Shown here: positions 1 to 64,000 of the stretch, in pieces
Layout of the letters: each line of letters opens with the position of its first letter
How positions within the stretch are numbered: position 1 is the first letter of the stretch
Source: Bacteroidota bacterium
GTDB taxonomy: Bacteria > Eisenbacteria > RBG-16-71-46 > SZUA-252
Assembly: GCA_050257045.1 (NCBI GenBank)
Contig: JBLMWD010000118.1
Location: 34,356 to 98,355 of the forward strand
Length of the DNA: 64,000 nt
Direction: 5' to 3'
Notes under the pieces: model-generated
Databases searched by the model: none
Told to the model about the DNA's origin: nothing
What the model saw: only the letters and a program-made list of their open reading frames with translations
Made by a program: the position numbers and the translations under genes

Positions 1-746
1 CGGCGTGCGCGATGATCCGGATCGTGTGCGCCCGCGTGTCGAGCGCGGTCAGGACCATCAGGTCGTGCGCCAGGATCGGCTGCATCTCCTCGAACAGGCG
101 CGGGAAGACCTCGGCCACGTCCAGGGAGTGGGCCAGCATCCGGAGCGGCTCCTCGATCCGGTCGATGCGGTCGCGTCGGCGCCGCTCGGCGTCCCAGATG
201 CGCCAGTGCTCGACCGCCGTGCCGAGAAGGGCGGCGATCGGGCGCAGGTGCTCCTGGTGCTCTTCGTTGAAGGTGTTGGGCTGGAACGAGCTGAGCCAGA
301 GACCGCCGCTGAACGCGCCGGTGTTCCGGAACGGCTCCCAGAGGATGGACCGGGCGCCGTTCTTCAGGATCTCCGCGTCGCCCGGGAACGTCGGATCGAG
401 CTCCAGCCGCGCGTCGTCGATCCGGCGAATGGAACCGGGCCGGGGACGCATGCGTTCGGACCAGATCGTCAGGGGAGCGGGCTCGCCGCAGGGGAACTTG
501 GGGTCGACGTTCGCCATCGCGGCCGCGCCGGGACAGGGCTCGAACGTGGCGGCGTGCTTCACCGAACGATCGCCGTCCACGATCCGGACCACGCCCATGT
601 GATCGAACGGAATCACCTGGCGGACCGCGGCTGCGACGCGGCCGAAGACCTCCTGGAGCTCGAGCGTCTCCGAGGCGATCGCGGCGATTTCGGACAGGAC
701 CCCGGTGAGCGACTGGGGATCCGCCGGCGGAGCGGCGACACTCATG
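1..746 (-). CDS. GAF-domain containing regulatory/sensor protein, N-terminal part (gene continues beyond window start)
   Basis: Reverse-strand ORF not in track. ATG at ~746 (MSVAAPPADPQSLTGVLSEIAAIASETLELQEVFGRVAAAVRQVIPFDHMGVVRIV...) runs off the window edge. Composition is protein-like and GAF-like, in contrast to the Arg-rich plus-strand ORF 5..982. Confidence 0.5.
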
Positions 747-874
747 ATTTGCGCCCTTGGATTTACGGAGAGGCAACACTCATGGTTGCACCCTTAGATG
801 TGCGTCCCCGTTTCCGGACTCAGACTTTTTGTCAGGTCCGGCGCCACGCGCGCCCTCTCGTTGCGGGGCTCGAG

Positions 875-1855
875 TTATCTCGCCCGCTCCTCCAGTCTCG
901 CGAGCAGCGATCCCGTGTCGTCGTAGAGCTCGAGCTCCCGCCCCATGACGCGATACGTACGGGTACGGTCGAGCGCGCGTAGGAAGGCTCGCTCCGTGTC
1001 CATCGAAGGGCACGACATCATGGTCGACGCGAGGGTGTGGATGCGCAGGCTGGTCCCGGTCACCTCGTAGCCGCCCGTGATCCGGTTGCACCCGCCGGAG
1101 CCGTCGATGTGGCTCGAGCGCGGATCGAACTCGATCCAGGGCTCCTGCCCCGACCCGTTCACGTTCCGCCCGCCGATCTGGACGGGGCGCCAACGCGCGC
1201 CTTCGAGGGCGGCCCGCTGCTCCTCCGCCGCACGGCCGCCGCGATCGCGCTCGCTCACGCGCGTGCGCTCGCGCTCGGCCTGCGTTCGATCGCTCTCGCG
1301 GGAACGTTCGCGTTCGTTCTCCCGCGCGCGGTAGGCCTCGCGGTCGCGGTCGATCTCGCGCTCGCGGTCGCCACGGCGTTCCATCTCGTGGCCCCGCTCT
1401 CCTCCCTGGGCCTCGTACTCCACGGAACTCATCACGAGCGTGGCCCGGCTGCCGTGCCCGCGCGTCAGCACGGGAATCGCGCGATCGCTCGAGAGCCGCA
1501 CCCGGCCCTCTTCGCGGATCACCGCGCGCACCACGTACGCGCGGGCGGGATCGATGCGGCGCGGGTTGTACCGGATCGAGAACGCGATGGGGGTGCGGCC
1601 GAAGTTGGGCTGCTGGTCGTGGCCGATGACCCGCCCGGGCTGATCCGGACGCGCCACTTCTTCCAGGGTCGCCTCGAACGTGGCCGATGGAGCGAACGTC
1701 ATCCGTCCACGATAGGTCGCGGTGCCGGTGACCTCGGCCTTCGAGGGCCGCGGCTTGGCCGAGACCTTGGTCTTGGGATGCTTGGGGGCCGACGACGCGG
1801 GCGGCGCCACGGCGGCGAGGGCGAATACGATCAGCAGGACGACACGCGGGAACAT
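875..1855 (-). CDS. Secreted YbaY-like lipoprotein domain fused via an Arg/Glu/Asp-rich linker to a META (HslJ-like, DUF306) domain
   Basis: Signal peptide MFPRVVLLIVFALAAVA. N-terminal region resembles the YbaY family. About 75 aa of RE/RD low complexity follows. C-terminal CNRITGGYEVTGTSLRIHTLASTMMSCP...FLRAL...YRVMGRELELYD is the META domain signature. Confidence 0.7.
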   Translation of the reverse strand: MFPRVVLLIVFALAAVAPPASSAPKHPKTKVSAKPRPSKAEVTGTATYRGRMTFAPSATFEATLEEVARPDQPGRVIGHDQQPNFGRTPIAFSIRYNPRRIDPARAYVVRAVIREEGRVRLSSDRAIPVLTRGHGSRATLVMSSVEYEAQGGERGHEMERRGDREREIDRDREAYRARENERERSRESDRTQAERERTRVSERDRGGRAAEEQRAALEGARWRPVQIGGRNVNGSGQEPWIEFDPRSSHIDGSGGCNRITGGYEVTGTSLRIHTLASTMMSCPSMDTERAFLRALDRTRTYRVMGRELELYDDTGSLLARLEERAR

Positions 1856-1983
1856 GAAAGCCTCCTTTCCCCCGGGTTGCGGGGGCTACGGGGCGGCAGT
1901 ATAGGCTGCATCGGCCCCTTCACCCAACAGGCCCGACTTCGGCCGAAAGGACTGGGGTGCCGCCCTGCCCGCGAGACGAGCGG

Positions 1984-2799
1984 TCAGCGGTTCTCGCGCG
2001 CCTGCAGGAGTAGGAGCACGGTGGCCGCGGTCGTGACCGCCCAAAGCGCGCCCCAGAGCGGCACCTCGCCCGGAGCCTTCGTGATGGCGAGCGCCACGAA
2101 CAGGGCCGCGTTCACGGCGAGCACGAGGAGATAGAGCGAGGCCTGGACTCCGGCGATGGCTCCGATCACGAGCCCCCAGGGGGATCGGCGCCAGAGCAGC
2201 ACGCCGCTCGTCGCGAGCGCCGGAACCATGAGCGTGAGATCCATCGCCGCGATCAGGCGGAATGCCTCGGGAGGAACCGGGGTGGGCCGGCCGGCGAACA
2301 CATGCGCCGCCCAGGTCCCGATCCAGACGACGACGAGCCCCGCCGCGACGAAGAGGAAGTAGGCGCCGACGGTCCGCGCCGCCGCGCCGGACCCCGCGCC
2401 CAGCTCGTCCGCGCCGGTTCCCCACAGCGCGAGACCCAGGGCGAGGGACGACACGAGGAACGCCAGCACGTAGAGCGGGAAGAACGGATTCAGCGCCGCG
2501 CCGAAGAGGTAGAAGGCGTCGTTGTAGACCGCGTATCCCAGACTCCCCATCCAGAGGAGCCGTCCGACGCTCGAGCCCTGGCCGGTGAGGACGAGTCCCC
2601 GGACCAGCACCGGAAGGAAGGCCGTCAGCGTGACGAGGTCGTTGCCGAACCAGGTCTCGCGCACGTAGCCGAGATCCCGATACTGGCCGGGGAGCGCGAG
2701 GCCGAGCACCGACTGCGCGGCCATCAGCAGGGCCAGCGCGATCGAGAGCCGATAGGAAGCGTTCAACGCGACCTCGTCCACACGTCCGTTCCGCGCCAT
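1984..2799 (-). CDS. Multi-pass integral membrane protein, function unknown
   Basis: 271 aa with about 8 hydrophobic helices ([19 protein letters not shown]..., [16 protein letters not shown]...). The overlapping ORFs in other frames are Arg/Pro-rich artefacts. Confidence 0.55.
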
Positions 2800-2914
2800 C
2801 GATCCGTCTCCATGCCAGCACGAGCCGCGATCGCGGGATTATAGAGGAGGTGACATCGGCCGCCGTTTCGCGTTAGATGCGGCGGTCGCCCTTCACACGT
2901 CCTGGAGAGAGATC

Positions 2915-3688
2915 GTGCCCGCCGATCCGCTGGATTTCTCCGGTCGCGTGGTCCTCGTGACCGGCGCCTCGGCCGGGATCGGGCGCGCCGTCGCCCGGCA
3001 ATTCGCCGACCGAGGCGCCCGCGTCGCGGTTCACTACCACGCGAACCGCGCCGCCGCGGAGCGGACCCTGGCCGGTCTCTCCGGCGGCCCGCACCTGCTC
3101 GCGCAGGCGGATCTCGCCGACCCCGAGGCGGCGGAACCGCTCGTGCGCTCGGTCGTCGAGCAGCTCGGCGGCCTCCACGTGCTCGTGAACAACGCGGGCA
3201 TCTTCCCCGAGCATCCGATGCGGGACGTCGGGTACGAAGCCTGGCGCGACACGTTCCAGCGCACCATCGCCACGAATCTCCTCGGGCCCGCCTACCTCAC
3301 CTACTGGGCGGCCGACCACATGATCGGGCACGGAGGGGGGCGGGTGGTGAACGTCTCCTCGCGCGGCGCCTTCCGGGGCGAGCCGCGGATGCCGGCGTAC
3401 GGGGCGAGCAAGGCCGGGCTGAACGCGCTGAGTCAGTCGCTCGCGAAGGCGCTCGCGCCGCACGGCGTCTTCGTCTACGTCGTCGCCCCGGGCTGGGTCG
3501 CGACGGAAGCGGCGAGCGAGGCGCTGGGCGGCCCCGAAGGAGACGCGATCCGGAGCGACAGCCCGCTGGGGCGCGTGGCCCGCCCCGAGGAGGTCGCCTA
3601 CACCGTTCTCTTCCTGGCGTCGGAAGGCGCGGAGTTCCTCACCGGCGCGATCGTGGACGTGAACGGGGCGTCCTACCTCCGGTCGTGA
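2915..3688 (+). CDS. SDR family oxidoreductase (3-oxoacyl-ACP reductase FabG-like)
   Basis: GTG start. [10 protein letters not shown] Rossmann motif, NNAG motif, catalytic S...YGASKAG (YxxxK) motif. 257 aa. Confidence 0.9.
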
Positions 3689-5385
3689 GCCCGGCGCGCC
3701 CGAAGCGTCGAACGCAGGCCCCGGCGCGCCGGCCGAGCCTGGAACCGGCCGAGGCGCCCGTCGTCGAGATCGCCGACTGGCGCCTCGCGGCCGCCATGGC
3801 CGTCGCCGGCGTCGTCGCGTTCCTCGTCTTCCGCGGGACCTTCGGCCACGGGTTCGTGAACTGGGACGATGGCATCTACGTCTACGAGAACCCGGCGTTG
3901 CGGCATCTCTCGTCGCAGACGCTCGCGTGGTTCTTCACCCGCTTCTACTACTTCGCCTACATTCCGGTCACCCTCTCGAGCTACGCCTTCGACGTGATCG
4001 CGTGGGGCGCGGGCCCGCGCGGGCACCACCTGGCGAACGTCCTCCTGCACGCGGCGAACGCGGCATGGATCGTGTTCCTTGGTGTCGCGCTCTCGGCATG
4101 GGGACGGCCGCGCGCGGGCGCGCGAGCGACGGAGCCCTCGGGCGGACACGCCGCCGCGCTCTGGGGCGCCGGCGCGGCCGCGCTGCTCTGGGCGGTCCAT
4201 CCACTGCGCGCGGAGTCGGTCGCCTGGATCTCCGATCGGAAGGACCTCCTCTGCGCGTTCTTCCTCCTGCCGGCCACGATTGCGTATATCGCGGCGCGCG
4301 AAGGCGCGCCGCGAAGAGGACTCTGGCTCACTGTCTCGTTCCTGTGCTTCTTCCTCGCGGCGCTCTCCAAGGCGAACGCCGTGGTCTTCCCCGTCGTGCT
4401 CCTCCTCCTCGACTGGATGAACGGACGGAGGGGCTGGGAGCTCCTGGTCGAGAAGATCCCGTTCTTCGTCGTGGCCGCGGCGATCGCCGGCGTGACGCTC
4501 GCGATGACGCCCCATACCCGACCGACGACCACGGTCGCACAACTCACGGGAGTCACGCGCGCGCTCCTCCCCTTCCACTCCCTGGCGTACTCGCTCTTCC
4601 AGACGGCGGCGCCGGCGCGCTTGAGCCCGATCTACCCCTCCGCGCGGCTCGGATGGAGCCTCGCGGCTGGCGTCGTGCTGGCCGCGATCACCCTGCTCGC
4701 GATCGCGCGCGCGCGACGCGGCCGGAAGGGACTCCTCGCGGCCTGGCTCGCCTACCTGGTCGTGCTCGCGCCGAACGTGATCGGGGTGGGATCGGGGTTG
4801 CAGCCGGTGGCGGACCGCTATTCCTATCTCGCGACGATCCCCTTGTTCGTGCTCGCCGGGTTCGGGATCGCCGTCGTGTGGGAGCGCGCGGGCGCGTGGC
4901 GGCGCGTCGCGCTCGGCGCGGTGCTGGCGTGCGTCCTCGTCCTGCTCGGCGCCCTCGCGGCGCGGCAAGCCGGCCTCTGGCGCTCGTCCGAATCGCTCTG
5001 GGCTTACGTCATCCGCGAATTCCCGCCCACGGCCGACTATATCGATGCCTACGTCAACCTGAGCGCGGCGTACGACCGCGAGGGAAAGCGCGCCGAGGCA
5101 AAGCGGGTGCTGGAGCGGGCGGCGGCCATCGATCCGCGGAGCGCGAAGGTCCAGTACAACCTGGGCATCGTCTCGTACTTCCTCGGCGACCGGGCCCGCG
5201 CGCTCGCGTGCCTTCGCCGCGCGACGGAGCTCGATTCGACCGACGCGATGGCGTTCTACAACCGCGCGCTGATCTCGGGAGAGGCGGGGTATGTCGAGGA
5301 GAGCGTGACCTCGATGACGCGCGCGGCGCGGATGGGCCTCCTGGACGCCCAGGAGGCCCTCCACAACCGCGGCATGAGCTGGTAG
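3685..5385 (+). CDS. GT-C fold (DUF1736/PMT-like) membrane glycosyltransferase with C-terminal TPR repeats (TMTC-like); paralog of 39762..41759
   Basis: GTG start overlapping the SDR stop (GTGA). N-terminus MSPARPKRR. First loop carries [12 protein letters not shown], the DD/DE motif of GT-C enzymes. About 11 TM helices, then TPR repeats ([40 protein letters not shown]...). Confidence 0.8.
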
Positions 5386-5877
5386 CTAGGCGGCCAGCTT
5401 CACTCCGAGCAGGTTCCGCAGCTCCCGCCGCACCTTGGCGAGCGGCGGGTCCGCCGACTGCGATGCGACCGCGCCCGCCGCCTCGGCGCACGTGGTCCAG
5501 ACCCAGGTCGCCCGGGGCGTGGGAACGATCAGGACGCCGGTGAACCGAATGGCGGATCCTTCGACCCGCCTGGAGATGAACGCGACCGCGCGCCCCTCGA
5601 GATGATCCAGCATCTCCGTTTCGACCAGCTCCGATTCCATGCGCTCGGCCAGCGTCCCGCAGTGCCGGCGCACCGCCGGCTCGTCACCGAGATCGGGAAG
5701 CCCGAGGTCGGAGAGGGTCCGCACCAGGCCGAGATAGTTTCCATCGAGGTTCTGCCAGACTTCCATGCCGCAACCGTGCTGGACATCCCTCCAGCCGGGC
5801 ACGACGACGTCGAGCGTGCCCGCGCACGTCCGGCATTCGATGAAGCGCTGAGGGCGACGGAGTCCGCACGCAGTCAT
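5386..5877 (-). CDS. Hypothetical protein, last gene of the thiolase/DUF35 operon
   Basis: In-frame ATG (MTACGLRRPQRFIECRTCAGT...) lies within the tail of the artefactual 1016-aa ORF, 15 nt downstream of the DUF35 stop. Cys-rich N-terminus with CRTC motif. No family recognised. Confidence 0.35.
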   Translation of the reverse strand: MTACGLRRPQRFIECRTCAGTLDVVVPGWRDVQHGCGMEVWQNLDGNYLGLVRTLSDLGLPDLGDEPAVRRHCGTLAERMESELVETEMLDHLEGRAVAFISRRVEGSAIRFTGVLIVPTPRATWVWTTCAEAAGAVASQSADPPLAKVRRELRNLLGVKLAA

Positions 5878-5891
5878 ACGCCCCTCCCCGA

Positions 5892-6419
5892 TCAGATCAA
5901 CTCCCAGCCGAGGTCGAGACAGGTGTGGGTCGCCTGGGCTCCGGTGCGGAAGACGGCCCGGACCTTGTCGCCGATCTTGATGGGACGCCGGTCGAGGAGG
6001 TAGCTCTTCACGATCGTGCCGACCCCCTCGATCTTCACGTCGATCTGGTAGTACGGACACTCGATCTCGAGCCCCGTACCGCCGCGCTCGACGTAGGTGT
6101 AGGTATAGATGTATCCCTCGGGCCGCTTGATCTCCTGCCACGCCATCGGCTGATGGCAGTCGGGGCAGTCGGCGCGCGGCGGAAGCCAGAGCTCGCCCTT
6201 CCCCTTCGAGATCGGGCACTTGGGATGGACGCAGCGGGTCGCCATGAGGCGCCCCTCGGTGAGCCCCTTGAAGTACGGCGTGAGGAGCCCGTACGTGTGG
6301 AAATGGGTTCCCTCGGCTCCGAATCGCGGAAAGTGCAGGATCCAGGAGCCGTTCTCTTCGGTGATCTTCGACGGGGTGGTCTTCAGCTGCACCCCTTTTC
6401 CCGCAGCTACCGTCTCCAT
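5892..6419 (-). CDS. DUF35 Zn-ribbon/OB-fold protein (thiolase partner subunit)
   Basis: CVHPKCPISKGKGELWLPPRADCPDCHQ zinc ribbon plus OB-fold. It sits immediately downstream of the thiolase-like gene, the usual arrangement. Confidence 0.85.
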   Translation of the reverse strand: METVAAGKGVQLKTTPSKITEENGSWILHFPRFGAEGTHFHTYGLLTPYFKGLTEGRLMATRCVHPKCPISKGKGELWLPPRADCPDCHQPMAWQEIKRPEGYIYTYTYVERGGTGLEIECPYYQIDVKIEGVGTIVKSYLLDRRPIKIGDKVRAVFRTGAQATHTCLDLGWELI

Positions 6420-6428
6420 CGCGCCCTC

Positions 6429-7829
6429 CTACCAGGAACGTTCCAGGACCGTGCACACCACGTGGCTGCCGACGCCCGCGTGCGAGATCGCCATTCCGCG
6501 CCGCGGGTTCTGCACCTGCAGGCTCTTCCAGTCGGCGGGTTTCTCCTTGCCGTAGCGCTCCCAGAGCTTCGGATCGCCGTGGAACTGGTCGTATTTCCCC
6601 TGCAGCTGCCAGAAGACCTCGCCCGCCTGGAAGATGCCGGTCGCGCCGACCGCGTGCATCGTCCCGAGCAGGCCGCCCGAGAGATTCGACGGGCACTTGC
6701 CCGGCTTTCCGGTCTTGGGATTGTCGAGGTAGCAATCGCCGGAGGTGACGTAGTCCTGCTCCCTGCCGTAGAGCGTGAGGCCGACGTCGCCGTAGGTCTG
6801 GAGGTCGGAGATCGTGAACGCGTCGTGCGTCTCGACCAGGTCGAGGTCCTCGATCGGATTCTTCACGCCGGCCATCCCGTACGCCATGTAGGCGGCGAAG
6901 CGCGTCGCGCCGAAGCTCTCGAACCCCGGCCAGCGCCCGTCGGCCTTCTCCATCTCCTTGTAGAGGGAGCGGTACCCTTCCTCGGTCTCGTTCGGGAGAA
7001 GGAGGATCCGCATCGGCCGCCGGTCGCCCGCGCGGAGCGTGTGCGAGCCGCCCGCGGCGTAGACGCGAACCGGGTGGTCGCTGAGCTTGTGGGCGACCTC
7101 CTCGGAGCAGAGGAGGACGGCCGAGGAGCCGACGCTCATCGCGCAGCATTCGAGGAAGCGGAGCGGGTCGGAGACGATCTCGCCGCTCAGCACCTCGTCG
7201 ACCGTGTGCTTGCCGGCCTGCTGGGCATAGGGCGAGAAGCGGGCGTACCCGCGGTTCTTCACCGCGATCTCGGCGCGCACGCGCTCGTCCACGTGGTACA
7301 TCTCCTGGAAGCGCCGCGCCATCGGGGCGTAGTAGCTCGCGTAGTTCCGCGCGAGGCGCGTCTCGAAGTCCTTGCAGGCGGCCGAGGCGATGTAGTAGTT
7401 CCCCGTCCAGGTCTTCACCTCGTCCATCCGCTCCCACCCGAGCACCAGCGTGCAGTCGGCCATGCCGCTCGCCACCGTGGTCGCGCCCATCAGGAGGGTG
7501 GAGCCGCCGGTCGCGCCGCCCGTCTTGATCCCCACGTTCGGGAGCGGATCGAGCCCCAGGTAGTCGTGGACCTTGGCCTCGCAGAGGAGCTGGTCCTGGA
7601 AGTGATCGGCGAACTCGCCGTAGCAGGCGAAGTTGATCAGCCCCTTCACCTCGAGCGGATCGAGCTTGAGGTCGTTCTCCTCGAGCATCATCCGGAACGC
7701 CATCATGGCCAGCTCGTCCAGCTTCTTCTCCGGATACCGCTTCCGGAAATCGCTGGTCCCCGCCGCGACCATGTAGACGGGCCGGGTCCACTTGGGAATG
7801 CGTAGATTGCCCTGCTTGAATTCGATCAT
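6429..7829 (-). CDS. Thiolase-like (SCP-x type) acetyl-CoA C-acyltransferase domain protein
   Basis: 466 aa. Thiolase fold motifs (GGATGGSTLLMGA..., CAMSVGSSAVLL, GGLLGTMHAVGATG). Paired with the DUF35 gene. Confidence 0.85.
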   Translation of the reverse strand: MIEFKQGNLRIPKWTRPVYMVAAGTSDFRKRYPEKKLDELAMMAFRMMLEENDLKLDPLEVKGLINFACYGEFADHFQDQLLCEAKVHDYLGLDPLPNVGIKTGGATGGSTLLMGATTVASGMADCTLVLGWERMDEVKTWTGNYYIASAACKDFETRLARNYASYYAPMARRFQEMYHVDERVRAEIAVKNRGYARFSPYAQQAGKHTVDEVLSGEIVSDPLRFLECCAMSVGSSAVLLCSEEVAHKLSDHPVRVYAAGGSHTLRAGDRRPMRILLLPNETEEGYRSLYKEMEKADGRWPGFESFGATRFAAYMAYGMAGVKNPIEDLDLVETHDAFTISDLQTYGDVGLTLYGREQDYVTSGDCYLDNPKTGKPGKCPSNLSGGLLGTMHAVGATGIFQAGEVFWQLQGKYDQFHGDPKLWERYGKEKPADWKSLQVQNPRRGMAISHAGVGSHVVCTVLERSW

Positions 7830-7995
7830 GAGCTCCTCCGGAGGATGTGGCGCGGCGCTCGAGGCCGTGGTTCACCCCGTCGGAGTCTAGCGAGGGGTTC
7901 CGGCGGTGGCCCCCCCTACGGAAGGACCACCCGGAGGTATCTCGATGGCTCCCCACGCGGCGGCGGAAGGGAATCGCGCGCGCGCCCGCTGCTAT

Positions 7996-8481
7996 GCTCT
8001 GCGCATGCCCGATCCGGCCGGCCTCATGCGCCAGCTCCGCGACCACGCCCTCCGCGCCACCGCCGAGGAGCTGGACCTCGCCCCGACCGAAGCGCGCCCG
8101 CGCGTCTGGGGCGCGCTCATGGAGCTCGGCTATCCCACCGGGATCGCCACGCTGATGACCCTCGCCGAGGGGACGACGAGCCTCTATTTCAGCAACGGCG
8201 GCGGGGTGATCGGGGCGGGAGAGCACGAGTCGGTGCGGGAAGCGGCGGAAGCCTTCCTCGACGCGGTCGAGGCGCAGCTCGCCGAATTCCGGCCGGTCGA
8301 GGAGACCCCGCGGCCGCGCATCGGGCGCGTGCGGCTCTACGTGCGGACGTTCGAGGGGACGCTCGGGATCGAGGCGACCGACGAGGAGCTGAGCCGGGGC
8401 GTCCATCCGCTCTCGGCCGTTTTCCACGCCGGCCACGCCGTGATCACGGCGATCCGGCTTTCCGGGGATCCACCGGGCTGA
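7996..8481 (+). CDS. Hypothetical protein
   Basis: Protein-like composition from internal ATG (MPDPAGLMRQLRDHALRATAEELDL...GIATLMTLAEGTTSLYFSNGGGVIGAGEHESV...). Competing ORFs are Arg-rich artefacts. Confidence 0.4.
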   Translation, partial: ALRMPDPAGLMRQLRDHALRATAEELDLAPTEARPRVWGALMELGYPTGIATLMTLAEGTTSLYFSNGGGVIGAGEHESVREAAEAFLDAVEAQLAEFRPVEETPRPRIGRVRLYVRTFEGTLGIEATDEELSRGVHPLSAVFHAGHAVITAIRLSGDPPG

Positions 8482-9499
8482 CCCCGCCCCGAATCACCCG
8501 CCGCACCCCGAGCAGCACCGTCAACGCGACGATCACGATGACCAGGACCCACACGCGTCCGATCCACGCGTTCAGCGAGGCGGCCACCGCGCGCTGATCG
8601 GCTCCCGCGTGGAGGGGATCGGCGAGGACGATCCAGTCCGCCGCGCGGAGCGAGAGCGAGAACAGCACGAGGAACATCCCGCCGAAGGCGGCGTGGGCGA
8701 TCTCGCGGAATCGCGCCCAGCCGGGCCGGACGAGGTTGACCAGGGACGGGATCAGGCTCGCGGCCACGAGGACCAGGAACGGTGTGTAGAACGCGTTCCA
8801 GGCGGGCCCCATCCGCAGGAACCCGATCGCCTCGGGGCTGAAGATCGAGCGCACGACGTGTCGCACGGCAAGCCACCAGAGGAAGCCGACGATGCCGATG
8901 GTCAGCTCGAACACCGAGAGTAGCCGAGGCACCCGCGGGTAGGCCTTTCCGACGACGTGGATGGCAAGGGCGTCGAGCCCCCGCGCCCGGGGAGCCTCCG
9001 CCCGCGCCGGGAACGGAGCGCCGGTCGCGGGATCCCACTGGTCCGGATGCTTCGTCAGCCGCATCTGTGCGCCGACGAAGATGGCCGTCACGAGCGTGAA
9101 CTGGACCACGACGTTCCAGAGAACGGCGGAGAGGACCGATCCGAGGCCGTGCCGCGAGACCGACAGGGCGACCGCCGCGGCCAGCACGACGGCGGTCACG
9201 ATGCCGTTGATCGTGAGCACCTTGGCGTAGATCGGAAATAGCTCCGGCCCGATCCATTGCCGGCCGAAGGAAAGGGTCCCCCGCTCGCCGCGATACCGGC
9301 TCGCCACGATCATCGGGTGCCCGTGCGCCTTGAGGATCGCCTCCTGGTCGGCGCGCGTGAGCGGGTGCCCGATCTCCGCCTCCTTGTCCTCCATCTGCGA
9401 GCGGAGATTGTCCGAGAGCTCCCGGACGATGTCGTCACGCTGGTCCTTCGGCAGATTGGCTCTGACGACGCGCAGGTATTGCTCGAGCAATTCCATCAC
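8444..9499 (-). CDS. Membrane protein with N-terminal HAAS/DUF1700-like cytoplasmic domain (PadR-associated sensor-type partner)
   Basis: MMELLEQYLRVVRANLPKDQRDDIVRELSDNLRSQ is the helical domain typically encoded after PadR regulators, followed by 6 or more TM helices. ATGA overlap with the upstream PadR gene. Confidence 0.65.
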   Translation of the reverse strand: MMELLEQYLRVVRANLPKDQRDDIVRELSDNLRSQMEDKEAEIGHPLTRADQEAILKAHGHPMIVASRYRGERGTLSFGRQWIGPELFPIYAKVLTINGIVTAVVLAAAVALSVSRHGLGSVLSAVLWNVVVQFTLVTAIFVGAQMRLTKHPDQWDPATGAPFPARAEAPRARGLDALAIHVVGKAYPRVPRLLSVFELTIGIVGFLWWLAVRHVVRSIFSPEAIGFLRMGPAWNAFYTPFLVLVAASLIPSLVNLVRPGWARFREIAHAAFGGMFLVLFSLSLRAADWIVLADPLHAGADQRAVAASLNAWIGRVWVLVIVIVALTVLLGVRRVIRGGVSPVDPRKAGSP

Positions 9500-9858
9500 C
9501 GATTCTCCTTCACGATCCGGACGACGGAGGCGTGGATCCGCTGCATCTCATCGCACAGGAGGCCGAGGATCCGCTTTCCTTCCGCCGAGAGCCGGTAGAA
9601 ACGCTTGTTCCGCTTGTCCTCCTCCCGCCATTCGCTCTCCAGCAGCCCCTGCGACTCGAGACGCCGGAGGAGCGGGTAGAGCGTGTTCTCCTCGATGTCG
9701 AGGCCCTGCTCGGCCAGCGCCCTCCGGAGGGCGTAGCCGTAGCGCTCCTCGCGCAGATGGGCGAGCACGGCGACGATCAACGTGCCGCGGCGCAGCTCCA
9801 GGCGGAGGTTCTCGAACAGCTCAGAGTCGGTCTTCTGGGCGCGGTTCATGTGTACCAC
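9496..9858 (-). CDS. PadR family transcriptional regulator
   Basis: LIVAVLAHLREERYGYALRRALAEQGLDIEENTLYPLLRRLESQGLLESEWREEDKRNKRFYRLSAEG is the canonical PadR winged helix. GTG at 9858 or ATG at 9849. Confidence 0.85.
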   Translation of the reverse strand: MVHMNRAQKTDSELFENLRLELRRGTLIVAVLAHLREERYGYALRRALAEQGLDIEENTLYPLLRRLESQGLLESEWREEDKRNKRFYRLSAEGKRILGLLCDEMQRIHASVVRIVKENR

Positions 9859-9879
9859 ATACTGTATACCACACAGTAT
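9859..9879. promoter_or_regulatory. Perfect inverted repeat ATACTGT-N7-ACAGTAT immediately upstream of the PadR start; candidate PadR autoregulatory operator
   Basis: Read directly: catgtgtaccacATACTGTataccacACAGTATtgtttg. It is an AT-rich island in GC-rich DNA, and the palindrome geometry resembles PadR operators. Confidence 0.45.
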
Positions 9880-10012
9880 TGTTTGTCAAGAGGGGCGCGG
9901 CTCAGTGCTACCAAGGGCGCATTGTGGGTTGGCGCCCGCCAGCCGATGCTCCGCGCACGGGGGGACATCGGCAGACCTCGTTCACGGCATCCGGTCCGAG
10001 GAGGTATCCCCC

Positions 10013-10663
10013 ATGAAGCAGCGACTACTCCCCTCCGCGCTCGTCGTGTTCCTCGTCACGTTCCTCACGTTCCTGGCCTGGGCCTTTGGCCCGGCGCGAG
10101 GCGCGGTCGCCTATTCCGACACTCCGCCCATGAAGAAGACCGGCGGCCCCGGAGAAGGCACCTGCTCCTGCCACACTGGCGGCCTGAACGACGGCGTGGG
10201 GACGATCGCGATCACGAACGTTCCCGCGACCTACGTCCCGGGCCAGGCCTACACCGTCTCGGTGACGCTCGCCCGCGCGGGCCAGTCACGGTGGGGATTC
10301 GAGCTGACGTGTCTCACGGCCGCGGGGAATGCCGCCGGCACGATCGCGAACACGACCCCGTTCACGACGCTCCAGACGGGCTCGACCGGAAGGCAGTACA
10401 TCTCGCATACGACGGTGAATTCGCCGAGCGACGGCACGTTCGCGGGCACGGCGGACGGGCCGGTCACGTGGTCCTTCCAGTGGACCGCTCCGGCCCAGGG
10501 AGCGGGGACGGTGACCTTCTATGTGTGCGGGGTCGCGGCGGACAACAGCCTCGACGCGGACTCGGGGGACTTCGACTACACGACGTCGGTTTCCGCTGCC
10601 GAGGGCTCCTCGACGCCCGTGGCCGCCACCACCTGGGGGAAGATCAAGGCGTTGTACCGCTGA
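10013..10663 (+). CDS. Secreted hypothetical protein (Cys-containing, Thr/Gly-rich beta-rich domain)
   Basis: Internal ATG gives signal peptide MKQRLLPSALVVFLVTFLTFLAWAFGPARGAVA. GEGTCSCHTGG and a second Cys pair (CLTA...YVCG) are present. Ends ...TTWGKIKALYR. Confidence 0.6.
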   Translation: MKQRLLPSALVVFLVTFLTFLAWAFGPARGAVAYSDTPPMKKTGGPGEGTCSCHTGGLNDGVGTIAITNVPATYVPGQAYTVSVTLARAGQSRWGFELTCLTAAGNAAGTIANTTPFTTLQTGSTGRQYISHTTVNSPSDGTFAGTADGPVTWSFQWTAPAQGAGTVTFYVCGVAADNSLDADSGDFDYTTSVSAAEGSSTPVAATTWGKIKALYR

Positions 10664-11351
10664 TCACGACGCAGCAGCGGCCCGGAGCGGGGTCCAGCTC
10701 CGCCCGGGCGCGCGGCAGATCGAGACCCGCGATCAAGCCTCCGATGAGCGCCTGGTTCATGCCGCAGACGAGGCCCGGCGCCTCGGCCGCGAGCGCGTGG
10801 AATGGGCAATTCGCGAGGACGATGGTCCCGGACCGATCGCGCCGCGGCTCGAAGCCCGATTCACGGAGCGCCTCGATCGCGAGCTCGAGCAGGCGCGCGC
10901 GGCCCGTGCGCTTCCCCGCGCGTTCCCGGGCTTCCGCGCCGAGGCGCTCCCCCCACTGCCGGGCCGAGCGCAGGAGCGCCTCGCGGTTCCCGCGGGACCC
11001 GCCGCCCGCGAGAGCCCGCAGGAGCAGCCGGCCCGCCAGAACGTAGCGCCGCTCGGGCAGCGCGACCTCCACCGAGCGGTCCGCCCGCCGGTAGACCTTG
11101 CTCGGCCGCCCGGCTCCGGGGCCGCTCCGCCCCGAAAGGCGGCGGAACGACGCCTCGAGGATGCCCGCCTCGACCAGCTTGTCGAGATGGAACGCGGCAA
11201 GGGCGCGCGAGATCCGCAGCGCCCGGGCCGCCTGGTCGCGGCTCACCTCCCCGTCGGGTCCGACGAGGAAGTAGAGCTCCCGCCGGAGCGGCTCCTCCAG
11301 CGCCGCGATCCGGGCGATCTGCTCGCCGATTTCCGTCCTGCCTCGGTCCAT
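10644..11351 (-). CDS. Helix-turn-helix transcriptional regulator (ArsR/MarR-like wHTH with C-terminal Cys-containing domain)
   Basis: RELYFLVGPDGEVSRDQAARALRISRALAAFHLDKLVEAGILE is a wHTH. C-terminus has NCPFHALA...LVCGMNQ with conserved Cys. Confidence 0.7.
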   Translation of the reverse strand: MDRGRTEIGEQIARIAALEEPLRRELYFLVGPDGEVSRDQAARALRISRALAAFHLDKLVEAGILEASFRRLSGRSGPGAGRPSKVYRRADRSVEVALPERRYVLAGRLLLRALAGGGSRGNREALLRSARQWGERLGAEARERAGKRTGRARLLELAIEALRESGFEPRRDRSGTIVLANCPFHALAAEAPGLVCGMNQALIGGLIAGLDLPRARAELDPAPGRCCVVISGTTP

Positions 11352-11416
11352 TCGTTACTCCTCGCCCGATATACGGCCGCGTGGGACGGCCGGGACCGGA
11401 AACCTCCCGGTCACAT

Positions 11417-11446
11417 TTCTAATACTAATCTGTATAGCTTTTAGAA
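11417..11446. promoter_or_regulatory. AT-rich inverted repeat (TTCTAA-N18-TTAGAA) in divergent intergenic region; candidate operator
   Basis: The only AT-rich patch (tctaatactaatctgtatagcttttagaatcga) in a 70% GC context. It lies between the divergently transcribed regulator (10644..11351-) and membrane protein (11525+). Confidence 0.4.
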
Positions 11447-11524
11447 TCGACCGCGAAGCCGGCGATTCCGATCCCGGCCGGGCCGGAGCCCGGACCGATC
11501 ACGAAACCAGCCAGGAGATACGAC

Positions 11525-11968
11525 ATGTCCCATTCCCTGAGCAACGCCACCGCCCTGCGCCAGCAGGAGCTCGCCGCCACGGCCGACGTCCGGACCGACG
11601 CCCCCTCGTACCAGGCCTACCGAATTCTCCAGGCCGCCTTCGTCGCGGCCCCGATCCTCGCGGGGCTGGACAAGTTCTTCAACGTCCTCGTCGACTGGAG
11701 CAAGTACCTGCCCGGCGTCGTCACGCGCGTTCTCGGCGGGCACACGCACGCCTTCCTGCTCGCGGTCGGCGTGGTCGAGATCGTCGCGGGGATCGGCGTG
11801 CTGGTACGGCCGCGCGTCTTCGCCTACGTCGTCATGGCCTGGCTCTGGGCGATCATCGTGAACCTGCTCCTCATCCCGGGCTACTTCGACATCGCGCTGC
11901 GCGATTTCGGCCTGTCGCTCGGAGCGCTCGCTCTCGCGCGGCTGAGCGCGCAGTTCAGCGGGGATTGA
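11525..11968 (+). CDS. Small DoxX-like membrane protein
   Basis: 147 aa with 4 predicted TM helices (AAFVAAPILAGLDKF..., AFLLAVGVVEIVAGIGVLV..., YVVMAWLWAIIVNLLLIPGY). Confidence 0.6.
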   Translation: MSHSLSNATALRQQELAATADVRTDAPSYQAYRILQAAFVAAPILAGLDKFFNVLVDWSKYLPGVVTRVLGGHTHAFLLAVGVVEIVAGIGVLVRPRVFAYVVMAWLWAIIVNLLLIPGYFDIALRDFGLSLGALALARLSAQFSGD

Positions 11969-12962
11969 GGGGCCCGGGGGCCATCACGCGGAGCAGCGGG
12001 CGGCCGCCGACGTCCTGAAGCGGCAGGTAGACGCGGTGGGTGCGCGGGTCGACAGCGACCGTGTGCGCATGAGGAAACCGTACGTCGCCGTCGTGGACGA
12101 GCCGGCCACCCCGCTCCGAGAAGACCGAGACGACACCCGACTCCGAAGCGACGTAGAGCCGCTCGACGGCCGCGTCGAAGGCGAGCACGTCCGGGTCCTC
12201 CCCGACGCGGTGCGTGTCGATCGTCTTCCAGGTGCGAAGGTCGACGGTGAGCAGGGTCCCGTTTCGTTCGTTGGCGACGAACAGGAGCCGCCGGAAGGGA
12301 TCGAGGCTCATGCCGTGCGGATGCGCGGCTCCCTGGAGCGGGTAGTGGCCGGTGACGCGATCGGCGCGGGGATCGATGGCGACCACCTCGTCGCGCGTCT
12401 GCACGGCCACGAGGACGCGGTCGGAGACCGGATCGTAGATGGAATTCCCCGCCTCGCCTCCGATCGGAATCGTCGCGGTCACCCGGTTCGTAGAGGCGTC
12501 GATCACGGTCTCGCCCCCGCCGGATTCGTCGGAGACGAACACCTTGTGCGCGGTGGGAGCGTAGGCGATTCCGTCGGGGAATCCGATCTTCCCGACCCTT
12601 GCCTTGACCTCGAGGGTGCGCGCGTCGATGACCGCGACCTCGTGATCCCCGGGCACCGACGCGTAGACCTTCCCGAGCGCCGGGGCGGCGCAGACGCCGG
12701 TCACCCGCGGCAATCCCGAGATCGTGCGCTCGACCCGGCCCCGGGCGAGGTCGAAGACGACCAGCTCCCCGGCGTTCATGTGCGAGATGTAGAGCCGGCC
12801 CGACGTGGTGTCGACGCTCTGGTAGTCGAATCGGACGGGAGGCCCCGGCAGCGGGATGTCGCCGACGGGAACCAGCGGGGCGGTCCCGGCCGCCGCCGTC
12901 GAGGCGCCGACGGCGATCGCGATGGCGAGAGGGAGCCAGCCACGACGGCGCATGGCTTCCAT
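11955..12962 (-). CDS. YVTN family beta-propeller repeat protein, secreted
   Basis: Signal peptide MEAMRRRGWLPLAIAIAVGAST. Repeated about 40-aa units (GKVYASVPGDHEVAVID..., HKVFVSDESGGGETVIDAST..., DRVLVAVQTRDEVVAID...) are typical of the YVTN repeat. Confidence 0.75.
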   Translation of the reverse strand: MEAMRRRGWLPLAIAIAVGASTAAAGTAPLVPVGDIPLPGPPVRFDYQSVDTTSGRLYISHMNAGELVVFDLARGRVERTISGLPRVTGVCAAPALGKVYASVPGDHEVAVIDARTLEVKARVGKIGFPDGIAYAPTAHKVFVSDESGGGETVIDASTNRVTATIPIGGEAGNSIYDPVSDRVLVAVQTRDEVVAIDPRADRVTGHYPLQGAAHPHGMSLDPFRRLLFVANERNGTLLTVDLRTWKTIDTHRVGEDPDVLAFDAAVERLYVASESGVVSVFSERGGRLVHDGDVRFPHAHTVAVDPRTHRVYLPLQDVGGRPLLRVMAPGPLNPR

Positions 12963-13107
12963 GATGCCCGCCCCGAGCGTGGGGACACAACCCGGGATTG
13001 GGACCGGGCTCGCGGACGCTTGCAATGGGCCTCCCCTGGAGATACGTTCGCTTCACTCCCCCGTCGATCACCGTGCGTACGTGGCCCATGCCATGGGAGC
13101 GCGTCCC

Positions 13108-15226
13108 CATGCACCGACTCGGGATCCCTGGCCTCGCATCTCTCGCCGCCGCTGCCTTGTTCGGCGCATCGACCGGGACGGCCGCCCCGCTCGCGTTTCA
13201 CTGGCCCGTTCCGGCCCGGGTCCGCGTGACCGTCATCTCGCAGAACGACAGTTCCGGATTGGTGCACCAGGAAGTGGCGCATGTCTTCGCGACGCCAAAC
13301 CCGAGCGAGCTGAAGCTGAGGACCGAGGACGTCCAACTCTGGGATTTCCTCGTCGCGGGACGGCGGCCTCCCGGCGGACTCTCTTTCCTATCCGCGTTCG
13401 CGAATCTCGCGACCAGCCAACCGCCGATCACGATCTCTCCCGATGGCGATTTCAAGGGATGTCAGGTCACCGAGGAATTCCTGGCCCAGGCTGAGGAGGC
13501 CTTGCGCCAGACCCTCGGCGCGGTAGTCGACTCGAGCGTGCTGCGGCGGGCGTTCGCCATGATTCGAACCCCGCAGATGAAAGCGCAGATGGAGCTGTCG
13601 AGCGCCCAGGACTGGAACAACTGGGTCGGCGACTGGGTCGGGATGGACGTGCCATCCGGTGGGGCGATCGAAGGGACGAGGTCCATGTCGTGGGTGGGAA
13701 CGACGCTCCCGTTCGACGTGGTCGTCGAGAACGAGGGCCCGACCCGGCCCGGCGGGCGCCTCATCCGGCTCACACAGATCTCGCGGGTTGGCGGCGCGGT
13801 AGCGGTCAAGGCAATGGAGGGCTACCTCCGATCTCTCGCGGCCAGCGTGCCCGGGGTCAGCCCCGTTCCAGACCACTTCCTGCGAAGTGTCACGCGCACC
13901 GAGACCGAGAGCGTCGTCCTCGATCCCGCGACGATGCGTCCCCATTTTGCAGGCAGGACGATGCTGATCGAGGTCGCAGATTCACTCGGCACGCGCACCA
14001 AGTACAAGGCGGAGGGCGACTTCTTCGATTGGGACCCGCCGCTCCAGACAGGCTCGAGATTCGATTCGATTCCGGCAGCGGGGCTCGCGGCCTTCTTCCA
14101 GGGTCGCCTCTCCGACGCCTACGACACGCTGCGGACCGCCGTCGAGAACGGAACGAACAACCCGGAGACGTACGCGTATCTCGCCCAGACCTGCCGGCGG
14201 CTCAACGAAATGGGGCAGGCCGCCTATTTCGCGCGGCGTGCCCTGGCCCTGTCGCCTCGCAACGGCTTCGCCCACCAGACACTGGCGGAATGCTACGGAC
14301 CCCAGTTCAACGGCGGGTGGACGTACGCGAACGACGATTCGTCCTGGACGCAATTGGGCCGGGCGATCGAGTGCGATTCCACGGACGGCAACGTCTGGCT
14401 GCAGGTCCATACGGACGCTCGACGGCGCGATCTCCGGGACCTTGAGCGGCACGCGCTCGCCCGGCTCATCGACACGGGTTTCCTTCCCCGCCCATCGCTC
14501 GCCTACGCCCGGTGGATGGTCCAGGACCTGCCCGAAAGCACGGTGCTCATCACGAACGGTGACATGGATTCCTACCCCCTCTGGGCGCTCCAGGCGACCG
14601 CCGGGCTCCGACCGGACGTCGCCGTCGTGAACTACTCGATGCTCGACGCGTCCTGGTACGCGCGGAAGACGCGGGACGACCTTCACGTTCCGCTGCCGTT
14701 CTCGGACGCGGATCTGGATTCACTCGATGCCGCGCCCGATTCGATTCCGATGCGGGCGAGAGTGCTCGCAGGATGGCTCGAAGGGAAGGACCCCGGGGCG
14801 TATCGGCGGCCGGTGGCCATTTCGATCACGGTTGACCCAAGCACCTATCCGGCCGGGATCGAGAGCCGCGTCACGCTCGTGGGGCCGGCGTTCGCGTGCT
14901 CGCCGTCCGCGCACCCGTTCGAGATAGACACCACTGCGGCACGCGTGAGTCTCGCGCACGCGAGGGCGAGCGACTTCGTTGGCCCTGTCTTCACCGAGCG
15001 CGACCGGAGCCCGGTCCGTCGCAGTGCTTCGCGGCTGAGCGACGCGATCGTCGGCCTCTGGCTCCAGTACGCCGCGCGGCTGTCCGACGCGGGACGCCGG
15101 CGCGAGAGCCTCGAGGCGATCGGCCGCGCATCGAGCTTTGCGAAGACGACGGACGCGGGCCAGGATGTGAGAGGGCAGATCGAGGCGCTCCGCGCCCAAG
15201 TCCAGACCGGGAAAGGCGCCCCCTGA
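13108..15226 (+). CDS. Secreted hypothetical protein with TPR-like repeats
   Basis: Internal ATG gives signal peptide MHRLGIPGLASLAAAALFGASTGTAAP. TPR-like segment NPETYAYLAQTCRRLNEMGQAAYFARRALALSPRNGFAHQTLAECYG. Confidence 0.6.
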
Positions 15227-15289
15227 AAACGAAAACGGGCGGGCCCACGAGGCGCCCGCCCGTCCTCGGAAACGATCGATCGCCGGAGG

Positions 15290-16156
15290 CTAGGCCTTCA
15301 GGATCACGAGGTGCTTGATCTTCCGGAACTCGTTCCGGTCGAGGATGTGGAGCTCGACCATGTCCTTCCCGACGATCTGCAGCGAATAGCTCGACGGGGG
15401 TTGGGCGCTCAGCACCTGCACCTTCCCCTTCTTCGCCGGGATCTGGATGACCTGCTGCTCGTCGGTGTTGAGCGGCGAGAAGGACGCCTCCTCGAACATG
15501 CCCGAGACCTTGAGCGACTTGCCGACGCCGAGGACGCCGCCGCTCGGCTGGACCACGCCCGCCCTCGTGAGCTCCTGCTTCGTCCCCATCGTGTAGAAGA
15601 TGGTCGCGAGCTCGCGCTGCTTCTGGGCGAGGTCTTCCTGGTTCTTCGCGAGCTGCTCCTGCTGTCCCTGGATCTCGTAGTGGAGGCCGGTCACGCGGGT
15701 CTGGAGCGTGTCGATCTGGGTCGTGAGCTGCGCGATCTTCTGCTCCTTGTAGATGGCCGACTCGCGCAGGCTCTCGATCATCCGCTTCATGCTCGCGATC
15801 CGGATCCCGTTATGCTTCAACTTTGCGTCGAGATCGTTGATCCGTTCCTTGGTGCGGGCGATCGACTCCTTGATGGCGGTGATGCGGGAGAGGACCTTGG
15901 CGTGGATGGTCTGACCGTGGAGCTCGATATCCCCCTGCGACTGGTTCTCACCGACGGCGATGGCGTTCAAGCTGTCCTGGATCGACACGATCTCGTTGAC
16001 CGCCTGGTCGTACCGCTGCCGCATGCTTTCCTGCTGGGCGGTTGCCTGCCCGAGGTCGGCCTGCGACTTCTTGTAGCGGGAATAGGTCACCCCCGCCGCA
16101 CCGGCGAGCGCCAAGCTGATCACAACCAGAACAACGCCTAGACTCTTGCGCATCAT
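15290..16156 (-). CDS. Coiled-coil protein with N-terminal membrane anchor
   Basis: Start MMRKSLGVVLVVISLALAGAAGV (signal/anchor), then about 200 aa of heptad-rich coiled coil (QRYDQAVNEIVSIQDSLNAI...IAQLTTQIDTLQTRVTGLHYEIQGQQEQLAKNQEDLAQKQRELA) and a C-terminal globular domain. Confidence 0.55.
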   Translation of the reverse strand: MMRKSLGVVLVVISLALAGAAGVTYSRYKKSQADLGQATAQQESMRQRYDQAVNEIVSIQDSLNAIAVGENQSQGDIELHGQTIHAKVLSRITAIKESIARTKERINDLDAKLKHNGIRIASMKRMIESLRESAIYKEQKIAQLTTQIDTLQTRVTGLHYEIQGQQEQLAKNQEDLAQKQRELATIFYTMGTKQELTRAGVVQPSGGVLGVGKSLKVSGMFEEASFSPLNTDEQQVIQIPAKKGKVQVLSAQPPSSYSLQIVGKDMVELHILDRNEFRKIKHLVILKA

Positions 16157-16512
16157 CGATCTCCTTCTCCACGTTGTGTCGCTGGCATAGGGTTCGCCCG
16201 TGAGCATCCCGGGATTGGTACCGATTGCTGGGGCGTTCAGGTAAGAGCCGACACGGAGGCGGCAAGAAGAGTGCCACGTAGCTCCGACAGAGGTCGCGCG
16301 GCGACGCAAGCTCGCAACGGAAATGGTTTCGACGGCGCCGATTGGACCGCTCCCGAGGCAGCCCGAGTCGCGTCGGACCGGGTCGAGCGGCGTGGCACGG
16401 CGCTGTACGCCGGGGGACGACCCCGCGCGCAGGCTGGTCCGCGGGGTGCGGTCGTGGCCTTTGCCCCTCACCCGGCCGTGAGCGGGCGCGAACGTCCGAC
16501 CGAGCGGACCGT

Positions 16513-17565
16513 ATGACCCGACGCGCGGGCCGCCTCCTCCCCGTCATCCAGTGCCTGATCGCGGCCGCCCTCTTCGGCGCCGCGACCCCGCTCTCGAAGC
16601 CGCTCCTCGGCCGGCTCGATCCGCTGCCGCTCGCGGGCCTGCTCTATCTCGGGGCCGCGGCGACGGCGCTGCCCATGGCGATCCGCGACTTCCGGAAAGC
16701 GCGATGGGGCGACCGACGCCAGTGGCTGCTGCTCCTCGGCGCCGTCGTGTTCGGAGGCGGCATCGCCCCGGTCCTTCTTCTTCTCGGCCTGAAAGCGGCG
16801 CCCGCGGCCTCGGTGTCGCTCTGGCTCAATCTCGAGGTCGTCGCGACCACCCTCCTTGCCGTGTTGCTCTTCCGCGAGCACCTGGATCGCCGCACCGCGG
16901 CGGCGGTCGCGCTGGTCTTCGTAGGCGGACTCGCGCTGACCGCCGGCGAGGGCGCGGCGGGACTCCGGGCCGGCGCCCTCGTTGCCCTGGCCTGCATCGG
17001 CTGGGGGCTCGACAACAACTTCACGGCCATCGTCGGCGGCTTCACGCCCGCCCAGACCACGCTCGCGAAGGGGCTGGTCGCGGGGAGCGTGAACCTCGCG
17101 ATCGGAAGCATCCTGGGCCAGGGGCTCCCGGCGGCCGCGCCCGCCGCGCTCGCGCTCGGAGTCGGCGCCGCGGGGTACGGCGCCTCGATCATCCTCTACA
17201 TCTCCGCGGCCCAGCAGCTGGGCGCGAGCCGCTCCCAGCTCCTCTTCGCCACGTCGGGATTCTTCGGCGTGCTCCTCGCGTGGGCGGTTCTCGGCGAATC
17301 GATCCGCGCCGCGCAGCTCGCCGCGGGCGGCCTGATGGTGACGGGGCTCTTCCTGATGCTCACGGCCCGGCACGAGCACCCGCACGTCCATGAGGCGCTC
17401 GAGCATACGCACAGCCACCGGCACGACGACGGGCACCACGACCACCTGCACCCGGGCTTGCCCGCGTGGGTCCGGCACACGCACCCGCACGTCCACGCGC
17501 CGGTGACGCACGCGCATCCGCACGTGCCCGACCTGCACCACCGCCACGAGCACCCGGAACAATGA
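16513..17565 (+). CDS. EamA/DMT family transporter with about 60-aa histidine-rich C-terminal tail
   Basis: ATG at 16513 (MTRRAGRLLPVIQCLIAAALFGAATPLSKP). Ten TM helices in two EamA halves. Tail HEHPHVHEALEHTHSHRHDDGHHDHLHPGLPAWVRHTHPHVHAPVTHAHPHVPDLHHRHEHPEQ. Confidence 0.8.
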   Translation: MTRRAGRLLPVIQCLIAAALFGAATPLSKPLLGRLDPLPLAGLLYLGAAATALPMAIRDFRKARWGDRRQWLLLLGAVVFGGGIAPVLLLLGLKAAPAASVSLWLNLEVVATTLLAVLLFREHLDRRTAAAVALVFVGGLALTAGEGAAGLRAGALVALACIGWGLDNNFTAIVGGFTPAQTTLAKGLVAGSVNLAIGSILGQGLPAAAPAALALGVGAAGYGASIILYISAAQQLGASRSQLLFATSGFFGVLLAWAVLGESIRAAQLAAGGLMVTGLFLMLTARHEHPHVHEALEHTHSHRHDDGHHDHLHPGLPAWVRHTHPHVHAPVTHAHPHVPDLHHRHEHPEQ

Positions 17566-17622
17566 GCGAGCCCCGCGGGGGGTGGCCCGCGGGGCTCGGT
17601 TTTGCCGGGGTGGCTCCGTTCG

Positions 17623-18630
17623 CTAATCGGAATCAGGGCCCCAGTAGTGCCGGTAATCGGTCGGGATCGTCAGGACCGCGCTCGGCACCGTGCTCGTCTG
17701 GATCGAGATGAACGGCCCCTGCCACGTGTCGGCGCGATACCAGTCACCGTTGTCGACGAGGTACCACGTGTTCCCGAAGCGGTACATGTCGTAGCCGGAA
17801 TTCCCCTCGACGAAGTAGACGCTCGTGTTGGGGATCATGTACGAGCTCGGCAGCGTCGTGAACGTCCGGCCCGACGACCAGTAACGCACGCCGTAGGACC
17901 GGTTGTAGTCGTCACGGTCGCCCGTGGGCCGGTCGCGATCGCCCATGGACCGGTCGCGGTCGGAGTCGCGCTGGTACATGGCCGGCGCGTTCGACCAGTT
18001 ATGCCGGTAGGACGTGGGGAGATTCAGGATGTCGCGCGGCACGCTGCGCGTCCGGATCGTCAGGAACGGGCCGCGCCACGTGGTGGAGCGATACCACTGG
18101 CCGTCGTCCACGAGGTACCACGTCCCATGGAGCCGGTAGAGGTCGAATCCGCTCACGCGCGTGGCGAACCGGACCGACGAACCGGGGACATAGGCCATTT
18201 CCGGCTTCCGGTTGAACGTGCGCCCCGACGCCCAGTAGCCCTGGGGCAGGTCGCGGTAGCGGCTGTCGCGGTAGTCGGGCCGGACGGCGACCCAGTTCCG
18301 GCGGTACTGAGCCGGGACGGTCGTCACTTCGTACGGCAGCACGTCGGCATCGATGGCGACGAACGGCCCGCGCCACGAGTCGGCGCGATACCAGGTGTTG
18401 TTCTCGTTCAGATACCAGGTCCCCTGGAACTGATAGACGTCGTAGTCGGTCGCGTCGCGCCCGTAGTAGACGTCGGTGTCGGCGACCCGGACCATCGCCG
18501 GCTGGCTGTAGAAGCGGTGCCCGGAATAGCTGAAGTCGGTCTCCGCCCGCTGGGCGGAGCAGCCGGTCATCGAGGCCAGGAGGAGTGAGCCGAGCATCGT
18601 TCCCCAGGCCCAGAAAGCGGTTCGTTTCAT
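17623..18630 (-). CDS. Lipoprotein composed of three tandem ~100-aa Trp/Tyr-rich repeats (unknown domain)
   Basis: Lipobox LLLASMTGC. Units 1-3 share Y(Q/R/M)FxGTWYLxxxxxWYRAD(S/T)W(R/Q)GPFxxIxxxxVP...P(A/T)xYRxxW. Confidence 0.65.
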   Translation of the reverse strand: MKRTAFWAWGTMLGSLLLASMTGCSAQRAETDFSYSGHRFYSQPAMVRVADTDVYYGRDATDYDVYQFQGTWYLNENNTWYRADSWRGPFVAIDADVLPYEVTTVPAQYRRNWVAVRPDYRDSRYRDLPQGYWASGRTFNRKPEMAYVPGSSVRFATRVSGFDLYRLHGTWYLVDDGQWYRSTTWRGPFLTIRTRSVPRDILNLPTSYRHNWSNAPAMYQRDSDRDRSMGDRDRPTGDRDDYNRSYGVRYWSSGRTFTTLPSSYMIPNTSVYFVEGNSGYDMYRFGNTWYLVDNGDWYRADTWQGPFISIQTSTVPSAVLTIPTDYRHYWGPDSD

Positions 18631-18880
18631 GGGAGCTATCCTCATCCCTCGAGGCCCGCGCTACGTGGATCCCCGAGGTGGTTGTACTTGCGCTCGCACC
18701 TGCAGGCCCCGGACTACAAACCAGGGCCGCCGCCTCGTTGCGCGCCAACGGCTTTCGTCGCCGCGCCCGGGGCGGAACGGCACGCGCGGATACAATGCAG
18801 GGCCCGTGCCGCTCCCGTTGATTTCGAGGAGCGCCCGCCCCTAGACTGCGGCCCGTCCACCGATCCCCCAAGGAGGGCCC

Positions 18881-19441
18881 ATGGTATCGATCCCCTCGCT
18901 GTGGCTTCCGGTGCTGGTCTCCGCCGTCATCGTCTTCTTCGCGAGCTGGCTGGTGCACATGGTGCTGCCGCACCACAAGAGCGACTTCAAGCGCGTCCCC
19001 GACGAGGAGCAGTTCCTCGATGCGGTGCGGAAGCTGGCGATTCCGCCGGGCAATTACGTGGCCCCCTGCCCGAGCTCGCCGCGCGCGATGAAGGATCCGG
19101 CGTTCGTCGAGCGGCGCACGCGCGGACCGCACGTCTTCATGATCGTGACCAAGGGATCTCCCCCGAGCATGGGAAAGGAGCTCGGCCAGTGGTTCGTCTT
19201 CCTGATCGTCGTCGGCATCTTCGCGGCGTACATCACGGGCCGCGCCCTGGGACCGGGCGCCTCGTACCGCCAGGTGATGCGCTTCGCCGGAGCGACGGCG
19301 TTCTTCTGCTACGCGATCGGTGACATCCCGGGTTCGATCTGGATGAAGCGGAGCTGGGGAGTGACCTTGAAGAACGTCGCGGACGGGCTCTTCTACGGGC
19401 TCCTGACGGGAGGGACGTTCGGCTGGCTCTGGCCGCGCTGA
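18881..19441 (+). CDS. Hypothetical membrane protein
   Basis: 186 aa with 3-4 hydrophobic helices and protein-like composition (MVSIPSLWLPVLVSAVIVFFASWLVHMVLPHHK...). Confidence 0.55.
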   Translation: MVSIPSLWLPVLVSAVIVFFASWLVHMVLPHHKSDFKRVPDEEQFLDAVRKLAIPPGNYVAPCPSSPRAMKDPAFVERRTRGPHVFMIVTKGSPPSMGKELGQWFVFLIVVGIFAAYITGRALGPGASYRQVMRFAGATAFFCYAIGDIPGSIWMKRSWGVTLKNVADGLFYGLLTGGTFGWLWPR

Positions 19442-19549
19442 GGCGCGGCACGGACACCGCCGAACCACCAGCAACGACGAGCCCCGGTCGCGGGCCGGAC
19501 CCGAGGTCCGACCCGCGCCGGGGTCGCTGTTCACGCCGAAGCGCTCTCG

Positions 19550-19816
19550 CTACACAGGGAGCGTACGACTCCGATTGTGCGTGACGGCGCGGTAGATCGC
19601 GAGCAACACCACGGCGCCGATGATCGAGGCAATGATGCCGGGTCCCTGCCCTCGGTCAAACAGCCCCATCGCATGCCCCGCCCAGCCCGCGAGCAGCGCG
19701 CCAGCGATACCGAGCACGATCGTCATCAAGATGCCGCCACCGTCGCGGCCGGGCATGATCAGCTTGGCGAGTGCGCCGACGATCAACCCGATGATGATGG
19801 TCCACAGGATGTTCAT
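19550..19816 (-). CDS. GlsB/YeaQ/YmgE family stress-response membrane protein
   Basis: MNILWTIIIGLIVGALAKLIMPGRDGGGILMTIVLGIAGALLAGW is the family signature (transglycosylase-associated protein). Confidence 0.8.
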   Translation of the reverse strand: MNILWTIIIGLIVGALAKLIMPGRDGGGILMTIVLGIAGALLAGWAGHAMGLFDRGQGPGIIASIIGAVVLLAIYRAVTHNRSRTLPV

Positions 19817-20117
19817 AAAAGGCTCCTTGATGGTCCGTCCCTCACGGCTGGGGACGACACGTCTCACTTGCCCTCATTGCCGCCCTGGTGTGCTCCGGGA
19901 TTTCCCGGCGCCGCCGCACATCGCGGCTTCTGACTATCACGAGAAGCAATCGCCGGACCACTGGAGCCCGGCCGGTGCAGACGGCGCCATGGTCGTGAGT
20001 TGCGCCGGAGAGGGGGTGATGGCATGGGTCGCCGCCTCACTCCCGCACGTCCGACCTTTGTACTCTTGGACCTGCAGGAAGGCCGGGAAAAGGGCGAGTA
20101 CCCGCGCGTCGGGTCTT

Positions 20118-20726
20118 CTACGGAGCGGCGAAAGCAACTCCCTTCACCTGCACTTCCTGCGAATCGGCAACCTTCAGGAAGAGGAACTGGGGCCGGCTGA
20201 TCTGGTAGTCGGAGAGTCCCACGGGGAATGTCGTCTGGAAGGTGATCTCGCCCGCCTTTTCCTTGGGGAGGTACGTGGCCTGGACGGTGAGCCGGATCCT
20301 CCGGCTCACCCCGTGGAGCGTGAACGTCCCCTCCACGTCGAGCGGCGTCGGCTTTCCCGGCTCGAGGGCGCCCGGAGCGTGGAGCGCGACCCCGTCGAAG
20401 ACGGCCTTGGGGTACTTGGCCGTTTCGAGGTGGTCCTCGCGCATGTGCTGGTTCCGTTTCGCGATTCCGGTGTCCAGGCTCGCGAGATCGACCTCGAAAT
20501 GGACCGCGGCGGAGTCGCCGAGACGGGCGGGATCGACCTCGATCCGCCCCTCGATCCGGTTCGTCTTGCCTTCGAACTTCTCCATCGGCGCGCGCGAGAC
20601 GAAGACGACCTTGTTGTCACCGCCCGGATGAACCACGAACGTCGCGGCCGCGCCGGCGCGCGGAGCGACGCTGATCGCGAGCGCCGCGATCAGCGCCGTC
20701 GCCTGGAGTATGGAGAGCCGTTTCAT
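20118..20726 (-). CDS. YceI family periplasmic polyisoprenoid-binding protein
   Basis: Signal peptide. KVVFVSRAPMEKFEGKTNRIEGRIEVD...TFTLHGVSRRIRLTVQA... is the YceI-like lipocalin fold. Confidence 0.85.
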   Translation of the reverse strand: MKRLSILQATALIAALAISVAPRAGAAATFVVHPGGDNKVVFVSRAPMEKFEGKTNRIEGRIEVDPARLGDSAAVHFEVDLASLDTGIAKRNQHMREDHLETAKYPKAVFDGVALHAPGALEPGKPTPLDVEGTFTLHGVSRRIRLTVQATYLPKEKAGEITFQTTFPVGLSDYQISRPQFLFLKVADSQEVQVKGVAFAAP

Positions 20727-20741
20727 ACGAGCCTCGCTTCT

Positions 20742-21839
20742 TCAGTAGAGGAGATGGAGCTGGACGACCGTCTCCGTGAAATCCCTTCCGCTCAGGGCCG
20801 GGCCGTCGTCGAACGCCGTGTGACGCACGAGCGCCTCGAACGTGGCGTACGCGCGGGGCATCACGTACACGCCCCCGCCCCAGCGCCATTTCGAGCCGGA
20901 GGCCACCTCCCGGTCGGGATCGAGAAAGTCGTACGTACCAAGGAGCTCGAGCCCCTGGCGGAGCAGGATGGAGACCTCGTGGGACGTCACGAACCCGATC
21001 GACGCCCCGGCGCCTGCGGGCCTGGTCTGGAAGTAATCCCCCTCGGCGAGCCACGTGAGCCGGCTCCAGGTCAGGTAGCCGTATCCGCCCCATGTATCGA
21101 AATCGCGCGTGAATCCGGGCTGGTGGTAGCCGGAGGCGCCGAGCGCCGCCGCCGCGGGGCCGAGCCGCTTCCGATAGAGCGCGTTCACCACCCCCGCCAC
21201 CTTCGTGTCGTTGTCGAAGAGGGCGCCTCGGCTGCCGTTCACGACGCCGGCCGTCACGTCCAGCGGCCCCTTCGAGAATCCGGCCTCGAGCCCCACATCG
21301 CTGAAGCCGGGCGGCATGAATCCGAGCTCCGCGCGGACGTACATCGTGTGGTCGTCGAACCGCCACCCGTAGGAGGGCACGAATCGGCCGGCCTTCACGT
21401 AGAGGACCGGGAGGAGGTAGTCGAGTCCGAACATCTCGTAGTTCCCCGTCTCGCCGCGGTCGTAGTAGAGGGCCACGGTCGAGTCGAGCTGGAACGCGAG
21501 ATCGAGGTCGGCCTGCATCTGGAAGAAGTTCAGATGATCCGCCGCCAGGTTCGAGCCGATGTAGGTCTCGCGAAAGTCGGCCCCCACCTGGATCCTCCGC
21601 GCGAGCCCCGTGTCGAGATCGCTCAGGGGCGGGAGCTTCCCGCGCCGCCACGCGATCTCGTCGGGAATGAGCTTCTGGGTCGCGTACGACGTCCGCATCC
21701 CGTCGCCCGAGGGGTTCACGTGACAGAGCGCGCACGTCTGCTGGTAGCGGGCGGCATAGCGCGGCAGCGCCTGCGCGCCGCGCGGTGCCAGGCCGCAGAG
21801 CGAGAGGAGCGCGATGGTGACGGCGGTCGCCCGGTTCAT
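20742..21839 (-). CDS. Outer-membrane beta-barrel protein with N-terminal CxxCH monoheme motif (Cyc2-like fused cytochrome-porin)
   Basis: Signal peptide MNRATAVTIALLSLCGLAPRGAQA, then YQQTCALCHVNPSGDGM right after cleavage. About 300 aa of alternating amphipathic beta-strands end in an aromatic residue (…VVQLHLLY). Confidence 0.6.
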   Translation of the reverse strand: MNRATAVTIALLSLCGLAPRGAQALPRYAARYQQTCALCHVNPSGDGMRTSYATQKLIPDEIAWRRGKLPPLSDLDTGLARRIQVGADFRETYIGSNLAADHLNFFQMQADLDLAFQLDSTVALYYDRGETGNYEMFGLDYLLPVLYVKAGRFVPSYGWRFDDHTMYVRAELGFMPPGFSDVGLEAGFSKGPLDVTAGVVNGSRGALFDNDTKVAGVVNALYRKRLGPAAAALGASGYHQPGFTRDFDTWGGYGYLTWSRLTWLAEGDYFQTRPAGAGASIGFVTSHEVSILLRQGLELLGTYDFLDPDREVASGSKWRWGGGVYVMPRAYATFEALVRHTAFDDGPALSGRDFTETVVQLHLLY

Positions 21840-21840
21840 C

Positions 21841-22815
21841 TCAGTTGTTCCTCGCGCCTTCGAGGATCCACTCGCGGATCGTCGCGATATCGGCCGACGG
21901 GAGCATCGGACCCCCCTCGGGCATGAGCTGTCCGTACTGCCCGGAGTTGGTGATCTTCCCGTAGAGGACGGAATTCGTGAGGTTGAACGGGATGACGGCC
22001 GGGCCGGGCGGATAGCCGCTCGGCTGCGTCAGGAGCACCGAGTAGCCCTCGGGATTGCCGAACACGTGGCATGCGGCGCAATGCAACTGGAAGATCGGCT
22101 GCACGTCGTTCACGAACGAGACCGACGTCGCGAAGCCCGCGACGGAGAAGTCGGAGAGCCCGGGGCCGAGCGAGACGCCGCACGCGTGGGCGAGGCCGGT
22201 CGTCGGCGCGAACTGCACCGTGACCGTGATCGAGCCCCCGGGCGGAATCATGGCCGGGCCGCCGCCCGAGAGGATCGTGAATTCTCCGCACGCCGCGACG
22301 ACGTTCGCGGCGAGCGGCTCGGTCCCCACGCTGAAGATCTGGAACGTGCGGGTCGCGGTATCGCCGGCCGCGAGCACGCCGAAATCGAGTGAGTCGGGCA
22401 CCGTGATGCCGCGGGCTCCCGTCGCCTGGAACGCCCCCGCCCCGAGCATCGGAACCCGCGGACAGTGCGGCCCGAGGTCGAGCTCGCAGGGGAAGGAACC
22501 GACGGCGCCGGGCCGGAAGCGCACTTGCACGACGACCGAACCCCCCGGCGGGATCGAGAAGGGGCCGCCGCCGGACGTCACCATGTACTCGGGACAGGCC
22601 ACCGTGGCGGCGCCCGTGAGGGGCGCCGTTCCATTGTTCGCGATCGTGAGGGAGCGCGTGGAGGAATCGCTCTGGGCCACCGTCCCGAAGTCGATCGTGG
22701 CCGCGGAGAGGGCCGCCTCGGGCTCGAGCCGGAGCGGTCTTCCCATGTCCGAGCATCCCGCCAAGGGAAGTGCCAGCAAGACGATGCGCAGGGCCGGCAG
22801 CGGTCGTGGTCTCAT
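21841..22815 (-). CDS. Lipoprotein with two Ig-like beta-sandwich domains and a C-terminal class I c-type cytochrome domain
   Basis: Lipobox LLALPLAGCS. Two repeated domains (IDFGTVAQSDSSTRSLTIANNGTAPL... / LDFGVLAAGDTATRTFQIFSVGTEPL...). C-terminus QPIFQLHCAACHVFGNPEGY...GQLMPEGGPMLPSADIATIREWI has CxxCH plus a Met ligand. Confidence 0.75.
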   Translation of the reverse strand: MRPRPLPALRIVLLALPLAGCSDMGRPLRLEPEAALSAATIDFGTVAQSDSSTRSLTIANNGTAPLTGAATVACPEYMVTSGGGPFSIPPGGSVVVQVRFRPGAVGSFPCELDLGPHCPRVPMLGAGAFQATGARGITVPDSLDFGVLAAGDTATRTFQIFSVGTEPLAANVVAACGEFTILSGGGPAMIPPGGSITVTVQFAPTTGLAHACGVSLGPGLSDFSVAGFATSVSFVNDVQPIFQLHCAACHVFGNPEGYSVLLTQPSGYPPGPAVIPFNLTNSVLYGKITNSGQYGQLMPEGGPMLPSADIATIREWILEGARNN

Positions 22816-22992
22816 TGTGCCCCCAGTACGGCCGAGGCGGATCCTCCGTGACTGGGGGAGGTTACGGAAAACGGCCTGGGGCCGCCGGGCGCGGCAGAAA
22901 GGGGGTTCCCGTGACCGGGGGCGGGCATCTAAGCTGTACACGCTTTAACTAGTGTTCTCCGTCGTCCACCACCCGAGTAGCGCAGGTCACCC

Positions 22993-23502
22993 ATGCAGCG
23001 AATCCCACTCGCTACACGACTGTTCCTGCTCTGTGCTCTGCTGAGCGCGGGGTGTGCCGTCTCCCATCCGATGACCCGTGTCGACGTCATCTCTCCGGTG
23101 ACCATGGCATCGGTCCCCGAGCCCGCTCCGGCTTCCGATATCCCGAGCATCGCCCCGCCCCTGAGCATTCCTCCGACCGTGGAACGTGAACCGCGCACGG
23201 TGCTCCGGCGTCACCGGGGCCAGGTCGGGGATGCCTCGTTCTACGACGCCTCCTTCAACGGCAGGACGACCGCGAGCGGCGACACGTACGATGAGCGGAA
23301 GCTGACCGCCGCCCATCCGACCCTCGCCCTCGGGACGCGCGTGCGCGTCACGAACCTCGAGAACGAGAAGAGCGTGGTCGTCGTCGTGAACGATCGGGGT
23401 CCCTACGTGACGGGGCGCATCATCGACCTCTCCCGGCGGGCCGCCCGCCTGCTCGGGTTCGTCGACGACGGCACCACGCGGGTTCGCGTCCAGCCGCTAT
23501 AA
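22993..23502 (+). CDS. rlpA: Septal ring lytic transglycosylase RlpA family lipoprotein (DPBB domain)
   Basis: Lipobox LLSAGCA. GDASFYDASFNGRTTASGDTYDERKLTAAHPTLALGTRVRVTNLENEKSVVVVVNDRGPYVTGRIIDLSRRAARLLGF matches the RlpA double-psi beta-barrel. Confidence 0.85.
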   Translation: MQRIPLATRLFLLCALLSAGCAVSHPMTRVDVISPVTMASVPEPAPASDIPSIAPPLSIPPTVEREPRTVLRRHRGQVGDASFYDASFNGRTTASGDTYDERKLTAAHPTLALGTRVRVTNLENEKSVVVVVNDRGPYVTGRIIDLSRRAARLLGFVDDGTTRVRVQPL

Positions 23503-23509
23503 TCGAGGC

Positions 23510-24739
23510 ATGGCTCCGCGGCGGCTCGTTCCGGGCAGGGATGCGTCCATTCGGATTCCAGCCGGGGCGTTCTCCGCCCTGGCGCTGGCCGCGCTCGCCA
23601 TCGCACCGGCCGCCCTCCCCGCCCCGTCGCATGCCCTCACGCTGCACGTCGGGCGCGGCAAGTCCTACGCGACCGTCCGCGCCGCGGCCGAAGCCGCGCT
23701 CCCCGGCGACATCGTCCTGATCGACGCCGGCACCTACAGCGGCGACGTGGCCACCTGGAAAGCCGACAACGTGACCGTTCGCGCGGTCGGCGGACGCGCC
23801 CACCTGAGCGCCGACGGCGCCCAGGAAGGGGGCAAGGCGATCTGGGTCGTGCAGGGGCGGAACTTCACGGCCGAGGGGATCGAGTTCTCGGGAGCCAAGG
23901 TCCCCGACCAGAACGGCGCCGGCATCCGCTCCGAGACGAGCGGCACGCTGATCCTCCGCGACTGCTACTTCCACGACAACGAGGAGGGGATCCTCGGCGG
24001 CGCCGACTCGATGGTGATCGAGAACAGCGTCTTCGACCGGAACGGCTCCGGCGACGGCCGCACCCACAACATCTACGCCTCGGGCCGCTCCTTCACCCTC
24101 CGCGGCTGCACGACGCGCCGCGCGGTCGTGGGGCACAACGTGAAGACCCGCGCCAAGAACAACTACATCCTCTTCAATCGGATCCTCGACGAGGCGAGCG
24201 GCACGACGAGCTACGAGGTGAACGTCCCCGACGGCGGCCGCACCTACCTCATCGGGAACGTGATCGAGCAGGGGCCCAAGTCCGAGAACGCCACGATCAT
24301 CTCCTACGGCGAGGAGAGCGGCACCAACGTGCAGGACCTCTACGTCGTGAACAACACGATCGTGAACGACCGGCCCGGCGACGCGATCTTCATCCGCCTG
24401 CGCGAGGGGACGAAGGCGCTCATCGAGAACAACATCTTCTACGGAACGGGCACGACCTGGCAGGGCGGGACGGTGGTCGCCGATCACAACTACGTCGACC
24501 CCTCGGGACAGAACGGACCCCGCTTCGCCGACCCGAGGACCTTCGACTACCACCTCACGGCGGCCTCGCCCCCCGAGGTGGTCGACGCGGGCGCCGATCC
24601 GGGGCGCTCGATCACGGGCTTCGACCTGACGCCGCGGAGCGAGTGCGGCGAGGACGCGCGGGCCCGAGCGCGCCCGGTCTCAGGCGCGCTCGACATCGGC
24701 GCGTTCGAGCGCGACCAGGCGAAGGCCTCCGGACCCTAG
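23510..24739 (+). CDS. Secreted right-handed parallel beta-helix repeat protein (pectate-lyase-like fold)
   Basis: Signal peptide. Repeated NxxxxNN / beta-helix rungs (IENSVFDRNGSGDGRTHNIY, GNVIEQG, VVNNTIVND, IENNIFYG). Confidence 0.75.
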   Translation: MAPRRLVPGRDASIRIPAGAFSALALAALAIAPAALPAPSHALTLHVGRGKSYATVRAAAEAALPGDIVLIDAGTYSGDVATWKADNVTVRAVGGRAHLSADGAQEGGKAIWVVQGRNFTAEGIEFSGAKVPDQNGAGIRSETSGTLILRDCYFHDNEEGILGGADSMVIENSVFDRNGSGDGRTHNIYASGRSFTLRGCTTRRAVVGHNVKTRAKNNYILFNRILDEASGTTSYEVNVPDGGRTYLIGNVIEQGPKSENATIISYGEESGTNVQDLYVVNNTIVNDRPGDAIFIRLREGTKALIENNIFYGTGTTWQGGTVVADHNYVDPSGQNGPRFADPRTFDYHLTAASPPEVVDAGADPGRSITGFDLTPRSECGEDARARARPVSGALDIGAFERDQAKASGP

Positions 24740-24805
24740 GCGATTTCAGATCGGGGCGGCCGGGGTCCCGGCGCTATCCCGGATGCCCCGGATGCCCGGC
24801 GGCCG

Positions 24806-25281
24806 CTATCCCCAGATGCCCAGCGCGCGCCGCAGCAGGATCAGCTGGCCGATGTGGTAGGCGTTGTGGTCTGCGACGAGCAGGAGCTCGCGCAGGTAGG
24901 TCTGGCCGTTCCCGTTGGGGACGCGGGCGAGGAGATCGATCGAGTCGTCGCACGCGAGCTTCACGAGCGCGGCGCGATCCTTCCGGAACGCGGCGATGCT
25001 CTCCTTCCAGGCGTCGCCGGAGCCCGGTCCCGGTGTCGCGGGCCAATAGCCCTCGGGCCACTTCTTTTCCTCGTAGTGCGGTGCGACGCAGAAGTCGAGG
25101 ATGTCGCGCTGCGCGAGCCGGAGGTGCTCGAGGATCTGCCACGGCGTGTGCGGCATGCCGCGCGGGGCGGAGCCCCGGTGGCGCGGGTCGATCCCCTCCA
25201 CGGCGGCGTCGAAGCCGGCGTGGGCGTCCTCCCAGTCGAGGAGCTTCGCGACCTGGTCGCGAAGCGCGGCATCGGAGCTCA
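24806..25281 (-). CDS. DinB/YfiT-like (DinB_2) four-helix-bundle metalloenzyme family protein
   Basis: MSSDAALRDQVAKLLDWEDAHAGFDAAVEGI...TPWQILEHLRLAQRDILDF...LLVADHNAYHIGQLILLRRALGIW has the conserved His triad pattern of DinB_2. Confidence 0.7.
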
Positions 25282-25291
25282 TGGCCGGATC

Positions 25292-26206
25292 ATGGTACCA
25301 TGCGCCCCGCGAAAACGGCGCGAGGCGGCAGGGCGCACCGTTCGCGCGGCTCCATGGTGCCCGGAGGAACGCGTGGCCGCTCCATCGAAGGGAGAGGACG
25401 AGATCCAGGATCCGCTGCTCGCCTATCGCGACCAGCAGTTCCTGGACAGCGCGGCGGCGCGGCCGGTGCGGATCCTCGCCGAGTACCTGGCCCCTCTGGA
25501 CGCCTTCCGGCGCGAGCAGGTCCACGACACGATCGTGTTCTTCGGATCGGCGCGGATCCGTCCCGACGGCGCGATGGGCCGCTACTACGACGAAGCGCGC
25601 ACGCTCGCGCGCCTCATCACCGAGTGGTCGCGGAGCCTCGGGTCGCCCGGCCACCGCTACATCGTCTGCTCCGGCGGCGGCCCCGGGATCATGGAGGCCG
25701 CGAACCGCGGCGCGCTGGAGGCCGGCGGGCGCACCATCGGCCTCAACATCGGGCTCCCGCACGAGCAGCGGCCCAATCCCTACATCACCCCCGAGCTCTC
25801 GTTCGAATTCCACTACTTCTTCATGCGGAAGCTCTGGTTCGCCCACATGGCCAAGGCCATGGTGGTCTTCCCGGGCGGCTTTGGAACGCTCGACGAGACG
25901 TTCGAGATGCTCACGCTTTCCCAGACCCGCAAGCTCGACCGCTCCCTGCCTGTGCTGATGTATGGCTCGAGCTACTGGAACGAGCTGATCCGCTTCGAGG
26001 CGCTGGAACGCCACGGGATGATCGACCCGCGTGACCTCCGGCTCTTCTGCTTCGTCGACTCGCCCGCGGAGGCCCTCGAGACGCTCCAGCGCCGCCTCGG
26101 CGGCCAGAAGAAGCCGCCCGCTCCCGCCTTCGCCAACTCGACCACGCCCGAGCGTCCGGAGATGGCGCGCGGCCCGCGCGTGGAGGCGCGGGACGAGAAT
26201 CCGTGA
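25292..26206 (+). CDS. LOG family protein (TIGR00730; cytokinin riboside 5'-monophosphate phosphoribohydrolase-like Rossmann protein)
   Basis: IVFFGSARIRPD...YIVCSGGGPGIMEAANRGALEAGG...MVVFPGGFGTLDETFEMLTL are the LOG signature motifs (GGGxGxMxA, PGGxGTxxE). Confidence 0.8.
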   Translation: MVPCAPRKRREAAGRTVRAAPWCPEERVAAPSKGEDEIQDPLLAYRDQQFLDSAAARPVRILAEYLAPLDAFRREQVHDTIVFFGSARIRPDGAMGRYYDEARTLARLITEWSRSLGSPGHRYIVCSGGGPGIMEAANRGALEAGGRTIGLNIGLPHEQRPNPYITPELSFEFHYFFMRKLWFAHMAKAMVVFPGGFGTLDETFEMLTLSQTRKLDRSLPVLMYGSSYWNELIRFEALERHGMIDPRDLRLFCFVDSPAEALETLQRRLGGQKKPPAPAFANSTTPERPEMARGPRVEARDENP

Positions 26207-26255
26207 TGCGCGCGGGCGCGACTCCCCCCACGACCCCAACCCGGAGGAGACCGTG

Positions 26256-26726
26256 ATGTCACGATCCCGACGTTTCGTTCCCGTCGTCCTGCTCGCCGCC
26301 TGTGCCCTGCTCCCCACGGCTTCGCCACGGGTCGCTCATGCCGAGACCACCGGCGGGATCCGCATGGGATTCAGCTCGACCCCGGATCAGTTCGTGTTCG
26401 GCGGCCAGCTCAATTTGAATCCGGTCGGCAAGCAGGTCTACATCGTCCCGAGCGGCGAGCTCGGCGTCGGCGATCACGTCACGACCCTCTGCTTCAACGG
26501 GGACGTGCAGTACCGGTTCGAGACGCGCAGCGAGGTGCGTCCCTATGCCGGCGGCGGCGTCTCGCTGTTCGACGTGACCGACAGCGGCGACACGAACTTC
26601 GGAGTCAGCGCGCTCGGCGGGATCTTCTTCGGGCGCATGAACGGCAAGCCGATGTTCGCGGAGGCGAAGCTCGGGCTCTCGGACGAGGTTCCGGACTGGA
26701 AGTTCATCTTCGGGATCAACTTCTAG
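26256..26726 (+). CDS. Small outer-membrane beta-barrel protein (OmpW/OmpA-barrel-like)
   Basis: GGAGGA RBS 8 nt upstream of ATG. Signal peptide MSRSRRFVPVVLLAACALLPTASPRVAHA. Alternating beta-strands. Terminal ...FIFGINF with C-terminal Phe. Confidence 0.65.
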   Translation: MSRSRRFVPVVLLAACALLPTASPRVAHAETTGGIRMGFSSTPDQFVFGGQLNLNPVGKQVYIVPSGELGVGDHVTTLCFNGDVQYRFETRSEVRPYAGGGVSLFDVTDSGDTNFGVSALGGIFFGRMNGKPMFAEAKLGLSDEVPDWKFIFGINF

Positions 26727-26756
26727 GACCGCGGCGGGCGCCGCGGTCCGCGCGGT

Positions 26757-29399
26757 TCAGTGCCCGCGCGGAAGCCAGTTCACGTAGACGGTCGTGACCG
26801 GCGCGTCGACCAGGTCGACATCGCGGCGAACCAGGAACCGCTGCCCGTCTGCCGACACCGCGTAATAGTGACCCGCAGGGTCGATGTTGTCGATCGACTG
26901 GCGGAAGAGCGCGTGCGGCGTCCCGAGCGTCATCGTGGGAGTCGCGCTCACGTCCACCGCCATGAGATCGCCGCTCGGTGCGAGGTAATAGAGCTCCCGC
27001 TCATCCCGGCGCCAGTGCGCGTCGCGGCCGCCCTGGCTCGAGACCTGGAGCTTCCCTCCGGAGCCGTCGATCGACTGGAGATAGATCTCGGAGCGCCCCG
27101 ATTCGGTGGAGGAGTAGGCGATCCACCGGTCGTCCGGGGAGATCGAGGGCTCCACGTCCCCCGCCGGGCCCGCGATGAGCGGATAGGGTTTCCGGGAGCC
27201 GTCGAGCGGGAAGACCCAGATGTCCCAGAGGGTCTTGGGCTCGCGGACGACTCCGACGAGGAATCGCCCGTCGTGGGACCAGTCGGTCGCGATGGCGCGC
27301 TCCGGGAGGTTGAAGAGAAGCGAGTCCGTTCCGGCACCCGACGAGCGCTTCAGGTAGATCCCCGAGGGTGGAATCCGGTCCGACGTGTAGACGATCCGCG
27401 ACCCGTCGGTGGACCAGAGCGGAGCGTAGTCGGACGCGGGATCGAAGGTCAGGCGCGTGCTCACGTTTCGGACGGCATCGACGATCCAGATGTCCACGTT
27501 GTCGCCGCCGAAGGTCGCCCCCACCCGCCGGCCGTCGGGCGCGAGGCTCAGGTTGAAGTACTCGCCGGGGTTGCCCGTGGCGCTGACCTCCTTTCCGGTG
27601 CGATCGACCCAGACCAGGTGCATCCGCCGTCCGGCGGCGCCGCCTCGGAAGACGAGCGTCGAGGGGGACGACGAGAAGTCGGCGTTGGAGCCGACGCCGC
27701 CGCCCACGGCGACGTCGTCCACGACGGGAAACGGGTCGCCCGTCAGGCGCAGGGAGCGCGCATCGAACGGCTGCGCGAGGAGCGACCGGTCGCGCGCGAA
27801 GAGGATGTAGCCGGGCTCCACGTATTCGATCCGTGAGTACGTCCCTCGGGCGAGCACCACGACCTTGGACGACCGGATGTCGCCCACCTTCAGAATGGTC
27901 TGATCGGCCCGGTTCGTGAGACCGAGGAACAGGAAGTGCCGCCCGTCGGGAAGAAAGTGAGGCCAGGCACTTCCGGTCTCACCATGGGCGTGGTCGAGCG
28001 TGGTCACGGGGCGCGGGTCGCCGCCTCCGGCGCTCACCATGCGAATGGAATCGGTCGGGCTCCCGTCGAAGAGGATGGCGTCGTCGCGGCTCCAGGTGCC
28101 GTCTCCCGCACTCTGCGATTCGCAGATCGTCTGGGGCGGGCCGCCCTGGACCGCGATCTTCTTGAGCTTCCCTTCCTGCATGAATCCGAGATAGCGGCTG
28201 TCCGGGGACCAGAACGGCCGCCGGGCACCCTCCGTCCCGGGGAGCGGCTGCGCATCCAGCGACCCGAGCGGGCGGAGCCAGATGTTCGAGCGACCCGTCG
28301 AATCGGAGGCGTTGTAGGCGACGTACCGGCCGTCGGGCGAGACCTTGGGGGTGTCGCCAAGGAGGATGCCCCGCGGCGTGGGCGCGAAGAACCGCAGCGG
28401 GACCGGCTCCGGCGGCCGGTTCGCCATCGTGAACCCTGCCACGCCGAGCATCACCGCCACGGCGGCGCCCGCGATCGTCCAGGCGAGCCGCTCCCGGCTC
28501 TTCCGGCGCGCCGAGACGGTCGCCGGGATGCCGGCGCGCGATCCCGCCTCAGCGACCCACTTGAGATCGAGGTGCACATCGCGCGCGGTCTGATAGCGGT
28601 CCTCGGGACTCTTTTCGAGGCACCGCATCACGACGCGCTCGAGCGCGGGCGGGATGACGGAGCGGATCGAGGAGATCGGCTGCGGCGTCTCGCGCAGGAT
28701 CGCGGCGATGAGACTCGCCTGGCTCTTTCCTTCGAACGGGCGGCGGCCGGACGCCATCTCGTAGAGCATCGCCCCGAACGAGAAGATGTCGCTCCGCGAG
28801 TCGGCTTCGGCGCCCTCGAGCTGCTCGGGCGACATGTACTGGAACGTGCCGACGATCGTCCCCTCGGCGGTGAGGGGGTGGCTCATGGTCGGCGAGGAGA
28901 GGTCGCGTGGCGCGGCGCCGAGCCCGGTCACGCGCGCGAGGCCGAAGTCGAGGAGCTTCGCGCCGCCTTTCGTGAGGACGACGTTCCCCGGCTTCAGGTC
29001 GCGGTGGACGAGCCCCTGGCGGTGCGCGCGATCGAGGGCGTCGGCGATCTGGACGCCGATCTGGAGCAGCTCGGGGAGCGGCAGGGCGCCGCGCGCGAGC
29101 CGTTCGGCCAGCGACTCCCCCTCGAGGTACTCCATGACGAGGTAGTCCATCCCGTCCTGATGGCCGACGTCGTAGAGCGTGCAGATGTTCGGATGGTTGA
29201 GGCTCGAGACGATGCGCGCCTCGCGGTCGAAGCGCTGCCGCGTCTCGGGGCTCACGGCGAGATGCCCCTGCAGCACCTTGATCGCCACGGTGCGGTCGAG
29301 CCTCGTGTCGCGCGCGCGGTAGACCTCGCCCATGCCGCCGCTGCCGGCGAGCGCCTGGATCTCGTAGGCGCCGAGTCGGGTCCCTGGCTGGAGGGTCAT
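26757..29399 (-). CDS. Hanks-type Ser/Thr protein kinase with single TM segment and C-terminal TolB-like (PD40/WD40-like) beta-propeller
   Basis: Kinase motifs GSGGMGEVYRA, VAIK, HRDLKPGNVVL, DFGLAR, SPEQ. TM helix LAWTIAGAAVAVMLGVAGF. Repeated PD40-like units (SPDGRYVAY..., SPDSRYLGF..., STDGSRIVYTSD..., SPDDRWIAYSS...). Confidence 0.85.
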   Translation of the reverse strand: MTLQPGTRLGAYEIQALAGSGGMGEVYRARDTRLDRTVAIKVLQGHLAVSPETRQRFDREARIVSSLNHPNICTLYDVGHQDGMDYLVMEYLEGESLAERLARGALPLPELLQIGVQIADALDRAHRQGLVHRDLKPGNVVLTKGGAKLLDFGLARVTGLGAAPRDLSSPTMSHPLTAEGTIVGTFQYMSPEQLEGAEADSRSDIFSFGAMLYEMASGRRPFEGKSQASLIAAILRETPQPISSIRSVIPPALERVVMRCLEKSPEDRYQTARDVHLDLKWVAEAGSRAGIPATVSARRKSRERLAWTIAGAAVAVMLGVAGFTMANRPPEPVPLRFFAPTPRGILLGDTPKVSPDGRYVAYNASDSTGRSNIWLRPLGSLDAQPLPGTEGARRPFWSPDSRYLGFMQEGKLKKIAVQGGPPQTICESQSAGDGTWSRDDAILFDGSPTDSIRMVSAGGGDPRPVTTLDHAHGETGSAWPHFLPDGRHFLFLGLTNRADQTILKVGDIRSSKVVVLARGTYSRIEYVEPGYILFARDRSLLAQPFDARSLRLTGDPFPVVDDVAVGGGVGSNADFSSSPSTLVFRGGAAGRRMHLVWVDRTGKEVSATGNPGEYFNLSLAPDGRRVGATFGGDNVDIWIVDAVRNVSTRLTFDPASDYAPLWSTDGSRIVYTSDRIPPSGIYLKRSSGAGTDSLLFNLPERAIATDWSHDGRFLVGVVREPKTLWDIWVFPLDGSRKPYPLIAGPAGDVEPSISPDDRWIAYSSTESGRSEIYLQSIDGSGGKLQVSSQGGRDAHWRRDERELYYLAPSGDLMAVDVSATPTMTLGTPHALFRQSIDNIDPAGHYYAVSADGQRFLVRRDVDLVDAPVTTVYVNWLPRGH

Positions 29400-29446
29400 A
29401 AGAGTTAAGACGGTATCACAAAAACGTCGCAAGGGCGCTATATCGC

Positions 29447-29475
29447 TTGATTTAGGGGCGTGTTCGCGGTATAAT
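29447..29475 (+). promoter_or_regulatory. Sigma70-type promoter TTGATT-N17-TATAAT upstream of the giant S8 protease gene
   Basis: cTTGATTtaggggcgtgttcgcggTATAATcc has an exact -10 consensus, a 4/6 -35, and 17-nt spacer. It lies in the 249-bp divergent intergenic region, about 170 nt upstream of ATG 29648. Confidence 0.45.
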
Positions 29476-29647
29476 CCTCCCTTCACGCAAATCCCATCCC
29501 CCGTGGGTTCCGTTCGGCACGCTGACCGAGGAGGTGACCCCGCCCCAGGACCCCACCGTTCACCCCACGAGTGCATCCCGACGCATCGCGAACCATGCCC
29601 TAGCCGCGCTCGAGGCCGCGGCTCGAATCGTTCCATGGAGGTCAGGC

Positions 29648-37126
<7,479 letters not shown>

Positions 37127-37210
37127 CCTCGCGTCGCGACTCGAACAACGAGCCGCCGGGTCCCGCGAGGGGCCCGGCGGTTTCGTTTGCGGTCCGGACC
37201 GTCCGGCGAG

Positions 37211-39664
37211 CTACTTCACGACGGCGAATCGACCCCGGGCCGTCCCTTCGGCGGTCCGGAGCGTGTAGAAATAGATGCCCGACGCGAGGAAATTGCCGTT
37301 CTTGTCCCGGCCGTCGATCGCGAGCTTGTGGAATCCGGTGGGAAGGAGTGGAACCGGGATCGCCCGGATGAGCCTGCCGCGCGCATCGAAAACGCGAACC
37401 TCCACGGGGCCGGGCCGCGCCGTGCGGAACACCAGCGTGCCCGATGGATTGAGCGGGTTCGGGTAGACGCGCGGCGCCAGCCGGCCCACCCCTTCCCATT
37501 TCGCTTCGACCGCCGTCGGCACGCCCGCACCCTGGTTGTAGAGGATGGAGACCGTATTCGCGATCACGTTCGCCGTCACGAGGTCCGGCAGACCGTCCCC
37601 GTTCAGGTCGACGATGGCGACGCCGCTGGGGTTCTGCGACGCCTCGAAATCCATCCGCGGGCCGAAACGGCCGTCTCCCAAGCCGGGCAGGACGGAGACG
37701 CGGCTCGAGCCCGTGTTGGCCACGGCGAGATCCGGGATGCCGTCGTTCGTGAGATCGCCGGCGGTCACGTACGAGGGGTTGTAGCCGACGTCATAGGAGA
37801 CGGCCGTTGGAAATGCGCCCGTGCCGTTTCCCAACAGCACGGAGACGGTATTCCCGCTGTTGTTGGCGGTAACCAGGTCCAGATTGCCGTCACCGTTGAG
37901 GTCGATCATGCAGAGGCCGCGGGGCCGGCCGGGCACCGGGTACTGGCCCCTCACGCGGAGAATCCCGCTGCCGTCGCCCAGCAGGACCGAAACGCTGTTG
38001 CCGAAATTGGCCGTGACGACGTCCGGCTTCGCGTCGTGATTCACATCCCCGATGGCCACGCCGAACGATGGGCTCGTGGTGCTGTCCCGAGGCATGGACT
38101 GGAAGGTGCCGCCGCCGCGGCCCAGGTAGACGGAGACCGACCCGAGGTCTCCCGGCGCGCGGTTCCCGGATACAATGTCCGGCGTTCCATCCAGGTTCAG
38201 GTCGCCGATCGCCACCGCGAAGGGCGAATTGGCCACTCCCAGGTCGGTACGGGCTCGAAGCGTGCCGTCGCCGTTTCCGATCAGGACGGACAGGGTGTTG
38301 CCGCGCCAGTTCGCCGTGACCACGTCCATCGCCCCGTCCCCCGTCAAATCTCCGACGGCGACCGCTGTCGGGCCCAACCCCACGGGGTAATCGGTCCTCT
38401 TAAGAGACGGCTCTTCCTTGTTCTTCGACAGGACCGTGATGCTGTTTCCGGTATCGTTGGCGGTGATGAGATCCGGCGTGGCGCCGTTCAGGGTGCCGAC
38501 GGCGACCGCCCGGGTCCCATAACCCACTCCAACGTCTTCTCTCGTCACGAATCCGCCCGCACCGTCACCGTTGAAGACGAGAATGGCGTCGTTGTACAGG
38601 CTCGTCGTCGCCAGGTCGGCCTTGCCATCCCCGTCGAAATCCGCGACGCCGAGCCCATGGGCGACGGTCCCGATCTCGGTGTCGACTCTGGGCTGGAACG
38701 CGCCGCTTCCCGTGCCCAGGAGAACGGACAAGGTCATCGTGGTGTACTCGTTCGTCGTGACCAGGTCCACCTTCCCGTCATTGTTCATGTCTGCGATGGC
38801 GACCGAGCCGGGGTACCGGCCGGTCGCATAGTGCACCGCCGGCTGGAGAAATCCGGTGCCGTCGTTCAGGAGGATCGATACGTAATGCGAATCGAAACAG
38901 GGGACGGCGACGTCGGGCCTCCCGTCACCGTTCACGTCGCCGATCGCGACGTCGTTCGGGCTCACGCCGACAGCGTAGTCGACCCGCGTCTTGTGCGCCG
39001 GGCCGCCGCTGCTCGAGAGGAACACGGAGATGGTCCCGTCGATGTAGTTGGCGGTCACGACGTCGGAAATCCCGTCGCCGTCCAGGTCGCCCACGGCCAC
39101 CTGGATCGGTCCCCCCTCCGTGGCCCGGCTGAAGGCCGGCTCGAAGGCCCCACCGCCCGTTCCGATCAGCACCGAGGTCGTATCGGTGTTGAAGTTCGCG
39201 ACGACCAGGTCCGCGATCCCGTCTCCCGTCACATCCCCGATGGCAACCGCCTGTGCGCCGACCGTGTAATCGGTCCTCGCCTTGAAGCCTCCCGTTCCGT
39301 CGCCCAGCAACACGGAGACGCTCGTGTCGTTCGCCGTCACGATGTCCGGGGTCCCGTTATCGTCCAGGAAGCCCAGAACGATGCCGGAAGGGAATCCGTC
39401 GACCGGGAGGTTTGCCTTCAACTGGAACGCATCGTCTCCTGCGATGAGAACGGAAACATCCCCGGACGCGCTGTTCGCGCTCACGAGGTCCGGCAGCTTG
39501 TCACCATTGAGGTCGCCCATGGCCATCGCATAGGGCTGCAAGCCAATGGAGTAGGCGCGAGCCGCTCGGAACGAGAGCCCCGCGTCTGCCGCTGCCGGTG
39601 TGCTCATCAGGAGCAGGAACGCCATGTGCCAGGGGAGGGATTTCGCTTGGAAGATGGGGGGCAT
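37211..39664 (-). CDS. FG-GAP/VCBS repeat beta-propeller surface protein with T9SS type-A C-terminal sorting domain
   Basis: About 14 repeats of the (A/V)xGDxNGDGxxDLV... FG-GAP motif. C-terminus VYPNPLNPSGTLVFRTARPGPVEVRVFDARGRLIRAI...ASGIYFYTLRTAEGTARGRFAVVK matches the Por-secretion tail consensus. Confidence 0.85.
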   Translation of the reverse strand: MPPIFQAKSLPWHMAFLLLMSTPAAADAGLSFRAARAYSIGLQPYAMAMGDLNGDKLPDLVSANSASGDVSVLIAGDDAFQLKANLPVDGFPSGIVLGFLDDNGTPDIVTANDTSVSVLLGDGTGGFKARTDYTVGAQAVAIGDVTGDGIADLVVANFNTDTTSVLIGTGGGAFEPAFSRATEGGPIQVAVGDLDGDGISDVVTANYIDGTISVFLSSSGGPAHKTRVDYAVGVSPNDVAIGDVNGDGRPDVAVPCFDSHYVSILLNDGTGFLQPAVHYATGRYPGSVAIADMNNDGKVDLVTTNEYTTMTLSVLLGTGSGAFQPRVDTEIGTVAHGLGVADFDGDGKADLATTSLYNDAILVFNGDGAGGFVTREDVGVGYGTRAVAVGTLNGATPDLITANDTGNSITVLSKNKEEPSLKRTDYPVGLGPTAVAVGDLTGDGAMDVVTANWRGNTLSVLIGNGDGTLRARTDLGVANSPFAVAIGDLNLDGTPDIVSGNRAPGDLGSVSVYLGRGGGTFQSMPRDSTTSPSFGVAIGDVNHDAKPDVVTANFGNSVSVLLGDGSGILRVRGQYPVPGRPRGLCMIDLNGDGNLDLVTANNSGNTVSVLLGNGTGAFPTAVSYDVGYNPSYVTAGDLTNDGIPDLAVANTGSSRVSVLPGLGDGRFGPRMDFEASQNPSGVAIVDLNGDGLPDLVTANVIANTVSILYNQGAGVPTAVEAKWEGVGRLAPRVYPNPLNPSGTLVFRTARPGPVEVRVFDARGRLIRAIPVPLLPTGFHKLAIDGRDKNGNFLASGIYFYTLRTAEGTARGRFAVVK

Positions 39665-39761
39665 GGAGGACTCCCTATTCCGCGGGCCGCGGATCGCTTG
39701 GGAGAATACGCGCCCGGGTCCCATCGTCCTAGTGTCCCGGGGTATACCGACCGCTGCGGCG

Positions 39762-41759
39762 TCAGCCCCCGAGCTTCTGAAGGGTGGCCGCGTCCACGCG
39801 CATGCCGCGCCGCTCCGCCTCCCGGATGTCGGCGAGCCCCCCTGCCTTGTCCCCCGCGCCCGTGCGGGCAGCGCCTCGGTAGAGGTAGTAGGCGGCGACG
39901 CGCGGCTCGCCCGGGGGCGCGGCCCGGATCGCCTCGTCGAACGCCGGGATCGCCTCCGGGTACCGGCGAAGCTTCGTGAGCGCGTAGCCGATCGTGCCGA
40001 GCTGGAGGTAGTTGTCGGGGCGATCGGGGGCGAGCTCCAGGGCGCGCCGGCTGTCGGGGATCCCCTTCTCGTATTCCCCCAGGTTCACGTAGGCGAGCGC
40101 CCGGTTCGCGTAGGCGTCGCGATGCGCGGGATTCAGCTCGATCGCGCGCGAGCAGTCGGCCACGGCTCCGGCGTTGTCGCCCATGTTCAGCTTCAGCGCG
40201 CCGCGGTTGTTCCACGAATCCGGCATTCCCGGCTGCAGGGCGAGCGCGCGGTCGAACGCCACGAGCGACGAATCGTTCCGCCCCATCGCCGCGAGCACGT
40301 TCGCCTTGTTGAGCCAGATCTTGGCGACGTCGGGATTCAACGCGATCGCCTGGTCGAAGTCGGCGAGCGCCTCGTCATAGCGCTTCTCGTCGTTGTAGTA
40401 GAAGTAGCCGCGGTCGTTGTAGGCGTCGGCGATCCGGCCCGGATACTTCGCGATCGTGTCGTTCCAGAGCGTCCCCGAGTTCTGCCAGACGTCGCAGCGC
40501 TTCCAGGTCGCGAACGCCGAGACCGGGACGAGGAGCCCGAGCACGACGGCCAGCGCCACGCGCACCGGCGCGCCGCGCGGAAGGCGCTCGCGCGGCTCGT
40601 CGAGCCACCAGGCCAGGGCGACGAAGAGGCCGATGTAGGCGACGTAGGTGTAGCGGTCGGCCATGACGGCGCCGCCGATCGAGAAGAACTGGAGGACGAG
40701 GACGATGTTGATGAAGAAGAACGCGAGCCCGAAGAGGACGACGCGGTTGTTCCGGAAGAGCCAGATGAGCGCGGGGATCACGACGACCGCCACGGCCAGC
40801 GTGACGTAGTACTCGGGGCCGATCGCGCCGCGCGCGAGGCTCGGGTAGGGATAGATCGCCGAGAGACGCATCGGCAGGAAGAGCTTCACGACGTACATGA
40901 CCACGCCGTACGCCGCGAAGAGAGCCTTCTGGAAGGGCCCCCAGTGCTCGGTGATCGCGCCGCTCGCCCGCTGGATCTGCAGCGTCACGACCCCGTCGAT
41001 CAGGGCGACGAGCAGGAAGGGCGCCTTCTCGAGCCAGACCGCGCGCGTGAAGCGGCGCTTCCGGAACCAGTCGATCGCGATCAGCGTGAGCGGGAAGACG
41101 ACCGCGGCGGGCTTCGCCGCGACCGAGAGCACGAAGAGGGCGAGCGCGCCCCAGAGCCAGGCGGGCTGCTTCCGGTCGACGTGGCGCAGGTAGGCGATCA
41201 GCCCCGCGAGGTAGAAGAAGGCGTAGAGGACGTCCTTCCGCTCGGCCACCCAGGCCACCGACTCCACGTGCATCGGATGGATGCCGAAGAGCGTCGCCGC
41301 GACGACCGGCGTCCAGCGCCGCCCGCGCGCGAGCCCGCGCACGAAGAAGAAGACGAGCGCCGTGTTCGCGACGTGGAGGAGGAGGCTCGTCCAGTGGTAG
41401 GCGCGGGGATCGAGCCCCGCGAGCCGGTAGTTCAGGACGAACGACCAGATCGTGAGCGGATGCCAGTTCCCCGCCACCGGCGTCGTGAGCACCGCGTGGG
41501 CGTCGGGATGCGCGACGAGCGGGTTCTCGGTGACGTAGAAGTTGTCGTCCCAGTTCGTGAACGCGTTGTCGAGCGCCGGGATGTAGACGAGGAACGTGAG
41601 CGCGAGGATCGCAGCGAGCCAGACCGGCCAGGGGAGGCCGAGGAGCGGCGTTGCGTGCGCGCCCGCAGCCCTCCCGCTCGCCGCATGCGGCGGTCCGGGT
41701 CGCGGAGATCCTCCCTCTCGGAGCGCGCCTCCGCCCCGGTGCCTCCTGCTCGGGCTCAC
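39762..41759 (-). CDS. GT-C fold (DUF1736/PMT-like) membrane glycosyltransferase with C-terminal TPR repeats (TMTC-like protein O-mannosyltransferase candidate)
   Basis: GTG start at 41759 overlapping the GT2 stop (GTGA), giving MSPSRRHRGG..., parallel to the paralog N-terminus [21 protein letters not shown] loop motif, about 11 TM helices, C-terminal TPRs (DAYNDRGYFYYNDEKRYDEALADFDQAIALNPDVAKIWLNKANVL...). Confidence 0.8.
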   Translation of the reverse strand: MSPSRRHRGGGALREGGSPRPGPPHAASGRAAGAHATPLLGLPWPVWLAAILALTFLVYIPALDNAFTNWDDNFYVTENPLVAHPDAHAVLTTPVAGNWHPLTIWSFVLNYRLAGLDPRAYHWTSLLLHVANTALVFFFVRGLARGRRWTPVVAATLFGIHPMHVESVAWVAERKDVLYAFFYLAGLIAYLRHVDRKQPAWLWGALALFVLSVAAKPAAVVFPLTLIAIDWFRKRRFTRAVWLEKAPFLLVALIDGVVTLQIQRASGAITEHWGPFQKALFAAYGVVMYVVKLFLPMRLSAIYPYPSLARGAIGPEYYVTLAVAVVVIPALIWLFRNNRVVLFGLAFFFINIVLVLQFFSIGGAVMADRYTYVAYIGLFVALAWWLDEPRERLPRGAPVRVALAVVLGLLVPVSAFATWKRCDVWQNSGTLWNDTIAKYPGRIADAYNDRGYFYYNDEKRYDEALADFDQAIALNPDVAKIWLNKANVLAAMGRNDSSLVAFDRALALQPGMPDSWNNRGALKLNMGDNAGAVADCSRAIELNPAHRDAYANRALAYVNLGEYEKGIPDSRRALELAPDRPDNYLQLGTIGYALTKLRRYPEAIPAFDEAIRAAPPGEPRVAAYYLYRGAARTGAGDKAGGLADIREAERRGMRVDAATLQKLGG

Positions 41760-42544
41760 GCGCGAGCCGCCTCGGTCGCTGCGGCGGCACGCCGCCGCAG
41801 GTTCATCGGGAAGTGCGCCGACCGCGCGATCCCCCACCGCGCGAGCGCGAACTCGAGCGCGGTCCCCACGCAGCCGAATCCGTAGCGGATGCTCCGCGCG
41901 AAGTTGATCGAGGAGGCGTCGGCGGCGTAGCGCGTGGGGCAGGAGACCTCGGCCACCAGGTACCCGGCCCAGATCACCTGCGCGAGCATCTGGTTGTCGA
42001 AGACGAAGTCGTCCGAGTTCTGGTCGAGCGGCAGCGACTCGAGCACCCGGCGCGAGAAGGCGCGGTATCCGCTGTGGTACTCGGAGAGCTTCGCGCCGAG
42101 GAAGAAGTTCCCGATCAGGGTGAGGACGCGGTTCGCGGCGTAGCGCCAGAGCGGCATCCCGCCCTTCAGCGCATATCCGCCCAGGATGCGTGAGGCAACG
42201 ACGCAGTCGTAGAGCCCCGAACGGATCAGCGAGACCATGGCCGGGATGAGCTTCGGCGTGTACTGGTAGTCGGGGTGGACCATGATGATGATGTCGCCCC
42301 CTGCCTCCAGCGCCGCACGATAGCAGGTCTTCTGATTCCCTCCGTACCCCAGGTTCCGCTCGTGGACCACGACCTTCGCGCCGGGGAGCTCGCGCGCCAC
42401 CTCCACCGTGTGGTCGCGGCTCTGGTCGTCCACGACGATCACGAGGTCGACCACGCCCTGGGCCATCACCTCGTCGTAGGTCTTCCGGAGGGTGGCCTCG
42501 GCGTTGTAAGCGGGCATCACGACGACGACTTTGGAGGGGGGCAC
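41756..42544 (-). CDS. GT2 family glycosyltransferase, polyprenyl-phosphate sugar synthase (Dpm1/Ppm1-like)
   Basis: KVVVVMPAYNAEATL...VIVVDDQSRDHT...ERNLGYGGNQKTCYRAALEAGGDIIIMVHPDYQY gives the DxD and catalytic motifs of dolichol-phosphate mannose synthase-like GT2. Confidence 0.85.
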   Translation of the reverse strand: MPPSKVVVVMPAYNAEATLRKTYDEVMAQGVVDLVIVVDDQSRDHTVEVARELPGAKVVVHERNLGYGGNQKTCYRAALEAGGDIIIMVHPDYQYTPKLIPAMVSLIRSGLYDCVVASRILGGYALKGGMPLWRYAANRVLTLIGNFFLGAKLSEYHSGYRAFSRRVLESLPLDQNSDDFVFDNQMLAQVIWAGYLVAEVSCPTRYAADASSINFARSIRYGFGCVGTALEFALARWGIARSAHFPMNLRRRAAAATEAARA

Positions 42545-42724
42545 GGGCCAAGAGTAACGGGTTTGAGGCCTGGCTGCCAGCCGGGCGCGCCGGAGGCCCG
42601 CGCCCGGAAACGTGGAATTCGATGTTGCGGGTCTTTCCAAGTCAGGCGCACAATTTTCGGGCTGTTAAGGGTTTTGCCGTCCGCCCTTCCTTGCGGGGAA
42701 GGTTTCGATAGATCGAAGGTTCCA

Positions 42725-45415
42725 ATGGCCCCGAATCGCATCCGCGTTCTCGTTCCACTCGTCGCTCTCCTCCTCGTTTCCTGCAGCGAGAAGCAGGCGA
42801 CCGCGCCCAAGGTTCCCGATACCGGCGGCACGCCGCCGCCGGCCACGGACACCACGCCGCCCACGGTGACCCAGACCACGCCCGCTGATCACGCGACGGG
42901 CGTCGATCGCGGGATCGTGATCCGCGCCACGTTCTCGGAATCGATCGCGGCGAACAGCGCGACCGGTCAGACCTTCCTGGTCACCGGTGACACGCCGGTT
43001 GCCGGTACCGTCTCGGCCTCGGGCTCCACCATCCTCTTCACCCCTGCGGCTCCGCTCCAGGGGAGTCACGCGTACACGGCGACGATCACGACGGGAGTCC
43101 GGGACCCTGCGGGGAACGCCCTGGCCCAGAACTACACCTGGTCGTTCACCACGATCGGCCAGGCGCCTGTCGCGAACGCCGGACCCGACCAGACGGTCAA
43201 GTCCGGGGACAACGTGGCCCTCGACGGCAGCGGCAGCGTCGACCCCGACGGGTATCCGCTCACGTACACATGGACGCAGACCGCCGGTCCCGACGTGACC
43301 GGAGGCGCCCACACGCTGACCGGCGAGCGCCCGGGCTTCGTGGCTCCCTCCCAGACCACCACGATCACGTTCAGCCTGGTGGTCGACGACGGGCACATGC
43401 CGAGCACCCCCGACTCCGTTTCGATCTTCGTCAACTTCACGCCGCCGCCCGACACCACCCCGCCGGAGGTGCTGTCGACCGACCCGGCCGCCGACGCCAC
43501 CAATGTGGATAGCGGCACGGCGATTCGTGCCACCTTCTCGGAGTCCGTGGCGCCGGGCAGCGTCACCACGGGGACCTTCCAGCTCTCGGGCCCGGGCCCC
43601 GTCTTGGGGACGGTGACCGCGTCGGGCTCGACCGCCATCTTCACGCCTTCGTCCCCGCTCCAGGGGCAGCAGACCTACACGGCCACGCTCACGACCGGCA
43701 TCACGGACCTTGCCGGAAACGCGCTCACCCAGAACCATGTCTGGACGTTCACGACCGTGAACCAGGTGCCGATCGCGAACGCGGGCCCCGACCAGACCGT
43801 CGAGACCGGCGCGAGCGTGACCCTCGACGGGAGCCTGAGCAACGACCCCGACGGCCACGCTCTCACGTACGCGTGGACGCAGACGTCGGGGATCGACGTG
43901 ACCGGCGGATTGGGGACCTTCACGGGGGCTTCGCCGAGCTTCACCGCGCCCTCGTCCTCGACCACGATCGTCTTCAGCCTCGTCGTGAACGACGGCGTTT
44001 CCTCGAGCACGCCCGACCTCGTCCAGATCACGGTCCATCAGACGCTGACCGGCATCTTCGCGAGCCCGAACGGGAGCGACTCCAATCCCGGCACGAGCGC
44101 CGCGCCGCTGCGGACGGTGGCGGCCGCGATCGCCGCGGCAACGTCGAACGCCGTCGCCAGCGTCTACCTCGCCGGCGGCACGTACACGCAGGATCAGTTC
44201 GTCCTCGCCTCGGGCGTGAACCTCATCGGCGGTTACGATCCGACGTTCCAGACGCGCGACCCCGCCACATACGTGACCACGCTCTCGGGCGGAACCACCG
44301 CGCTCGTTGGGAATGGCGTGAGCAACGTCCGCGTGGATGGCGTCACGATCCGGAGCGCCGACGCCACGGGTGCGGGCCAGTCCTCCTACGCCGCGTTCCT
44401 CCAGGGCGCGAGCGGAGTGACGTTCCACGGCTGCACGCTGGTGGCCGGAAACGGCGGCGCCGGGACCGCGGGCTCGCTGGGCTCGGTCGGGGCTGCGGGC
44501 GCCATCGGCGCCGATGGCGGAGCGAGCGGCTGCCCCGACGTGAACGCGGCGGGAGCGGGCGGAGACGGAGGGAGCGGGCAGCCGAATGGAGGCGGCGCGG
44601 GCGGGAGCGGCGGAAACCTCACCTCGTCCTTCGTCGCGCAGGTCGGGCAACAGGGCTCGGGCCCGTCCGGCGGAGCGGGCGGCATTGCCGGAACGCCAAG
44701 CACGAAGGGAAAGCGCAACGGCGGACCGGGGTCGGCCGGCGGCGCCGGATCTCCGGGGACCGATGGAGCCGCGGGGGCCCCGGTCGGCTCCCTGAGCGCC
44801 TCGGGCTACGCGCCTGCAAACGGCGGGGACGGCGGCAGTGACGGAACCGCGGGCAGCGGCGGTGGGGGCGGAGGCGGATCGAGCGGCACTTCCTCCGGCG
44901 GCGCTGGAAATGGCGGTGGCGGCGGGGGAGGCGGCGGCGCGCCCGGTGCCGCGGGCACGGCGGGCACGGGCGGCGGCGGATCGTTCGCGATCGCGCTCGT
45001 CGGCTCGTCCAATGTCGTCGTCGACTCCTGCACGCTGGACACCGGCTCCGGCGGTGCGGGAGGCTCCGGTGGCGCCGGAGGAAACGGCGGATCGGGCGGT
45101 GGCGGCGGAACCGGCGGTCAGGCGTGCAAGCAGGACGTCGGCGTCGGCGGAACCGGCGGGGGCGGAGGCATGGGCGGCCGCGGCGGCGACGGCGGCGGCG
45201 GCGGCGGAGGCCCCACGATCGGGATCCTCTACGACGACACGAGCACCTTGAGCGAGAGCGGGAACAGCTACGCGCTCGGCACTCCGGGCTCCGGCGGAAC
45301 GAGCGCGGGCCACCCCGGATCGGCGGGCGCGGCGCAGAACGTGCTCCGGCTCACGGCGCCTGCGGCGGCCCGGACCGGCACGACGGCCGCGCGGGTCAGC
45401 GCGCTCCGTAAGTAG
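42725..45415 (+). CDS. Surface lipoprotein: 2x(SbsA-type Ig-like + PKD-like) domains, beta-helix domain and about 250-aa Gly-rich low-complexity C-terminal region
   Basis: Lipobox LLLVSCS. Duplicated TPPTVTQTTPADHATGVDRGIVIRATFSESI... / TPPEVLSTDPAADATNVDSGTAIRATFSESV..., each followed by ANAGPDQTV...LDGSGSxDPDG. Tail GGAGGSGGAGGNGGSGGGGGTGG. Confidence 0.75.
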   Translation: MAPNRIRVLVPLVALLLVSCSEKQATAPKVPDTGGTPPPATDTTPPTVTQTTPADHATGVDRGIVIRATFSESIAANSATGQTFLVTGDTPVAGTVSASGSTILFTPAAPLQGSHAYTATITTGVRDPAGNALAQNYTWSFTTIGQAPVANAGPDQTVKSGDNVALDGSGSVDPDGYPLTYTWTQTAGPDVTGGAHTLTGERPGFVAPSQTTTITFSLVVDDGHMPSTPDSVSIFVNFTPPPDTTPPEVLSTDPAADATNVDSGTAIRATFSESVAPGSVTTGTFQLSGPGPVLGTVTASGSTAIFTPSSPLQGQQTYTATLTTGITDLAGNALTQNHVWTFTTVNQVPIANAGPDQTVETGASVTLDGSLSNDPDGHALTYAWTQTSGIDVTGGLGTFTGASPSFTAPSSSTTIVFSLVVNDGVSSSTPDLVQITVHQTLTGIFASPNGSDSNPGTSAAPLRTVAAAIAAATSNAVASVYLAGGTYTQDQFVLASGVNLIGGYDPTFQTRDPATYVTTLSGGTTALVGNGVSNVRVDGVTIRSADATGAGQSSYAAFLQGASGVTFHGCTLVAGNGGAGTAGSLGSVGAAGAIGADGGASGCPDVNAAGAGGDGGSGQPNGGGAGGSGGNLTSSFVAQVGQQGSGPSGGAGGIAGTPSTKGKRNGGPGSAGGAGSPGTDGAAGAPVGSLSASGYAPANGGDGGSDGTAGSGGGGGGGSSGTSSGGAGNGGGGGGGGGAPGAAGTAGTGGGGSFAIALVGSSNVVVDSCTLDTGSGGAGGSGGAGGNGGSGGGGGTGGQACKQDVGVGGTGGGGGMGGRGGDGGGGGGGPTIGILYDDTSTLSESGNSYALGTPGSGGTSAGHPGSAGAAQNVLRLTAPAAARTGTTAARVSALRK

Positions 45416-46241
45416 CGGACGACGAGGAAAGGGTCGCGCCGAGGGTCAGGTCTCCGGGCATGCCCCCCGGGAACCGGCGCTCGATCGCGGCCTGGATGAT
45501 CCCGCTCCGATTCCCCGGGTCGGGATGCGTGCTCAGGAACTCCGGCTGGCGGCTCGTACCGGTCGCCTCGCTCAGGATCCGCATCACCTGGATGAGCGCG
45601 CGCGGATCGTAGCCCGCCTCGGACATGAAGCGCACGCCGAGCGTGTCGGCCTGGATCTCGTCGTGACGGCCGTACCGCAGCGAGACCATCTGCGCGACGA
45701 ACGCCGCCATGGCCGCCGATCGCTCACCGCTGTTCTGATCGTTCGCGCCCGCCACGCCGGCCGCCCCGATCAGCCCCTGCGCCAGCCGGCTCCGCGCGAT
45801 CTGCTCCGCCGTGTGGCGGCCGACCACGTGGCCCACCTCGTGCCCCAGCACGCCCGCGAGCTCCGCCTCGTTCTCGAGCCGGTCGAGGAGGCCGCGCGTG
45901 ATGAAGACCGGCCCCCCCGGAAGCGCGAACGCGTTCACGGTCTGGGGATCGGAGAGCGCATAGAAGTGGAACTGATACGGCGTGCCATGGGCCTCGCTCC
46001 CCTGAACCACGTGCTCCCCGACCTTTTGCACGAGGCGCTGCACCTCGTCGCTCGGGTCGAGCCCGCCCATCTGCTCGGCCATCTGCGGCGCCGACTGGAG
46101 CCCGAGCGCCACCTCCTGGTCGGTGTCCATGGTGATGTGCTGCGTCGCTCCGGTGATCGGGTTCTGCTGGCGAACCGAGTAGTAGCTGATCAGCGAGATC
46201 GCTGCGATCAGCAGGCCGAGCAGGAGATGTCCTCGTCGCAT
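45396..46241 (-). CDS. M48 family zinc metallopeptidase
   Basis: N-terminal TM MRRGHLLLGLLIAAISLISYY. HEVGHVVGRH (HExxH). Conserved downstream E and GxRF motif typical of M48. Confidence 0.85.
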   Translation of the reverse strand: MRRGHLLLGLLIAAISLISYYSVRQQNPITGATQHITMDTDQEVALGLQSAPQMAEQMGGLDPSDEVQRLVQKVGEHVVQGSEAHGTPYQFHFYALSDPQTVNAFALPGGPVFITRGLLDRLENEAELAGVLGHEVGHVVGRHTAEQIARSRLAQGLIGAAGVAGANDQNSGERSAAMAAFVAQMVSLRYGRHDEIQADTLGVRFMSEAGYDPRALIQVMRILSEATGTSRQPEFLSTHPDPGNRSGIIQAAIERRFPGGMPGDLTLGATLSSSSATYGAR

Positions 46242-46389
46242 GGCGCGTTCCTCCCTCGTTCGGACCGCGGCATGCGGCCGAAAGAGCCTTGGGCATTGCA
46301 AGGAGAGCGCCAGAGCGTCGTGGATGGTTAATACCGGGTCGCGGCGGGCAGGGAGATAGCGGCTACGGGTATCGCAGGGACGGAAAGGG

Positions 46390-47394
46390 CTATGGACTTG
46401 CGGCCGCGCGTCGGGACCGGGTCGTGGAGCGGACGGGAACGAGCGCGACGGCGCTGCTCCGCCTCCAGGCCTCGGCAAGGTCCGTCGCGATGAGCGAGGC
46501 CACGCCGGCGTCGCCCCAGTACCCGGTGTGGGAGAGCGGGTTCCATCGCGTCAGCCAGGACCCCACGTCGACGGCGCGGTCTTCCGCGACCGCCTCCGCG
46601 TAGCGCGCGTTGACCGGCTTCAAGGGGTAGCCGATCACGTCGTCGGGGTCGTAGAGGTTCACCCAGCGCGCCCGGAGGTCGGGATGGTGGCGCGCGAGGC
46701 GTCTCGCCGGGAGAGAGACCGGCACGCCGAAGCCCGGATAGCGCAGGCTCCAGAGCGCGATCGGACTTCCCATCGTGTAGACGAGAGAGACGGTCTCCCC
46801 GCGCTCGAGCGGCGTCGATCCGATCCGCGCCCGGACCTCGGGGGCCATGTAGCTCTTCCGCGGCTTCAGGAGATCGTAGAGATAGTTGCTCGCGATCACC
46901 GTGCCGAGGCTGTGCCCGATGACGCAGAGAGGGGCGCGCGCCCCGGCCCGCTCGGCGAGGCGGGCGAACGTGGACGCGACCTCCGCATGGATCGCGTCGT
47001 ACGCCGAGCGGTCGGACTCGGTTGGCTGGTAGGCGATCGCGTCGGCGGCGAAGTCGAGCATGAAGTGACGAAGCGCTTCCCAGCGCAGAGCGTTCCCGCC
47101 GGCGGCCGCCGGGCTGCCGTTTGGGGCCGGGCCGCGCGCGACTCCCTCGAAGATCCCGCTCCGATGACTCATGACCTCCGCTGCCTCGAATCGTGACCAG
47201 AGCCGGTCCTCCGAGGGCTGGAGCGCGCCGCTCCAGTTCACCTCTTCGAAGACGACCTGGGTGGCGGGAACGGAGCACTCGTCTCGGATCGTACGGACGA
47301 AGCGCGCGGCGATCGCGTCCGCGAGCGGACGCGAGTAACCCGGCTCGGTGCGGCCGATGCCGTGGAGGAAGGCAACTGCGATCGGGTGGCTCAT
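46390..47394 (-). CDS. Alpha/beta-hydrolase fold lipase/esterase-like protein
   Basis: AVAFLHGIGRTEPGY (oxyanion region). GHSLGTVIASNYL nucleophile elbow (GxSxG). 335 aa. Confidence 0.65.
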   Translation of the reverse strand: MSHPIAVAFLHGIGRTEPGYSRPLADAIAARFVRTIRDECSVPATQVVFEEVNWSGALQPSEDRLWSRFEAAEVMSHRSGIFEGVARGPAPNGSPAAAGGNALRWEALRHFMLDFAADAIAYQPTESDRSAYDAIHAEVASTFARLAERAGARAPLCVIGHSLGTVIASNYLYDLLKPRKSYMAPEVRARIGSTPLERGETVSLVYTMGSPIALWSLRYPGFGVPVSLPARRLARHHPDLRARWVNLYDPDDVIGYPLKPVNARYAEAVAEDRAVDVGSWLTRWNPLSHTGYWGDAGVASLIATDLAEAWRRSSAVALVPVRSTTRSRRAAASP

Positions 47395-47540
47395 GGTATC
47401 GGGACAAGTATCGGCGGGCGCTCCGAAGACTTGAGCGCTCGAGTCCGGGTGTCCGGGCCCCGAACCCGTCTCGCGGAGAACCGCCAGCTCGATTTCTGGG
47501 TCCCGGGACGAGTTCAGCAACCAGTTGTCATGACGAAGAG

Positions 47541-48419
47541 TCAGAACTCGCCGTCAGAACTCGTTCCAGAGCGAGTCGGCGTGGCGCCGCTCGATCTCTG
47601 TCCGTAGACCTGCGTGAATTCGGCGCCGTAGAAGAAGATCAGCGCCGAGTAGTAGACCCACACGAGAAGCACCACGAGCGAGCCCGCGACGCCGAACGCT
47701 GATCCCACGTTGGCCTTCCCGAGATAGAAGCCGATGGCCGCCTCCCCCGCCACGAAGAGAACAGCGGTGACGAGCCCGCCGACCCAGGCCTCCCGCCAGC
47801 GCACGATCGCCGAGGGGATGAAGCGGAACATGAGCCCGAAGAGCGCGGCGAGCACGGCGGTGGAGACGAAGAAGTTGACCACGCCCCAGAGCGCCGTGCC
47901 GCCGGGGAGGCTTCGCGCGAGATAATCGCCGAGCGCAGCGAGGAGCGCGTTCACGGCGAGTGAAACCACGAGCAGGAACGCAGCGCACATGAGGACCACG
48001 ATCGAGAAGACGTTGTCCTTGAGCCAGCCCCTCACGCCCCCGCCTTTCTTCGCGCGCACGTTCCAGATCGTGTCGAGCGTGTCCTTGAGGTGGCCGAACA
48101 CTCCCGAGGCCCCGAGCAGGAGACTCCCCACGCCGACGAGGGTCGCGGTCGTGCTGCGCCCCTCCTGGTTCATGTGGACCAGGAGGTCGCGGATCGCGGC
48201 GGTTCCCTCGGCGCCGAAGAGCTGCTGGAGGGTGGAGAGAAGTCGTCCCTGCACCGACTCGCGCCCGAAGATCAGCCCGGCGATCCCGATCACGAGCAGG
48301 AGCAGCGGAGGCACCGAGAAGACGGTGTAGTAGGCGAGCGCCGCTCCGAGGCGATCGGCGCGGTCGCGTTTCCAGTCCTGGAAGGCGGCCCAGAAGAGCC
48401 GAGCGATGCGTCCCAACAA
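47541..48419 (-). CDS. YihY/virulence factor BrkB family membrane protein
   Basis: LAYYTVFSVPPLLLLVIGIAGL..., 6 TM helices, C-terminal FYGAEFTQV motif characteristic of YihY/BrkB. Confidence 0.85.
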   Translation of the reverse strand: MLGRIARLFWAAFQDWKRDRADRLGAALAYYTVFSVPPLLLLVIGIAGLIFGRESVQGRLLSTLQQLFGAEGTAAIRDLLVHMNQEGRSTTATLVGVGSLLLGASGVFGHLKDTLDTIWNVRAKKGGGVRGWLKDNVFSIVVLMCAAFLLVVSLAVNALLAALGDYLARSLPGGTALWGVVNFFVSTAVLAALFGLMFRFIPSAIVRWREAWVGGLVTAVLFVAGEAAIGFYLGKANVGSAFGVAGSLVVLLVWVYYSALIFFYGAEFTQVYGQRSSGATPTRSGTSSDGEF

Positions 48420-48420
48420 C

Positions 48421-48466
48421 GAAGCGCTCCTTCCCCCACCGATCGGATGAGGGTAAGGAGCGCTTG
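48421..48466 (-). terminator. Inverted repeat (11-bp stem AAGCGCTCCTT / AAGGAGCGCTT, 24-nt loop) between Ig-protein gene and yihY-like gene; candidate terminator/attenuator that sequesters the yihY RBS
   Basis: Perfect 11-bp complementarity seen directly in the sequence. The distal arm contains AGGAG located 6-10 nt upstream of the yihY-like start codon. Confidence 0.3.
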
Positions 48467-48516
48467 GACGACGCGAAAGCGGAATCGAGCCCTGGGCAAC
48501 CTCTCTTCTACTTCTA

Positions 48517-51207
48517 CTACTTCAATATTGTGAACCTCCCCTGGGACGACGCCTCGGACGCGTCGATGCGGTAGAAGTAGACTCCGGAGGCCAGCGGCGA
48601 CCCCGTCTCCGAGCGTCCGTCGATCCGGACCTCGTGGCGGCCCGCGGCCGTCTCGGCGTCATACGCCGTCCGGACCAGGCGCCCCGCCAGGTCAAAGACC
48701 TGGACACGCACCCGTCCTGCCTTCGACGTCTGGAACGACAGCACCGCCTCGGGATTCAGCGGATTCGGCGCGATCGAGGCGGCGAGCTGCCCCGACCCGT
48801 TCACGACCTCGATCGAGAGGTCGCCGGTGAAGGACCCGCCGGTCATCAGATTTCCGCGAACCGTGACCGTCACCGTGTTCGTCCCCGCCGGGAAGCCGAG
48901 GCTGGCGAAATCGGATACGGCGAAGCAGACCTCGAGATCCGGCACACCGTTGCCGTCGGTGTCCGAAATCACCGCTCCCTTCGAGGCGAGGGCGTTCACG
49001 AAGGCGCCGTTGTACCCGAGCTGAACCGTGGAGAGGTCGACGTTTTCGAGCAGGAAGTCTCCGGCGATCGGCTCGACCTGGGCGCACCAGGTCCGTCCGG
49101 ACTGCGCGCTCGCGATCCGAATTCTCCGGAACCGGTTCTTCGCGACGAAGACCCGTGCCTGGACCTGATTCTGGATCGTGACCGGCGCCGTGTCGGAGCC
49201 GGTGAGGAATCCGTCGGAGACGGTGAGCGTGGCCGTGTACGACCCCGCCACCGCATACGTGTGCTGCGGCGTCGGACCGACACCGGTGGCGCCGTCTCCG
49301 AACGCCCAGGAGTAGGCGAGCTGGTCGCCGTTCGGGTCGGACGACCCCGTCCCGTCGAACGCGATCTGCGCGTGCACCAGCCCCGAATAAGGACCGCCCG
49401 CCTCGGCGACCGGCGGCAGGTTGGTGCCGCTCTGGCTGACGGTGATCTGGGTGGTGGCCGAGCCGCTCAACGCATTCGTGGCCGTGAACACGACGTTGAA
49501 GACGCCGGTCTGGCCCGGTGTCGGAGTCCAGTCGAACGTGCCCGAGGTGTGCGACGCGTTCGTGCTGAACGTCGATCCGACCGGGGCGCCATACGTGCCG
49601 AACGAGACGATCGCGTCGCCGTCCGGATCGATGGCGGTCACGGTGAATTCGATCAGGGTTCCCACCGCGCCCGACACCGAGAGGGGCGCCGTGACGACGG
49701 GAGCGCGATCGAAGCAGGCGACGTAGACATTGGTGGTTCTGGCGCCGGTCATGCTATTCGCCGCTGTGAACGTGAAGTTCCAGCTCCCCTCGGAGCTGAA
49801 GGAAGGTGTCCAGCTGAAGGTGCCCGACGTGTTCGTGGCGTTCACGGTGAAGGAGAAGTTCGTCGACGGCACCGGGTACACGGTCAGACTGGAAATGGCG
49901 TCCCCGTCGGGATCGGAGGCGGAGACCGTGAAGGTCAGGTTGCTGAGCGGACAGACCGTCAGGAAACCCGGCGCGGTGACGACCGGGGCGCGGTCGACGT
50001 TGGAGATCGAGAACGTCGTGGTCGCCGATCCAGTGAGCGTCGCCGTCGCGGTGAACGTCACGGCGTACGTGCCGGCCTGGTCGTATCCGGGCGTCCAGGC
50101 GAACGTCCCCGACGTGTTCGTCGCGTCGGTCGTGAACGCCGCGCCGGCCGGAAGGGGCGAGGCGGCGAGCTGGACGATCGGCTCGCCGTCCGGAGTCGAA
50201 GCGGTCACCACGAACGTGATAGGTGTCCCTTCCGGTCCCGAGACCGTGGCCGGGGCGGCGACGACCGGGGTCGCGGAGCAGGCGCCGACGTCGATCGCGG
50301 TGCTGGCTGAGCCGGAGAGCGCGTTCGCGGCCGTGAACGTCACGTTGTAGGAGCCTTCCTGCCCCGAAGCGGGGGTCCAGGCGAAAGTCCCCGAGGTCAG
50401 GGCAGCGTTCGTCACGAACGTGGCGCCCGAGGGGATCGGAGCCGCCGTGAGCGACGTGATCGGGTCGCCGTCCGGATCGGACGCGATGACGTCGAACGAG
50501 AGCGCGCTGCCTGCGCAGGTCGAGACGCTCGCGGGCGCCGACACGACCGGCGCGTGCGGCACGTCACGGACCGTGATGTACGTCGTCCCCGAGCCGATCT
50601 GCAGGTTCATGGCCACGAACGTCACCCGGTAGAGCCCCGCCTGACTGAACGTCGGGAGCCAGGAGAACGTTCCGAACTGCTTCGCCGCGTCCACCGTGAA
50701 GATGGCGTTCGCCGGGAGCGCGGACGTGTTCCAGGCGGTGATCGCCTCGCCGTCCGGATCGGAGGCGCTCACGGTGAACGTAAGGAGCGCCTGCTCGTCG
50801 GTCGAGGCGGTCGGCGGCGCGTTCACGACGGGCACGGAATTCCCCGCCGCGTAGATCTGAAGGAAAACCGTGGCGGAGCCGGAGAGCGAATTCGAGGCGG
50901 TGAAGGTGACGTTCGTCTGTCCCGCCGCCGACGGAGTCCACTGGAACGTGCCCGACGTGTGCGTGGCGTCCGACGTGAACGTCGCTCCCGAGGGAAGCGG
51001 CGATCCGGTGAGCGAGGCGATGGCGTCGCCGTCGGGATCCGAGGCCAGCAGCACGAAGCTCACGGGCACCCCGGCGTTACCGTAGACGCCGGTGGGCGCG
51101 AGCACGACGGGGGCCCGGTCCTGGGCGTGCGCGACGAGCGGGAGCAGGAACAGGGCGGCGATCGCCGCGGCGGAAGCGAGCAGGCAGGCTCGCGGGGAGC
51201 GGATCAT
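48517..51207 (-). CDS. Surface protein with six tandem cadherin-like/putative-Ig (He_PIG-type) repeats, a PKD domain and T9SS type-A C-terminal sorting domain
   Basis: Signal peptide MIRSPRACLLASAAAIAALFLLPLVAHA. 6x units of about 95 aa (APVVxAP...F.V.ASDPDGDxIxSL...P.GATF...TSGTFxWTP...G.Y.VTFTA.N.LSGSA). PKD: AEAGGPYSG...SSDPNGDQLAYSWAFGDG. C-terminal domain: IAPNPLNPEAVLSFQTSKAGRVRVQVFDLAGRLVRTAY...ASGVYFYRIDASEASSQGRFTILK. Confidence 0.8.
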   Translation of the reverse strand: MIRSPRACLLASAAAIAALFLLPLVAHAQDRAPVVLAPTGVYGNAGVPVSFVLLASDPDGDAIASLTGSPLPSGATFTSDATHTSGTFQWTPSAAGQTNVTFTASNSLSGSATVFLQIYAAGNSVPVVNAPPTASTDEQALLTFTVSASDPDGEAITAWNTSALPANAIFTVDAAKQFGTFSWLPTFSQAGLYRVTFVAMNLQIGSGTTYITVRDVPHAPVVSAPASVSTCAGSALSFDVIASDPDGDPITSLTAAPIPSGATFVTNAALTSGTFAWTPASGQEGSYNVTFTAANALSGSASTAIDVGACSATPVVAAPATVSGPEGTPITFVVTASTPDGEPIVQLAASPLPAGAAFTTDATNTSGTFAWTPGYDQAGTYAVTFTATATLTGSATTTFSISNVDRAPVVTAPGFLTVCPLSNLTFTVSASDPDGDAISSLTVYPVPSTNFSFTVNATNTSGTFSWTPSFSSEGSWNFTFTAANSMTGARTTNVYVACFDRAPVVTAPLSVSGAVGTLIEFTVTAIDPDGDAIVSFGTYGAPVGSTFSTNASHTSGTFDWTPTPGQTGVFNVVFTATNALSGSATTQITVSQSGTNLPPVAEAGGPYSGLVHAQIAFDGTGSSDPNGDQLAYSWAFGDGATGVGPTPQHTYAVAGSYTATLTVSDGFLTGSDTAPVTIQNQVQARVFVAKNRFRRIRIASAQSGRTWCAQVEPIAGDFLLENVDLSTVQLGYNGAFVNALASKGAVISDTDGNGVPDLEVCFAVSDFASLGFPAGTNTVTVTVRGNLMTGGSFTGDLSIEVVNGSGQLAASIAPNPLNPEAVLSFQTSKAGRVRVQVFDLAGRLVRTAYDAETAAGRHEVRIDGRSETGSPLASGVYFYRIDASEASSQGRFTILK

Positions 51208-51360
51208 GGGGGGGGCCATTCCTTTCCGGACTCCGTGTCCTCGGTCGAGGTGGAGCTGTGGAGGGCCCATGCGCGACGGGGGGAGAACGGCTCGAGGTCG
51301 AGTCGGCGCGGTCACGGATGTTCCCTCTTGCCTGGGCGGCGAAATGCGCCCGATCGCAGG

Positions 51361-52914
51361 CTACACCTCCCGGGGTCCGGAAGGCAACCGGCCTTCGTGG
51401 ATCGCCCGGATCGTTTCCAGGCTGTCGGCCTGGTCCGCCGTCTTGTCCGGACGGTAGCGCTTCACCCGCGCGAAGCGGAGCGCGAGGCCGGCAGGATAGT
51501 GTGGGCTCTCCTGCACGTCGTTGAACGCGACCTCGACCACCTGCTCGGGACGAAGCTGCACCGTGTAGCCGTCGGTGGCGACGGCGAGCTCCTGGAAGCG
51601 CTTCGTCTGCCAGGCGAGCATCTCGTCGGTCATCCCCTTGAACGTCTTCCCGAGCATGACGAATCCGCCGGAAACGGGATCGCGCGCGCCGAGGTGGATG
51701 TTGCTGAGCGTTCCCGCGCGCCGGCCGTGCCCCCACTCCGCTGCGAGCACGACGAGGTCGAGCGTGTGCGCCTCCTTCACCTTGAGCCACGAGAAGCCGC
51801 GACGGCCGGCTTCGTAGGGGGCGCCGGGCGCCTTCGCCATGAGCCCTTCGTGGCCCCGGGCGAGCGCCTCGCGCAGGAACGCGTCGGCGGTGGCGGGGTC
51901 CGCGGTGAGGCGGCGCGGCACGGCGAGCCCGGGCGCGAGGAGCTCGAGCGCGCCGAAGCGCTCGCGGCCGGGCGCGTCGAAGAGGTCTTCGCCATCCATG
52001 CGGAGGACGTCGAAGAAGAAGGGCGTGAGCGGAAGCTCCGCGCGGAGCTTCTCGACGTCGAGGCGACGGCCGAAGCGGCGCATCGTGACCTGGAAGGGAT
52101 GCGGGCGCCCATCCTCGCGGAGCGCGATCGCCTCGCCGTCCAGGATGAGCTCGCGCGCGGGGAGCGCGCGCGCCGTCTCGACCAGCTCGGGGACCGCGAC
52201 CGTCACGTCGTTCATCCGGCGCGAGAAGACGCGAACCTCATCGACCTCCTTGTGGACCTGCACGCGCGCGCCGTCGAGCTTGTACTCGAGCGCCGCCTCG
52301 CCGAGCCGCTCGAGCGCGGCGTCGAGATCCTCGGCCGGCTGCGCGAGCATCGGCTGGATCGGGCGGAACATCTCGACCCGGAACCGCGCGAGCGCTCCGC
52401 GTCCCTCATGGAGCACCGCGCGCGCGACCGCCTCGGGATCGCCCGAGAGCATCGTCGCGCGGCGGATCTCGGCCGCGGGAATGTCCGTCGCCCTGGCGAG
52501 CGCCTCCTCCATCACGCCGGCGAGCGCTCCCTGGCGGAGCTCGCCGAGGAGCATGCGCGCGAGGAAGTCCTGCTCCCCCGCCGTCGCGCGCGCGAAGAGA
52601 TCGGCGAGCCGGCGGCGGCGCTCCCCGGCCGAGCCCGCGCCGGCGAGGGCGGCGACACGCGCGAGCGCGTCGTCCGTCGCGGCGAGCGTGAGCGAGGGCT
52701 CGGCGGCCGCCGCTTCCCCGCGCACGCCGTAGACCGCGGCGCCTCCGATGCCGAGCCGCGCCTGCCTCGGATGACCCGAGAGATAGGCCACACCGATCTC
52801 GATCTCGTCGCCCTGGAGGCGCCGGAGGAGCGCCGCGAGGAGCGAGGCCTTGGTGGAGCGCGCGCCGGTCGCGGCGACGTCGCGCGAGGCGCTGGCGAGC
52901 TCGGCGAGGAGCAT
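51361..52914 (-). CDS. ATP-dependent DNA ligase
   Basis: MLLAELASAS... N-terminal DNA-binding domain. Motif I EYKLDGAR (KxDG), motif ...FFFDVLRMDG..., EGLMAK (motif IV/V). OB-fold C-terminus. Confidence 0.85.
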   Translation of the reverse strand: MLLAELASASRDVAATGARSTKASLLAALLRRLQGDEIEIGVAYLSGHPRQARLGIGGAAVYGVRGEAAAAEPSLTLAATDDALARVAALAGAGSAGERRRRLADLFARATAGEQDFLARMLLGELRQGALAGVMEEALARATDIPAAEIRRATMLSGDPEAVARAVLHEGRGALARFRVEMFRPIQPMLAQPAEDLDAALERLGEAALEYKLDGARVQVHKEVDEVRVFSRRMNDVTVAVPELVETARALPARELILDGEAIALREDGRPHPFQVTMRRFGRRLDVEKLRAELPLTPFFFDVLRMDGEDLFDAPGRERFGALELLAPGLAVPRRLTADPATADAFLREALARGHEGLMAKAPGAPYEAGRRGFSWLKVKEAHTLDLVVLAAEWGHGRRAGTLSNIHLGARDPVSGGFVMLGKTFKGMTDEMLAWQTKRFQELAVATDGYTVQLRPEQVVEVAFNDVQESPHYPAGLALRFARVKRYRPDKTADQADSLETIRAIHEGRLPSGPREV

Positions 52915-52995
52915 CGAGAGATTATACGTCGCTCCGTTTGACCTCCTCCCCTGTCCGGAGTAGCGTCTACGTGGGGTGGGACACAAGGAGGTTCC

Positions 52996-53565
52996 ATGAT
53001 CCGGTGGCTTCGGATCGCTCTCGCCGCGTGCCTGCTCCTCGCCCCGACCTCCGCGCGCGCCTTTCCGATCCGCATCGACTTCACCTTGAATCGCTCGTAC
53101 GCATTTCTGCCGCCGGAGGACCGCACCCCGGCGTACGGGTCCGGCTGGTTCATCCTCGACACCGACCTGCTCACGCAGAACGGCGCCGCCACGTACACGC
53201 TGCCCGCCCTTGTCCTCGAGGATTTCCACATGAGCTACGGGAGCGACCAGTGGCGTCTCCCCGATCTCGGCTCGCTCCATGTCGACTGGAATCCGGCGAT
53301 CCCGATGGATCGGCTCTACCAGGCTGATTGGGGACCGTTCTGCGGGTGGAGCCTGGCCGGGAGCGACTGGTGGATCCATGGCGGCGACCGGCCGACGTTG
53401 GCGGGCGGTTATCTCGACGCCGAATACGTCGACGTGATGTGGAATATCTCGCCGGTCGTGCTCGCGATGCCCGAGCCTCCGAGCGGAGTATTCCTGCTCC
53501 TTGGGCTCCTGGCGATCGGGCTCATGAGCCGGCGTCGGAGGCCCGCGACGGGACCGGCCGTCTGA
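52996..53565 (+). CDS. PEP-CTERM sorting domain-containing secreted protein
   Basis: Signal peptide MIRWLRIALAACLLLAPTSARA. C-terminus PEPPSGVFLLLGLLAIGLMSRRRR is a PEP motif plus TM helix plus Arg cluster, the exosortase recognition signal. Confidence 0.75.
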   Translation: MIRWLRIALAACLLLAPTSARAFPIRIDFTLNRSYAFLPPEDRTPAYGSGWFILDTDLLTQNGAATYTLPALVLEDFHMSYGSDQWRLPDLGSLHVDWNPAIPMDRLYQADWGPFCGWSLAGSDWWIHGGDRPTLAGGYLDAEYVDVMWNISPVVLAMPEPPSGVFLLLGLLAIGLMSRRRRPATGPAV

Positions 53566-53581
53566 GGTACGATCGCGGGGC

Positions 53582-54340
53582 ATGTCCGAGCCCGCGGCTC
53601 CCATCGAGCTGGACGGCGTCCTCAAGCGCTTCGGCGAAACCACGGCGCTCGATCTCCCGCGCCTGACGGTCGCGCCGCGGACCACCCTCGCCGTGGTCGG
53701 TCCGAGCGGGTGCGGGAAGAGCACCCTCCTCCGCCTCGTCGTGGGCCTCCTCGCCCCCGACCGCGGCACCGTCCGTGTCGCCGGCGTTCCCATGACGCCC
53801 GCGACACGCCCCGCGCTCCTCCTCCGGATCGGCTACGTCATCCAGGAAGGGGGCCTCTTCCCCCATCTCACAGCGGCCGCCAACGTCACGATCGCGGCCG
53901 AGGACCGGGGCTGGCCGCGCGAGCGCCGCGAGGCGCGCCTCGGCGAGCTGCTCGAGCTCACGCAGATGCCGCGCGCGCTCCTCGCGCGCCACCCAGCCGA
54001 GCTGAGCGGCGGTCAGCGGCAGCGCGTCGCGCTCATGCGCGCCCTGATGCTCGACCCCGAGGTGGTGCTTCTCGACGAGCCGCTCGCCGCGCTCGATCCC
54101 ATGATCCGCGCCGACCTCCAGCGCGATCTCCGCCGCGTCTTCGAGCGCCTCCACAAGACGGTCCTCTTCGTGACCCACGACGTCGGCGAGGCCACGACGG
54201 TGGGCGACGAGATCGTCGTGATGCGTGACGGGAAGATCGTCCAGCGAGGCGGATTCCGCGACCTCATCGAGCGCCCGGCCGATCCCTTCGTGACCGCGTT
54301 CCTCACGGCGCAGCGGCCGGCCGCGTGGAGCGGAGCGTGA
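53582..54340 (+). CDS. ABC transporter ATP-binding protein, QAT (quaternary-amine/osmoprotectant) family
   Basis: Walker A GPSGCGKST, signature LSGGQRQRVALMRAL, Walker B VVLLDEP, H-loop VTHD. 252 aa, no CBS domains. Confidence 0.9.
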   Translation: MSEPAAPIELDGVLKRFGETTALDLPRLTVAPRTTLAVVGPSGCGKSTLLRLVVGLLAPDRGTVRVAGVPMTPATRPALLLRIGYVIQEGGLFPHLTAAANVTIAAEDRGWPRERREARLGELLELTQMPRALLARHPAELSGGQRQRVALMRALMLDPEVVLLDEPLAALDPMIRADLQRDLRRVFERLHKTVLFVTHDVGEATTVGDEIVVMRDGKIVQRGGFRDLIERPADPFVTAFLTAQRPAAWSGA

Positions 54341-56031
54341 GCCGCCGCGCCGCCCCCACATCCGTCGCGGCCCGCGCGCTCGTGGCCGCCCTGTGCCTCG
54401 CGCCCATCGCGACCCGAGCGCCCGCGGCGGCTGCCGCCGGCCGAGGCGTCACGATCGGCTCGAAGGCCTTCGCCGAGTCGTGGATCCTGGGCGATGCGCT
54501 CGCCTCGGAGATGCGCGCCGCCGGCGTGCCGCGCGTGGAGCACCGGCGGAACCTGGGCGGAACGGAGATCGTCCTCCAGGCGCTCCGCTCGGGCGACGTC
54601 GACGTCTATCCCGAGTACACGGGGACGATCCAGGAAGTGATCGTGAAGAGCCCGGGCACGACCGATCCGGAGGCGATGCGGCGCGCCCTGGCCGCGCTCG
54701 GTCTCGGGATGAGCGATCCGATCGGATTCGACGACAGCTACGCGGTCGCGGTCACGCCGGCGGCGGCCGAGCGCTACGGCCTGCACACCATCTCCGACCT
54801 CGCGAAACACCCCGAGATTCGGCTCGGGCTCACGCACGAGTTCCTGGGTCGTGCGGACGGCTTCCCCGGCCTCGCCGCGCGCTACGGCCTCTCGAACCGG
54901 AACGTGACCGGGATCCAGCACGAGCTCGCCTATGCGGCGCTCATGAGCGGCAGGATCGACGGAACCGACATCTACACGACCGACGCCCAGATCGAGCGGC
55001 TCGGGCTCCGCATCCTCGAGGACGACCGGCGATTCTTCCCGCGCTACGATGCGGTCTGGCTCTACCGGATCGACCTCGCGCGGCGCGAGCCGCGCGCGAT
55101 GCAGGCGATCCGACGGCTCACGGGGACCATCGACCGGGCGCGAATGATCCGCGCCAACGCGCGGGTGGTGCTCGGGGGTGTGAGCGCGGAGATGTCGGCG
55201 GACTCGCTTCTGGACGAGATTGGGGCGCCGGCAGCGGGCGGCGCCGGGGCGCCTGGAAACGCGGGTGCGTCGGGAGTCGTACCCGTTTCGCGCGCCGGCA
55301 CCAGCCGCGCGATCTCGATTGCGCGGAATACGGCGCAGCATCTGAAACTAGTGGCGCTCTCTCTTCTAGCCGCTGTTCTCATCGGCATTCCCCTCGGCAT
55401 CGCCGCCGCGCGCTCGCGCTGGATCGGCGGCACGGTGCTGGCCGTGACCGGCCTCGCGCAGACCATCCCCTCGCTTGCGCTCCTCGCCGTGCTCATCCCA
55501 CTCCTCGGGATCGGCGTGCTCCCGGCACTGGTCGCGCTCTTCATCTACAGCCTTCTGCCGATCGTCCGGAACACGTACGTGGGCCTCACCACCATCCCCC
55601 CGCCGCTCCTCGAATCGGCCTCCTGCCTCCCTCTTTCCGGCCGCACCCAGCTCCTCCGGATCCGCCTCCCGCTCGCCGCGCCCGCCATCCTGGCCGGCAT
55701 CCGGACGAGCGCCGTGATCAACGTGGGGTCGGCCACGCTGGCCGCCCTGATCGGCGCCGGAGGCCTGGGGGAGCCGATCCTGACCGGCATCCAGCTCCGC
55801 CGGACCGACCTGATCCTGGAAGGGGCGGTCCCGGCAGCCCTCCTCGCCCTCCTCGTGGAGCGGGGGTTCGATTGGATCGAACGGTTGGCCGTCCCGAGAG
55901 GGCTCCGGCCGGCGGCTTCGGCCCGCCGGGGGTTGGGGAGACAGGCCCCGCCCGATTCGTCTAGAATCGGGGGCGATTCCACCCTGGAGGCTGACCATGA
56001 CAAGCACGCTCCGATCGAGCGAAACCCCTGA
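54325..56031 (+). CDS. Fused quaternary-amine ABC transporter substrate-binding domain (N-terminal) and permease (C-terminal)
   Basis: N-terminal OpuAC-like SBP (GSKAFAESWILGDALASE...VDVYPEYTGT...). C-terminal 6-TM BPD permease with EAA-like loop (ESASCLPLSGRTQLLRIRLPLAAPAILAG). Overlaps both the upstream ATPase and downstream egtB. Confidence 0.85.
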   Translation: MERSVSRRAAPTSVAARALVAALCLAPIATRAPAAAAAGRGVTIGSKAFAESWILGDALASEMRAAGVPRVEHRRNLGGTEIVLQALRSGDVDVYPEYTGTIQEVIVKSPGTTDPEAMRRALAALGLGMSDPIGFDDSYAVAVTPAAAERYGLHTISDLAKHPEIRLGLTHEFLGRADGFPGLAARYGLSNRNVTGIQHELAYAALMSGRIDGTDIYTTDAQIERLGLRILEDDRRFFPRYDAVWLYRIDLARREPRAMQAIRRLTGTIDRARMIRANARVVLGGVSAEMSADSLLDEIGAPAAGGAGAPGNAGASGVVPVSRAGTSRAISIARNTAQHLKLVALSLLAAVLIGIPLGIAAARSRWIGGTVLAVTGLAQTIPSLALLAVLIPLLGIGVLPALVALFIYSLLPIVRNTYVGLTTIPPPLLESASCLPLSGRTQLLRIRLPLAAPAILAGIRTSAVINVGSATLAALIGAGGLGEPILTGIQLRRTDLILEGAVPAALLALLVERGFDWIERLAVPRGLRPAASARRGLGRQAPPDSSRIGGDSTLEADHDKHAPIERNP

Positions 56032-57316
56032 AGTCCTCGCGGCCCGGATGGCGGACGCCCGGGCGCGCACCGACGAGATCTTCAAGATCGTGAGCCCCGA
56101 CGCGCTCTACGAGCGGGCCATTCCCGAGCGCCACCGGCTCGCCTTCTATCTCGGACACGTCGAGGCGTTCGACGGCAACCTGCTCCGGCAGGCCTGGGAC
56201 CTCGCCTCGTTCAATCCTGTCTACGACAAGCTCTTCGCCTTCGGCATCGACCCCGTCGACGGCGCGCTCCCGAGCGAGGCCGCCGAGGTCTGGCCGCGGC
56301 CCGAGCCGATCCGGTCGTACAACGGCCGCATCCGCGAGGCCGTCGATGAATGCCTCGCCGGCAAGCGCCCGCTCGCCGCCGGGCACGACGCGGCGACGAT
56401 CCTCAACATGGCGATCGAGCACCGCCTCATGCATGCCGAGACGCTCGCCTATCTGATCCATCAGCTCCCCTACAAGGTGAAGCACGGGAAAGGGGATCCC
56501 CCCGCGCCGAAAGCCGCGGCCGGGGATCTCACGCGGAAGCTCCGCATCCCCGCCGGGAAGGCGACGCTCGGTCGGACGCGCTCGTCCGGCGTCTTCGGCT
56601 GGGACAACGAATTCCAGGAGAAGGCTGTCGACGTGCCGGCGTTCGACATCGATGCCCACAAGGTCACGAACGGCCAGTTCGAGAAGTTCGTCGAGGCGGG
56701 CGGCTACGAGAACAAGTCGTACTGGACCCCCGAGGACTGGGCCTGGAAGGAAGAGCAGAAGCTGAAGCATCCGTTCTTCTGGTCGAAGAAGGGCAAGGGC
56801 TGGAAGTACCACGGCATGTTCGCCGATTCCGATCTCTCCCCGAATGCGCCGGTTTACGTGAGCCACGCGGAGGCCGCCGCGTACGCGCGCTGGACCGGCC
56901 GCGCGCTCCCGACCGAGGGGCAGTTCCACCGCGCCGCCTACGGCACTCCGACGGGCGAGGAGCGCGAGTATCCGTGGGGGAACGAGCGCCCGGCCGAGAA
57001 GCACGGCAACTTCGACTTCCACCGCTGGGATCCGACGCCGGTCGGGTCGTATCCCGCGGGGGCGAGCGCATTCGGCGTGCAGGAGCTGGTCGGAAACGGC
57101 TGGGAGTGGACTTCGTCGGTGTTCGAGCCGTTCCCGGGCTTCGAGGCGCACCCCTTCTACAAGGGCTACTCGGCCGACTTCTTCGACGGGAAGCACTACG
57201 TGATGAAGGGGGGCTCGCCCCGGACCGCCGCGTGCATGCTGCGGCGGAGCTTCCGGAACTGGTTCCAGCCGCGCTACCCCTACGTCTACGCGTCCTTCCG
57301 CACGGTCGGAGTGTGA
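55997..57316 (+). CDS. egtB: Ergothioneine biosynthesis sulfoxide synthase EgtB (DinB_2 + FGE-sulfatase domains)
   Basis: N-terminal DinB_2 (HRLAFYLGHVEAFD...EHRLMHAETL) plus C-terminal FGE-like (GWDNE...YVSHAEAAAYARWTGRALPTEGQF...WEWTSS). 439 aa. Confidence 0.9.
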   Translation: MTSTLRSSETPEVLAARMADARARTDEIFKIVSPDALYERAIPERHRLAFYLGHVEAFDGNLLRQAWDLASFNPVYDKLFAFGIDPVDGALPSEAAEVWPRPEPIRSYNGRIREAVDECLAGKRPLAAGHDAATILNMAIEHRLMHAETLAYLIHQLPYKVKHGKGDPPAPKAAAGDLTRKLRIPAGKATLGRTRSSGVFGWDNEFQEKAVDVPAFDIDAHKVTNGQFEKFVEAGGYENKSYWTPEDWAWKEEQKLKHPFFWSKKGKGWKYHGMFADSDLSPNAPVYVSHAEAAAYARWTGRALPTEGQFHRAAYGTPTGEEREYPWGNERPAEKHGNFDFHRWDPTPVGSYPAGASAFGVQELVGNGWEWTSSVFEPFPGFEAHPFYKGYSADFFDGKHYVMKGGSPRTAACMLRRSFRNWFQPRYPYVYASFRTVGV

Positions 57317-58311
57317 CGCGCGGGAGCGGCGGCGGAGCGGGGCGCGCCGCTCCCGGCACCACCGGGGGGCTCGACGCCGGGCTGATCGCGGCGATCCGTG
57401 CCGGACTTTCGGGGCCCGGTCCGAAGACCCTCCCGCCGGCCCTCCTCTACGACGAGCTCGGGACCGCGCTCTTCGACGCGATCAGCGCGCTTCCCGAGTA
57501 CGGGCTGACGCGCGCCGACGAGCGGATCCTGCGCCGGCACGCTCCCGCGATTTCCCGCGCGATGGCGACGCCGCTCCTCGTGGCGGAGCTGGGGAGCGGG
57601 AGCGGACGGAAGACGCGCTGGATCCTGGATGCCCTCGCCTCGCGGCAGACCACGCACTACTTCCCCATCGACATCTCCGACACCGCCCTCGCGCGCTGCG
57701 CCGCCACGCTCGGGAAGCTTCCCGCGGTCCGATTCGACGGGATCCACGCCGATTATCTGGCCGGCCTTGCCGAGGTCGGCGCGCGGCGGCTCCCCGCGCA
57801 TCAGCTCCTCGTGCTCTTCCTCGGAAGCACGATCGGCAACTTCGAGCCCGATGCGGCGCGGAGCTTCCTCCGGTCCGTGCGCGCGACGCTGAAATCGGGC
57901 GACGCGCTGCTGCTCGGGACCGATCTCGTGAAGGCGGGACCGGTCCTCGTGCGCGCCTACGACGATCCGCTCGGCGTGACCGCCGCGTTCGACAAGAACG
58001 TGCTCGCGCGGATGAACCGCGAGCTGGGCGCCGCGTTCGACCTCGGCGCGTTCCGTCACGAGGCGCGCTGGCACGAGCGGGAGCGCCGGGTCGAGATGCA
58101 CCTCGTCGCGCGCCGCGCGGGCGAGGTCGTCGTGGCGGGGCTCGATCTGAGGGTGTCCTTCCGCGAGGGCGAGAGCATCTGGACCGAGAGCTCCTACAAG
58201 TTCGACCCCGAGGACGTGGTGAAGCTGGCGACGGCCGCCGGATTCGAGGTCGAGTCGCAGTGGACGGACGAGGAGTGGCCGTTCATCGAGTCGCTCCTGC
58301 GGGTGGAGTAG
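57313..58311 (+). CDS. egtD: L-histidine N-alpha-methyltransferase EgtD
   Basis: GTG start overlapping the egtB stop (GTGTGA). LLYDELGTALFDAISALPEYGLTRADERIL...ELGSGSGRKT...FLGSTIGNF are EgtD/methyltransf_33 motifs. Confidence 0.85.
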   Translation: MTRGSGGGAGRAAPGTTGGLDAGLIAAIRAGLSGPGPKTLPPALLYDELGTALFDAISALPEYGLTRADERILRRHAPAISRAMATPLLVAELGSGSGRKTRWILDALASRQTTHYFPIDISDTALARCAATLGKLPAVRFDGIHADYLAGLAEVGARRLPAHQLLVLFLGSTIGNFEPDAARSFLRSVRATLKSGDALLLGTDLVKAGPVLVRAYDDPLGVTAAFDKNVLARMNRELGAAFDLGAFRHEARWHERERRVEMHLVARRAGEVVVAGLDLRVSFREGESIWTESSYKFDPEDVVKLATAAGFEVESQWTDEEWPFIESLLRVE

Positions 58312-58315
58312 CGGG

Positions 58316-58684
58316 ATGCCGCGCCAGACGAACGATTACCTGCTGCGCCAGACCCGCGCGCTCGCGGCCATGCTGGCGCGGATCGCGGGATTCCGGGTCG
58401 CGGGCGAGGTCGAGGAGGCGCGGGACGAGCTCGAGCAGGCCTACGGGTTGCTGCTGGGGCCGCAGACCGATCTCGTGCGGCGGCTCGATCCTTCGACTGC
58501 AGCCGCCATCATGGGCTCGCCCGACCGGATGCTGCTGATGGCGCGATTGCTGGAAGAGGAGCGTCTGCAGGGTGGGGACGAAGCGCTCCACGCGCGCGCG
58601 GTCGCGCTCGTTCAGGAAGCGCTCCGGCGCGAGGCGGACAACGAGGATGCCAAGGCACTGCTCGTCGAGCTGACCACTCGCTGA
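58316..58684 (+). CDS. Small hypothetical helical protein downstream of egtD
   Basis: 122 aa starting 5 nt after the egtD stop. Protein-like composition (MPRQTNDYLLRQTRALAAMLARIAGF...). No family recognised. Confidence 0.35.
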   Translation: MPRQTNDYLLRQTRALAAMLARIAGFRVAGEVEEARDELEQAYGLLLGPQTDLVRRLDPSTAAAIMGSPDRMLLMARLLEEERLQGGDEALHARAVALVQEALRREADNEDAKALLVELTTR

Positions 58685-58696
58685 CGGAGCCGGAGC

Positions 58697-59899
58697 TCAC
58701 CTCTCCGGCGCGATTTCTCCCAACTCCCGAACGGCCCGCTCGAGCTGCTCGTCCTCGAGATACGGCGCCGGACCCATCCGAAGAAGCTCCCCACGGTAGT
58801 CCGTCCATACCGCCCGCTGTCGCAGCCTCCTGCAGACGTCGGCCGCGTGCGGGCTTTGGAGCGCGAGGAAACCGCCGATCCGATGGAGCGGAGTCGAGGC
58901 ATCACGTGCGATCCGGCGTCGATCCAGATCGAGCTCGTCGAACCGTTTCGCAAGCAGCCCGACCTGATGACGGCTGATCTCGCGAAGGCGCTCGGGCGTG
59001 AGTTTCTGCGCCTCGAAGAAATCGAACACGCGCGCGGCGCGGTAATGGCTGGTCGGATCGTACGTCGCGCCGGCCCAGCGGTCGGGGCCTTCGGCATAGG
59101 GCACGCGTCCGGCCGCGCGCCCGGTCAGGTGCGCGAACTCCCCAAACCAGCCGGTGATCAGCGGACGGTAGTCGCGGGCGTGGGACGGGACGCGGAGGAA
59201 GCAGTTTCCTTCCCCGAGCTGGCAGTACTTGTAGCCGCCGCCCACGACGAAGGCTTCTCCGAGCCCCTCGCCCTCGAGCGAGAACGGCACCACGTTCAGG
59301 TGGTGGTAGGCATCCACCAGGAGCTCGGCGCCGTGACGACGGCACGCTGCCGCAACCGAGCCGAGGCCGGGGACGATGGCGGCATTGCTGAACAAGACCG
59401 ACGAGGCCAGCACCGCGGACGTGCGTCCATCGACGACAGCGACGAGACGCTCCGCGATGGCGTCCGGCGGATCGACGGAGACCTTCACGACCTCGAGCAG
59501 CCGGTCCTCGGCGAGGCGGTCGAGCTGGCGGCGGATCGAGTGGAACTCGCCGTCGGTGGTCACGAGGCGCGGCCGCTCGCGGAGCGGGAGCGCCGAGAGG
59601 AAGCGGACGACGAGCTCGTGGGTGTTCGCGCCGAGAGCGACCTCCTCGGGGTTGCCACCGAGGAGCCGCGCGAAGCCGCGGCGCACGCGATCGGCCTTCT
59701 CCGCGGCGCGGCCCCACTTTTCGTCCGCCAGCTCCGCGGCGTCGTTCCAGGCCTCCACCTGCCCCTCGAAGGCGACGTCCGGCCAGGCCTGGTGGGAGTG
59801 ACCGGTGAGGAGAATCCGCTCGGAGACGCGGAAGCGCGTGTAGTGGCGGGCCAGAGCCCCCGGCGAGCCCTGCGAGCCGGAGATCACATCAGCTCCCAT
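58697..59899 (-). CDS. kynU: Kynureninase (PLP-dependent, aminotransferase class V fold)
   Basis: ILLTGHSHQAWPD..., class-V fold motifs. Located directly downstream of kynA in the same operon. Confidence 0.7.
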   Translation of the reverse strand: MGADVISGSQGSPGALARHYTRFRVSERILLTGHSHQAWPDVAFEGQVEAWNDAAELADEKWGRAAEKADRVRRGFARLLGGNPEEVALGANTHELVVRFLSALPLRERPRLVTTDGEFHSIRRQLDRLAEDRLLEVVKVSVDPPDAIAERLVAVVDGRTSAVLASSVLFSNAAIVPGLGSVAAACRRHGAELLVDAYHHLNVVPFSLEGEGLGEAFVVGGGYKYCQLGEGNCFLRVPSHARDYRPLITGWFGEFAHLTGRAAGRVPYAEGPDRWAGATYDPTSHYRAARVFDFFEAQKLTPERLREISRHQVGLLAKRFDELDLDRRRIARDASTPLHRIGGFLALQSPHAADVCRRLRQRAVWTDYRGELLRMGPAPYLEDEQLERAVRELGEIAPER

Positions 59900-59932
59900 T
59901 CGTGGACGTGATCCGCCTCCTCCGGATGCAGC

Positions 59933-60715
59933 TCATAGTTCCGTCCGAATGGTCCAGAGGTCGGGGAAGAACGGCTTGTCGAGGGTCGTCTTGAGGTAGG
60001 CCGCGCCCTCCGATCCGCCCGTCCCCTGCTTCGCGCCGATCGTCCGCTCCACCATCTTCACGTGGCGGTAGCGCCACTCCTGCATTCCCTCGTCCAGGTC
60101 GACCATCCGCTCGCAGAGCGACGAAGTCATCGGGTCCTTGCGGTAGACCTCGATGAGGACGCGGTGGAGCTCCGGCGCGGCAACGACCGGCTTCGTCACG
60201 TCGCGACCCAGGAGCTCGAGAGGCACGTCGTAGCCCTGTGCCGTGAGATAGCGCAGGAACGCGTCCCACACCGTCGGCTCGGAGGCGCGCCGCTCGAGGC
60301 GCTTCCGCGCGTCGCTCCCCTCGGGATAGCGCGCGAGCGCCGCGTCGCTCCGCATCCCGAGCAGGAACTCGAGCTCGCGAAACTGGAACGACTGGAACCC
60401 GCTCCCCGACTCGAGCCGCGCGCGGAAGGTGAGGAACTCGAGCGGCGTCATCGTTTCGAGCACGTCGATCTGGGCGACCACGACCTTGAGGATCGTGAGG
60501 ACGCGCTTCATCGTGTGCAGCGCGCGCGGCAGGTCGTTGGCCGCGAGGCGCCCTTTCAGGTAGTCGAGCTCGTGCAGCATCTCCTTGAACCAGAGCTCGT
60601 AGACCTGGTGCACCACGATGAAGAGCGTCTCGTCGTGCTCGGGTCCTTCGGAGAGGGGCTGCTGGAGCGCGAGGAGCTCGTCCAGTTTCAGGTAGCTGCC
60701 GTAGGTCACCGCCAT
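59933..60715 (-). CDS. kynA: Tryptophan 2,3-dioxygenase
   Basis: SYLKLDELLALQQPLS...DETLFIVVHQVYELWFKEMLHEL...FRELEFLLG...YRHVKMVERTIG are the conserved TDO motifs, including the heme-ligating His region. Confidence 0.85.
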   Translation of the reverse strand: MAVTYGSYLKLDELLALQQPLSEGPEHDETLFIVVHQVYELWFKEMLHELDYLKGRLAANDLPRALHTMKRVLTILKVVVAQIDVLETMTPLEFLTFRARLESGSGFQSFQFRELEFLLGMRSDAALARYPEGSDARKRLERRASEPTVWDAFLRYLTAQGYDVPLELLGRDVTKPVVAAPELHRVLIEVYRKDPMTSSLCERMVDLDEGMQEWRYRHVKMVERTIGAKQGTGGSEGAAYLKTTLDKPFFPDLWTIRTEL

Positions 60716-60746
60716 CGCGCCTCCTTGGGCGACCGCCCGCGCTCCG

Positions 60747-62999
60747 TCAGGAGAAGCGGGGGCGGTACTGGTTCAGCGATTCGTAGGGATCCGGCCACGG
60801 CAACGCGTATCCGAGCTCGAAGGCCGCGTGCCGGGTCCAGTACGGATCCCAGAGGTGGGCCCGCGCGAGCAGGCAGAGGTCCGCCCGTCCCGCCGCGAGG
60901 ATCGTGTTCACGTCGGCGTACGACGAGATGTTCCCGACGGCCATCGTGGCGATCCCCGCCTCGTGGCGGATCCGGTCGGCGAACGGCGTCTGGAACAGGC
61001 GGCCGTAGACCGGGCGCTGGTCGGGCACGGTCTGCCCCGCCGAAACGTCCACGATATCGCAACCCTTCGCATTCAGCATCCGCGCGACCTCGACCGAGTC
61101 CTCCGGCGCCATGCCGCCGGGCTTCCAGTCGACGGCGGAGATGCGGACCGACATCGGCCGCTCATCGGGCCAGACCGCGCGCACGGCCGCGAAGACCTCG
61201 AGCGGGAAGCGCATCCGGTTCTCGAGGGAGCCGCCGTATTCGTCGGTGCGGAGGTTCGTGAGCGGCGAGATGAAACTCGCGAGAAGGTAGCCGTGCGCCA
61301 TGTGGATCTCGAGGAGATCGAATCCGGCCTGCACCGCCCGACGCGCCGCGTCCGTGAACTGATCCCGCACTTCGTCCATGTCGGCACGGGTCATCTCGCG
61401 CGGGGTTTGGCTGTGCGGAAAGTACGGGATCGGCGAGGGGGCGATGATCGGCCACCCTCCGTGCTCGAGCGGCTCCGCGTCGCCCTCCCACGAGAGGCGG
61501 GTCGAGGCTTTCCGCCCCGCGTGGCCGAGCTGCACCGCGATTTTTGTGTTTTGCATTTTGTGTACAAAATCCACGATGCGCTTCCACGCTGCGGCATGCG
61601 CGTCCGACCAGAGCCCGGCGCACCCCGGCGAGATCCGTGCCTCGGGGCTCACGTCGGTCATCTCCACGAAGACGAGACCGGCCCCTCCGACGGCGCGCGA
61701 GCCGATGTGGACGAGGTGCCAGTCGTCGGGCATCCCGTCCACGGCGGAGTACTGGCACATCGGCGAGACGACGACCCGGTTCGAGAGCACGAGGTCTCGG
61801 ATCCGGAACGGCGTGAACATCGGCGGGGGCGCGGGGTGGCGCGGAACGGGCTTCCCCGACTGCTCCTCGGCCTCCTCCGCGAACCACGTGTCCACGCGCT
61901 CCGTGAAGCCGGGGTCGCGCATCCGGAGATTCTCGTGCGTGACGCGCAGGCTGCGCGTGATCAGCGTGAAGGCGAACTGGAGCGGCTCGAGGCTCATGTA
62001 GCGCTCGGTGTCCTCGAACCACTGCAGCGAGGCCTGGGCCGCGCGCTGCAGGCTCTCGACGGGCGGACGCCGCGCCGCCTCGTAGGCGGCGAGCGCGTCG
62101 GGGATCGACGGCTCCCGCCGGAGCGCCTCGACCAGGGCCACCGAGTCCTCCATCGCAAGCTTCGTCCCCGAGCCCACCGAAAAATGCGCCGTGTGCGCGG
62201 CGTCCCCGACCAGCACGATGTTCCGCCACGACCAGCGCTCGTTCCGGATCGTCGGGAAGCTCCGCCAGATCGAGCGGTTCGCGAGCAGCCGGTGGCCCGC
62301 GAGCTCCTCCGCGAAGAGCCGCTCGCAGAAGGCGAGCGTGTCGGCCTCGCTCGCGTCCGCGAGCCCCGCCTTCCGCCACGTCTCCTCGCGCGCTTCCACG
62401 ATGAACGTCGAGCGGTCCGGCTCGTACTGGTAGGCGTGCACCCGCCAGAGGCCGTTCGCGTCATTCTTGAAGTAGAACGTGAATGCCGGGAACGGCTTCG
62501 TCGTTCCGAGCCAGACGAACTTGTTCGGCCGGACATCCACGACCGGACGGAAGTGCTCGCGATAGCGCTCGCGCACGGGCGAATTCACGCCGTCGGCTGC
62601 GAGGATCAGGTCGGCGCCGTCGAGCGAGGCCGGGTCGGCCACCTCGCGCTCGAAGCAGACGTGCACGCCGGCCTCACGGCAGCGGCCGGCGAGGACTCCG
62701 AGGAGCGCCGCGCGCGAGAGCCCGGAGAAGCGGTGCCCGGTCGAGGTGATGGTCTCGCCGCGGTAGTGGATCTCGATGTCGTCCCAGCGGTGGCACCGCG
62801 CCGACGTCGCGGCGGCGACCTCGGGGTCGGCGACGGCGAGCGCCTCCTCGGTGGCGTCGGAGAAGACGACGCCGAAACCGAACGTGTCGTCCGGGCGGTT
62901 CCGCTCGTAGACGGCGATCTCGTGGCGCGGATCGGCGCGCTTCAGGAGGAGCGCGAAGAAGAGCCCGGCCGGCCCGCCGCCGATGACCGCGGCCCTCAT
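60747..62999 (-). CDS. Fused FAD-dependent aromatic monooxygenase + Old-Yellow-Enzyme-like NADH:flavin reductase (2-aminobenzoyl-CoA monooxygenase/reductase-like)
   Basis: N-terminus [19 protein letters not shown] (FAD GxGxxG), DG/GD motifs of class A flavin monooxygenases. C-terminal half [26 protein letters not shown]...[17 protein letters not shown] is the OYE TIM-barrel. ATGA overlap with the upstream acyl-CoA dehydrogenase. Confidence 0.75.
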
Positions 63000-64000
63000 G
63001 GCCGGGCCTGCAGCACCTGTCCCGCGATCACGAGTCGCTGGATCTCGGTCGTCCCCTCGTAGATCCGGAGCGCGCGCACGGCTCGATACAGGCGGTCCAC
63101 CGGGTGGTCCGCCATCACGCCGCGCGCGCCGAGGATCTGAACCGCCTCGTCCACGATCCGCTGCGCCGCCTCGGTGGCGAACGACTTCGCCATCGCGGCC
63201 TCCATCGTAACGCGCTCGGCGCCGTGGTCGGCCTCCCAGGCGGCGCGATAGACGAGGAGGCGCGCCGCGTCCAGATCGGTCGCCATGCGCGCGATCTTCT
63301 CCTGGACGAGCTGGAACTCGGCGAGCGGCTTCCCGAACTGCGCGCGCGAGCGGGCGTGGCGCGCGGCCTCGTCCAGCGCGCGCGCGGCCATGCCGCAGGC
63401 GGCGGCCCCGACCGTGGCCCGCATACGGTCGAGCGTCTTCAGGCCGAGCGCGAACCCGCGCCCCTCTTCGCCCAGGAGGTTCGCCGCGGGCACGCGGCAC
63501 TCCTCGAACGCGATCGCGCCGAGGGGATGCGGCGCCGACAGGACCTGCGCTCCCGAAAACCGCAGCCCCGGCGCGTCGGCCGGAACGAGGAACGCCGAGA
63601 TCCCCTTGCCTCGCGCCGCGGGATCGGTGGAGGCGAAGACGACGTAGAAGTCGGCGATTCCCGCGTTCGAGATGTACGTCTTAGATCCGGCGAGGACATA
63701 GTCCTCGCCGTCGCGCCGCGCGCTCGTGCGAAGCGCGGCCACGTCCGAGCCGGCCTCGGCCTCGGTCATGGCGAACGCGGCGATTGCGCGCCCCGCGATC
63801 GCGTCCTCGGCGAAGCGCGCCCCCGCCGGCGTACCGGTCTGGAGCAGCGGCAGCGTCCCGAGCCCCTGAAGCGCAAAGACCGCGTCGGCGAGCGGGCTCG
63901 CCGCGGCAAGCGCCTCGCGCGCGATGCAGCAGGCGCGCCAGTCGCCCTGACGGATGGGCTCGAGGAGCCTCGCGCCGCCGAGCAGGCCGAGGATCGCGCG
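62996..64000 (-). CDS. Acyl-CoA dehydrogenase (C-terminal part; gene continues beyond window end)
   Basis: [48 protein letters not shown]...[15 protein letters not shown] are ACAD middle and C-terminal domain signatures. Upstream in-frame sequence continues to the window edge. Confidence 0.8.

Follow-up and report, generated by a model that had tools for sequence, protein, structure and literature searches.

Four minus-strand genes at the end of the window (the whole 64-kb stretch of DNA that was analysed) very probably form the 3' half of an operon for the conversion of L-tryptophan to anthranilate, followed by breakdown of the anthranilate through an aerobic CoA-thioester ('hybrid') route. 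Compared with the already known pathway cluster, the anthranilate route would here be hard-wired to tryptophan catabolism within a nine-gene unit, and this unit is kept in soil phyla that are abundant but for the most part uncultured (Gemmatimonadota, Eisenbacteria and Limnocylindria). Azoarcus was shown in the 1990s to degrade anthranilate by an aerobic CoA-dependent route; to our knowledge, this route has passed for a peculiarity of a small number of Proteobacteria and Actinobacteria, and the steps after its dearomatised intermediate, the lower 2-aminobenzoyl-CoA pathway, have never been worked out. The genes at the locus already carry automatic annotation, and a search of the accessible literature found no description of both pathways in one operon together with an unusual kynureninase.

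Gene content and conservation of the locus

An open reading frame check of the sequence verified all four minus-strand genes (Table 1), so that the gene set of the original prediction stands in its coordinates and at the family level. The predicted ATGA overlap between the acyl-CoA dehydrogenase (ACAD) and the flavoprotein fusion can likewise be read directly and would couple their translation. The remaining two junctions measure 31 and 33 nt and have AGGAGG/GGAGGAGG ahead of them, and no internal terminator stands out among the four genes (4 terminator-like sites vs 1.8 +/- 1.5 in shuffles). As full-length ACAD relatives have 381 aa, the window must miss about 47 codons of the N-terminus. The ACAD is found immediately 5' of the fusion in every relative, shares 49% identity with its counterpart in the Ralstonia abm-type cluster (compared at full length via the L001 orthologue), and is presumed to be a lower-pathway, beta-oxidation-like enzyme.

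Table 1 Features of the locus, with positions in the window
Feature	Position	Strand	Basis
Acyl-CoA dehydrogenase (ACAD), partial, 3' 334 codons	62996..64000	-	Pfam Acyl-CoA_dh_M + Acyl-CoA_dh_1
ATGA overlap, ACAD stop TGA / fusion start ATG	62996..62999	-	direct reading, ...cggccATGAgggcc
FAD-monooxygenase/OYE fusion, 750 aa, bifunctional flavoprotein	60747..62999	-	NF006101
Fusion N-terminal class A FAD monooxygenase domain, ~aa 1-346	61962..62999	-	FAD_binding_3
Fusion C-terminal Old-Yellow-Enzyme (YqjM/XenA-type) FMN reductase domain, ~aa 392-742	60774..61826	-	Oxidored_FMN
Tryptophan 2,3-dioxygenase (TDO, haem), 260 aa	59933..60715	-	PF03301
Divergent kynureninase-like PLP enzyme, 400 aa	58697..59899	-	KYNU_C

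Of the related loci from species-representative genomes, 46 could be assessed in full, and 36 of these contain the complete nine-gene unit, in the order aryl-CoA ligase (divergently transcribed), creatininase-family hydrolase, SDR, RidA, enoyl-CoA hydratase (ECH), ACAD, fusion, TDO and kynureninase-like gene, and its carriers belong to Eisenbacteria, Gemmatimonadota, Limnocylindria, Acidimicrobiia and Acidobacteriota. Because dozens of loci, spread over several phyla, repeat this gene order, the locus is not a chance arrangement. The adjacency of kynA and kynU is conserved as well: among the 49 related loci with lower-pathway and downstream coverage, TDO occurs in 44 and the kynureninase-like gene in 47. 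In at least five phyla they keep their position next to the fusion and the lower-pathway genes, and the junctions are short or overlap.

Only the ACAD of the gene set linked to abm-type fusions (ligase, SDR, ECH, ACAD, RidA) is visible in the window, and we infer the content of the contig past position 64000 from near relatives in which the genes flanking the window operon recur. Four close relatives (80-87% identity) have a matching operon, and two of these four, L088 and L089, also have the downstream genes EgtD, EgtB and OpuAC-ABC, with L088 sharing the DNA ligase too. The linked set is complete beside the fusion in L001, L002, L088, L089 and most of the 80 representative loci. Just upstream in relatives, including L088 and L089, lies a gene for an aryl-CoA ligase, which scores 476 bits against the benzoate-CoA ligase family model TIGR02262 (cutoff 375), and the relatives' ECH passes NF006107. 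A CoA ligase and a formamidase had been expected upstream of position 64000; the ligase is indeed found there in relatives, whereas a canonical formamidase is absent and only a creatininase-family amidohydrolase is present.

The fusion flavoprotein

The fusion passes NF006101 (KEGG K09461), the model of the bifunctional salicylyl-CoA 5-hydroxylase/oxidoreductase or anthraniloyl-CoA monooxygenase/reductase family, at full length, with 1152.3 bits against a cutoff of 1078 and residues 1-742 covering profile positions 1-748 of 768. It also has the two-domain architecture of this family, cofactor and catalytic motifs included: Pfam places FAD_binding_3 at residues 3-318 and Oxidored_FMN at 394-726 (229 bits), the VioD structures 3C4A/8GQR match residues 1-346 (E 1e-54), and OYE structures (YqjM/XenA) match the C-terminal half (E 1e-100). 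The FAD domain conserves GGGPAG, DG..S and GDAAH; the OYE domain contains SPMCQYS and HMAHGYL, which we take to correspond to YqjM Cys26, His164, His167 and Tyr169, and its His-x-x-His-x-Tyr motif (HxAHGY) is intact. The architecture had been described as rare, which does not hold for a protein that passes a curated NCBIfam model and has more than 8000 homologues, with full-length copies on 238 plasmid records.

PGAP names the window fusion itself a bifunctional salicylyl-CoA 5-hydroxylase/oxidoreductase, and JGI names a 95%-identical homologue anthraniloyl-CoA monooxygenase. In a midpoint-rooted NJ tree, whose references are proxies defined by gene context in place of authentic AbmA and SdgC sequences, the window fusion forms a third clade apart from the Ralstonia-type (abm) and the pAL1/Streptomyces-type (sdg-like) fusions, sister to these two together and not nested with the abm type. 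Set against the original prediction of an ACMR rather than an SdgC type, the fusion is, by these proxies, separate from the sdg-like sequences but not grouped with the abm-type ones. Nor do the catalytic motifs tell the three clades apart, the sole difference seen being at the YqjM Cys26 position, which is Cys in the window clade, Ala in the abm type and Asp in the sdg-like type. Since the fusion falls outside both proxy clades, 2-aminobenzoyl-CoA is assigned as its substrate from gene context and not from phylogeny. We presume the fusion to be an anthraniloyl-CoA (2-aminobenzoyl-CoA) monooxygenase/reductase; the locus also bears on the annotation of the NCBI "salicylyl-CoA 5-hydroxylase" family, a name that is probably misleading for the window clade. 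An ACMR (AbmA) in the strict sense is defined by the use of NADH and O2 to turn 2-aminobenzoyl-CoA into 2-amino-5-oxocyclohex-1-ene-1-carbonyl-CoA.

Tryptophan 2,3-dioxygenase, the kynureninase-like enzyme and a candidate formamidase

The TDO scores 215 bits against PF03301 (cutoff 34.9) and 290 bits against TIGR03036, below the cutoff of 390.7. Its best solved match, the Cupriavidus TDO 2NOX, aligns end to end (E 8e-58), and this alignment retains the motifs of the distal His, the substrate Arg and the proximal His (FIVxHQ, FQFRE, WRxRH). The enzyme is presumed to oxidise L-tryptophan to N-formylkynurenine.

The gene that had been called kynureninase encodes a member of a distinct family (about 313 clusters at 50% identity) far outside the canonical one, with 19 bits against the TIGR01814 equivalog (cutoff 246.4) and KYNU_C (29 bits, above its cutoff) as its only Pfam domain; its best solved relative is nonetheless still a kynureninase. 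The family profile finds Pseudomonas fluorescens kynureninase 1QZ9 end to end over 13-398 (E 5e-15), the next PDB match being the best desulfurase-type chain at E 4e-4. Judged by the PLP lysine, the pyridine-nitrogen aspartate, the carboxylate arginine and the closest solved relative, the protein is a fold-type I PLP enzyme with the fold and active site of a kynureninase, and 29 homologues keep Lys224 (YKY), Asp196, Arg374, Trp251 and Phe119 without exception. Trp62 and Ala278-Thr279 align with Trp64 and Gly281-Thr282 of the P. fluorescens enzyme, positions whose residues reportedly form a kynurenine-preferring signature. From its linkage to TDO and these aligned residues, the protein is presumed to cleave L-kynurenine to anthranilate and L-alanine. 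Together with TDO, with which it is coupled in many lineages, it behaves as an independent two-gene module: the pair stands alone in an Ignavibacteriales genome (L094) and in L095, is a single fused reading frame in L096, and accompanies a benzoate-CoA-ligase-family gene in the enediyne chromoprotein biosynthetic cluster of Streptomyces goshikiensis.

Translating the whole window in six frames yields no KynB-type metal motif HxGTHxDxPxH, and the annotated operons of L001, L002, L088 and L089 contain no cyclase-family gene. The creatininase-family hydrolase that heads the relatives' operon is an unproven candidate for the kynurenine formamidase. For such a role speaks that the creatininase gene is missing from proteobacterial abm clusters along with TDO and the kynureninase-like gene, and that L093, a noisy assembly, has creatininase and kynureninase-like domains in one reading frame; the creatininase Pfam family, moreover, includes the formamide hydrolase ArfB. 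Against it, the gene keeps with the lower-pathway genes when the TDO/kynureninase-like pair is moved or absent (L026, L055, L064), the pair is found elsewhere without it, and the family also includes IolN, a ring-opening diketone hydrolase.

Proposed pathway and alternatives

In the proposed pathway, TDO would oxidise tryptophan to N-formylkynurenine, a formamidase, none of which was identified in the window, would remove the formyl group, and the kynureninase-like PLP enzyme would cleave kynurenine into anthranilate and alanine. The benzoate-CoA-ligase-family enzyme, encoded divergently just beyond the window in relatives, would then form anthraniloyl-CoA, whose ring the FAD domain of the fusion would hydroxylate para to the amino group and whose product the OYE/FMN domain would reduce to non-aromatic 2-amino-5-oxocyclohex-1-ene-1-carbonyl-CoA. 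Subsequently, RidA, ECH, SDR and ACAD may deaminate the ring, open it and carry out beta-oxidation. We infer every substrate and product in this scheme from family-level gene identities, operon structure, conserved synteny and catalytic-motif conservation. The CoA route for anthranilate has been published for A. evansii, Arthrobacter Rue61a and Cupriavidus SHE (PMC4539516, PMC3534580, PMC6221969). The originally predicted tryptophan-to-anthraniloyl-CoA catabolism draws support from the conserved TDO/kynureninase-like adjacency, the upstream ligase in relatives and a fusion that is not sdg-like; a fusion clustering with salicylyl-CoA-type hydroxylases and lacking a ligase or formamidase nearby would have spoken against it, and neither the clustering nor the lack of a ligase in relatives was seen.

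It is very unlikely that the fusion acts as an SdgC-like hydroxylase only, yielding 5-hydroxyanthraniloyl-CoA (or gentisyl-CoA from salicylyl-CoA) for de-esterification and ring-dioxygenase cleavage with no dearomatising reduction. PGAP and NF006101 do name the family after salicylyl-CoA 5-hydroxylase, and the window fusion is about as close to the pAL1 and Streptantibioticus cattleyicolor fusions (55-57% identity) as it is to the Ralstonia type (55%). Both of the former adjoin a thioesterase-like gene and a cupin, to which pAL1 alone adds an FAH-family hydrolase. However, in no window-clade locus examined does the fusion adjoin an sdg-type thioesterase-like CoA-transfer protein, a cupin ring dioxygenase or an FAH-family gene, whereas SDR, RidA, ECH and ACAD are invariably linked to it; the intact OYE motif and the tree placement outside the sdg-like sequences point the same way.

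The occurrence of the TDO/kynureninase-like pair on its own in other genomes, and with a ligase-family gene inside the S. goshikiensis enediyne cluster, would also fit a biosynthetic role (in making NAD through 3-hydroxykynurenine, or a secondary metabolite from anthranilate), the pair being an incidental neighbour of an unrelated aryl-CoA catabolic cluster. This we hold to be very unlikely, given its adjacency to the fusion and lower-pathway genes in so many phyla, the Trp62/Ala-Thr signature that fits kynurenine-preferring enzymes, and relatives' operons without a kynurenine 3-monooxygenase, 3-hydroxyanthranilate dioxygenase or PKS/NRPS gene. Least probable is that the PLP protein is another class-V-fold enzyme (a desulfurase, a lyase or an aminotransferase acting on a pathway intermediate). 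A cysteine-desulfurase-like model scores it at 22.9 bits, slightly above the 19 of TIGR01814; SufS/NifS desulfurases score nearly as well as the top Foldseek match of its predicted fold, 1QZ9; and some sources name homologues selenocysteine lyase/cysteine desulfurase. The profile search, with its far better match to 1QZ9, KYNU_C above its cutoff and the near-obligate linkage to TDO, one fused reading frame included, argue for a kynureninase instead.

Beyond catabolism of tryptophan via anthraniloyl-CoA as such, the operon might encode all that is needed to take tryptophan into central metabolism, by means of non-canonical parts, a reading that is possible but doubtful. If true, it would comprise a separate kynureninase family invisible to TIGR01814, a creatininase-family protein as a third, so far undescribed type of kynurenine formamidase, and, with creatininase-family protein, SDR, RidA, ECH and ACAD, a definition of the lower 2-aminobenzoyl-CoA pathway enzymes. 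The locus supplies a compact, conserved candidate gene set for this lower pathway, a divergent kynureninase family and a candidate for the missing formamidase.

Comparison with known clusters

The abm clusters of Azoarcus evansii, the Ralstonia solanacearum megaplasmid, a Phyllobacterium plasmid and Cupriavidus sp. SHE have the fusion family NF006101/K09461 in common with the window operon. Those of Ralstonia and Phyllobacterium contain the same set of ligase, fusion, SDR, ECH, ACAD and RidA (36-49% identity to the Ralstonia proteins), and the A. evansii cluster reportedly has an equal lower-pathway gene set; the chemistry is presumed to be common. The abm clusters differ in gene order, in a fusion of a separate clade (with Ala for the Cys noted above) and in a MarR regulator and an ABC binding protein that are missing from the window operon, which in turn adds TDO, the divergent kynureninase-like enzyme and the creatininase-family hydrolase and resides mostly in uncultured Eisenbacteria and Gemmatimonadota.

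SdgC-type clusters, for which Arthrobacter pAL1 and Streptantibioticus cattleyicolor pSCAT served as proxies, share the fusion family and NCBIfam model as well as an adjacent AMP-forming ligase and RidA, yet they combine their thioesterase-like protein and cupin (and the FAH-family protein of pAL1) with an absence of ECH, ACAD and SDR, the opposite of the window clade, and their fusions carry Asp at the Cys position. Like the kynA-kynB-kynU pathway, finally, the window has a TDO with its haem and substrate residues kept, followed by a PLP hydrolase of kynureninase fold; unlike in that pathway, the kynU equivalent lies outside TIGR01814, a cyclase-family KynB gene is absent, and the genes, instead of feeding an anthranilate dioxygenase or standing alone, share an operon with an anthranilate-consuming pathway.

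The stretch from 58697 to 64000 of the window, whose G+C content is about 70%, holds four co-directional minus-strand open reading frames (ORFs), and the predicted four-gene arrangement is borne out by the ORFs, their domain matches and the junction sequences (table below). Specifically, the stop codon of the acyl-CoA dehydrogenase (ACAD) gene overlaps the start codon of the monooxygenase/Old Yellow Enzyme (OYE) fusion in an ATGA, the remaining two junctions of 31 and 33 nt are preceded by AGGAGG-type sites, and no internal terminator stands out in the operon. The exact proteins are already present in NCBI on a 101-kb MAG contig (MGE5179813-15), under the names kynureninase, tryptophan 2,3-dioxygenase and bifunctional salicylyl-CoA 5-hydroxylase/oxidoreductase. 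The tryptophan 2,3-dioxygenase (TDO) aligns end to end with its best solved match, 2NOX (8e-58), and in this alignment the distal His, substrate Arg and proximal His motifs are kept.

Features in the window and in related loci (L-numbers)
Locus	Feature	Coordinates	Strand	Description
Window	ACAD	62996-64000	minus	Pfam Acyl-CoA_dh_M and Acyl-CoA_dh_1; 334 aa visible, continues past window end
Window	Fusion	60747-62999	minus	750 aa; FAD_binding_3 at residues 3-318, Oxidored_FMN at 394-726 (Pfam)
Window	TDO	59933-60715	minus	Pfam 215 bits; TIGR03036 (TDO model) 290 bits, under the 390.7 cutoff
Window	Kynureninase-like protein	58697-59899	minus	400 aa; sole significant Pfam match KYNU_C, 29 bits
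Window	122-aa ORF	58316-58684	plus	No Pfam match
Window	EgtD-like histidine methyltransferase	about 57350-58311
Window	EgtB-like protein	55997-57316		FGE-sulfatase and DinB_2
Window	EgtB/EgtD/OpuAC block	53582-58311		Ergothioneine-type pair adjoining an OpuAC-permease fusion and its ABC ATPase
Window	Giant ORF	29456-37123	plus	2555 aa; S8 subtilase domain, fervidolysin-like prodomain
L045	Extra OYE-like gene	9362-10837		About 490 aa; PF00724; between ACAD and fusion
L083	pAL1 'anthranilate' cluster	4481-11394
L087	pSCAT sdg-like locus	5240-11193
L090	Ligase, TDO and kynureninase-like genes	6479-10179		Streptomyces goshikiensis plasmid NZ_CP108579.1
L093	658-aa ORF	10001-11977		Creatininase-family and kynureninase-like domains in one frame
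L094	TDO/kynureninase-like pair	9222-11200		Ignavibacteriales genome
L095	TDO/kynureninase-like pair	9231-11197
L096	664-aa ORF	234-2228		TDO and kynureninase-like enzyme; 4-kb metagenome contig, two samples

The kynureninase-like protein scores only 19 bits against the kynureninase model TIGR01814 (cutoff 246). A profile built from 29 homologues nevertheless aligns end to end with 1QZ9, the kynureninase of P. fluorescens (E 5e-15; next PDB match 4e-4), and 1QZ9 is also the top Foldseek match of the AlphaFold model (pLDDT 80), with SufS/NifS-type enzymes almost equal in score. The PLP lysine (YKY, Lys224), Asp196, Arg374, Trp251 and Phe119 are invariant in the family, which comprises about 313 representatives (50%-identity clusters, E<=1e-30), and we infer that the protein works as a kynureninase and belongs to a separate family. 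In the alignment with the P. fluorescens enzyme, Trp64 and Gly281-Thr282 of the latter correspond to Trp62 and Ala278-Thr279; such positions, as Lima et al. reportedly found in 2009, tell kynurenine-preferring from 3-hydroxykynurenine-preferring enzymes.

Together with TDO, the kynureninase-like gene forms a two-gene module, isolated pairs of which occur in L094 and L095 with no ligase, fusion or creatininase-family gene nearby. On the Streptomyces plasmid, a benzoate-CoA-ligase-family gene is divergent from TDO and a 62%-identical kynureninase-like gene, all inside an enediyne chromoprotein biosynthetic cluster, which suggests that this cluster uses a tryptophan-derived anthraniloyl-CoA building block. 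In L096 the two enzymes are joined in a single ORF. Two other proteins were rejected as Rosetta-stone TDO fusions: the N-terminus of P0244 is a creatininase domain, and P0328, like P0275, looks like a frameshifted read-through.

Four close relatives (L001, L002, L088 and L089), whose fusion and kynureninase-like proteins are 87% and 80% identical to those of the window, share one common operon. Its order is an AMP-forming ligase, divergent from a creatininase-family protein, followed by an SDR, a RidA-family protein, an enoyl-CoA hydratase, ACAD, fusion, TDO and the kynureninase-like gene. L088 and L089 also carry the genes that flank the window's operon downstream (a 121-aa ORF, the EgtD-like methyltransferase, the EgtB-like enzyme and the OpuAC-type ABC transporter), and a flanking DNA ligase gene is likewise common to the window and L088. 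Because of this shared synteny, the relatives' upstream genes are almost certainly present on the window's contig past 64000. The original prediction had placed a CoA ligase and a formamidase there; in the relatives the ligase is found, passing the benzoate-CoA ligase family model TIGR02262 (476 vs 375 bits), but their operons contain no cyclase-family gene, the canonical kind of formamidase. The relatives' hydratase passes NF006107 (366 vs 330 bits). The window, too, is devoid of KynB-type motifs over its whole length.

The operon is conserved well beyond these relatives. From a scan of species-representative genomes, the best 80 of at least 80 matching loci (60-80% identity) were compared, mostly from Gemmatimonadota and Eisenbacteria, with others from Limnocylindria, Acidimicrobiia, Acidobacteriota and Planctomycetota. 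Among these, tblastn found the complete nine-gene unit in 36 of 46 fully assessable loci. The predicted adjacency of kynA/kynU to the fusion is clearly kept, with TDO in 44 and a kynureninase-like gene in 47 of the 49 loci that have the lower pathway and downstream coverage. At five loci (L015, L028, L042, L055 and L074) the pair, or the kynureninase-like gene alone, lies upstream of the ligase instead, and at about ten of the 80, mainly from Planctomycetota, Alphaproteobacteria, Rokubacteria and Polyangia, the fusion stands in unrelated contexts. L066, where a lone fusion has a TDO gene at a distance of about 6 kb, proved uninformative. A Gemmatimonadales-dominated subclade (L040, L045, L046, L049, L050, L054, L057 and L064) carries an extra OYE-like gene, so that its operon has a second flavin reductase.

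The fusion itself belongs to a large family, and its architecture, predicted to be rare, proved common: it passes NCBIfam NF006101 'bifunctional salicylyl-CoA 5-hydroxylase/oxidoreductase' (1152 bits, cutoff 1078), at least 8000 homologues were found by protein search, and full-length homologues occur on 238 plasmid records, haloarchaeal ones included. Its nearest homologues (87-95% identical) bear the JGI name 'anthraniloyl-CoA monooxygenase', as KEGG K09461 does in another paper. A search of solved structures returned none of full length; the N-terminal half resembles VioD (E 1e-54) and the C-terminal half YqjM/XenA-type OYEs (E 1e-100).

Whether the fusion is of the 2-aminobenzoyl-CoA monooxygenase/reductase (ACMR, abm) or the salicylyl-CoA 5-hydroxylase (SdgC, sdg) type was addressed with context-defined proxies in place of authentic AbmA and SdgC; no Aromatoleum record was among the plasmid matches. 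In a neighbour-joining tree of 87 fusions, the window's clade is a separate branch, with the abm-type and sdg-like proxies together across the midpoint root, and the window's fusion is about 55% identical to either type. The catalytic motifs were ruled out as a discriminator, because all three clades share the same FAD motifs and the same OYE His-x-x-His-x-Tyr motif. The sole systematic difference seen lies at the position of YqjM Cys26, where the window's clade has Cys, the abm-type fusions Ala and the sdg-like ones Asp. Sequence thus leaves the two chemistries undifferentiated, and the substrate assignment therefore leans on gene context.

The abm-type reference clusters, from annotated plasmid records of Ralstonia solanacearum and Phyllobacterium, carry the fusion, SDR, MarR, hydratase, ACAD, ligase and RidA, with a thioesterase in Ralstonia and ABC transporter genes in Phyllobacterium. 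This set matches the A. evansii abm cluster, for which Schuhle et al. reportedly described in 2001 a ligase, the ACMR, three enzymes of beta-oxidation, a RidA-family protein ('translation inhibitor'), MarR and a binding protein. According to a review, Cupriavidus SHE needs a cluster of this type to degrade anthranilate (PMC6221969). The sdg-like references, Arthrobacter pAL1 and S. cattleyicolor pSCAT, instead carry RidA, a cupin, a thioesterase-like protein, ligase and fusion, and the pAL1 ligase has been shown experimentally to be an anthranilate-CoA ligase (PMC3534580). In the window's clade the fusion is accompanied by the abm-type set (Ralstonia proteins are 48% identical for hydratase, 49% for ACAD, 43% for SDR, 39% for RidA and 36% for ligase) and by no sdg-type partner. 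Since TDO and a kynureninase produce anthranilate, the context points to this compound; it also points to a beta-oxidation-like fate. The pAL1 cluster has a FAH-family hydrolase in addition to its cupin and thioesterase-like protein, and beta-oxidation genes are absent, a hint that the fusion there may supply a route by ring cleavage of 5-hydroxyanthranilate and not the Azoarcus-type one.

In the proposed pathway, TDO would convert tryptophan to N-formylkynurenine, a formamidase would release kynurenine, and the kynureninase-like enzyme would yield anthranilate and alanine. The ligase would then form anthraniloyl-CoA, which the fusion would turn into 2-amino-5-oxocyclohex-1-ene-1-carbonyl-CoA by FAD-dependent hydroxylation and subsequent FMN-dependent reduction; RidA, hydratase, SDR and ACAD would provide deamination, ring opening and beta-oxidation. 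The putative fusion and ligase chemistry is taken from A. evansii work (summarised in PMC4539516 and PMC3534580) and carried over to the window's clade. Automatic pipelines already give the single genes correct or nearly correct names, and the operon is therefore best seen as a variation on a pathway cluster that is already known. The literature searched contained no description of kynurenine genes and the anthraniloyl-CoA pathway in one cluster. The operon occurs widely among uncultured soil phyla and offers testable candidates for individual pathway steps.

One such candidate is the creatininase-family metal amidohydrolase, the extra gene relative to proteobacterial clusters, whose role as the kynurenine formamidase we regard as possible but somewhat doubtful. 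It scores 185 bits in Pfam, falls below the MftE, creatininase and IolN cutoffs, and has creatininase motifs around the metal-ligand positions of 1Q3K. In favour of a formamidase role, this gene, TDO and the kynureninase-like gene are all three additions relative to abm-type clusters, and in L093 a creatininase and a kynureninase-like domain share a reading frame where an abm-ordered cluster ends, although that assembly is frameshift-ridden. Against such a role, the gene remains linked to the lower pathway in L026, L055 and L064, where TDO and the kynureninase-like gene are displaced or absent, the two-gene module is found elsewhere without it, and the creatininase family also includes a ring-opening diketone hydrolase. 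The literature searched contained neither a link of such a protein to formylkynurenine nor a creatininase-type kynurenine formamidase, and no homologue was matched on plasmids of cultured bacteria.

In L093, the two domains are 36% (creatininase-family) and 57% (kynureninase-like) identical to the operon's proteins and follow fusion, SDR, hydratase, ACAD, RidA and ligase, with no TDO nearby; the single frame may be an assembly artefact, because many genes are split on this contig (47% GC). Two Gemmatimonadota loci (L044 and L081) keep the lower pathway, TDO and the kynureninase-like gene, and both the creatininase-family gene and the ligase are absent from the 3 kb upstream of SDR/RidA; since they are missing together, this divergent pair seems to move as one unit.

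Beside the operon, the 122-aa ORF is convergent with the kynureninase-like gene (stop codons 12 nt apart); a 121-aa gene occupies the equivalent place in L088 and lies two genes further away in L089, and the EgtB/EgtD/OpuAC block is syntenic in both. The giant ORF further contains one NIDO and one FlgD-Ig domain as well as many Ig-like repeats of the HYDIN/ASH/Cep192 type. The label of the source MAG is 'Bacteroidota bacterium', but the window has about 70% G+C and the labels of its closest relatives read Eisenbacteria, Binatia, Omnitrophota or Limnocylindria; the taxonomic labels on these MAGs look unreliable.
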